NCBI GenBank assembly: GCA_050230475.1
Contig: JBFLGF010000117.1
Location: forward strand, 1 to 64,000
Length of the DNA: 64,000 nt
From: Ancylonema sp.
Taxonomy: Eukaryota
Direction: 5' to 3'
In this document: piece after piece, positions 1-64,000 of the stretch
How the letters are laid out: each line of letters starts with the position of its first letter
How positions within the stretch are numbered: position 1 is the first letter of the stretch
Program-made: the position numbers and the translations under genes
The notes under the pieces: model-generated
Seen by the model: the letters and a program-made list of their open reading frames with translations, nothing else
Database searches by the model: none
Told to the model about the DNA's origin: nothing

Positions 1-22
1 TACTAAGACTCTCGAGTCTGAA

Positions 23-2766
23 CTTTCTACTATCTTTTTGAAGAATAATTTATTGCAAGGAGACCATGATGAATTGATATATGAATTCTGAATTTGCACA
101 TGTTGAATACTTTACACAAAGGAGAGTAGTGCACGTTCAATATGCAATAGATGGGATTCAAGGGAAACAACTGTATAATTAATACAAGGGTTGCAAAATG
201 ATTGGTTGATTGGTTGCTTCATAATACGCACACGAAAGTGGTAACGATAAATCAAGCGTCACTGTGAATGAACGATTCACGAATTCAGTAACAGGTGCAG
301 CCAATTCAAAAGGTGAAGTTGTCTGGCTGAGCTCGCACAAAACAGTACAACGAATTCGTAACGATTTTCATGACGTCAACGAAACGGTTGACAATCAAAT
401 ACTTGCAAGTGTCACGATATTGCAAGGGTAACGATAATTATGACTACGGCAGAATTTCACACGATGCGTATGCAAACCGGCACACGGCTTTTCAATTACT
501 TGAGATGCGACACCAAGCACAAGCAAGCGAGTAATTTCAAAGAAACTTACGGTTGAATGAAGCGACGCGACGCTTAAAGGAAATCATAGAGAATATCAAA
601 GGCAAAACGGCACTCTTCATAATGATAGTAAACGATTTCATAATACACGAATTCAGAGAGATTGCAACATGATGACGACTGAAAAAAAGTTTGTTGAAAT
701 GTAGACATCGTAAACTGATAGCGGAAGATGGCAGTTTAGAAAGCGACTTTGGATTTTAAACAATCGACGCGGATTTTCTCACGCGGAATATTCTAGATCT
801 TATCTTGATCTAAGGCTGAAAACAAATATCGACTAGACAGGTAATCTCGACAGTCTATTCTAGATTTCTAGATTTTACACGTGCGGCACTTCACTCGCCA
901 AGCTGGCTGACTGAAAGTAACTCGGCGCGCTGTGGGAATCTTCTGACTCGTCAATACGACAAAATACTGAGAATCAAAGTAGAAAATGTTGTACACCGAC
1001 TTTTCTAGACTCACTGGGTTTATATCAAATCAAACATCTGACTGATCGAATATCATGTAACGACAGAGTTGGATATAACGATCAAAAATCGACAATTACC
1101 AAAATTGATATTTTTCAAGCGGGTCGACAATTAAAAAGTTTTTACTTTCTAACGATCTCTAGCGGCATGACAGTCTTGCCACCTCTAGTGACGACCGTTC
1201 AAGCCAGCAAATCGCCCATTTCAATCTCAAATTCTTATGTGTATTCAGGCAGATGGAATGCCGAGATATTGACAGCTGGTGCAGCTGAATTGTCAATATC
1301 AGTATGAATATAAGTATCAACAGCTGGTGCAGCTGGTGATTCGATATTAATTATATCAATGTCCGGTGATCGTGGACAGTTTTTGTCGATAGCTGGTGCA
1401 GCTGGTCGATCGATAATTTCAGCAGATTTAGTTATCTCCAGTTTGGTTAATCTCCCTCTACTATCTCGTGACCACTGCATGCACTACTCTTCCGAGCACA
1501 TCGAATACAAAATAGCAGAGAAAAAGTTGTCTAAAAAAAAAAAAAAAATCGAGGCAATTTACCTTTTCTGACTTTAAATTGTTGATAATTCAAGGTCTTC
1601 CGCGGTTGGATTGAAGTAGGATTGCATACTCAGTCTCTGCTCAGATATCAATATTATATCTATCACACGTCTCAGCGGTCTGGTGAAATTCACTACTTAA
1701 CGCCAAAGGCGAGCTAACAGATGGTTTATAGTACAAAAGTCTATGAACATACTATAAAGCAAACAAGATAGTCTGGAGCAGACTATCAAGGTTTACAACC
1801 GTAAGAGTTACTCTCGAGGAGAAAGAAAAGTATCGACGGCGCGTCGATAAAAGATGCAGGCTGAGAAAGAGCGTCAGCAGACAGGTGTAAACAACAAATG
1901 CTGGCTCGGAGCGAGCAACAACAAACACACACACACAAATGAAAGTGCCGGTTCGGAGTGAACGCAGGAAAATCAACAAATGTTTCACACACACACACAC
2001 ACGCTTGTTGTCTCAGAGAGAGAGCGTCAACGAATCGATGTAAGAAATTACAGTCGATTAACAAGCTGGCTCAGAAAGAGCGTCAGCAACAGATTCAGAT
2101 GAATCAGATCGAATACACACACACAGATTTTGCAAAGAATGATTTGCAATCTTACCGGCTGGCTGACGGATGTCAGGCTGAGTCGGAAGTCGAGCACGTT
2201 GCGAAGTCGCGTAAGCGAAGGGGGGATGCAATCACAGAATTGCAAAGGATTCAGATAACACAAAAGATTGTTGGAAGGGATTTCTTAACAGCGCAATCAG
2301 CGGAAGCTGGCAGATCTGAAAGTACAATTTGTCTTTTATCCAAACAAGGTTGTTGCGCGGTGTTAACTAGCACAGTTAACTAGAATTGTCGAAGATAGCG
2401 ACAAGCTGGCTTCTAGAACATCACAATTAATCTCGGCGCTCCGATGAAAGCCGCGCGAGATAGTACTCTAGTTCTACGGCTGGATTTAATCGCCGAGATT
2501 ATTGACAAGTCGAAAGGGACTTGTGATTTTAACAAAATCGACACGCAGCTATTTGTTGAAGACTGCTGGATTCTAGACTTCGGAAAATACGCCACCACGC
2601 ATTATTTTCGAGTCGTACAATTTCGTACTTCGCTATTTTTATAGCAAAGTACTAATTATAGAAAGTCGTTGTAACGAAATACTCTCGTTATGGCAAAGTA
2701 TTAATCTAGAGGGGTTTTTGAACAATCAAGAGGGGTTTCGCCTTAGCGATCTCTAGCGTCACGACA
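23..2766 (-). mobile_element. Degraded LTR-like sequences (two related copies, minus-strand 5' ends TGTC at 1172 and 2766)
   Basis: The motif CGATCTCTAGCG(G/T)CA(T/C)GACA ends at 1172, 2766 and 4237 (TG.. on the minus strand). Related internal motifs occur at ~740-780 and ~2510-2550. No coding capacity; left boundary approximate. Confidence 0.45.
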
Positions 2767-4237
2767 CTTTTAAGTCGTCTAGTAAGAGCAACGTGTGATA
2801 GCTTGCTAATAGTGAGTAGTACAACGAATAAAGCTCGAAAACTGTCTCGTTTATGTGATTGTTTACAATCACTCCCGCGATTCAAGCGAGCATCATACTC
2901 TTAGTTACGATATTCCAGCCTCTTATCCGCACTTCCACTACATCAACAAGACCCCTTTCCGTCGACACTTTGAATGCGATTACCCCTTCATCGACTGATT
3001 CCCTTATGTGTGCAACCCCAGGATTTCCCATGTGTTTTGCCAGTACCCCAAGTGCATACCCGATGTCCAGTCTGGTTTGTTTCATGGCATATATGAGTAG
3101 TCCCACTTTCCCACGAAAGTCTGTTATTTCTTCAGGGGTAGGGGGAAGAGTTGGTTCATCATTCTGTGTGAATTGAGTTCCAGGGGCGAGGGGGAGTTTT
3201 TGGTTGGATTACACTCATGCATCCCATAGCGTTCAAGCACTCCCCTTAAGAATCCTGTGTCTGTCCCAGTGTGAGCAGTCTTCTCTTCTGTCTATCCCTC
3301 TACACTTCCACCCCCAGGATATGGGTTAGGGGACCCAGATCCTTGACTTTGAACTTTTTACCCATATCTTCTTTAAAAGTTTTGATTGACGACCATTGCG
3401 TTAGGACCTGTGATCACCTTATCATCTACATGTATGCCCAGTATGATTCTGCTGTCTGCTTCCCCCCTCATATATATACATGTGTCCATTACGCATTGTT
3501 TAATCCCTTCACAGATATCATAAATTTGTTTTCTGAACATCTCTTGCCACACGTGGCTACTCTGTTTTAGACCGTATAAAGCCCCCTTAAGTCGTAAGAC
3601 CTTTCCCTCAGCCCCCATTGATATACATACGTGGTGGTATTTTCATGTAAACTTCTTCCTCCAGACGTCTATGCAGGAACGCTGTGATTACGTCCATCTG
3701 TTCCAGTTCCCAGTCATATTGGTTTGCTATAGAGAGGAGTAGGGTGATATAGATGTACTGTCGATTACTGGTGCAAATACTTCATTATATAGTCAATACC
3801 CTCTTGCTGTAAGAATCCCTGTGCGACCAGTCTGAACTTTATATCTTTCAATATCCCCCTGTGGTGTTGTTTGACCTTAAACACATATCTGCACCCCACA
3901 GCCTTTTTACCTGGAGGAAGCACACACACCTCAAAGGTGTAACGTCTCCAGGGATCTGCTAACTCCTCCACAATGGCCCTGTCCCACTGGTCCCAGTCTG
4001 GCCTCATCATCGCATGGTTGAGGGTGAGTGGCTCGGAGGAGTTGCTGTTAGATGCTACGCACGCGTAGCCGGATCCACAGGACCGTTGAAGCCAGTGTAG
4101 AAACTGCTGGGCTCCCACTCAGTCGCTGAGTAGTTGGCGTGAATGTCGAATACTCTCGTTATGGCAAAGTATTAATCTAGAGGGGTTTTTGAACAATCTA
4201 GAGGGGTTTCGCCTCAGCGATCTCTAGCGTCATGACA
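2678..4237. repeat. 89-bp direct repeats (2678-2766 and 4149-4237, 3 mismatches) flanking a Copia pol fragment
   Basis: AATACTCTCGTTATGGCAAAGTATTAATCTAGAGGGG...GCGTCA(C/T)GACA is present twice. Confidence 0.85.
2882..4118 (-). mobile_element. Ty1/Copia reverse transcriptase remnant (frameshifted)
   Basis: ORF pieces EPLTLNHAM..W..AIVEEL..LPPGKKAVGCRYVFKVK..RLVAQGFLQQEGIDY, LKGALYGLKQSSHVW, ILGIHVDD and GLLIYAM..TRLDIGYALGVLAKHMGNP match the RVT_2 motif order. Confidence 0.9.
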
Positions 4238-4910
4238 GGGAAATCGTGGGAAATAGCGAATATTTTTTTGGGTGTATATTCAGCCGCCAAAGTTGTAGGG
4301 TGTTATCTCACATATACGGGTATGTTGCTAGTCCGGGTGTTATTGTAGGCTCCGGACCGTCCGGACATCCTCCCCACATTTCGGGGATCACTTTTGTTCG
4401 GGACCAATATGGGGCCGGTCCTCAGGATGTAGTTCGGGACCCAACTGTAGCGGCAAACTCAAAGAACGAGTCCATTTCGCGGCGGCTTTTGGCGGGGTGG
4501 CGGAACCCTAGTGGTCAATAGTGAATGCGCCATTAGATTGTTGCGCCCAAATGTTGAATCGTTGATATGTACTCAGAAAACATTCGAGTTTGTTAGAGCT
4601 GTAGTTGGTCCCTATCCTATCGTGGATTCTCCAAGCCGGCGCCGATTTGGATCGAGCCCAATTCCAGAGTGGGATCAAGGATCGGGGGGTCGGAGAACAA
4701 CTACGGTATGCTCGACGAATGTATAAATCATTTTTATGCATACACCGCCAATTACGAGTCGTAGCCCTACAAGTATACAGATTGATGCTCAATAACACAA
4801 TATCAAACAAACTTTCCACTTCCCCGCCACTCATACTGTACACACAACACCCAACCTCTCTTCCCTCCTCCTAAAATAATAACATACAAAAAACAAAAAA
4901 AGGACTCCCA

Positions 4911-9756
<4,846 letters not shown>

Positions 9757-10383
9757 GTCAAAAACAGTGAGAGATTTTCCTGGATCGTAAAAGGGGTAAT
9801 ATATTCGTAAAATTCGAAATACCAGAATGAAATTCTGGTAGTAGAATTAGATGGGAAAAGTAAAATGCCGTCCCAGGAGGGGTGAGATGAATAAATGTAA
9901 CGTGGGAGTCGATGGAAGTCGCTTACGACGGTCAGCTATATATTGTGCTGCCTGCACTCTTGGATTTTGACTTGTCCATTTCGTCGAGTCTGCCAAGAGG
10001 CGTGTAAGGTTTTCATTAACGCATGTGACAGCTGTGTGATACCATATTCTACTTATGGTGCAGACGGACGGACGGCTGTATTGGGCTACAGTGCCCCTGC
10101 AGTGGATTCTGGCGCCAATAATCCAGGCGACCACTTGTTGCCTGACACAGCGACTGCCGCGGACGTCAGCATGACGTCCGGGTGCACCTCAGCATGCGAT
10201 AACGTGATTTGTAAGATGCCGTCACAGTTCGTTTCCCACGTGGTCACGATCATTTGTTCCAAAGAATTGGGAAGTCAGACTGCGGCAACTTCAATTTGTC
10301 AGATGCGAAAAGTTGTGGCCCACAATCGACTTGGTGCGTTAACCGAGCATTATAGTTGACGGTCTCAAAACTTCTGAACTGTG
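9757..10383. promoter_or_regulatory. Probable shared divergent promoter between TTL and the RimP-like gene
   Basis: Head-to-head gene starts lie <1 kb apart. No specific element was identified. Confidence 0.4.
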
Positions 10384-10609
10384 ATGAGTTCGGTGGCGGT
10401 TATCTCCGGTTCAAAGATGTTCGGTTCGCCGCTCCGCGAAATGGACGGCGGCGTTCACGGAGGTGGTTATAACTCACGTGCGGCCCTCACAGCCTCCCTT
10501 GGCGTTGCGAGGCCGCTGAAACGTTTACGAAGCTCTGAATTCAGCAACTACGTGGCACATTTCTATCATCTCCTCGTGCTGATACCTTCTGCTCTGCGGG
10601 AGGCTCATT

Positions 10610-13319
10610 GTGGCTCAGACGCGTCACTATTTTGCCCTGCTTCTGCGCAGGGCAGGTCTTCTTAACACCTTTACGGCTAGATCCGCTATGACATCTGCTA
10701 GTCCGTCAATTCTTCCGTGCTACATCGAAGTTCAGAAGGAGAATAAATTACGCCTGTTACCTCAGGTTCAACGTGTATATTCGGGTACGGGTACCGAGAC
10801 CAGAAATGTATTTTTTGCCTCTGCAGAATTACATTTCCCTGCCGGAAAGAAACCATTCGGAAAAACCGGACAACCTTTAGCAGTACATCCTCCGACCTTT
10901 AGAATTCCAACTGCGTTTCGTCAAAATGCAAGCTCCAGCTTTTGCGGTAAAGCAAACGCCGGAAAATATTTATTAGCTGAAGACGGGGAGTTGGACAGAA
11001 AAGTCAAGGTCGAAAGCTCTGAGACTGAAGATGTGGCTGAAGAAGACGATGAAGTAGATTTTGAGGACGACGAGCCTGAATTTGACGAGGGGGGGGACAT
11101 TGATGAGATTGGTAAGGGTCCCTTCAGCTCCATCAGACTTCCGATTATGATAATGAAGCTTTCAACCTTCTGGAGTGCGATAGGCTTCACTTCAATGCTC
11201 GCAGTAATCTCTCTGTGAACGAGATCCATAGACTGCGTTCCAGTCGATGGCACGTGCATCAAGTGGCCTGCTTGGCCTTTGACTAGCGTAACGCATGATC
11301 CTGGTCAAAGGAGCGTGTCCCTGGCTGCCAGAAGATGTCAGACCACTTTGCATAGATGCAGCATAAAAAATCTGACGTTGCCACGGGTCCCCCGTAGTCA
11401 TGAACCCGCAAGTACCTTGTATTTGAAGGACAGCAGGCTAACCAGTGCTTGTGGGCGTGCCAGAGGACAGCGAGGAGGCTGAGTGGGAGGCAGACAGTGA
11501 GTGGATCGAGGAGGATGAGGAACAAGATGTGCAGGTGAGGAGGAGGACTGAGTGTAGTGACATTGTGGGGTTCGAATCCATCCCAAAACCAATAGTGAAG
11601 GAACTGAGACTTCCTGTCCGTAAGGTGTGAGATGGCGAAAATTGTACGAAACTACAGTACAATGTACCTCAACCACTCACTCGTACGCGGAATCTATGCG
11701 GATGAGATGGGTAGACCCTATCATGTGGCTGTGCAGGATAGGTGCAGAAGATATGATCATGAGAATCATCCTTGTGGTATCCTGCATATCTTCAATATAC
11801 GCTGCACTGAAGGAGATGTACACGATATAAACGACCAACGCGGCACATGGTAGCAAACGAGCACACAAAAGCTGAAGTCGCGCTGAAGAGAGGGTAACAT
11901 ACTAGACATCCTCCGAGTCTCGAAAATGCGTGGGCCTGGACCCCAGTTCCAAGAGTCAACCACCAAAAGTCAATAATCTTTCCTGCCTGCTCTCCTCTGC
12001 TACCAGCTCGGCGACGGTGGTCAGGGAGGAGGTATCATTCGACCCGAGGCTGAGTGGGGCCGACTTGCCCTAGCCATCGCAGAGAAGCTGGTGGAGGTGG
12101 GAGAGGGTGGAGAAGAAGCTCTTGCCATTTATGCCTTCAGAGTGGACCCTGGCAGGGGTGTCATCCGACTGCGGCTGGACAAGCCGAGTGACAAGTGAGG
12201 AGGAGAGTGGGGGAAGAAGTTGGGAGGGTTTGGTTTGAGGGTAGGGATTCAGGAAAGAAGTGGTGTGTTGTTCAGATTTGAGGGACCTGGAAGGTTTCAT
12301 TGGTATCATCAATGGTCGAGACAGCTTTTGAATCTGGGAATGTTTTGCATCCTACTGCAAGCCCCGAAGGCAAGACAATGCAGTCACAGCTGTCCCTCTC
12401 CATAGGTACAACCTTTCTATAGGGTGAATGGGGATCGTTCATTTTCTACATATTTTATTAGCTGTCAAGGCACAATCCCTACACAGACACAAAAATACCA
12501 CACCGCCAAAAGGGTGCCTATTGGGAAGGACGGAAATAGGTAACCAGTGATTTTGGTTTCCTGCCAGGTATGGATCCCCGAGCGTGGAAGAAATCGAATT
12601 TTTTTCGCGGACCTTCAGCGGACAGCTAGACGACGCAGTGGCAGCTGGCACCATGAGAGCGGACTTTGCACTGGAGGTACAGAGTGATGATGAATCTGCT
12701 GCCAGGTGGCATGCCAGGTGGCAGTGACAGCTCCTTGTTCAAAAAGTAAACACGAGCGCTTTGGCTGCCAGGTTTCTGCCGCTTTTAAAGATTCAAGTCT
12801 CTTTCATAAACATCCCTTCCTACCACAGGCTGGTCTCATACTTCCGTGAACATAATAGAACTCTGATACCAATTCGTGGCCTCATCTCATGTCTGGTATC
12901 ACGAGGTAGAGAACTTCTGCCCAGCATCAACAGCGCTGGTAACGGTCGAATGCGAAGCTGCCACGTGGCTCTCATGTTTCCATTTCCGTGGGGGGAATAA
13001 TTTGACATTCCCGCAGGTTTCATCACCAGGGGCAGAGCGGGTCGTGAAGGTGCCGTCGGAACTGAACCGTTTTTCTGCCCTGCCTATGTACGTCAAGTAT
13101 CGGGTGGCCTCCGATAAGGGGGAGGTGGTGGAGGAGGAGATTTTGGAGCTGGTAGAAGTGGATGACGAATCGGGGAGTGCCACGTGGAAAGTGGCAAATG
13201 TGAAGATCAACCGGGAGGTGGCTGGGAAGGGGAGGGGACTGACGAAGAAGCAACGGGAGAGGAGAATACGGACGCCATTTGAGGACGTGGAGATTGTTAG
13301 GGTGTATGTGGACATTTGA
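10610..13319 (+). CDS. rimP: Plastid ribosome maturation factor RimP-like (DUF150) protein; exons (5' end uncertain)-11111, 11464-11534, 12007-12194, 12568-12676, 13017-13319
   Basis: Phase-consistent GT-AG exons give an acidic N-region, then LGDGGQGGG..WGRLAL..IRLRLDKPSDKYGSPSVEEIEFFS..FALEVSSPGAERVVKVP..WKVANVKINRE..GKGRGLTKKQR..VYVDI*. LEVSSPG is the RimP signature. The start is uncertain (ATG at 10384 or 10688). Confidence 0.9.
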
Positions 13320-14317
13320 AAGTTTGTCATATTGTACGTTCGTGGGAAGGGGATGAAATAACTTTGTTTGGTATTTTTAAAGGAGTGTGTTGTCATTTGA
13401 GGCAAACACAAAGGAAGAGAGTCGATGGAAGCATAGACTAAGGGTTGTCAATGAGCATTTAAGATGGGAAATTCTAACCTTGAGTTATGTTGTTTGAAAC
13501 TGACACGGACATCGAAGTGGCGACCAACTTTGATGGAAGCCTAATTGATCCGTCACGTTGAGCTCGAGCATGCAATGATTATGCCATTTCATCCCGGTTG
13601 AGCACAAGTAGTCTCGCGGTTAATAATTGATGCTTATGGCATTAACTAGTCACATTGTTATTTAGTTGTGATGAGAGCAATTTTTAATAATTTGTTAGTC
13701 GAGATTTAAATAAGAGGTCACAAAATGTCATCAAGAAAAACAATATAAATAAATACATAAGATGCCTAGGAGTTGGTGTGGGGTTGTGATTGTTTGTTCT
13801 CCTCAAAACCACATCGAAGTTCTCAAGTTGCGATCAATAACGTATATTTGACAATCAACGTTGTGACATCGCTCTCAATATGTCCACTACACTCTACAAC
13901 TCAACCACAATTTGGCCCCAATCCACCAAATCCTCGATCCCAAAGCCTCCATCCTTGGTCCCCGATCACATTCCGATCCGTATCGGAAACGGATCGAAAA
14001 CTTCCCTATCGGATAAGGGGAAATAGGGAGGGGGGCAACTTCAGTGTTTTGTACACCACTTTCGGTGCACATGAAGTTTAAAATTTGAATTTCACCTAAT
14101 CATCGCGGTTGTGATCCAATTTCGATTGGGTCGGATCCGGATTCGAAAGTGATCAGGAATTTCCGAATGGGTTGGGGGGCAACTATATAACGCTAAACTT
14201 GTGCATAACACCCAAAAAAAAAGAAAAAGTCACGAAAGACTACGCAGTGAGTCTATGCAGTACATCCCTGCATGGTGAGTGTAAGCTAGGATTTGCGCCT
14301 TGTCAACATGTTAAGGT

Positions 14318-14687
14318 CATATTTACACGGACCGGCGGACCGGGGTTCCGAGGTCCCGGTTCCGGACCCGGGTCCGCCAAAATGCCGGACCGGCGATAGT
14401 AGGAGACTTTCGCTTTTTCTTTCGGGAGTTTGAAAGATTTGCTGTGGATAGAAAAATCCGGAAATTATATACTTTGTTTGTAATTTTGGCTTGTGCTTTG
14501 TGCAAAATTGGAAAACAAAATGTAGACTCTAAAGTTTCCCCGAAATGAACATTTCTACCTGATGATTGCCGGGAAAAATAAAAACGCTAAAAGATCCCCG
14601 GTCCGACCGCGGTCCGACCGGCTCACGACTCCGGACCCGGTCCGACTGCGGTCCGAAAAACCAATCTTGCCGGTCCGTGCAACTATG
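14318..14687. mobile_element. hAT-type MITE
   Basis: TIRs CATATTTACACGGACCGG / CCGGTCCGTGCAACTATG; flanks GTTAAGGT and GTTATGGT (7/8 TSD). Confidence 0.8.
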
Positions 14688-14838
14688 GTTATGGTAAACA
14701 CATTTGTCGCATCTCCGCACTGTAGGTACGTTTGCCACTTCTCTAGGATGCCTGCACACAATACCGATAAAATTTCCGTCTTTCATAGTTGGGCCCGATC
14801 CATCCGGATTCCCGATCCGGATCTGCGCTGGATCGGAC

Positions 14839-15734
14839 CATAGTTACCCGGACCGGCAAAATCGAATTTTGGAACCGAGGACCGCCCCGGTTCGAGATGC
14901 GGACCGGGACGGACCGCGCGGTTCTTAGGGTTTCTTTCTTTGGCGGGTATTTTTCAAAAAGCGGGTTTTTCTTTTCTTTTCTTTTCTAACCCTACGTGTT
15001 ATGCCTAGGCCCCACCTTTGAAACGCCTGGTATTTCTTGCATTTCAAAAATAATATAAGAAGGAGGCATAAGGATGGTAGGATGCTACAATGTCAAGTAT
15101 TTATTATGTGGTGGGAGCATGGATCAATAACTTGAGGTATGCGTAGATGAGGCAAAGGCATGAGTAGTAAACCGGCCGAATAATTTTACATTTGATATGT
15201 GATATGTGTATATTAAACTTGGATTACGAAGTTGTTTGACAATTATGGTGAATGATAGGGTATATTGATTCGTTGAAACTTTCAACTTTAAAGATAAACA
15301 ATGTCCACATTCAAGATTCAATAATCGTTTTAACATTGCAACCTCTCTTATTTCCATGTGAGCTATGATGAAAATGAGTACATGAGAAAACGATAAAATG
15401 TATTTAAGTTCCTTATTGCTAATAATGGTGTTGGCGGAGAGGGAGCAAAAAGTACTTGGTCACATGTTATGAAAAAAAACGAGTTAGCACGTCGGTTTTT
15501 GGGTTTTCATTTATTAATGGCTTGACAAATCATTTTTGTAATTTTTGATATTTTTGATAGATGCAAATTGAAAAACTACACAAGAAAAAAACATTTCCGA
15601 AGTTTTTTTGTTAACGAGGAAAAAAATAAAGAACCTATAAAAATTGATTTTACCCTAAATCGCCGGTCCGAGGTTTTGGGCTTCGAAGGACGGACCCCGG
15701 TCCGAACCCGGTTCCGAAGGTTCGGGTAGCAATG
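14839..15734. mobile_element. hAT-type non-autonomous element nested in a related MITE (14784-~15798)
   Basis: Degenerate TIRs CATAGTTACCCGGACC / GGTTCGGGTAGCAATG with a perfect 8-bp TSD GATCGGAC (14831-14838, 15735-15742). The host element has ends CATAGTTGGGCCCGATCC / GGATCGGGCCCGACAAGG. Confidence 0.8.
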
Positions 15735-15821
15735 GATCGGACCCGATCCGGATCGGCGCCGGATCCGAAACATTCCTATCGGATCGGGCCCGACAAGGCG
15801 GCGGCACGGAGGGGAGGGGAC

Positions 15822-17129
15822 TTTTGATGGGGCGCAACACGCGACACAACCCAATCCCGCGACTCCGTTCGGGTTGCGCATCTCCCGCCCCCGACCAGGC
15901 AAAACACAACCCCCGCAACTAGCAACACGGAATTGGGGGTTGCGTTATGTTGCGGGGCTGCGTCTGGGTTGTGTATTGCTTTTTGGGGTTTCTTGTTGCT
16001 TTTTGGAGTTGCGTGGCGTTGCGTGGGGCTGCGTGGGGTTGAGAAAAAATATCGGGGAAAAAATCGATCCCATCATGGGATCGATATCTCGAGATACGGT
16101 TCAGATTCTTCGTCATAAATTTGCTTAATCCTGGAGTGACGGAGCATCTTCACAATCCAACATTTAGCGCTCAAATGCGTTGTAGGGTGGGGAGGCAGGA
16201 TGCCTCCCCACCTCCTTGCCTATATTCTAGGACAGTTGATACTATAACCGTGTTGTCCATTGTGCCACCATGGCGTGGTAGTTTAACTAAGATTGCAAAT
16301 TAGTTTTCGTTTGTGCTTCGATTATGATTGCAACACTTTCATTTGTGACAATTTTGGTGTAGAGTAAGAATAATAATTATTCCCCCCCCCCAAAAAAAAA
16401 ATTGTAGGCGCGAATCCGGAACGTGTCATGTTTATTGTCGAAATGACACGTACCAACTCCCTCACCAACAATAACATCACTTCACGTATGGTCCCAAGTA
16501 TTGCTTTCTTCTTGTCTTCACAGTGCGAAGTGATGCAATGGTGTCACACTCCCATGCAACGAAAAGATTAATGATGAATCTGCCTACAATGTATATTTCT
16601 TCCTTGAAAAATATAAAGAAATGGGAAAAATTGTTGCGAAACGATAACAGGATAACAGGAAACCGCACCTAAGGTTTCTATTAAGATAATGGCAAAATAT
16701 TTATACTTTCGGTGCGTTCGGTGCGATGGATGAAGAAACCTCAATCAAATATACCCACCCATTTAACCATAACCGAACATCGACTTTGAAGGCATTACAA
16801 ATTTTAAAGCAAAAGAAAAACATGTTTATATTGAAATCATCTGACTACCTTCCGATGATTTCATCTTACTCGGATGTAAACATGTGCGGTGTGTTACTAA
16901 TAACAACGCTCAATATCTCGCATTATATGTATAATAACTTTGTATCAAAAATATAATGCATCTATTTGGGGGTGACTTGTTTTTCTTGTGTTTTATTTGG
17001 GGTTGCGTGCTGTTTTTTGGGGTTGCGTGCTGCTTTTTGGAGTTGCGTGTTGCTATTTGGGGTTGCGCGGGGTTGCGAAAGACAAGCAGCACGCAAACTA
17101 AAGGGGTTTAGGGTTGCGTCCCAACCCTA
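15822..17129. mobile_element. Degenerate hAT-like element with CGCAAC/GTTGCG subterminal repeats
   Basis: Right end GGGTTGCGTCCCAACCCTA (TAGGG-type TIR); many GGGTTGCG motifs near both ends. The left TIR is degraded and no TSD was found. Confidence 0.45.
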
Positions 17130-17522
17130 GGGGGAACTAGTTTTTTTAGGCGTTTCACGCCACAATGGGTGCATATTAATTTTATTTGTTTCATCGGTTT
17201 TCACATCATGTTCGGCGGCTCCGATCCGAATCGGCACCGGATCGGGTCCAATCAGCATTGTTGCCGGATCACATAATCCCCATTTGGGCCCGGCCCAACT
17301 ATGTCTTCATTTTTTTTGGCCCCCCTTCTTGAATCTTCCTCTCCACCTCCCTCATAAAGTACTTGATATTGACATTACTCACAAATCAAGCATTGTAAGA
17401 TGTAGACACTACATCATAAAGACACACCGGTGTCGCCATAAATTTTGTGCATATAGATGAACATTCTATTTGCATTATCTCTGATGCAGAATAAGAGTGC
17501 TAGCAGGTTGCGATATGCCTAA

Positions 17523-19636
17523 TCAAGCACTTGCGTACGATATCTTTCTGATGATGGTTGCACCCTCTCGTAGTTTCTGGATGCTCTCCTCCAAACGGAT
17601 CCTCTCCCTCTGCATATCTCAATTCACTCTCATGTAATCCTCCATTTTTGGGGACACCCGAGCTGCCACACCTGTATCTACCTCCTTGATTAGTGCCTCT
17701 TCTAGCCGATATTTGATCTCTAAGACTATGTCGTCAATCACTCGCTTCTCCACCACTTTCCAATAAGCGCTCATGTCGACTTGGACGTCTACCACTGCTT
17801 GGTCATCATTGCTCACGAGGTCATTGACATCCAACTCCAAGTTGCCTTCGACTTCTAGCGCATAAGACCCTAACGCATTAAAAAAAAGAAACTTGCCATT
17901 TTTGGCAATCTCTTTCTCCTCTTCAATCTTCCCACGTGTATTATTCACATTGTCCATATAGTAATGGTTGTCTGTATATATGAAACTCGCCTCCTTCTTC
18001 ATCCTCCGTGTGATGTATTGCTTGCGGTCTGTCTGAGCGATCTCCATCACGGATGTGGTTATTTGGCGGAAGGACAAGGCCAGATTGGGGTAATTGGAGG
18101 CGTACTCCAGTGCGACTTTACATGCCACCTCTGTTGCGTACTCCCATGCTGTGTCAGCCACTCTTGCGCACACTGTGGAAATCTTTGCCACTTCCGCCTT
18201 CACGAGCTTACGGAATACCCATGCAGGAGTGACATTGCTAAGCGAGACCCCCTTCGCCTCCTCCATTTCGAGTGCACACACTTTGGTGTACTCGGCCGAC
18301 AGAAACTCAGAAGCTGAAGTACGGACCTCCTCCCCAAAGTCTTTGAAGATCTGGTGCAGGCGAGGAGCATAATGCATCTGCATATCCTCCGGGAACTCCT
18401 CATTCTCTCCATGCATGAGGGATTTTCGTGATTGCTTCCGGTCGTTTAGTATGCCCATGAATACTCTCACAGCCCCTCCACCTCCTTCGCAGCCAGGTGG
18501 AAGATCAATCAAATTCGCTTCCCGAGAGGTCAGCTCTGAATCGATGGCAGCCTTGATTTTGGGGATGGCCACCCGAACCCGTTCCGCTAGGAGAGAGGTG
18601 AGGCGTGAACCGAGGGCGGGAATCCCGAGCTGAGAGCGATCCAGCTTACAGAGCTCAGGGTGTTGCGAGAAGAGCTTGTGTTCGACATCACGCGCCTCTC
18701 CGTGAGACATTGAGTCATTGGCCCTGTTTCATACGAGAATCAACCCAAGGCCAATATTCACATCATTTTTCTTGACTCTTTTGTATAGCCCTTCCGGCTT
18801 ACGGTCGGGTTTCGTCACCACGCCAAGAGTTCGGGCACCAGCTTTATCAACAGCTTTGGACAGGGTGATGCTCTCGCACGTGCTGAAGTCGTGCTCAGCA
18901 GAGAGAACATTCAGGATGATCGTCTCCTCGGGTTCGATATACTCTTTTATCATTGCCACAATCTGTTGATGTATGTCTTCCGGCTGCTCCCCTACGGGAA
19001 CCCTGGTTATACCAGGCAAGTCCACCAGAGTGAGATCTGGAAGGTCCGGCCGGCTCACTATCAAAGTGATCGGTCTGCAAACATGGACATGCTTGTAGCA
19101 TTTTAATATACTTGACTGAAGAGCGAAGAGGAACGACGTTAGGAATGCACCGACGGTAATATATGAAGGCCATCTCAACACAAAAAGCCAGGCAAGAGTG
19201 GCCAGCATTTAAGAAGATATGGTAGGAAAATCAAGAAGACAACATTTTTTCACCTATTCTTGACGTCCTTGTCGTGTCCAGCAAGAGCATCCGTAGCACG
19301 GAGCACCGCGTCAGCCACTCCGTCGGGCAGCACGGTGATGACCTTCTGGCCTTCATGCTCAAGTTTGATCGACTCCTCCTCATTGCGTTGCAAACGGAGG
19401 ATAAGTGGCACGCGAGTTACGACATCAGAGCCACGTGGGAGGTCAATGCCCGCTAGGGATTCAAGAACAGACGACTTGCCGAAACTTTGATCGCCGACCA
19501 CCACGATTGTGGGGAGCTTTATCCCCTCACTCGCGATCCCGAGCTTCCTAAGATTGTCAATCCCATCCAGAAGTGGTCGGATTTTCTCGTTGAAGGCATC
19601 GACCAAAGAACCACGAGGTCCCGAGCTAGTAGCCAT
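17523..19636 (-). pseudogene. DRP4: DRP4/Mx-like dynamin copy A, full length with two in-frame TGA stops; exons 19636-19254, 19074-17523
   Basis: G1 GDQSFGKS, G2 TRVP, G3 DLPG, G4 TKPD, stalk and GED (AYWKVVEKRVIDD). TGA at 18729-18731 and 17619-17621; homology to the paralogs continues past both, to a stop at 17523. Confidence 0.88.
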
Positions 19637-20069
19637 GTCAGGAGTAGTAGAGTCGAAGTGCACAGATTTTACACCCTACTCCGTCTGGAAATGTGACACT
19701 ATTTCTGACGCCCTGTGCCGTCCTCAAACAAAACACTGAAATCACAGATTCTGCAGCAATACCGGTAATGCACTTCAAATATTCCAACCCAGAAACTCCC
19801 TGTTTTTGCCCAGCTCAAGCGGAACCAGCGCAATGGCCGCTGGTGCTGAAAAGATTCCTTCCATCCAACGTGGCCAGATCCTTCCATGACGACGATCGAC
19901 CAATCAATTCAAGTCAGTTCGAACCGTCTTCATATTTCCACATGTATCCGCGATGATTCTCGCTGTATTATGGCCCGTAATTAACGGCACGCTCCAGTTC
20001 CCGCGAAGTAACCGTGGAGGTTCGAGCAATATATATAGGTAGCAATGATATCGGTAGAGGCAAAGATTC

Positions 20070-22470
20070 TTGGGACATGACAGACGACAGGCGGAGAGGT
20101 CGGAAATACTAGGCCGTCGGTCCCGAGAAGGAAGATTTGAACGAAGAAAACGGAACCATGCACGACGACGACGCATAAATTTGGCAGAAGAAGTGGAGCC
20201 TGGATTCGAGGGAGAGGACTTGAAGGATTGGCAAGGTACAGTCAGGCATCTTACCATGAAGGAACAGGGTAGAAATCCAGGTTTTAAACAACTTCAATTC
20301 TGAGTACATTTATTCACTATGACTATATCCAATGACCTCAAATGAGGACTTCCATGTTGACACTGGCTTCAATGTGAACAAAATGCACATACTGCACTCC
20401 AGTCGCTGCCTTTTCTCCGTTAGTTTGGAATCGGTATTCTAGCCTGGGGCATGCTTCTACTCCCGCTGGCAGATACTTATTTTTCAACGCAACTCTGGAG
20501 GCTGACAATTCACCCTGCGTGGAAACACTACGAATTTTATCATACATCCAGGGCGCCCCTTTTGTACTTGAACCTCAATTTGTTTGACATTGAGATAAAC
20601 GAGCTCATCAACGTGCTTTCGGGCGTGTCAGATGACTGCGAGGAGATGGAGTGGGAGGCGCACAGCGATTGAATCGAGTAGGACGACGAGCGAGATGTGC
20701 AGGTGAGCATGAGGACTGGATGTCCTTTTACCCTCCACAAAAAAAGTATCTCAATTTGATCCCATGGATCAAATTTGGGTCAAAAATAGCACATCAGAAA
20801 CTGAAGTAACAAAAATATTTGAATGGCAATTAACTTTTATAAAGCCACTCCAATCATATAACCTACAGGCTGTTAGGGAAACGTGCAGTAGGTATTCTCA
20901 TCATAGCCACATTACTTGGTATCCTACAGATCTCCAATTCGCGGTGAAAGAGATCTATCTTTCTTACGAATGGGCTGACAGATGACCGCATACGGTCATA
21001 CAATCTATTGCACGTCCTTACAAATTTTCAAATGTTTAACGTCTGCAAATGAATTGCTGAGAAGCTGAAGCTGAAACAACGACCATCTGACAGTGTTCGC
21101 TGTTTGCTCCCATCTGCTTCCAGTTCGGCGTCTAGGTTCAGGGAGGAGTTACAGCCTGGGGGATCTTACGCCCTGTGGTTGAGTGGGGCCGAGCTGCTCT
21201 TGCCATAGTAGAGAAGCTGGCGGGGTAGGGAGCGTTTGGAGAGGAAGCTCTCGCCATTACTACGCTCGGAGTTGTACCTGGCAGGGGCAAATTTGACTGC
21301 GGTTGGACAAGGAGGAGGAGGGTGGGGGAGCAGTTTGCAGTGTGTAGCGCGTGATAAGAATCCTCGTGAGTTTATTGGTGAGGAACTTGTGTTGTTTGGG
21401 AGGTACGAGGACACTTTCTCAGCAAAGTTTGGTCGCCTGTACCACTACTGTTCTTCCTCTCTCTATTTTGTACAAGACAATGACGTGTCTTGGATAAGAA
21501 CAACTGACGCTGACAGATGGATGGGCTGGCTTGGCTGTAAGGTAATCCTAGATGATGCCCATTGCCACCTCAAGCCTTGAAAGAGCCTTGCAAGCCTAGT
21601 AAGCTAAATGGCCAGCTAGGTTGCCTGCCAGCTATGGATCCGCGAGTGTGGACGACTTTGAATCATTTTCTCGGATCTACAGCCTTCAGCTGGACGAGGC
21701 AGTGACAGCTGGCATTAGGAGGGCAGAAATCACACAGGAGATACTCCCGGATTTTGCCGGCAGATGGAAGCTGATTCTCTGTCACCACTTGCTGTGGCTA
21801 CAGTCTCTCGAAACCCAAGATTCCCGAGTGAGGCGGTTTGCAGTTTGCTGCTGTGCCAGAAAACTCTGAACCCCTGAACTCTGAACGTTTGTTCTGACAG
21901 GGTGGACTCCCGGCACAGCAGTGCTCACTCAACAAACTGAACTTCGGAATGTGGTCTACCGTCCGCGACCTCTCGTTGAACCAGTAGGGGTAGAGAACTT
22001 TATCCCTGAGCAGAGCTTGTCCTTTCGAATGCGGACCTGCCACCACTCGGCTGATATGCACCAGAACGCGAGAGGTGCAGGTGTGTGTATTGGCTCTTCG
22101 AAAATGTGTGGGAAATGTCTTTATTTCATCGAAACTGGTGACAGATTACCCTCTGTCTCCACTCACATGTTCATTCATCTCCAGGGGCAGAATTGGTCTC
22201 GAGGGTTCTGTCATAACTGATCGGATTCTCAACCCTTCTGATGTACTTATAAAGAATGACAGGACTGGGAGAAGGGGGGGGTGGACCAGGAGGAGGTTTT
22301 GAAGCTGCTAGAAGTGGATGACGAGTCGGAACTGGCTAGTGGAAAATGAAGAGTGAAGAAATGTGAGATTCAACTGGGAGGTGGCTGGGAAGTGACAGAG
22401 GAGCACTGGATAGGAGGGTGCAAGCGCTTGTTCAGGACCGTAGAGACTGTTATGGTGTATGATGACAACT
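20070..22470 (+). pseudogene. rimP: Degenerate duplicate of the RimP-like gene
   Basis: Exon homologues: ~20632-20702 (DCEEMEWEAHSD*IE*DDERDVQ), ~21124-21310 (EWGRAALAIVEKL with stops), ~21632-21740 (YGSASVDDFESFSR, donor GT>AT) and ~22180-22470 (PGAE.., LLEVDDESE). Introns are also homologous. Confidence 0.88.
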
Positions 22471-23439
22471 TGTCAGATTATGCGAGGCCAATTTGACGAG
22501 ATGCTTTGATGTGGAGATGTTTGTGTTGAGTATCTACGGCTGTGGAAAAAGAAAAAATGAAGTGAAGACCAAATGTTGTTGACAAGTAGGCAATCTCAAA
22601 CTGAACAACTTTAGGTAATGGCTGGCCACTGAATTAGGTGCTTATAAGTGTATTGATCAGCCAAAGTTGTTGACTCGTCAATCAGCGCCTCCTTTTTGAC
22701 AATTACAAATGCCATCCATCAAGTTGAACACTACTAGTTCAATGTCGAAGGGATGATGTGTGATGGGCGATACAGACAATCATCCCTCTCAGTGTGTTGA
22801 CTTTTTGTCAAATTGTAAAGATCTTCAAGAGAAAACTCATGGATTTCAGACTTCAAGCTTGGCCTCAACTTATGATTGTTCTTCACCATCATTTTGGAAG
22901 TGAAACTAGTATCATATGACAACTCTCACAAATTAAATGTAGAACTCACACTTTTTCATGATGCACCACCTCTATCTAAGATGCTACTCGTAGATTATGG
23001 TTGGTATCCGGTCTACCAACTTCCACCAATACTCAGCGCTACCTCAATCTCACTCACTACACTATCTTAAGTCCTAAAATAAGGTGTACCTTGGAAGATG
23101 AACATTTCCACACAATCTCAGCGCACTCCTTTGAATTATGGACTGCTCTCTTTCGTGTGTTTCGTCACTGCATCAAGTGAAGGAAATGCGAGAGGCTCGC
23201 GAGATTTATCATGATAAATTTGCAACAAAGTTTATAACTTCACGCACGATTTCCAATGACATTTGTCATACCACATGACAAAATATATACCACTTGAAAA
23301 AGCACAATACAACATAAGGTTATCGACAATAGCAATGCGCGACGAGGATACACATTTATTTATTTCATGCTTCTTACAAGTGTGAGATTTAAAGACACCA
23401 AAGAAGAAAGCTCATCAAGAAGTTTGTGACCCGACCTTA

Positions 23440-25984
<2,545 letters not shown>

Positions 25985-27399
25985 CTGGAGGTGTGCAACC
26001 CAAATTCAAAGTGGACTTGCCTTATTTGTCTGACGAACTGCCTGATATCTTCAAAAATTCTATCAATTCCAATATTTCTCCACTCACCAGTCTTAATGAA
26101 ATTGATTTTATTTCATATTGAACGTGCACACTACTCTCCTTTATGTAAAAGCAAAGTATTCAACAAGTGCAAATTCAGAATTCATGTATCAATTCATCAT
26201 GGTCTCCTTGCAGGAAATTATTCTTAAAAAAGATAGTCGAAATTTCAGACTCGAGAGTCTTAGTACAAACCAACGCAAATAATAACTGATGCAACTTCTG
26301 GGATCGACAGCCCCTGACCTCTAAGCATACCCACGTATCATATGTGTCACTATCTCACACCTAGTGTCTTGTAAAGTCGACACGTTATCTGTCAATCCTT
26401 ACACGTGTCCAAAAATCACCAACTGTTTTCAACACGTGTAGCATCTTAAATGAAACACAACACAATTTAAATCACTCAATTCGGACCACGCATGACGCGT
26501 GTCGATCAATTCAAAGTTCCGACGGTTTACCGTCTGTACCCCTAATTTGCACTCAGAACGTAATACTTGTAAAATCCATATCTTTCTAACCACAAATCCA
26601 AATCAACTAATTCTTTCACTCAAATTATCCTTGAGTTATCATCTACAAAATTAACACATCGAAACAACCCAAATTTTACTTACTGTACAGAGTTCTAGTT
26701 TCTCACAGGATTTCAGTACCGCGGGCCGCAGGTATCTGAAGAAAAGTGGATCTCGCTCATGGAATTGAAGCGGTAATTTCGAAGCGGTATGAGTCAGACA
26801 CTGCGTACAAGCAGGACGTCGACTGATAATGACGATACCGGACGTCACCGTAACGTGATGCGGGACGCCACCCGGAGATGCATCCTATGACGAGCCGATC
26901 CGTCGACGACATCGACGCACCTATGCGTGACTTGTGATCTGTCAACTCACTTTTCGGCGGCTTCTACTGCAGATGAGTTGTCTATGAATAAATATAGATT
27001 AGCTGACAGGTTGTTCATGCGCGTTTATTCGGCTATCGCTCGGGTATTGGGAGTAAGCAACGAAAAACGGCTATGCTGACTATGTCTTCATGGGTTTCCG
27101 TTTGTATTCATACAAGTGGTACATCCAATAATTTACATCTGCATCTGTATTCTTCCATGTATTTTCAGTGTCTGTTCGTTTTCGGAGTGTAAACGGAGAC
27201 GCGAGTGACAATTCATTAAAATAGGCACACTAATGGTAAAGTACTGGCCAATACCAATAAAGAGAGAGATTTGAGAACACCGTATTGTGAGTGTACATCG
27301 TTATAAAAAAAAAAAACGTGCACCAGCTTCAGAACCATACATTAATATTTAATTCATTGGTGAATCGTGTCGTACATATCATTTTGGTGAGCTTTCAAT

Positions 27400-29900
27400 A
27401 GTGTCTTGGCACTTGATGTAGTCACCATGATATATGCCGTTTCAATATTATTCGATCGTTGCAAATCTTGCGATGCAAGACATAAGTGTACTCCTAGATA
27501 TCGTTCTTGCATAGATGGACTCACTTACAATACGTGTGTGTTTGAATAGCTTGTGTATTATATTCCATAGCCGTTTCATGCCATATCATGGCATGTCTAG
27601 TTTTAAATATGCCATGCTTATGCTATTGGAATCCACCATGGTGCCACGATCCCAAGTTTGTAATGTAAACTAGAAACTCAATACGATACACAATCACACA
27701 CTCTCACTAAATTATCTTCTCTCGATGCTAGCCCGAGACTACTATGTCAAGTATGCATGCTATTCATGGTGGTTATGCACGATTATTGCCTCAAAAATAT
27801 AATAACCTCCGCGATAACGCTTCCACGCCTCGACGCAATCAAATAACACATAAATGTTGATTTGTCACGATGACTAGATGTCTTTCCCCAACATCCGTAA
27901 TCAAATCACATAACTAAGATGACAAGTTCTAGGAAAATCACCAAAGACTGATATCTCAAGATGTGACCCTCAATTATATCGAAAAATGGTATCAAGATAT
28001 CACATGAATGATCACGGGACACTAAAATTGGGGGTCTCAAACATTGAATTCAACCACACCTGATCAGCATTTAAATACAGGTCTCCATCATAATCAACGT
28101 GATGCGCTTCAGTGAAGCTTGCCCAATCATAAAAAACCCAAGTAATGTTCATAAAGATGAAAGACGACTTTTACCAAATGAATTTTGAACTATGATTGAC
28201 ATGAAAAAACTTCATCATTGCGAAGGTTGATGATTGATCATTTTCCTAGAGAGAGCCAGGAGCGGGACAAAAACTCGAGGTCTCAAAAGTTCACCTCCAC
28301 CAACATAAAATATCGAAAGATTACAAGAAATTATCACAACAATATGGACCCTTTTGTCGGCGTGATCAAGAAAAAACAAAGCCTTGAGACACGACACTCA
28401 CCGACAACCAAAAAAAAAAACGATTTTTAACTTCTATCTCATGGCGCTTTGATGAGGAGTTCCTATCATATTCAAGGAAGACAACTAGGAATAAACTTGA
28501 AACCACTTCTTGTTCCAGTCGACAAATTTAACGAAGCAATGAAACGGTGCAGATTATAACGGAAATAAATAATGATATTTTATACATATTTTTGGATGAT
28601 TGCGTCCGTGGATCTTATATTGGACGCGACTAACCGTAGATCTTAAGATAGCAATCGTATGTATCAACACTATCCCTCGGTTACTATCTATATTACCCCT
28701 CGATAAATGGTGATTGGGCCAATCAAAGTAGCATACATTTATCCCCCGATAAAAAATCCGCTCCGGCGTGGAGCACGACACCTCCATGATCGATGTCTCG
28801 CGGGGAGACATCGATCATCTATGAATAATCATTGCTCCACTCTTTGTGCGATGCAGTTAATCGACATAAATTGTTTCAAGACGTAAATTGAAACAAAAAT
28901 CAGTTTTGTTGATAAAGAGTTGTTCCACACATGTATGTAAATAATGTATATCCACAACATAGTCGTGCTACCATCTTACATTAAATTTCGCAACAATTTA
29001 TCGACGCCTCACTACAAGAAGGATTCAAGTAAAATCGCCATTGATATATTTCACTCAAGTGATATGTCGATTCCTGTTCAGCCATATGAGGTACTTATGC
29101 CGATTGGTATGAAGACCCTCACTAATATTGCACCTCATCCTAGCGATTTTTTTAGTCTTTGTCTCTTCAAATACGTATAATATTTTCGCGATTGCGGTGT
29201 GCTTTGATATCTTCGTGCCGCGTTATGATATTCTTGAAGAAAAGTCACAAACGTCAAAGTAGGAAATACGAGTTTGTTTTACATCGTGGACAAATTCAAA
29301 TGTAACCCATATGCATAGATGCCTTCTTGAACAAGTGAGAATTTAATTTCTGGATCCCTTCCACTATACTATTTTCCGTCGTGTTTTTTTTTTGTTTGTT
29401 TTGTTTGTTTTTTTTTTCCATTTTTTTTCCCACTAAAAGAACTGTGAAGGCCGATTTTTTTATGTTTTCTAGTTTTTGTATCTTGGTTTGCATTGAAAGC
29501 AATAAATTTTCAAAGCTATTACAACCGCGATTGCGACATGTCCACAAATTTTTGTTCCATGAATCTAGTGTGATGACGCAATTTCGCTTCGATAAACGAT
29601 ATTGTTTGATCACGCGTCGACAACGCGTCATAGAAAGAGCCAATGCCGCCTTGATGCCTTTCCATGATCATTGAGTTGCATGTTAAATTATTTATATGAT
29701 TATCTCCATGCACCTGTGATGTTGTAGATCTGCTCGGAAACTCCGTGTTGTCGACTTTTTCTTCTTACATCGTATCACTTGCAACCTTTTTTTTATTTCA
29801 AAGTCCCAAGTAAACAAATTTAAGTAAACCATGCTATTTGTAGCTTGATTTGTATTATCATTTCTCGCGAAAAATGTTAATAATAAGTTTGGCATGTTTT
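27400..29900 (-). pseudogene. Highly degenerate coding remnant, possibly a transposon-borne Tet-like 2OG-Fe(II) oxygenase
   Basis: Minus-strand pieces FTEAHHVDYDGDLY..QVW (~28050-28130) and ITNLGSWHHGGFQ*HKHGIF..IWHETAMEY (~27560-27670). Many stops; identification by eye only. Confidence 0.25.
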
Positions 29901-29937
29901 TTAACAATAAGAAATGTTCTCTAGGATTGGCTTTCAT

Positions 29938-30965
29938 CGGGGTTGCACAATGCGCACAATACGCTGAGTTATCATACGCTAAATACGCGTATTGTTCTCC
30001 TAGCGTATACTAGAGTACACTGAAAAATACACTAAATTTTGACCTTGTATTTTTTTTTATAAGATATTGCTGTACGAAAATTATGGCGGAGGCAAACAAC
30101 ATTGTGAGGTCTACATTGTTTGAAAGTGAAATAGTGAAAGTGAAAGTGAAATTTATTCGATACTGCATCGCACGGCGAAGATGATCTACAACGTCGCTGG
30201 TAATCCTCATCCGACCGTCCAAGTTTATGATGCATTTGTGGCGGGAAGGACGGGACTTGTTACTCCATTTATTAGGATTTGCAAGATCATCGGACTCGGC
30301 CGTAATGAGTACTAATCATGATGCATGTTCTCAATAATAGTATTTTAAGGAGGGTACTACAAGGCATTTTATTTTATTTTTTAAGACTTGGTCGAGTGAT
30401 ATGCTTCGGAAGTGTTTACGAAAAACAAGCGGTAGACAATGGAGTAGGATTCATGTAATTATTATCGTAAATTGTTGTTATTTGGATTTTAGTCTTGCAT
30501 TTGTTGTTGGTTTCTAGCATTACACTTTTTTTATTACCAAACTCAAGTAAGAACGGAAGCCACGATCGAGCCTTTTTTGGAACTGGTTGTAAATTGAAAT
30601 GGAGTAAAGATTGATGAAACGAGTGTAAATGTAATCGGTTAAAGAGAAGAAGAGAAGAGTGGGTCCATCAACAATTGCCCCATTATCGCACTAGCAAAAT
30701 GATTAAACAATTGTACACCTGTGGTAAGAGATGCGCGTGTCATGTATATCATGGATAAATGCCTCCTTTGATGGCCAATTTTATTTAAGATAGCCACCCG
30801 ATGTTATCATGCGATTTCTGGATATGAGTGGGGTCTAAACCGTGGAAAAATCGCATATTTATCGTCAATACGCGTATTTTCAAATCACGAAAATTTTCAA
30901 TACGTGAAATACGGCGTATTGTGACCCAAACGTATTGATATCGTATTGCGTATCGTGTAACCTTG
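29938..30965. mobile_element. Old hAT-type non-autonomous element
   Basis: Degenerate TIRs CGGGGTTGCACAATGCGCACAATACG / CGTATTGCGTATCGTGTAACCTTG; flanks GCTTTCAT / ACTGTCAT (6/8). Confidence 0.6.
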
Positions 30966-31511
30966 ACTGTCATTGTGTCTAATTTACATCCTTCATTCAT
31001 GTGATGGAGGGAGGTGGATGATACTTCATAACTTACTTCTGAATCATTAGAGCAATGTTTCAAATATATTTAGTCATTAATAACTCAAATAACATACGCG
31101 AGGACATTTAGATGTCAAAGGGAAATTGCAGAGTACGGGTCTAGAATAATATGACAACAGATGCTGCACACAGTTTATGTGATAATGGTTCATTGAATTC
31201 TAACTATGTTTGCGTGCTTGGAAATACCATCGAGCACAACGAGGCGCTTGTTTTCGACATATTTTCGGCGTATATTCGACACTTTATTTCGCATGTTTTC
31301 GGGGTATTTTCGGCTTCATGCCCACATTGACAAGGCTGGTATGGCCAACATCAAATCATTATTTGCATAGTATGATGCGCATGTAGGGCGATGTTTCCAA
31401 GTACAACTATTCAAATTATGTACAATGGTATATGATCATGGTGTCCAAGCCATAGGAAGGCAAGTTATTCTATCGCATCAAAAATCGGCCAAAACTTCTC
31501 ACATCGTGTTA

Positions 31512-33490
31512 TCATGATGTAGTACACAACAATTCCGCGGACTTGATAATGGCGTCAGCATGCTTGAAATTCTGGATGCTCCCTTGCAAATGAACGCGGT
31601 GGCTGTTGATTTCTGGTCGGTCCCTCATATGGTACTCAATTGATGTGCCTACTGCACTTGTCATTGTCGCATCCACCTCCTCAAGCAGGGCCGCTTGAAG
31701 CCGAAATCGGGTTTCCAAGAGCACATCCTCCATCACTCGTCTTTGTACTATATCCCAGTATGCATGCATGTCCATTTGCATGTCCGTCACCGTATGGTCA
31801 TCGACATTGACAAGGGTGTAAGATGCGAGCTGTAATGCATCACTTGGTGTCGATTCTTTGCACGTATGCGCGACCTTAACTCCCTTCCACTCCCGAAGCT
31901 TTGAATGCGTTTCATTGACGACCACCATGTAGTCGTGAGTATGAGTGAACACAAGGCTCGCCTCCTTCTCCAACCGCCTTGCGATGTACTCCTTGCTCTC
32001 CCTCTTTGCACTCTCCATCACCCTTGCAATAACGTGGCTGAGTGTAGATGCCAAGTTTGGATAGCATCCGGCCTTGGCCAGGGTGAGAGTGGATGCCACC
32101 TTGGTCGACTCAAACGCCTTGTCTACCACACGCGAGCATATGGGGGCGATCTTTGCTACTTCCGCTTTGACGAGATGAAGACGCACCCTCGGAAGAGAAG
32201 CTTTGCTTAACGAAACCCCTTTTGCCTCCTCCGTCTCCACGACACACAGTGCCTTGTACTCGTTTGAGAAGAAGTCTGAGGACGCCACCCGGACCCCTTC
32301 CTCAAAGTTCTCAAAGATCTGGTGTAGACGAGGAGCATAGTGCATCTCCATATTGTCACGAAACTCCTCATTGTCTCCTTGTATGAGCAACCTCATTGAC
32401 TCCTCCCGCTTTTCCATCACGTTGATAAACCATTCCATAGCCATGACGGGTCCATCCCACACACGTGGCAACGCGGCCAAAGATGCTTCTCGCATCCTCA
32501 AGTTGACGTTGATGTCGGCTTCTATGTTTGAGATCGCGCACAACACCCGTTTCATGAGTAGTTCGACGATCCTAGCACTAAGCGAGGAGATCCCGAGCCG
32601 TGAGAGGGGAAGCTGACTCAAAGAATGCTTAGAGAAGAGCTCACGTTCATCATCACGTTCTCTCTCTAGCGATCTCCAGCGCTGCCCGTAGTATCCTCGC
32701 GAGAGACTATGTACCTTGGTGCTCACAAGTACATACCCCAAGCCAATTGGAACTCCATTTTTTGTGAGTTTCTCGAACAAATCCTCGGGCGCAAGATCCG
32801 CTTTTGTCACCACTATTAAAGTTCGGACGCCAGTATTGTCCGCTTGTTGGGACATGGCGATGCTTTTGCTCGTTGAGAAATCAACCTCTGCCGATATCAC
32901 ATTGAGAATGATGCTTTCAATGGGCTCGATATATTGCTTGATCATGGCCCGGATTTGGTCGTTCATGTATTCCTGCTGATCCTCGATGGGTACCTTGGGT
33001 ATTCCCGGCAAGTCCATGAGAGTGAGATCTATAAGATCCGGGTGGCTCACAGTAAGCGTGATGGGACTGCAAGAGCAAAACAATAAGATTTTATTGTCTT
33101 TGCATGTTTCACATGTTAGCATTGATTGATCAATATCAATTCATGCAACGTCTCCAGCCAAAACAAAACCAAAAGAAACGAAAGACAATAGATTCTTTAG
33201 CAAAAAGTGAGACACAATGAAGCCGTGAATAAGAAAGTAACTAACATCAAGTGTGTTGTCACCTATTCACGACGCCCTTCCCTGTGCCGGCAAGGACGTT
33301 TGTTACACGGTCCACCTCGTCAGCCATGTGTGACATTGTTATGGAGATGGCCTCTTGACCCTCATGCTGAAGCATGACACTATTTTCCTCCGCTCGTTGC
33401 AAACATAGTGTAATTGGCACTAATCTCGTAATCCTTGTGACCCATTAGTGCGTCCACGACGCAAGACTTGCCATGGCCTTCATCGCCATG
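31512..33490 (-). pseudogene. DRP4: Divergent DRP4/Mx-like dynamin copy C, 5' end removed; exon pieces 33490-33263, 33066-31512
   Basis: Begins at GDEGHGKS, with a frameshift/deletion at ~33430-33445. Exon 2 is open (DLPG, TKAD, stalk, GED). Its N-terminus appears at 44901-45043(+). Confidence 0.85.
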
Positions 33491-33500
33491 CGATAATCGA

Positions 33501-35425
33501 TCTAGCGGGAATCGATCTTCCACGTGGCAACGGTGTCGTCACACGAGTTCCCCTTACTCTCCGCTTGCAACGAGCGGAAAAGGAGTCGATCGTTATAGAG
33601 CATGAAGGCCGGGAGGCTGCCTACGTGCTTCCTGATGGCGTGGCCAAGGCGGTGTTACGTGCTACCGACTTTCTTGCCGGGAAAAACAAGGGCGTCACAA
33701 ATAGGTGATAAGGGAATCATTATAAGTCCTTTCTTGTCAAGCGATATGTTTTCATTTTCAAAAGAATGTTCTCACATAGGAGTCGACTCACATTCAATAA
33801 TGAAGTGTCTATGCATCTCCCGCTCGTACATGTGGTACTTACTTTAGAGTTGAACTAAATCGGAATTTATTTTGTATTTTTGCAGGCCGATTATCCTCAC
33901 GGTTAGCCGCCCAGACCTTCCGGATCTCACGCTGGTGGACTTACCCCGAATAGTCCAGGTTCCTATCGGGGATCAGCCGGCAGACATCTACCACCAGATT
34001 TCGACCATGATTCGGCACTACATCGAGCCGGAGGAGACGATCATCCTCAATGTGCTCTCAGCCCAAGTAGATTTCCCCACGTGTGAAAGCATTGTGATGT
34101 CGGCCAAGGTCGACAAAGCTGGGAGTCGAACTCTGGCCGTCGTGACGAAATCGGATCGTGCACCGGAGGGGTTGTTTGAGAAGGTGACCGAGAATGCGGT
34201 GCCTATCGGCTTGGGCTACGTCCTCGTGTGCAATAGAGCGGATGACTTGATGTCGCACGAGGATGCCCGGAGTGTTGAGCGGGAGCTCTTCTCCAACCAC
34301 AAACACTTGAAACGTTTGTCTCCCTCTCAACTTGGCATCCCAGCCCTGGGCACTAGGCTAACCGCTCTACTAGCAGAACGAGTGTCCCTTGCGATCCCGA
34401 AGATAAAAGCCGATATCAATGCACGGCTGAACAAGCGCGAAAATGAGTTGGCGTCGCTACCACGTGGCTGGAATGGGGCTGCCGAGGCCTTGGGACAATT
34501 CATCACCGTCAGCGACAAGCGGCGGCACTCAATGAAACTTCTGATACAAGGAGAGAATGAAGAGTTTCCCGAGGACATGGAGATGCACTACGCCCCTCGA
34601 CTTCACCTAATCTTCAAAGATTTTGGGGCGGAGGTGAGAGCTGCGGCGTCACCGTTTCTGTCGGCGAAATACAGCAAGAAGTGTGCCCTCGCGATGGAGG
34701 AGGCCAAAGGAGTTTCTTTTAGCAATGTCACGTCACCAAAGGTGCTGCACCAATTGGTGAAGGCGGAAGTGGCGAGGATCACCCCCATATGCGCAAGCAT
34801 GGCCGAGAGGTCATGTGAGTATGCATTAAAGGTGGCATCCGCACTCGCCAAGGTGGGGGCCACGAGTTACCCCAACCTTGCCTCATCCTTCCATCAAGTC
34901 ACAACAGTGGTGATGGAGAGCGCGCTCCACGAGTGCAAGCAATATATCGAACGAAGAATGGAGAAGGAGGCCGGGTTCGTCTTCACCGACAATCACTACT
35001 ACATGGATGTCGTCAATGAGACGCGCGGAAAAATACAAGAGAGAAAGGAGGTTATTAAGCAACATAGGCAACTCCATCCGTTTACGGCGGTGCTAGCACC
35101 AAAAGACGTCTGGGAGGTGGCGTTGAACGACCTAGTCAATAATGACGACCAAGCGGTGCTCGACGCACAAGTGAACATGTACGCCTACTGGCGGGTGGTT
35201 CAAAAGAAGGTTACGGATGACATTCCTCTTGAAATCCGATTCCGACTGGAAACGGCACTACTCAAGGAGTTAGGTGCGAGAGTACGGGCCCAAGTTTGCT
35301 CAAACATCGAGGATTACATGCGGGAACAACCGGAGGTGCATAACAAGCGATTACGTTTGCAAGGGAGCATCGGAAAATTGCAAGATGCTGCCGCTATCAT
35401 CAAGACCACGCCACAATTTTTTTGA
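33501..35425 (+). pseudogene. DRP4: DRP4/Mx-like dynamin copy D lacking start and P-loop; exon pieces 33501-33704, 33886-35425
   Basis: Starts abruptly at [17 protein letters not shown]. Same phase-2 intron as A and B; G3 is mutated to DLPR; exon 2 is open to the stop. Its N-terminus appears at 45044-45211(-). Confidence 0.87.
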
Positions 35426-35938
35426 TGAGGTAATTTTTAGAATAAACGGGTTTAATATCAAAAATTATCAGAAGTTATGTGGGACTTAATATACGTGACA
35501 CGCGATGCAAGCAAACGATGTTTTGGCGATGTTATCGATATTTTCGACACTAAAACTTCAAAAAACACCGATGTGACAAAAAAACAAGAGTACAAGAGTA
35601 CAAGAGTACATTTGGAGATTTAAAAAAAAAACACGTCCGTGTCAAATTTTGCATTGTTGGAGTATCCAGGCCCGCTTACAAATTTACAATGGCGGAATAA
35701 ATACCTTTTTTTGTCAAACTTTAACTGTCATCGAATTTTCAATTACATTCCTTGATTTCTTTTTGATTTCTTTCCGAAAATGAGATGACTAACCTCATGC
35801 ATCGCCAACATGAGCAGGAATGTTGTGCGTTGACGCAAAATGGCATTCTTGCGATTTATTACGTATGCGAGAGTGGTTTACCATCAGATAATCTCGATTT
35901 GTTCGAAGTATATGATTAGAGAATTATGCAATTTGCTT

Positions 35939-36000
35939 TTGCGTGAACTCATTGTTTTCTTTGGGTAGCTTGCGTGAACTCATTGTTTTCTTTGGGTAGC
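35939..36000. repeat. 31-bp perfect tandem duplication
   Basis: TTGCGTGAACTCATTGTTTTCTTTGGGTAGC x2. Confidence 0.9.
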
Positions 36001-37475
36001 TTAGTGGCAATATGTTTTCAAGACAAAACCACGTGCAATTTTGTTTTTTTGGTCGCGTTCGATTGATCCGTTATGTGGTCTCTTTTGATTTCAATCGATC
36101 ATGATGGATATCAAAGCATTTTTGACCAATACCCGATGATATTGGATTATGAAACGTCTTGATTTTCATAACAAAATTTAAATTTTTACACTATAATTGT
36201 TTCCTACTGTCATGCAATGTGATGATTTTTGCAGCATAAACACATCACCTTTCCACTATAAAAATTGTTCCTCAACGATGATGCTACCAAAATCTTAGAC
36301 GTGATCAAAGAACGATGATTTATTTGGCATGATACGGATGTCATTTCAAATGCTCTCCGTATAATCTAAAACACCACTCCAAAACCGTAGCCTTGCCGCG
36401 TTGTTACTTCCAAGAAAATTGCAAAAGATTAAAACACAGTGATGAGAACAATGAGAATAATGAGAACAATGAGAATACAACGAGAATACACTGTCTATGA
36501 CATCATTGCTAAACATCGAAAATCAACTCGTATAATTTAAAAGTTGAATTATAAGCGTGTTATTTCTCGGACTAATTTACCCCATAGTAGACAATAATTT
36601 CCACCTTGTTGTTGATGTTGTTGTTGTTGTTGTTTTTTTTTTTTTTTTTTTTTTTTTTTTTGTAAATTAGTTTTTTGAAGAGTTTATTGTATTGAGTTTT
36701 TTTTTTTTTTTTTTAAAATAGAAAATTGCCGAATAAGGTATTGTGTATATCAAACAAATTCATTTCAACAAAAACGAACAAAGAAAAACCAATGCACTCG
36801 GAGATAACAAAAAAAGAAAATGTATTTATTTATATACCTTCTTCAGTTACAAGTTTTTACAAGTTTATGTATCTTCTCTATTTTTGCTAGGTACTACGTA
36901 ACGTAAAATGACATAGTTGCCAGTACGATGTAAATTATTAAGTTACATTAATCTTTACGATTAATATATTTTTTGATTATTGACCTCATTTTTTTCCGTT
37001 TAAAACGTCTCCATCGTTTCAAAAATTTCCTTATTGGAATACGACGAAACTCAAGTGCAATTCTACGTTGTCAATTTCCAAATCTAGCATATTTATAGAG
37101 ACGATGAAACACCATTCATGTATGGTATTTTTTTAACTTATCGGCATTCCTCGTATGCTTCTCGTGCAAATAAGTATCATAAAAAACCGACTTACAATTA
37201 TTATAGATCTTGATATAGCGCACTATCAATAGAATAAGAAAGAACACGAAAATGTCGCGATTTTTTCCCTCAATACATATTGAAAGTATACACTTTCTAG
37301 GTGACGGGCTACCGCAAGTTTCCATCCATACCATACAAAGTATCCAACGTAAATTGGTCGAATTGGAAATGTAGATAACCGACGGAATGTACAAAGTGCC
37401 GAAAACACCATGAGTTTTTAGCGTCTCCATTTTGCAATCGATGCCTACAATTAAACCCGTTTACGGAAGGTTTTA

Positions 37476-37976
37476 ATGAAGGACCTGAAATCAATGGAAT
37501 TTACAAGTCTCTCGTTACGGCTGTTACGAATTGGTGTGAATGCTGCGTGCGACGAGCGGTTTTTATCGATATCAGGGATCGTGCATTCAAAGACGCATAA
37601 CCGACTTGACCCGGAACGTGTGACCGAGATTGTGAAAACGAAGACCACCCTGTCTTCCCAACAACTGGTGGCCGGAAGATTGTCATCATTTGTAGAGCCT
37701 GTCCCTCGCCTTGAGCGCGTACCCACATTCGCACCCGAGGTTGACGAGATTGACGACATCACGATCCCCGGCCTCATCTTCGATCAAGAGGGCATTGATG
37801 CGGAAGCAAACAAGTGGCTTGATGAGATCGCATTGGAATGCGTAGCGACAATGAATGAGGCATCTCAAAGCGCGCCTCGCCCCTTCACGAAACGGACGCT
37901 TTCAAAAATATTTGTGTCCACACTTGTGGACCCAAATGATGAAATAGGCGCTTGTGTGGAGATGATGATCCATTGA
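37476..37976 (+). mobile_element. hAT transposase C-terminal dimerisation domain remnant
   Basis: LSLRLLRIGVNAACDERFLSISGIVHSKTHNRLDPERV resembles the hAT ERxFS...HSKxRNRL motif, followed by an acidic tail. Confidence 0.75.
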
Positions 37977-40753
37977 GATAAACATCGTATAAAAAGATTT
38001 ACAAATGCTCAAAGTTTCTTTGCACGACTGTCTCCTTAGGCACGCTACATTCCCCTTCACGTTTTGATGACAAAATTCCCTTATTTTTATATTCGTCGTC
38101 GTTCGTGATTGTAGATAAGAAAATAAGTATCAATGTGTAGAGAAAATATGGTAACGGATTTCATGAGTGACTACGCAATTAGCGATGCCAATTGCTTCCA
38201 ATTGTTCTCACTTTGTTTGTTTCTTCGGTACTCTGGTTTCTTTCTACATTTTAGACACCACTCATTGAAGTCTCGCTCCAATTTTTGCATATATAGCATA
38301 CGCTCAAAAAAATGTTGGGAAAAAAACAATGTTTACTTGAATCAGAATTATGCAGGCGATCACACATGCATGAATAAAAAAGTGGTTGTACATGGGCCCA
38401 TTAAAGGTTGTGAGTCCCGGTTTGTCTAATCGTTTCGAAAATATGCTTCAAACACATAAACCCATTGGAATGACGAGTGTGTAGGGGCACCATTGTGTTC
38501 GAAGGTACCAAAAGGTGCAGGAAACAAGTGAACATTAGCAGTTTGGCAATTTAGGGGTAATCCTTAATTCAGGTTGAAAGGTTAATAAATCCACGAGATA
38601 TTTTCAGGGCCTAATTACTATCCCTGGGGCCAACAACTGATGGCTCCAAACCAGTGAGGACTTCCAGACGCTCCAGGGCCCGAAAGCAACGAAAACTCCT
38701 GTCTTCCACCGAAAGCTTGTGGTCCTCTCTGTGTCCCTGTTTGGCTTCAAGGGCGCATCATGTTGGTTGCCTGTAGTTTCTCCATCACGGCTGCCTTTGG
38801 AAATACAGGTAAGCTTGTTTGAGGGCTGCTGTAAGTTGAAGTTACAAATAATGGCAAAATCTAGACACCTTGCTGCATACCTTCTTCAGGTCGCATTCTC
38901 CGCAACGAGTTGCATGTGCGATTGGGGGGTGGGAGCGTAATGGAATTCAATATATCAACAGCAGGCGACCTGACAGATGACAGAGACTGCTTGCAAAGTG
39001 TTTCTGACGAGCACTTGCACCTGCATTTTGAAACGAATTGTATGCATAATTGAAACACTGCGGTACTGTTACTTTCATCAGGCCGCGGCACTATGACCCG
39101 TAGCCTTCAGATAGTTTAGATATAGCAGTCTCCAACTGCTTTCCCACAGCGCTGTTGTACTCAGCCGCTTGCACTGCTGCCTCCATTGATACAAAAATAG
39201 CATACCACCATGTTCTCTCCTGCGAAGATCTCCCGCATTTTTACATGTTGAGACCATGCCGATCACTTTTTATATCCGAAAGGAGGCCGATTTTGATACA
39301 TATTCCTTGTGCTCTGTTTTAAATACAGCACTTTCTCAGCCGTGGCATCATATATTATGTGGAAATATTATTTGACTGCGACTGCGATAACACATCTACT
39401 TCGCTGTCACAAAGACAAAGTGGCAAGAAGTATCGGACATAGATACATTTACAAGATTTTTTAGCAAATCTGGCCTATAAATATCCGTGCTGCATGCATC
39501 TGGTACATTCAGATGTTTGGATTTGGACTAGACAATCAGTTAGAATGGATCAATCTTGCACATGTTGCAATTGCTTATCCATCCGTGCACCACTTCAGAA
39601 TGATGTTATTGCAAATTATCGTATGTGGAGTCTCCCGAAGGCTGATTCACGTGTCATGTGGCATGCGACATCAGTTACTTGAATCAGTTACATGTGAATT
39701 GGACACTGCGTCAAAACGTAGTGTTGGCTGATGTATATATACTCGTACTATTACTGAATTACTCTATCACACTCACCATGTTACATGTTATGTATTTTCC
39801 CCTTTTTCTTCTTTCTTCTCCTTCTTTTTTTATTTGATCACTTAAAAGACAAAATTGATTCATTTGAACCACTTACTGGCGAAGTGCGAAGTCTGTTCAC
39901 GCACCATACATTACCAAAATATCAAAGCACGTGTACAGTTGTCCCTCTCGTTAATCACCTTCTTCGTAGTGATATGTTTTTATGTCTATTCAGTAACGTT
40001 CAGAAGTAAAGAGTGAAGTCTAGGGAACACGTAGGCAATACAAAATGAAAACTGTGGACTTTGTCTCGTTCTACAAAAATTAGAGGTACGAATGATCTGT
40101 TATAAAGAAAGAAATGAAGTAGGTAACCTTTCTTGTGAACATTTAGGGATCATCATCTCTGGAATCTGAAGGACAACAGAGTGCCTTTATAGAGGGACGA
40201 TGGCATGTCCATCAGGGAGATTGGGCTGTTGTACTAATAGAAAGGGTGAAGATGGACCCATACATGTCAAATTTCATTGGTTATGTTGGACTGTACAGCA
40301 TACGAGTCAGCACCATGTGCCATGTCAGCATGTTCTTCTTGAAATATTGGTGACTGACAGTTCGGTTTCTGGTTGGTGCAGGGACTGGGCGAGGATCAAG
40401 AGCGCCAGAACATCAATGCAGTCTGCCACGTCATCAGTTCCTTGGGTGCTCTCTTGGAAGTAAAGGTGAGGCCTCGGGCCCGCACTTGAAATTTGAGCAG
40501 CTGATGCGTTGACTTCCAGATATGTCAGGAAATCCTCTTTATTGCTGGATCTGTTTCTCACATCTGAGGGTCGACTTTCGGTTTACACATGCCAGCTGGA
40601 TTTGCGTCTGACATATGTACATATGTACATATACACATATTCAAAACTGAATGTGTTTTCTCTACCCCCAAGACGTTGGGCATTTGTGGTCTCTGCGCAT
40701 ACATATGTATGTAAATGTGTTTACATACTTCATTCTGAATGTAGGTATGTACG

Positions 40754-41290
40754 TAGGGTTGTGAACGTTACCGTGACGCTTACGCGTGACGATAAATTAC
40801 GCGTCATTTTGACGCGTAATTACGTACACCCTCGGTAACGTTACGAATTACAGCGATTCACTACTTTTGGTCAGGACGGGCCCGGAATTGCCGTTACCCT
40901 GGCAAAAGTGTAATTGTAAGTGTAATCGTACACATACCCGTACATAACCGTACGCATCATATACAACAATTCTCGTATATCCAGCGTATGTTGTACAAAT
41001 ATGTGTACGGTAAAGGACAAATGTACTTTTCCGTACAATTTTTTGTTTCAATGTACGATAGTACTTGTGAGTAAATACGTGCGATCATTTTACTTGATTA
41101 TTGGTTTCCACACGTGTGACATTGGAATTCCCGGCTTTATATCGACATTTCGCCGAACCTTCCTGTCGAAAATGGCCGAGCGTAATGTGACGCTTCCAAA
41201 ATTACAGTTTACGCGGTTTACGCGTAAAAGCGTAATTCCACACGGTCATTACGCGGGCAAAATCCCAATTACGGTAATTTCACAACCCTA
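40754..41290. mobile_element. hAT-type MITE, 537 bp
   Basis: Perfect 12-bp TIR TAGGGTTGTGAA / TTCACAACCCTA and perfect 8-bp TSD TATGTACG (40746-40753, 41291-41298). Confidence 0.92.
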
Positions 41291-41744
41291 TATGTACGTA
41301 TCTGCATGTCTGCATGTATGTTCAAATATAGTCATGCCTGTACGAATGTCTGATTTTACCATGCATGTATGACTATATTTATGAGTACATTTATTTAAGT
41401 ATGTTATTGTGAATGTAAGTCAGTACGTATATAGGATGTCTCTATGTATGCATGTGTGCAGTGTACATGTATGTATATCAAACAACTATATATTGAAATA
41501 TCTATTCATGTAAATATGTATGTGAACATGCACAGTTGTACATATGTATGCCTCACAGACTAGATGTGTGCAGGCTACTGGAGAAGTTGCAATGATTGCA
41601 AAGCGCATATTGATTAACCCAAACTTTTGTATCCACCCCCCACCCGCCACCCCCCTCCCCTACTACCCCTTCCCCAGTCTCTCGGTTCAAGTCTCATCAT
41701 GACAGAAACCACTATCCCACGTGCGTGCACCGACACTGTGCTAG

Positions 41745-43084
41745 ATGGCAGGGGCTGCTGGGCCTGAGGCAGACAGAGCCCCTGTGAGGACGCCAGGTGT
41801 CAACCTTGGGAAGACAGAACACCCTAAGGAAGGTACACGTGGCAGCACAGACTTTCTTCTCTTTTCGTCAAAATACCCTCTGAACCCATACGCGTTTTTT
41901 TACGGGAATGCGTTGCTGACAATGTGTAACAATTCATGAGATTTTTAGTTTTCAGAGCTGAAGGCTGTATCAGTGAACGAATAATGTACTATCCGCTTTT
42001 GTGCAAGACACGCTGTTTTTGTAAACAGTGCTTGAGGTGTGGAGGCCCAAGTTTTTTTTTGCTTCATTTTCTTTTTCTGTCCCCACCCCCCCCTTCTTCT
42101 TCATCCTCTTCCTCTTCTTGTTTCTTGCGTGTGTTTTTTGGAGTCGAGGGTTCACCATCAAGGGGTGTGAGAAGAGTGTGTAATTGTATGAGCTTCAGTA
42201 GTAGTAGTAAGTCTCAAGGGTCAACGTCCTTGTATAACTTGAAACTCTAGCTTTTTTGTTTTACGAGAGTATAGATCATCCATTAATTTCAGTTCGATTT
42301 TGCTTCATTGCCCACACAGTGTTGGAGTTGGATGTTAAAAATAATGTATCAGAGATGGGATCTTCTCCTAAGGCGATGCACGTCATTGGCATGTGGTGTT
42401 ATAATGCTCGTAGACTCTGAGGAGATCATCCCTCGTCCAGAGTTGGGTAGCACTTGTAAGAAACCGCCTTAGGTATATATATGTACATCCATGGACATAC
42501 AGATATATATGAATGTATACAGACATGTAACACAATATGATCTTTGGTTTCATCCTGTGTCATATGCGAGTTCATGAAACGAGGAGATATGATAACATCC
42601 ATATTGTCGATAGACGCACCTATGCCCTTCAGCAGAGTTGATCTAGTTTTGGTCCCCTTGGTCCCATTCGGAATATTTATTGATTGATTTCGAGAAAGGT
42701 ACCAAATTCTCAGAATTTACCAAACAAAAGGTTTCTTTTTGTCCCCTCCCCCCCCTTGCAGACTTACAAACGAAACCCACCCGTCAACCCCAAGGTGCGT
42801 TGGTCGCCAACTTCAACGAAAAGATCCGCCCCACACTCGATGCGATCGACGGTCTCCGCAAGTTGGGCGTTGCAAGTGAGGGGATCCGGTTGCCGACGAT
42901 AGTGGTGGTGGGCGATCAGAGCCACGGAAAGACTTCGGTCCTCGAGTCTCTTGCAGGGATCGATCTCCCACGTGGCACCGGTGTGGTGACACGTGTCCCC
43001 CTCGTTCTCCGCTTGCAACGAGCGGAAAAGGAGTCTATCATGATTGAGCATGGGGGCCAGGAGGCGATACCCGTGCAACCCGAC
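41745..43084 (+). pseudogene. DRP4: DRP4/Mx-like dynamin copy E, 3'-truncated; putative exons 41745-41832, 42762-43084
   Basis: [53 protein letters not shown], then homology ends abruptly. The phase-1 acceptor at 42761 matches a phase-1 donor at 41833 (upstream exon inferred). Confidence 0.8.
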
Positions 43085-44200
43085 CGCTGCTCTACTCCCT
43101 ACCGATGCCCACCGGGCTGAGCAACAAAATCGGTAGGAAAGTGGTAGGGGGTAGCTACCGGGTAGCAACCCTCTACCGCAAGCCGAAAATGCGGCGCCAC
43201 CAATTATCGGGGATGGACTGGTGGAGTGGCGTGAGATCGCGTGGCTTACCACGTGGCATTCGCGTGAACTTGGCGTGAGTTGGCGTGAACTGGTCGTGAA
43301 ACTCACAACGTTTCGGCGTACTTCGCCTGCTCACAATTTCTGGCTCTTCCAAACTAAAGATTACTGAGCTCTTTCATGGGTCCAGCAGTTTCTCGATCTC
43401 TTATCTCCGAGGCGTGACTCTGTGAAGTAAATCCGCAATATTTTCATAAATCAACAGTCTGCTTATGTGTCGGGTCAAGTCCTCATCCTCCCTGGCGTAT
43501 GGCGTCGCTACCATGCAATGTATCGAGGCGGATGATAATGGCTGCAGGCGCAGCTGGTAAACGTTCAGTGGCTTCAACAGGTGAGTTCCACCGGCATGTA
43601 CCTCAGATCTCCGCTCGTTCGTGGACTGATAAGCAGCTATACGAAAATGCTGTCTGGTTGGGCCTACAAACAAGCCTGGGTTATGTTATGGGCTGCTCCC
43701 TAGACCATTTTGCAGCTGGATGTGAAATGCCTCGTACTATATACGGGCCCCAAACCATGACCGTCCAGGGCTGTGGGCTGTTGGTGCCCACCTTATCCAA
43801 ACCTAAATCCAGCCGGACAGCCCAATACTGAGACCTCAACGAAATGGCGGGCTGGAAATGGGTCGGGCAGCTTGAGGTCAGCTGAGAACTGTGCATGATT
43901 GTACCTACCTGCGCACAAATCACACTGCTCAACCGCATAGAGTTCGCTCGAAAGTTCGCATTATTGAAAGACACAGGCACGTATACGACTTGAGCACGTT
44001 GAAGATGATGGTTGACGGTGCATGAATATTCTTTGTCGGCTCATGGCATGTGGTTCCACCACGTGGCTGTGGCTCGATGGGCACTGCAACATCATAGTCA
44101 CCGCCAACCAGAGTGGGTAGCCGGAAGTTCAAAGAGACACCCATGAGCTTGGGGCTGCTGAGCTAGGTGTCCGATAGAGATCGGGCCTAGGGGCTGGGGA
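43085..44200 (+). mobile_element. Unclassified insertion with terminal stem-loop and a degenerate ORF (possibly Crypton-like tyrosine recombinase)
   Basis: Inverted repeat CCTACCGAT/ATCGGTAGG near 43097-43137 and GGCGTGA repeats. The frame from 43499 stays protein-like through several TGA codons. Confidence 0.3.
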
Positions 44201-44900
44201 ACGTGACACATTCAGACTGTTGATGACATCAAACTCTTGGTCAATCCTTTACTTTTCCATTTCCATATTTCACAAATTTTTATATTGACTCTTATCCATC
44301 GAGACAATATCCTGTACGGCTGGAGTCTTGTGATGGTCAAGTTTCTTGGTGTTCACGATTTATGAAATTTCTATATTCATCATTCTTATGCCCGCATGTT
44401 GTTTGGCAAGCATTGATTTGATGGTGAAGGATCCACATATCGCCGAACTATTTATATAAATTTTCACTTGCTCTTATGAGAAGTCCCTCGCTCTTACATT
44501 TGAAAACGAATAATGTATTCACGGATCCAACAATCATAAGAGTGGGAGTGCAATCATTTTGAGGAGTCAATGTGGTTTCAAAATCCGAATGGGATCACTT
44601 CTCTTTGTTGTTAATTGGCTATCACTTTCTTAGTGACAACCAATTATATCACAATGAAAAGAGCTTGAGTCAACGCGGTTCTAAGAATTCCACTGTGGTT
44701 TTTTCAATGATGGCCAATGTTTACCACAATTCATAATCGAAACTTCACGTCATTTCTTCTCACCTTGAATATCTGAACTTTTGTTTACTACAAAAATATG
44801 TATGAAGATGTTTGGAGTCGTTACATGGACACCTATGTGTGATACAATGAATTGAGGACTTCAAGACTAATAATTTATTTCCTTCTTTTTTCCATCACAG

Positions 44901-45043
44901 CTTCAACATATGTAGATGAATTCCGATCCCAAGGTGCCCTTGTCTATTTGTTCAACGACAAACTTCGTCCCATACTCGATACACTTGACAATTTGCAAAA
45001 GCTCGGCATAAGCAAAGAGGTTAAGCTCCCGAGAATAGTAGTG
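44901..45043 (+). pseudogene. Displaced N-terminal fragment of dynamin copy C
   Basis: After an AG acceptor: STYVDEFRSQGALVYLFNDKLRPILDTLDNLQKLGISKEVKLPRIVV, ending just before the P-loop. Confidence 0.85.
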
Positions 45044-45211
45044 CCGAAGATTTCCCGTGGCTTTGATCCCCGACGACTACTAAGTTGGCAGCTTCACCCC
45101 TTCACTCGCAACTCCCAGCGTTCTTAACCCGTCGATCACGTCCAGAAGAGGCCGGATCTTCTCGTTGAAGGTAGCGACCAGAGCACCTTGGGGTCGCGAA
45201 CTAACTTCCAT
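45044..45211 (-). pseudogene. Stranded N-terminal fragment of dynamin copy D
   Basis: [43 protein letters not shown](1-nt deletion)[12 protein letters not shown], ending just after the P-loop. Confidence 0.88.
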
Positions 45212-48200
45212 TCTCAAATCTGAATCATCGTGTACCACGCAAGGAGTGATCCCGGTGTCATTTCGGATCAGTCAATGGCGATCGTGTCAATTTATAATGA
45301 AAGAAAACCAGCTCATAATTTGTGGATCGAACTAAAAGAGAATCTCCCGTTGTGATACATTTCCCTTCTCCGAAAAAAACAGCATGTGAATCCAAGGTCA
45401 GTACCAGACGACATTCATCGCTGAAAGGCGTGGATAATTGATACAAGGAGAGAAAATGGGTATTTTTAAAGCGTTACGCTACGTAATATCAGTGGCATAC
45501 GTCGATCAAACAAACGGGAATCATTAATCATAAGAAGTGACTTGTTTAAGCGATCACGGCATGTCGTACCCAGAGAGAAGACATGCCAATAATAATACTA
45601 CACTTCCCAGCGAAGAAATCAAGATAGTGTGACTCGCACCCTAACCAGAATGTGGACGTTCCTCAGCGCCATTTATTTGTTTTCCCTTCATTGCAACGGT
45701 TCAGCGCTACGGTTGGCTGGATGAGATGATTTGCGGCAGGGATGGGGTACTCCAGAGCACACTGGAGAGGCGGTCACAGAGAACGACGACTTTCACAGTC
45801 CACATTCCCTGATATGGCGTTAGTCTGGTTTCCTTTCTGGTATTCACAGGCCGAAGTGCAAAATTACATCTGATTACATGCAGCGTGAATTGGAGTGAAA
45901 AGAAACCTATTCATTGGTTGAAGAAAGCATTTTAAAAAGTATGGTCTGTTGGAAGCGTAAACGAAGCGGCGAACGACGCTCCATGTGGATCTACAAACTG
46001 CATCAGGAAAGTGAAGGTCGAGGTTGTTTCTTGTTGTGCCAAAATTGTACGGAAGCATTCATTTACCCTCGATTCCTTTGTCTTGAAACTCCACCCTGAC
46101 ACCGTATCTTGCAACTCCATTACTGGCATGAACTCATTATCAACAAACGAGTGAACAAGAAGATGTCTGGGAGATTTCGAGATTGACATCGCAAATAGGG
46201 TCGAGCGAGGTATCCCCACAATCGGGTTGGATCCCGATTCTTGTTTGGGAACCGGGTTAATGAGGCTCGCAGGGGCACATATTTTGTTGAACAGCCTCGG
46301 AGATTTGTGCCTCGTGTATCATGCTTGCCTCGTGCCATGTCATGGTTGCTTACTACAATTTGTTGTTTCCGACGGTACCGGTATTCAGGTGCGCACGAAC
46401 TCGACAAACCGAATATCATATTTAAGAAAACTATCATTGAAACAGACGGGCGAGGGCGGCGGCGGAGGTGTCACGTTCGATTAATAACCATCACGATTCT
46501 ATAACCACTACTACGATTATTCTAAATATTCGGGTACAAGATATTCGGGTAACCATACAACTTTGTCGCAAAAACGAAAAACATATTCGCACAGATTGAA
46601 AGCAAGGAATATGTTGCGTATAATATTAAACCACATTTTTCGTGACATGACTACCCAAGTGCCAAAATCAGCTCAACAGTCATAAAAATCTAAAAAATTT
46701 CATTTTGATTTATATATTTTTATTAAAAAAAAAAAAAAAAAAAAAACGTCAAATCGTCAACATATGTCTGAGTCACGTATTTTTTTTGGTTCTTCGATCT
46801 GAAGATACTTAGATTCATAATTTCAAGAGATCATCCTACTTCACTTCAGGACAAGTAAATCTACCTATCGTCGAGCTGAATATCTTGGGCGAAATTACTA
46901 GCCGAGTCAACACACTTTTGTAGTATTTTCATAACAACTTCAAAACAAAAATACGACACATGAGTTAAAATGCCTGAATGCTGGTTACACAATGTAACCA
47001 TCAAGGCATTTTAGAGTCCAAATACCAATCAATGCCTGCATGATATAAATATTATGATAGCTTCATAAAACCACGTTTCGAAATTATGGTTTATTGAACT
47101 TGTTCACGTAAAATTTCATTTTTCAAACACGGAAACGATGGATACAAAATGATTTTTCCTAGGATATTCAATATCCTTTTTTTTTCTTTAAAAAAAAAAA
47201 TATATAAAAAAAATGTAATCAACTTTTGCCCACGGTCGGACTTGTCGTATCTGATGCATTATGTGTAAAGTGTGAATCTACTACGGATATCAATTGGACA
47301 TTTAGACATTTGTTTCGACAATTTTTGAAATTTTCGTCAATATCGAACCCAAAGGGGCCCTACGAGTGGAACATAAATATATGTGTGCTTTTGAATGTTA
47401 TTAATTGACACCTCTAAGACACCGATAACAATGATCACTCAAGTAGCCATTGAGTTCCCCGAATTTTTTTTTATCGCACTACCATGTTGATGTGTAGCGA
47501 CACATGTTTGCGATTCATAATCTTTTTCCCTAATAAAAATAATATACTACAAACTTCATAAGTGTAAAGTCCGAAATGAAATGTCTTTGAACCGCGAGGC
47601 ACGAGCATGCCGCTGTGGCGAGCAACACAAGCGTTGCCGGGACGGCAATAATGTTTACATGCTTCATGTCAATTTTTGTGGTGTCAAGCGGTTATAAAAA
47701 TCATTTAAAGAAAGCGTGCGTATATAAAAAAAAAGTGGCACAATGGAAAAATATCTTTAGCTACCAAATCAGACTCGAAATCATCTAGTATAAAGCAATA
47801 TCTTTGCACGTGCGGTTTAGCTGAATTGTCATTTTCAAAATTATTACAACAATAACTCACGTACAGAATCTCTTGTGAGTAGTCCTTGCCAGCTACAACG
47901 TTGGACAACGCTATTGGAAAACCTTGTGATACTTTCCAAATTATACGATGGAAATATAAATTCGCGCTCGTAGCCATGACGTGATGATCAAGTTTCTAGC
48001 TTTCTATACAACACTCTATCTAGCGGGCTTCGCAAATCAGTTTGGTTCAGTTGTATTACACGTTGCCGACTTATGAGATATACGTGTCAATTCATCACTC
48101 GTATTCCCAACATCACGCAACTCTCTAACCATCGACATCGACTCTTCCTCACGGAGAGCAAGCGCATGATCAGACTCCCCCTCATTCGTCCGCGTTACCC

Positions 48201-48253
48201 CCCCCCCCCCCCCCTCCTTCAACAGTACCATCTCCGGCGCCGAACCCACCCCT

Positions 48254-51200
48254 CTATTGTCCAAATTTGGGTGAATGAGCATAAAGCAGGCGATTAAATT
48301 CAGTGCTCGCGTGTCTCATCCCCGGAGTCATTGCGCCAAATACAAAGGGCGAAAAGGGTCCCGAACCGGCGATAGGCGAGAACTGAGATCCAAACCCCGT
48401 TATGAAGTCGCCCCAATCAGGAGTACCACTCCCCCCACCCCCCCCGCCCCCGAATTGGATTGCGTGGGTGGCCTCTGGTCGGGAAGGGGGGAAGACGGGA
48501 CTGAATAGAGGGGAGAGGCCGATATGGGGGAAGGTATCAAAGGGATGGGTGGGAGTCTGAGAGGGGCTGATGGGGTGAGCAGGAAATTGGGATCGTTGAT
48601 TATCATCGAAAAGAGGGGGACGGGAGGCATTCCCATCCCTTTCCCTTTCCCTATACCATACATCTGCAAAGGGGGGGGAAGGGGGTTGTGGTTAAGATAC
48701 GCGAAGAGAAAAAGTAAATATATTTATTTTATTGATTTATGGAACCACCATGTTCGACGATGGGGATGGAAAAAAACCTTGTATACTTTACTACATTACA
48801 CAACAAGAAATTGTAAGTTTTGATACTAAAGGATATGCATGCGTTGATGTGCTACTAGCCTTGTACACCGTATCAGAAACGAACACAAAACCCCCACCCT
48901 GATCCTCCACCGATCGACGCCACGTGTCCCCCGCGCTCAATCGGTCCCTCGGATTGAGTCGAGCACGCCACAAGGGGGCGCATGTCCAATTGCGCCCCCT
49001 CTTGCGCCCCCTCCTCCACCGTAGTCGTGTTCCCAAGATTGCTTTTCTGACGCAATGTGGGGCGTCGAGGCACTTGGATATGGAGGTTAGGAGGAGGGTG
49101 GCGGCGCATCCCCCCCCCCCCGCCCCCCCTCGCATGGGGCTTGCCAAGGGGTTGCGAAAGTTCCATCGGCGGGAAGAGTTCGAGCGAATTGGAATGCGGC
49201 GCCTGCCGTTGCTCCACTATTCTCTGATCTATGAGTGGTTGTTGGGAGCGTAGTGGGGGGTGGACCTCATAGGCTCGAGGCATGTGTTGCGATGGTCTTT
49301 GAAGCTCGGAGGGGGGGACTTGGTGTGGATACGTCGTTGACACGTGTGCTTGACCGGGTGCCACGGTGTCCCTATTGGGCGGGCCACGTGTCCAAGGCGC
49401 GTTGGAGAACGCATAGGCGCCGTTGTGGCGCTCGTTGGTGGAGGGAGGAATCGTAGGGACGGGGTAGGAGGTGGTATCTGCACAATTTATAAAAACGAGG
49501 AAAATGAGTACACGTGGCACGGAGGGGGTTGGACACGAAGACATCATTGTCACATGGGCCACAAAATGGAGGGTGTTGGTATACCAAAAGCTCTAAAAAC
49601 CCTTGTATTGGTTCCTTCAAAAAATATAAAGCATAGATGATATAAAATACACCCATGCATGATATATGATCCATCCAAGACACCGTAACAAGTTGAGTGG
49701 AAACGAATGACAACCTCTCTCACTACACGAAGAGATTTAGATTTCGGTTTATTTTGAATTTAGATTTAGATTTAGATTCATCCGGCAAGCGGCTCACCGT
49801 GATTTGCCAAACCAACTTCCGCGCCCTTGTCTCCCTCCCCCCCCCTTCCCCTTGATTCCTCTCGAATAGCAGGCGACTCACATACGCCTTCATTCTCACT
49901 ACCCGCCCCCGCCCCCGCCCCCCCATGAGAAACCGTTCTAAATCCTGACTCCCCACTCCTCGTCATCTTGCCCCCCCCTCCCGTCCGCAGCTCGCTCTTT
50001 CGTTTCCCTGATGACGTCATACTCGGACCGGGAGGTGGCGTGGATCTTCTTTCGCTCCCGCTCCCGCCCCTGCCCCCGCCCAGCCTTTGCCTCTCGATCA
50101 GACTCTGCGCCGCGGGGTTAGGTTTCGCGAACACGGGGTTGGGATTGAGCGCTATCATCCGCTCGGGGCGGTAGCCAATGAGCTCTTCCGCATCGACTTC
50201 GTGGATTTCTTCCCAGCGCTCGTACGCGGCCTTCACTAGACGATCCGCAAGGGGCTAAAACGAGCGGGAGCGGGAGCGGGGGCGGGGGCGCAAACACTAT
50301 ATTTCAGTATAGAGTTGACTCGATTATAAATCGAGTCAAAGTCCCTCAAGTCCCTCAAAACCCTATAAAATATCTAAACCTTGATACGTGAATTCTAAGA
50401 GGTTGATGTCGACAACCACTTCGTCAGCAAAAAGTGCAATCCATACCCGGTTGTGAAACCCGATTCTTTACCGCATCTGCTTGTGGCAACGTGTCGATGG
50501 GCGTGAAGACCCCCTCTCTGAAGACTCCGATGATTTGGTACACGTTGTTGAAAACCGCCATTTGACGTTGGTTGCTCTTGGGATCCCAAAATGCGTACGC
50601 CTTTCCGTTCAACACACAAGTTTGGGCGTGCTCGACCAAACCATCCCACATTTTGGAGGACATGCCTGCGCCCATCACCTGTTGTGTCGACGCGTGGGGA
50701 ATTGAGTTGGTGAGTGAGGGGTTGGTGGTGGTTGGTGGTTGGTGGTTGGTGAATTGGTTGAGTTGGTTGAGGTGTTTATGCGGGGGTGACTTTTTGACTG
50801 TGCCCGATCGTTGTGTATGGAAATAATAAAAACAACAAAGGTTTACGATTTTCAATTTTCATAATAGGGGATGATAACAGGGGAAGAAAAAGATTTTGGC
50901 TAGTGTCTGTACGAGTCACTCGGCCATTGTTAACCATAAATTGAAGTCTTTCAGACCTCAAACGAATCGACCTCGACTGGAAGTTATTATGTGTTTTCTT
51001 TTTCCTTCTTTGGTTGTTTGTTGTTTATGATGTTGTATTGGTTGGCTTCCCTTCTTCTTCTTCTTTTTTTTTTGTTTTTTGTTTTTTTGTTTTTGAAATA
51101 TTGATCTTATTTCCCTTCCCCTACACTATTGATTCTACACTTCTAAGAGACTTTAAGACTTTTTTTTTTTTTTTTTTTTTTTGGGGTACCGATCGTGTTT

Positions 51201-54118
51201 TTGGCTTCACTCATTTCGTACCTTGCGAAGGTTGCGCGGGTCGAGTACAAAGAGTCGCAACACATCTTCGACCGTCTTGATGTTCGCGTTTTCAAGGCGC
51301 TGGCGGAATGCTCCGTCTTTTCCCAATCCCTCCAGCCGCCAAACCTCTTCGTCGAGAGACGGGGGATAATGCTTCTTGTACACTGCGCAAAACAGACCGC
51401 CGATTCCGGCCTTTACTACCGTTTATCGCCGTTATACCGACTATTCCCCATTGCCTCTAGTGATTTATCGGCACCTCCTTGTTGACAAAAATGGATTAAA
51501 AGTAGATTTAAACACCAAAAATTCGGGATATGGACGAAATACATGATAAAATATCTCTTGTTCCGGCCATTCGTTGTAATACTAATATTGATACCAAAAA
51601 TGGAGACGCATCGATTGCACACACGATACACACTTGGTTTTGTTACCATGATAACGCACGACTCGATCTCGTCTCATGCTCGTGTATTGTATTGTCTTTT
51701 TCATCATTATAGTTCGACTAAAAACACAAAGAAAAAAGAGGTCGGGACATATACGAATAACCTACCCCGTTGTAGCCAACCCCCTCCCTTATAAAAAACA
51801 AAAAGTGGCGCTTAGAGCTTACGTTCCCCGCGGTTGTCCTTGACGGTGAAGGCTTCGGTTTTTGCTTCTCGTATCCGTACGTTCGGTGGACATTGATCGG
51901 GGGGCACTTGTACGGCCAAGAGGAACTTCCGACTCCGCACCCAACTTGAATTGTCGGTGAAACTCACTTCTCCAATCACACCCTCGCCTACCTGCGGCGC
52001 AATATGAGAAGGCGAAAATCGGCGGTGTGCCACCATAGATTGCGCCAATTTTTGTGTCGTGAGTTTCCGTTTACGTCTTTCGTAGAAGACTAATCATTTT
52101 TATATTTCATTTTCCATTTTTCTATTTCATTTTTATACTTTAAACGGCCATGCCGACACGACGGAAATAAGCCCTTTGTTTTTCCGTTGCCCAAGCATTT
52201 ACTGTGAGGTGTATTCGAGACTCATGCGTTCATTTAGGCACATCGAAGACCTCGATTTACCGTTAAAGACACCGTGAGGTCCCCCGACAGCAACGGTCTT
52301 TTGCCGTCCCGCTCCTTGACCACATGCGCCTCAAACTCCTCCACACTCCACATGGCGCTATCCTCGTGGCACAAGTCGCCTTCCAAGGCCACCACACGGA
52401 GGGTCAGATTCGCCGCGGGACAACTCTGGACGCGTTGACACGTGGCGGCATCTTCGAGGACCACTCGGAGCGGACGGCTGCGCTCCGCCTCGATGCGGCT
52501 GGAGGAAGGAATGTGATGACTTGGATCAGAAAATACCGACGTGGATGTGACATGTAATGGCTATAGCGGGCGACATTGAGAACATAATATGTTCTCATTG
52601 TCGGAAAATGACGAAAAAAATCCTTCTTCATAATCCTTCTTCTTCTTCATAATATGTTCAGGAGAAAGGCAAATTTGAGGTCAGTGATCGGAATAAAAAA
52701 TAAACAATTACATTTTTTTTTTTGGAGGTTTTGGGATGTGATTATGGGGAGAAAGAAGAATGATCCCCGATGATTTCAGCTTAATAATTTGAAAGAGGTC
52801 ATAAATATTTCAATCATGAAAAGTCTTTAAAGATTGGACCCAAAATGTAATTGAGTGGTCGAAATGATTGAGTATGAAAGGACGTCGGAAAGAAAAACCA
52901 CGCAATGAAAAGTAAGTATCCCTCACCGTTGACGAACGAACAACATATACCTTTCGGCAATATATACAGACTGCACAATTTCATACCTTGTTGTCATAAA
53001 CCATATTTTCCCTACTTCTTCCAAGGTTGATTTGAGAGTTCAACAAAAATTCAAAGTCTGGAGTCGTTAGAAATCCACCTTCCGGTGAAGAGAGGCAGCG
53101 ATAGCTTCCCCTCGAAGTTCAACCGCAAAACCCTCTGGCCAATCACAGCAGCCGGTACCGGTGCACCAAATATTTTCCTGCCGTCAGATGCCGTCAGATG
53201 CCTGAAAGAAATGAAGAATTTCGACACGTGTGGTGAGCGGATCCTCGTGAGACTCATGATCCCGGGTCGAATGACGAAGTTATATTGCCAATTCGATGCG
53301 AATCATCTGGTGAGCATATGCCACGTGGTAGTATTTCCGTATAGATTTTCCGTACCTCCGTTCAGGTGCAAGCGGTTGGGCAGCGGACTCTGCAAACGCG
53401 AACCGGATTTCTTCCGATACCTGCGACGCAATAGGAGCCAAGAGTTCAAGAAGATAATTACGTACATGATCCACCGACAACATGAGTACTGAACCGTACT
53501 CTTCTGGAAGTAAAAATCCGAAGACGTGATGGTAGGGAAAAGACTTGGAGTGAGTCAGAAGGCCAAATATCAGACTCTCGTCCTGAAAATCCTGAATTTC
53601 TGAAGCGGTAAGTGAGTCCGGTCGAAGATTCAAAAACGTGCGGACACGCAGACATAGTTCGAACGAGGCGAGTTCGTATCGAGTAGCTCTCACCACTCGT
53701 CGAATGAACGGCTCAAACCATAACATAAGACTTTTGAAAATTGCCACCTTCTCCCCATCCATGCGCTCCCTGGCCAGAGGTTCAGGTCGTTCATGATCGT
53801 CAGCCAAACAGGTAACGACGACACAGATGTACAGCTTCTGAACATGCACCTGACGTTTGATCACATAAATAACCGGCTACTTACAAGCGACGCAGTTTTC
53901 GAAGCCACTTACACAATATCCCTTTTGTCCATCCGCTGGTCACGAACCCGCTGGCTCAAATTATCAAACGATTGCTTCAGCGTGCTGTCGAGAGTACTAC
54001 TGTCTCTTCCGTCTACGGATTTGCGTCTGCCTCCGAACTGCATACCAGGCTGCGCTTCAGAAAAGTTATGCGTAGCCGCAGTGTCATCATAGTCAGACAT
54101 CGCTGCTCCCACAGTCAT
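48254..54118 (-). CDS. CBP60: Calmodulin-binding protein 60 (CBP60/SARD1 family) transcription factor; exons 54118-53913, 53769-53694, 53420-53356, 53201-53079, 52498-52261, 51991-51823, 51382-51222, 50678-50472, 50254-~49880, ~49477-48911, ~48663-48254 (last three approximate)
   Basis: [139 protein letters not shown]. Phases are consistent across the first 8 introns. Confidence 0.93.
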
Positions 54119-56889
54119 GGACCCTCCTCAATATTCAGAAATCATTACCCGCAGAGACAAGCTTGATCTAGGACGAAATAATATTGAATTTCGCCAGAGG
54201 CTTCCTCTGCGAGTTGGAGAGTGTCGGAAAAAAAACACCAGGCATGCGGTCCTCACCTGAAATAGATTTACGACGATAACGCGGAGCCGCTTGTGCTGAC
54301 GAAAGCTGTCGATTCCCCTGAGTCCTCACGGCTCACAAAATCCGACATACTAAAATTCTCGCCTCCATTTGACCTCTGTTGCACTTTCCATCCGTTCCCA
54401 TCCGTCACTAGTCGAAGGCTGTGGTCAACTCTGAAGAAACGGGCTGGAAGGATCGAATACAGTACAGCTGCAGTACAACTGCATCTTGACATGGTTATGT
54501 TGCAAATGCAGACGACAAAAGGCGTGCATCTACGTGGTGCCACCAAACCTGCATGGCGGGCGTGTGGTCTCGAGACCAGAGTAAGAAATTATTTTCCGAG
54601 CTCCACGAGGTACACGCGTGATAAAACAGTATAGGCGCATTAAATCATTACATCCTGTCCGTCCGTTGGTTCCGAGCCAACCAGCTGGCACTCAGGCGCT
54701 CGTCCCGCAGCCTTGTAAGTACAATTGCTAAATGCCTACCACAAAATGTCATCGGTTTTCAGGTGTTCATCGAAGTAATAAATCTCACGAGATTCGAGAC
54801 GCGGGACAAGACAATCTAAGAAAAGTATCAACCGCTCGTCAGCCGTAATAATTAGGTAGAATATATCCAGTCATTCATATGCGGCTTTGAGCGAAATAAT
54901 GTATCCGAAGACTTCCCAGAGTACCATTTATAAAGATGACGTGGCACCTCGGAACCTATCGGAATAAAAAGTCACTGAAGGTGGCATAATTATGCCTGTA
55001 GATTGAAATATGCCCCATCAGATGATGCGGCTTGCTGAAAAGTTTCATTTGGTTTGTGGAACGTCTAACCGAGCCGTCATACCGGTGTGTTTTTTTTTTT
55101 TTTCACGAGTTTTTTCCCCCAGCATAACAGTTTTTTTTCAATTGATGCACTTAAGTTTTTTTTTTTTTTTTTTTTTGGAGTTCCAAATGTGAAAATTAAA
55201 GATATTATCAAAATATCTTGAAAATGCATCGATGAAATTGACGAATGCAGATTTCGAAGTATGTCGTATTGTTTTTAATTCTGGTGTAGTTTCATGATTC
55301 AATATTGACTTACTGATCGATAGTAGATACGCATTGATGGACCAAGATGGGTGGCGTTTGTGATGTACATTGGGTTCTTGAACTTCGGATTTTTTTTCGA
55401 TGTACAAGCGTTTTTTGTTTGAAGGACAATGATTTGCTTGTGTTTCGTCCCGAACGGGATCTTGTATGTTCATTCGCTTTAGGAAAATAAGTTTTTTTAA
55501 TCTTGAGCGTCTTGGCACGATAAAGATTGACATGCCTCCAATGATTGCATTTCACGTTTTTTGCGGGCAGTTGTTCATAAATTTCGTGTAAAATCGATAG
55601 ATTGCGCATGATAGAAATAAGTGGCAACATATCTCTCAAGAGTTGGGAAACCATTTTTTGCTCGATAAGCCGCCACTTTTCGTTAAATGCATCGTAGGCT
55701 TCAGCTCAAAACTCTTATTTGTGAAATCACGCTTTTACTTGGTACATTTACCGTGTCACCAACAATGACATGTGAGTCGGCTCTCTCACTATCTCGACAA
55801 AAATAATGATCGTATCCGTCGGCGAAAAGGGTATCCATACTCCTTTGAAAGTTGAAACAAATAGTCCATGAAGGATTCGTTTCACATATTTCAAGTCTTA
55901 TTGCAATAAATATTTTCCTTTTTTTTTTTGAAGGATCGATTTCTCTTTTTACACGTCACGTTAGTTAAAGCACGCAGTTCTTTTGATAATCGTTTAGCGA
56001 TGTGTTGTTTGGCGACATTCTCACTTTAGGCTTAAAAGTATTCTCCACTTCTGATGATATTCAAACATGATTATTTGATTGTTAGATTCTTTCCTTGCAA
56101 TATACTGAGCTTTACTAGAATGAAAAATCCAACACAGTCGGAGATGTATGTCGAATATTAATTTCGATGAAACACCGATATCAATATCGTAAAATATAAT
56201 GAAGAGAAGACGAAGATTTATACACATTATAAATCGTTCTGCATCATAAACATATCAAATCCGAAATATCGACTGACGGGTTATGTATGTAACTGTTCCA
56301 AAATGATACTGACCGCAAATCAAAGTTCTCGAGTATCAAATATTTAATGCCTACGTAATATTTAATGCATACTTTTAGGTATAATCATAGCGAACCCAAC
56401 CTTTCGAACGTGTTCAATGTTGGTCACGTCAAGGTGTTTAGGAGTCGACCATGTAGTGCAAGTACGTCATCTTTAATTTCGAAACTATTTGAGCTGGCAG
56501 AATGCCAACTGCCGCCGTAAGTACAAGATTCAAATTTTACAATATTCGATCGTACTTTCCAATATATAGAAAAATATTGACGGTAATAAAGTTTTTGCAT
56601 CCTATGAAATCGATTAATTTGATAAGAACATGAACCCTCGTTGATCAAATTGATGCTATACTTTGGCGCTATTCACTTGCCCAGTTAATTTATAATTGTT
56701 GTCTACGTTTGATTATAAATATGTGCATTATGATTCTACTAGAAATCACATGATATTATTATATATATTACTATTATATTATGTTTTTGCTGAGGTCAAC
56801 TGACTCGAATTATTTCTTATCGGCCTCGTAAAATAAGCTTCGTTTGTCAATTCGGCGTTATGCATTTTGTCTTCACAATCTCGATATGC

Positions 56890-59600
56890 AGTTGTCTACC
56901 ACAAGTCTTCACCCGTGGGAACGGGTGAAGGCGTTGTAACAAAAGTTGTATCCTCCCCATTTTCGCTTTCAGCTTTTCGAGTGATCCCCGTGATTGTGCG
57001 TGAAACGTGAAGGACGGAGGAACAAAACATTCGTAAGGACATCATTGAAATCGTAGGGAGCTTATTCCATAGTAACCAGAAAATGTATTTACTATGGGAT
57101 AAGCTCTTAAAATAATCCTGGACGAAGGGATTTGGCTTGTGAATAACACGTTCCACTCCGGTTTGGAACCTAACCGCTTCAAAATCTGACTTCCCGAAAT
57201 GGGACATGCCGGTTTTAGACTTAATGGTCAGATCCACTATGATTGATAATGACAGAGAGACAAGTGACGATCTGATTTCAATTTTCTTCTCAAATCGGGC
57301 ACATCGTTTCTTAGTTGTATCTCTCATTGGAGTTGCTGCGTTCTTAAACAAGGATGGAAAATATCATGCATCCAATCCTTAGATGTGACATTCCCTTGAA
57401 GCCTTGACAAGGTGTGCCAATATTGTGTACATAGTACACTCACTCTCACACTCTGTAATCCACGGGACGCCTATGCGCCCACCCACCTTGCCCCTACATA
57501 AATTCCCCAAGTGAGCCATTGCGACTAATCTCTTTGCACTGCATTTTCCCAAAAAAAAAAAAAAACGCAACCCTATCGCAACCTATTGTTTAGTAATTAT
57601 TTCTTATGTTCCACTACCTAGCCGAATGATTGCTTTTGTTTCACCGTGAAAATTTCGCTCACTCTCAATACTTAGAAAAAGAGGTGGAAAAGAGCGACAA
57701 CCGATGATATCACTTCCAATACAACTTCAACCTTGAACTCACGCCACGTCATCGCTTCATGTTTCTGAAAATCTTTGCAATGCTTGTACATTGTTTACAT
57801 GCCAAGAGGGGCTCGTGAAAGTACACTCTAATCGTGAAAGCATAATGTAGAGTCCCCACATGTCTAGCAAGTGTCTCATCGGCGACCACGCAAAGCCCCA
57901 ATGAGTCACCGCAACTTTGTCAGAGAGTTTCCAAAGGAAAAGTTGTTGCCACTCCCAATGAGAATGCTTGGTGGGTTGGGAAGAAAATCAGCACTCAAAG
58001 AATGGGTGGCCTTGCCAAATGTGTGAGCGTTAAAAGCTCGACCTGAATGGCTCCCGAGCACGGTTTGTTAAATGCCTCGTAGTTTTGGCCCCTCCTCAGA
58101 GCCCATTCTCGCCCTTCGCCACTAACTTCGGTATTAGATCCAATGTACGCAGCTCTTGCAATATTCTTTTCTCAGCACAGGCCTGCAACAACGGGATCCA
58201 ATTCTCAATCTCCGCGAGGACTCCGTCTTTACATTGAGTAGATCAAGTCTCATAGAAAGTGGTGTCAATTACGTGAACTGAATTGAGCCAGAATCACTTC
58301 GAGATTATTACATGTAGGGATTCCACTTTTCTCTCAACATCAACACATGTAGGTGAACCAGCATGTCAATGACATCTACCCTCCCAACATATCACTCACA
58401 CGGCCAAGTAGTGATCAACATCATTTGCAAGTAGCCAAGTGCATTGCTGCATCACAGTTCCCCCAATGGCGGAGTGAGGATTGGACGGCTCACCTCCAAC
58501 ATCGGCGAGTTTTGAGGGACGCTGCAAGCCAATAGCACGCTGCGTTTCAACTTCATGGCTGTGAGAGGACGCGGAACGGAGAACAAGGATATGTTAGGCA
58601 AGGATGTAGTCATTAGTGTCCGGATTGGTATCCTCCACTTTCGTAATGCCTAAAGGCGAAAGCCCAAATGAAGCTAAACTCCAGCCGGGGACAGCCGACC
58701 ATACAAGCAATTCAAGGAAATAGGCAGCACTGAGCAACAAATCGTGTTTGACAAACCATAAATCTATCCCCAACTTCAAGAATGGATGAGAGAAACCTAG
58801 CACGATATGTCGAGTGCCAGGTTAACCGAACTCGGCTCATGAATCTGGCGCGAAATAGTAAATATTTTAACCCCCTTGTCTATCAAGCCCATCCACTACC
58901 AAGTCTCCTTGCCATGCCAGCTCCCACGCTGTCTGTACTTCCTCCAATCAGAGCAGTCACACTTGGCACTGCATCCTGCATCCACGCAGGTGCGGGGTCA
59001 CTTTCAGATCTGGGGTTGGTATTTACAACTCTGGGGTTGATTATGCTGGTTTATCACTAAAAAGATACAGGTGGGAAGAAGGAAATGGTGAGTGGATACT
59101 GGAATGAATTTCAGGTCTGTCAGATGTTTCTTTTCACCGTGTTGATTGATTACGGAATTCAAAAGCTCTGACTTGCGTAAGAGTGACCAAAACTTCTCCA
59201 CTCAGCTACAGGCAAATGAAGGGTCGAACGTGCAGAATGATGTCAGCACCTGGCAAACGTGATGCTCTTACAGCTGTTCTCGGACAACATGGACAGCTGC
59301 CACAAAATCCTTCGACGCTTATACAGGACTCCAAGTATTAGAGGCTGGGCGCAATGTTTGCAGACAATGAGGAACCCGATTCCGTTTCAGATGCAATAGG
59401 CGCTCACAAAACGTGTTGGGACTGCTGCATAAACATCTCCCATGCGGGCCCCGTTGCAGCCCACCCATAGATAGACCTGACCAAGAGTGCCAAAAACAAA
59501 GATGTTCGCAGTGACCTGGTCGTAGAACCGTTTCCCTTGAAGTGCTAATCGTCAATCAGTCTTAGTAATTGAAGAGATGGCTGTCATGGGGAAATGACAC
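56890..59600 (-). mobile_element. Degenerate non-LTR (L1-like) retrotransposon
   Basis: Fragments resemble RT (LKLGIDLWFVKHDLL; PGWSLASFGLSPL), the LVA..NLCRGKVGGRIG segment and the zf-RVT-like FWLLWNKLPT, in the expected order. Many stops. Confidence 0.5.
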
Positions 59601-61789
59601 ACAATTCATGTGCAGCTTTTGTTTGGCGCACACTACACAGGGTGTCGATGTGAGGAGGACACGTGGTCGTTTCGCTATATCTTCTTCTGACTTATGATGT
59701 ATTATATTTCGCTGGTTGAGCTTAGTGCCCAAGCCAGTGCTTGCAGACTAGAGTTACGATAAAAGAAATGGAGTATGGTCATCCCATGTGCAACGGTCAG
59801 CACCATTGCGTACTCGTTGCGAAAGCGCGACCATGAGGCATAAAAAAAACAATAAAAAAACAAAAACAAAACGAGACACCCGGCCATGTGAAAGCTGGTA
59901 TCTCACCTGTGACTTCAACGGGATTATCTGAAAGCTGAGACTTGTGTCCATGACTTCGTCGCTGAAAACATGAGGCACTACTCTTCCTTCAAATGGAGCG
60001 GATATTACTTCAGACGACGGCTGATCCATCACGAAAACTAAAGACCAGACATAAATGGAGATAGAAATGGTTTTGTGAAGGTGCTAAACAGGTTTCCGCA
60101 TCTCAGTCATGCAGCCAAATATTTTAAACACTCTGCATCTCCATCTCCGCAGTGATTATGGTCGAAGATTTACAGCTCTTGCTGCCCTTCCTCTTTCTGC
60201 ATGTCTTTCATGCTGAGCAGGTGGTTTGGTGTCTAATCCTCTTTTTATTGATAATCCGTCTCGAATAATATTATTATCCGTGCCGGTAATGTAAATTTAG
60301 ACAGGTTAAACCGTCGGGCGTGGAACCTTGCGGCAAGGTCCTTGCCCCGTGGAAACAACTTTCATGGATTGGACTCTTGCGTGATAAGCTGTCCAAGTAT
60401 GTAATTATGCTACGTCTTGACGCGGTATTTAGCCTAGATTTTTACTCCGTGAGCTGAGCACGAGGCAGCGGCGTGTAAGCGCCTAGAAAAACGTGAGAAA
60501 AAATCAGATAAAGACTCCTGCTTGCGAGCAGGTGGAGGGGCAGTACGGAATGCCGGCGAAGTAGAGGATTGTCCTAAATAGCTGCAGTTGGACTCCCTTC
60601 AATGTCGAGTGCAAATATCAACCACTCTACAAAAATCTCTCTCCAGAGTTCAACCCCTCGGATTCAGTTGATCGAAGTTGTGCGTCGCTATCAGCTCCAT
60701 CTCAATGTGGCTGCGGTCGTCGTCGTATTTTGGTACATCCTCGTACTGCGACCAGCTGATAGTGGCCGTTCGCTGGATCACGGGGACGACATCCGGCTGA
60801 GTGAGAACGGTGAGGATAAAGGTCCATCTTTGCTCGGTGGAGGAAACTCAAGTGAACTGCTTGCGTCTCTCCTGTGTCAGAAATGTGTCACAGTCAGCTT
60901 CGCAGTTTCTATGGACGAGAGACAACATTTTTCGGGTGGATAATCATGTCATCTGATTGGGCAAGGATTTAAATTGAATCAGACAGCACAATGGGCGAAA
61001 GATTCTGTAGAGGCCCTTCCAAGTTCTGTTATGATACATTTTCCATGAGACGGAGCTGGAGGTTGTCTTATCAAATTTGCGATTGCGTTCGACTTTTTTG
61101 TCCGTACCACTTGTGTGTGCGGTATGTCCACAGATCCAATGCCATTCTGCTTGCGTTACTCAATCCTGTGTGATGGTACTGGTGGTAACTTTTTCTATTG
61201 AGAAGGACAATTCGTTCAGAAGATGTACTTCCCTTGCCTAATATAGTCGATGTAGGCACTTTTAATATAGTCACACCTTCCCTATTGTCGCCATTCCGTC
61301 CGTCAATTTTCTCCAACCATTTCCCTGTAATCTTACACGTGTACCTTTCCAGGCTTCTTAACACACATGATACAACTCTAATTCACATAAGTTTATACAC
61401 GGGCATTTATGCATTACGTATCTACCTACTTGTACTCTTGCATATTTAAAGAGATCATTGCAAATACAAGATTTCACGAATGCCAAAACATAAACACTTC
61501 AGTTGCAATCACTTTTGCTAGTCTCAACCATATCAAAGAGTGACCATATCAACATATCATTTGGCATTCGAGATAGTTACTGTAGACTCCCACCATCCGT
61601 AACAAGTTGTCTATATCGAGAGTTTACTCTTGTGGTTGCGGGGGCTCATGGCCCATGTCTTTCATCATTGCTTCCATTGCCTTAATGCCCCTCCCAAGTT
61701 CATGCACCCAAATGTCAATAAGCAAATAAACTCATCCTTATGTTACGATCACATTTCCCATGGAGACCAACCTAAAAATAAAATCGTCC

Positions 61790-61883
61790 TTCCATAATTC
61801 CATAATTTCATAATTCCATAATTCCGTAATTCCATAATTCCGTAATTCCATAATTCCATAAATCCATAATTCCATAATTCCAT
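61790..61883. repeat. 8-bp minisatellite (TTCCATAA) x ~11
   Basis: Tandem TTCC(A/G)TAA units. Confidence 0.92.
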
Positions 61884-63454
61884 CTGTCATGAATGTTGCC
61901 GTGTGATTCGCTACACCGTCTTTCTACTCCAATTCTCCAACATGCATCACCGGATTTTGGCTCCTAGAAATGACTCCATGTGTTGTCAAACAAGCAGAGT
62001 TGCAAGGTCAACTCGTGTGTGTACTGTGTGTGGTCAACCAGTCAACCAGTCAAATGGTCAACTGTTGTGTGGTTGGGGTTAGATGACCAAACGGCGCAAA
62101 AAACACTCGCGGACTTCATCACCCGCGACGGCTATTTTCGGCCCCCAAGTTTGTGCGATCTTTCGGAAGAAGCCATACAAGTGATGCTTGCAACTGCACA
62201 TAACTGCAGGTGCATGTGGCCCACGAGTTTTTGGGTGGGGGGTTGAGAATGGTTGGGAAGGAACTCTTTACGAGACGTAGGGTGATGTCATTCATCATTT
62301 ACAATATACATTTTATTGGATTATTGGAGTGTCCATGGAACAACAAACAAAGGTCGTTTTTTTTTGGGGACACTGATATTGTGTGAGGGGGGGGATAAAG
62401 AAGGAGTTTTCAATAATCGCATGTTTCACTCACCATGTGTTGCTGCCCTCAAGACTTCTTGGGTGTACTTCATGATGCTCCATGTTTTGATATCTTCTTC
62501 AATGAAATAACGAGGAGGTTGGGGGGTCATGTTTTAGATATGTTTATGTTGCGTGATATTGGTCTCTTCGTGCAATACGTCTATTGAACGTGCATTTATC
62601 ACATGTGTAGAAAACGATGATAGCGTAGTGTTGGGTGATAATAACTTGTTGTTTGTATTGCAAGTGCCTGTGAGTGGCATTCACTGATGGAAGTGCAATG
62701 AATTCTTCCCTTCGCAATTGTTTGTGTCACGTGTATATGGGATTGATCGTTTTGTAAGGGATAGTGAGGATATTATTGAATCTTTGATCTATAAGGTGTT
62801 TCGTTCCCTGTGAGAAGGAAGTATTTGACGGTGGAATGTTGTGTAATAAGGGATGCTCTAGAAAGATGCGCCTTGTGCAAGACTTTTTACTGTAGAGGGG
62901 GTACATCTTCGGTAGGAAAACACATGTGCATTGTCACCTTGTACGATTTTTGTCAAGAGGGGTACCTATCAGCCTAAAAAAACAAGCGATACAAGAAGTT
63001 TCCATACCCCCCCTTTTTGGGCTGAATAAAGCTTCTTCCTGTTGACCCTATGCGCAGTCGGCACCAACCGCAAGTGTGGTTAGAGGGCGAATGGATAACC
63101 GCATTCGAAATGCGGTCAAGGTTGAAAGTGCCGGCCACGAATCCGAACGACACTGTCGTTTGTGGAGTTTTTTGTGCAGAGAAAGAGGTTGGGGGTTGGG
63201 AATGGGGCGGGGGTTGGTGGGTGCAAGGAAGAGGTTGAATGTTGGGAGGGGGGGGGAGGGGTCGGTATGGGGAAAAAGTAAGTTAGAACTTGCCTTCGGA
63301 TACAAAGTTGGTGAAGGCAAATTATGCAGCAATGGGAGGAGGTGAAGGACGACAGTGTGGTTGTTTGCACAATATGTACAACTTTGTCATTAAGTTATGT
63401 GCGCCATCATTTATACAAATAAGAATGGGTGTATCAAGAAGTCTGTCTGGGTGT

Positions 63455-63675
63455 CCGTGTGTGTGTGTGTGTGTGTGTGTATCAGCTCAACAGTTATGTA
63501 TGTATGTACGGGTGTATGTGTGTGTATGTGTGTTTGTGTGTATCTACATACGTGTATATGTATGTGTGTACGTATATAATTATGTATGTTTGTATGTATG
63601 TAAGTATGTGTGTATGTAATAGGCAAGTATGTATGTACGTGTATGTGTGTGAGCGAGAATTTTTTTTGTGTGTAT
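63455..63675. repeat. Compound (GT)n/(GTAT)n low-complexity repeat
   Basis: Visible dinucleotide and tetranucleotide array. Confidence 0.85.
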
Positions 63676-64000
63676 GTGATCTGGTGTCATTTGGTTTTGA
63701 TTTTCTGCAGGTTTATTGCGTACCATTTACCGGGCATTGTGCAGTAAGCATAATGATGTAACGTATTTGCATGTTGTAACAATGTATGAAGAAGTTTGTG
63801 AAGTTTGTAGAAGACAAGACACTTGTGCACGTGTTGCCACTCCTTCTCTCTCACCCATGAAATACCATCACACGTGTTTGACACGTGTGCGACGCGTGTA
63901 TTGCCGCCCCCGAGCCAAGAAAGCACTCAAACCCATCTACTTCCTCCCCCCCCCCCCCTCTACCACCCTCCCTCTTCCCAGTTCCCTTGCTACAACAACA

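What the first reader, a model, noticed from the sequence alone, without database searches (positions are those of the whole stretch)
33490..45044. 11.5-kb inversion whose two breakpoints both cut the P-loop region of two Mx-like dynamin paralogs
Seen: at ~33490-33501 a minus-strand dynamin starting at GDEGHGKS abuts a plus-strand dynamin starting at LAGIDLPRG. At 45043/45044 a plus-strand N-terminus ending KLPRIVV abuts a minus-strand N-terminus ending GDQSHGKSS. Re-inverting the segment rebuilds both genes (PRIVV+HGDEGHGKS; GKSS+[VLES lost]+LAGID) and puts all five dynamin copies, including E, on one strand. The junctions show a 2-nt GC microhomology and ~10 nt of altered filler. Established: crossover between direct repeats gives deletion, not inversion. 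Inference: two breaks ~10 codons apart in homologous sequence, joined by end-joining or template switching, disabled two genes at once, which hints at sequence-directed breakage.
Basis: partly seen in the sequence, partly recalled or inferred. Interest (0 to 1): 0.85.

Follow-up and report, generated by a model that had tools for sequence, protein, structure and literature searches.

The report
Inversion splits two Mx-like dynamin genes
An 11.5-kb stretch of a plant or algal cluster of Mx-like dynamin genes has flipped, cutting two neighbouring gene copies near their starts, likely through ordinary error-prone repair of two DNA breaks, and it leaves a head-to-head junction that could make silencing RNA against the one intact copy in the window, which is untested.

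Summary
The inversion is real. Unbroken contigs of two runs (one sample) span both junctions. The gene halves pair uniquely, and a likelihood test favours that pairing. (1) The 'GC microhomology' is most likely an artefact: the right junction looks blunt, and the left holds a 13-nt filler, 12 nt of which copy the flanks (P about 0.001-0.01), like polymerase-theta end joining. (2) The breaks are not at homologous sites. They lie 29-42 nt apart, each gene is intact where the other broke, and they share no motif, which argues against sequence-directed cutting. Chance gives such an offset in 3-5% of cases, or 13-22% if breaks favour gene 5' ends. (3) 'Two genes disabled at once' is not shown: C was already drifting, and both copies carry other lesions. 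D evolves neutrally here and in a 1.9%-divergent relative, so the event is probably not recent. Verdict: a new example of a known kind, an end-joining inversion in a decaying DRP4 array. Open lead: the right junction puts antisense D behind C's upstream DNA, and that antisense matches intact copy B well.

The parts
33502..45043 (.). Inverted segment (11,542 bp)
   Evidence: Complementary gene halves at both ends; both ends spanned by contigs
33489..33501 (.). Left-junction filler, 13 nt: a 5-nt inverted copy of 33482-33486, one unassigned base, then 7 nt that with 33502-33503 repeat 33510-33518
45043..45044 (.). Right junction: blunt, no filler, no duplication; microhomology inferred zero from paralog codons
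31512..33488 (-). Copy C body: rest of exon 1 from the P-loop (17-nt frameshifting deletion at ~33440), intron, open exon 2; fast-evolving
33502..35425 (+). Copy D body: rest of exon 1, intron, open exon 2; G3 Gly>Arg at 33947
44909..45043 (+). Copy C 5' piece; no in-frame ATG at the paralogs' start (an upstream exon is not excluded)
45044..45211 (-). Copy D 5' piece, ATG through the G1 motif; 1-nt frameshift at ~45083; TATA-like and W-box-like motifs 92 and 71 nt upstream of 45205
42776..43084 (+). Copy E, 5' fragment only, cut in exon 1 next to repeated DNA
33558..33587 (+). 30-nt tract identical between D and E (43006-43035): likely old gene conversion in exon 1
   Evidence: permutation p=0.0012 on all sites, 0.038 on third positions, uncorrected; 16 pairs tested
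23440..25984 (-). Copy B, the only copy in the window with an unbroken frame and intact G1, G3, G4 motifs; the intron holds an (AT)206 run
17541..19636 (-). Copy A, in-frame stops at 18731 and 17621 (3' end approximate)
44900..45215 (.). Imperfect inverted repeat created at the right junction (C 5' piece against D 5' piece)
   Evidence: RNA fold z -2.37 (+) and -3.54 (-); 65-70% of aligned positions can pair

Best explanation
An 11.5-kb segment of a tandem DRP4 (Mx-like dynamin) array is inverted, with one end in exon 1 of copy C and the other in exon 1 of copy D; it likely arose from two double-strand breaks whose four ends were rejoined crosswise by end joining. Shown: the geometry, a right junction without filler or duplication, and a left junction with 13 nt lost and a 13-nt filler mostly copied from its own flanks. 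Inferred: the right pair of ends was ligated directly; the left pair was trimmed and joined after two short rounds of primer extension (one fold-back, one slippage copy), as polymerase theta does. Inferred: the near-register of the breaks reflects chance, possibly helped by fragile gene 5' ends and by this case having been picked out of a large scan. Inferred: the event persisted because the array is dispensable and turning over (4 of 5 copies are broken), and both split copies have since decayed.
For: Junction anatomy. Filler test against random 13-mers with template windows of 20-100 nt: longest templated match of 9 nt P=0.003-0.017; 12 of 13 nt covered P=0.003-0.047; both P=0.0007-0.01. No inverted repeat or shared motif at the breaks. 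C and D are only 61-64% identical in exon 1, longest identical run 14 nt, no conversion tract between them. Offset of 33-45 nt expected in 3-5% of cases for uniform breaks, 13-22% if confined to the first 500 nt or exon 1. E is also cut in exon 1. Decay: A, C, D, E lesions; 13 of the 16 coding differences shown between the window's D and run X3's D are non-synonymous (neutral expectation fits, P 0.29-0.47; omega 0.2 rejected, P 0.0002), and X3's D has a 4-nt duplication. Templated fillers as a polymerase-theta hallmark in plants, and one end by direct ligation with the other by theta: PMC10923293 (passages).
Against: The uniform-break probability of the register is low (3-5%). D and E share a 30-nt likely conversion tract 56-85 nt downstream of D's break, so these paralogs do seem to pair in exon 1. 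The filler length equals the total loss (13 = 13), an unexplained coincidence. The filler statistic was chosen after seeing the filler. The lost bases are inferred from paralogs, since no uninverted allele was seen. Junction sequence cannot name the polymerase: yeast makes fold-back inserts with Pol delta (PMC11724301, abstract). X3's contigs are shallow (depth 2.7-5.4) and errors would mimic neutrality.
Confidence: 0.68

Rival explanations
1. Aborted recombination between diverged paralogs. C and D paired in register through exon 1, the mismatched intermediate was cut on both duplexes a few helical turns apart, and the ends were end-joined in inverted orientation. The register would then be caused by homology, although the joint is non-homologous.
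For: Offset only 29-42 nt in a ~2.1-kb gene (3-5% by uniform chance). A likely D-E conversion tract in the same exon. Three of five copies are cut in exon 1.
Against: C-D identity is 61-64% with no conversion tract and a longest identical run of 14 nt that lies 63 nt or more from either break. One event cannot separate this from chance, and the case was picked for its register.
Confidence: 0.17
2. Replication template switching (FoSTeS/MMBIR): a stalled nascent strand copied the segment backwards and switched back, with no two free breaks.
For: Templated filler with one fold-back piece; losses confined to one junction.
Against: No microhomology inferred at the right junction, and a nearby 4-nt match was not used; no duplication or triplication flanks the segment.
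Confidence: 0.09
3. Sequence-directed cutting by a nuclease or hAT transposase at a site shared by the paralogs; the fold-back filler would be a hairpin-opening footprint.
For: hAT-type elements exist in this genome: a MITE with an 8-bp target duplication lies inside the segment. The first 8 filler bases resemble a gapped inverted copy of the C end (read).
Against: The cuts are not at homologous positions, there is no shared motif, no target-site duplication and no element end at either junction.
Confidence: 0.04
4. Assembly artefact.
For: X1 and X2 are one sample, which may be related to the assembly's source; only contigs, no raw reads, were available.
Against: Four contigs from two runs cross the junctions without gaps, at the same depth as flanking unique DNA. 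The filler and the losses are not what a mis-join gives.
Confidence: 0.02

Closest known systems
Cut-and-paste (NHEJ) inversions with templated filler, e.g. Drosophila subobscura O7 (PMC7584159, passages)
   Same: Breakage and ectopic end joining; one junction assigned cleanly, the other with a short filler partly copied from a flank (21 nt in O7); a breakpoint in an immune gene duplicate region.
   Different: Here 11.5 kb, no staggered-break duplications, and both ends lie inside the coding sequence of two direct paralogs, about 10-14 codons apart.
Polymerase-theta-mediated end joining with filler DNA in Arabidopsis (PMC10923293, passages)
   Same: Small deletion plus insertion copied from the immediate flanks; asymmetry of one direct and one filler-bearing junction, as at T-DNA right and left borders.
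   Different: Natural, inherited event in a non-model streptophyte; the enzyme is inferred only.
Soybean I locus inversion (PMC6418295, passages)
   Same: An inversion places upstream gene sequence in front of an antisense copy of a clustered gene family member.
   Different: In soybean the chimeric transcript and silencing are shown and the promoter is from an unrelated gene. Here both sides are paralogs, the antisense piece is 168 nt and 79% identical to its possible target, and no RNA was seen.
Plant DRP4C/DRP4A (Mx-like) gene turnover (PMC11789081, passages)
   Same: GTPase-middle-GED proteins with local copy gain and loss and repeated origin of truncated copies.
   Different: Five copies in one array against zero to three full-length DRP4C copies in the genomes surveyed there; a lineage-specific clade that groups with Closterium proteins.

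Membership tests
End-joining (NHEJ/TMEJ) inversion | Two reciprocal junctions with reversed interval | tested here: met
End-joining (NHEJ/TMEJ) inversion | No long inverted repeats at the breakpoints | tested here: met
   Longest inverted match between 20-nt flanks is 5 nt; self-BLAST shows only paralog-level similarity
Polymerase-theta-type junction | Deletion with an insertion templated from the flanks | tested here: met
   Left junction, P 0.0007-0.01 for both statistics together
Polymerase-theta-type junction | Microhomology at the filler-free junction | tested here: inconclusive
   None if both ancestors had the paralogs' Val codon; ancestral bases not seen
Polymerase-theta-type junction | Dependence on POLQ/TEBICHI | not testable with these tools
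   Historic event; no genome held
NAHR inversion | Breakpoints at the same position in inverted homologous repeats | tested here: not met
   Copies were direct repeats; breaks 29-42 nt out of register
Staggered-break inversion | Inverted duplications at the ends | tested here: not met
   Only losses of 2 and 11 nt
Transposon-mediated inversion | Element ends or target-site duplication at a junction | tested here: not met
   No terminal-repeat motif near either junction, nearest at 45737; contig depth at the junctions is single-copy
Site-specific (programmed, reversible) inversion | Shared recognition site, precise joints, both orientations present | tested here: not met
   No shared motif, imprecise left joint, only the inverted form in X1 and X2
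DRP4 (plant Mx-like dynamin) | Dynamin_N + Dynamin_M + GED without a PH domain; nearest named relatives DRP4C | tested here: met
   Pfam; named hits with a specific label are mostly DRP4C-like or Mx-like, 32-42% identical
DRP4 (plant Mx-like dynamin) | Placement in the Mx clade against DRP1/DRP3 outgroups | tested here: inconclusive
   The tree held DRP4-like hits only, midpoint-rooted; PDB hits to dynamin and Mx score alike
DRP4 (plant Mx-like dynamin) | Antiviral activity | not testable with these tools
   Unproven for most plant DRP4s (PMC11789081, discussion passage)
Rearrangement-born silencing locus (I-locus type) | Antisense or hairpin able to pair with a family member | tested here: met
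   59 of 148 antisense-D 21-mers score 4 or better on B, best 1.0 (own scoring from recalled plant target rules); folds
Rearrangement-born silencing locus (I-locus type) | Chimeric transcript and 21-24-nt RNAs, with target lowered | not testable with these tools
   No RNA run was available to lay

The most novel reading that the evidence does not exclude
Because the two cuts are almost in register, one inversion turned two Mx-like genes into a head-to-head unit. C's upstream DNA now reads into antisense D and D's into antisense C, giving hairpin or double-stranded RNA that silences the surviving copy B and other DRP4 paralogs. The inversion was kept as a one-step off-switch for an immune gene family, and its register came from pairing of the diverged paralogs.
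Probability: 0.08. Interest if true: 0.7.

Novelty: new member of a known kind. Interest (0 to 1): 0.33.

Why it matters
As it stands it is a clean natural example of how a tandem defence-type gene array loses copies and changes strand without crossover, with a readable repair scar, in a poorly sampled streptophyte lineage. It would matter more if near-register inversions between direct paralogs prove common, which would point to aborted recombination feeding end joining. It would also matter more if the junction is transcribed, showing that a family-wide small-RNA silencer can be born in one step.

Tried and rejected
No whole genome is held, so other copies in the genome could not be searched. 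No RNA holder was listed among 4 runs; this is no evidence on expression. Run X3 covers neither junction at 88% or, for the left one, 80% likeness among the pieces shown, so its orientation is unknown; X4 laid 1 record. A metagenome scan gave 10 loci at 38-53% protein identity, none close enough for synteny. Cluster look-up of the three best protein hits gave no names. A CBP60 exon search gave 2 angiosperm hits and no lineage. A transposase-like look of 37455-37973 was recalled from memory; Pfam did not support it even at E up to 1. Short palindromes near the breaks are not shared by C and D. No C-D conversion tract. The idea that D already carried the filler before a perfectly clean inversion fits the equal lengths, but was rejected as less simple: A, B and E share VLES there, and part of the filler copies C, which only became adjacent at the junction. 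Earlier findings: none near this place, none by words. Paper searches for inversions between directly oriented paralogs each listed one paper, neither describing this geometry in the parts seen; the library is partial, so this does not show absence from print. No supplements were read.
Full report
Setting. The window is eukaryotic DNA with introns, (AT)n runs and plant-type genes: a transthyretin-like/urate gene, a DUF7912 gene, CBP60 and a copia-type reverse transcriptase remnant. The dynamins carry Dynamin_N and Dynamin_M, and B and D also GED. Among the 120 hits listed, the best named ones are Closterium (42%), Ceratodon (39%), Calypogeia (36%) and seed-plant DRP4C (32-37%). In a midpoint-rooted tree of 26 of those hits plus four window copies, the window copies form one clade with two unnamed proteins (support 1.0), grouped with Closterium and one unnamed protein (0.999) apart from land-plant sequences. 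A DUF7912 exon is 48-59% identical to named moss, fern, lycophyte, grass and algal proteins. The organism is thus likely a streptophyte alga or non-seed plant; this is not settled.

Anatomy. tblastn with copy B finds seven pieces making five copies: A (19636-17541, minus), B (25984-23440, minus), C body (33488-31512, minus), D body (33502-35425, plus), E (42776-43084, plus), C 5' piece (44909-45043, plus) and D 5' piece (45211-45044, minus). On B's exon-1 scale, C's 5' piece ends at nt 138 and its body starts at 141; D's ends at 169 and its body starts at 181. So 2 nt of C and 11 nt of D are missing, and the breaks lie 29-42 nt apart in aligned position. D's halves are 78.6% and 77.0% identical to B, C's 70.7% and 64.3%. 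Native pairing beats swapped pairing by 13.5 log-likelihood units, in 98.6% of resamplings.

It is not an assembly error. Contigs of runs X1 and X2 cross the left junction (30898-35968; 30888-35968) and the right (44478-46697; 42901-46697) without gaps, at the depth of neighbouring unique DNA. None of the 15 joints shown of 23 changes strand, and none of the 20 loose ends shown of 510 lies at a junction. Both runs are one sample and one study. They differ from the window at 10 and 13 sites in about 5.07 kb, and from each other at five listed sites, which suggests more than one haplotype carries the inversion; assembly errors in the window could explain part of this. No collinear form was seen, but contigs drop rare variants.

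The junctions. At the right, C's Val codon ends at 45043 and the first base of D's Val codon is 45044; there is no filler and no duplication. If both genes continued as A, B and E do, there is no microhomology. At the left, 13 nt (33489-33501) match neither gene's expected codons. Five filler bases are an inverted copy of 33482-33486; seven more, with the next two bases, repeat 33510-33518. Against 20,000 random or shuffled fillers with a 30-nt template window, a 9-nt templated match had P 0.004-0.007, coverage of 12 of 13 bases P 0.003-0.005, and both P 0.0007. With windows of 20, 50 and 100 nt (3,000 draws each) the joint P was 0.0007, 0.002 and 0.01. The statistic was chosen after inspection. 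Such flank-templated fillers are described as a polymerase-theta hallmark in Arabidopsis, where one end can be ligated directly and the other by theta (PMC10923293, passages). Short fold-back inserts also arise in yeast by another polymerase (PMC11724301, abstract). A similar filler is reported at the Drosophila O7 inversion (PMC7584159, passages). That filler length equals total loss is unexplained and taken as coincidence.

Is the breakage sequence-directed? A cutter with a shared site would cut paralogs at the same aligned place; here each gene is intact across the other's break. The 20-nt flanks share at most 5 nt in any orientation, and no 6-bp hairpin is common to C and D near the breaks. 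No transposon end or target duplication marks either junction, although a MITE with an 8-bp duplication lies inside the segment. Two uniform breaks in such genes fall within 33-45 nt of register 3-5% of the time, and 13-22% if breaks are confined to the first 500 nt or exon 1. E is also cut in exon 1. The case was also picked from a very large scan for this feature. One result points the other way: D and E share a 30-nt identical tract in exon 1 (p 0.0012 on all polymorphic sites, 0.038 on third positions; uncorrected, 16 pairs tested; a B-C run in exon 2 had p 0.011), so paralogs here likely do pair. C and D show no such tract. Aborted recombination stays a live rival (0.17).

Timing and consequence. 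Pairwise dN/dS in exon 2 is 0.11-0.31, so all four long copies were conserved for most of their history, but C departs from 28 of 124 conserved residues against 13, 8 and 9 for A, B and D. A has two stops, C a 17-nt deletion, D a 1-nt frameshift and a broken G3 motif, and E is a fragment; only B is intact. Run X3 holds a relative about 1.9% divergent (38 differences in 2,025 nt over six pieces). The four X3 pieces over D's exon 2 and its 3' end have 33 differences; 19 were displayed, 16 of them coding; rows from paralog contigs were left out by their depth values. Thirteen of the 16 are non-synonymous, which fits neutrality (P 0.29-0.47) and not omega 0.2 (P 0.0002). By paralog residues 3 arose on the window's side, 5 on X3's, and 5 are unclear. 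X3's D also has a 4-nt duplication at 35181, in a contig of depth 2.7. D thus seems dead in both lineages, so the loss likely predates their split; X3 does not cover the junctions, so the inversion is not proven to be the shared cause. The open exon-2 frames of C and D cap the age: at 2% neutral divergence per lineage both would survive with P 0.002-0.11 (with an assumed indel rate).

A side effect. Near-register breaks make each junction the centre of a long imperfect inverted repeat: fold z-scores are -2.4 and -3.5 for the two strands at the right and -6.3 at the left. This follows from paralogy and shows no function. But the right junction keeps both upstream regions facing each other, and 59 of 148 antisense-D 21-mers would score 4 or better on B (best 1.0), against 3 of 115 for antisense C (scoring rule recalled). 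The soybean I-locus inversion silences a gene family through such a chimeric antisense transcript (PMC6418295, passages). Whether these promoters still work is unknown.

Verdict. A real inversion, apparently fixed in the one sample seen, best explained by two breaks and end joining with a templated scar, in a DRP4 array of the high-turnover kind described in PMC11789081 (passages). New member of a known kind; interest 0.33.

Noticed in passing
window 40754-41290: 537-bp MITE with 12-bp terminal inverted repeats and a perfect 8-bp target duplication, hAT-type by recalled rule; contig depth about 100 times single-copy in X2.
   Followed up: partly
window 11381-13314 and 20548-22467: The DUF7912 (RimP-like) gene has a decayed second copy (59-81% identical), each copy lying before a dynamin copy (A, B): an older segmental duplication unit.
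   Followed up: no
window 4914-6387 and ~10500-13316: A transthyretin-like/OHCU decarboxylase gene lies next to the DUF7912 gene; one database protein model (P0136) carries all these domains together, hinting at conserved neighbourhood in another lineage.
   Followed up: no
window ~48250-53880 (-): CBP60-family calmodulin-binding gene about 3 kb from the array; CBP60s are immune regulators in flowering plants (recalled).
   Followed up: partly
window 43085-43330: Repeated, palindrome-rich DNA directly after the cut end of copy E (raised depth in X1 and X2; sequence); E's body is absent from the window.
   Followed up: partly
window 37455-37976 (+) and 37800-38500: 173-codon open frame in moderately repeated DNA; looks by recall like a hAT transposase tail, but Pfam gave no match.
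   Followed up: partly
window 6966-7453, 8207-8322, 25167-25578: Very long (AT)n runs of 244, 58 and 206 units; the last lies in the intron of intact copy B.
   Followed up: no
window 30500-47500 against X1/X2: Many of the shown fixed differences between the window and the runs are G>T or C>A (10 of the 26 single-copy rows), a skew that could be mutational bias or assembly error.
   Followed up: no
window 3376-4118 (-): Copia-type reverse transcriptase remnant with an 89-bp direct repeat at 2678-2766 and 4149-4237.
   Followed up: no
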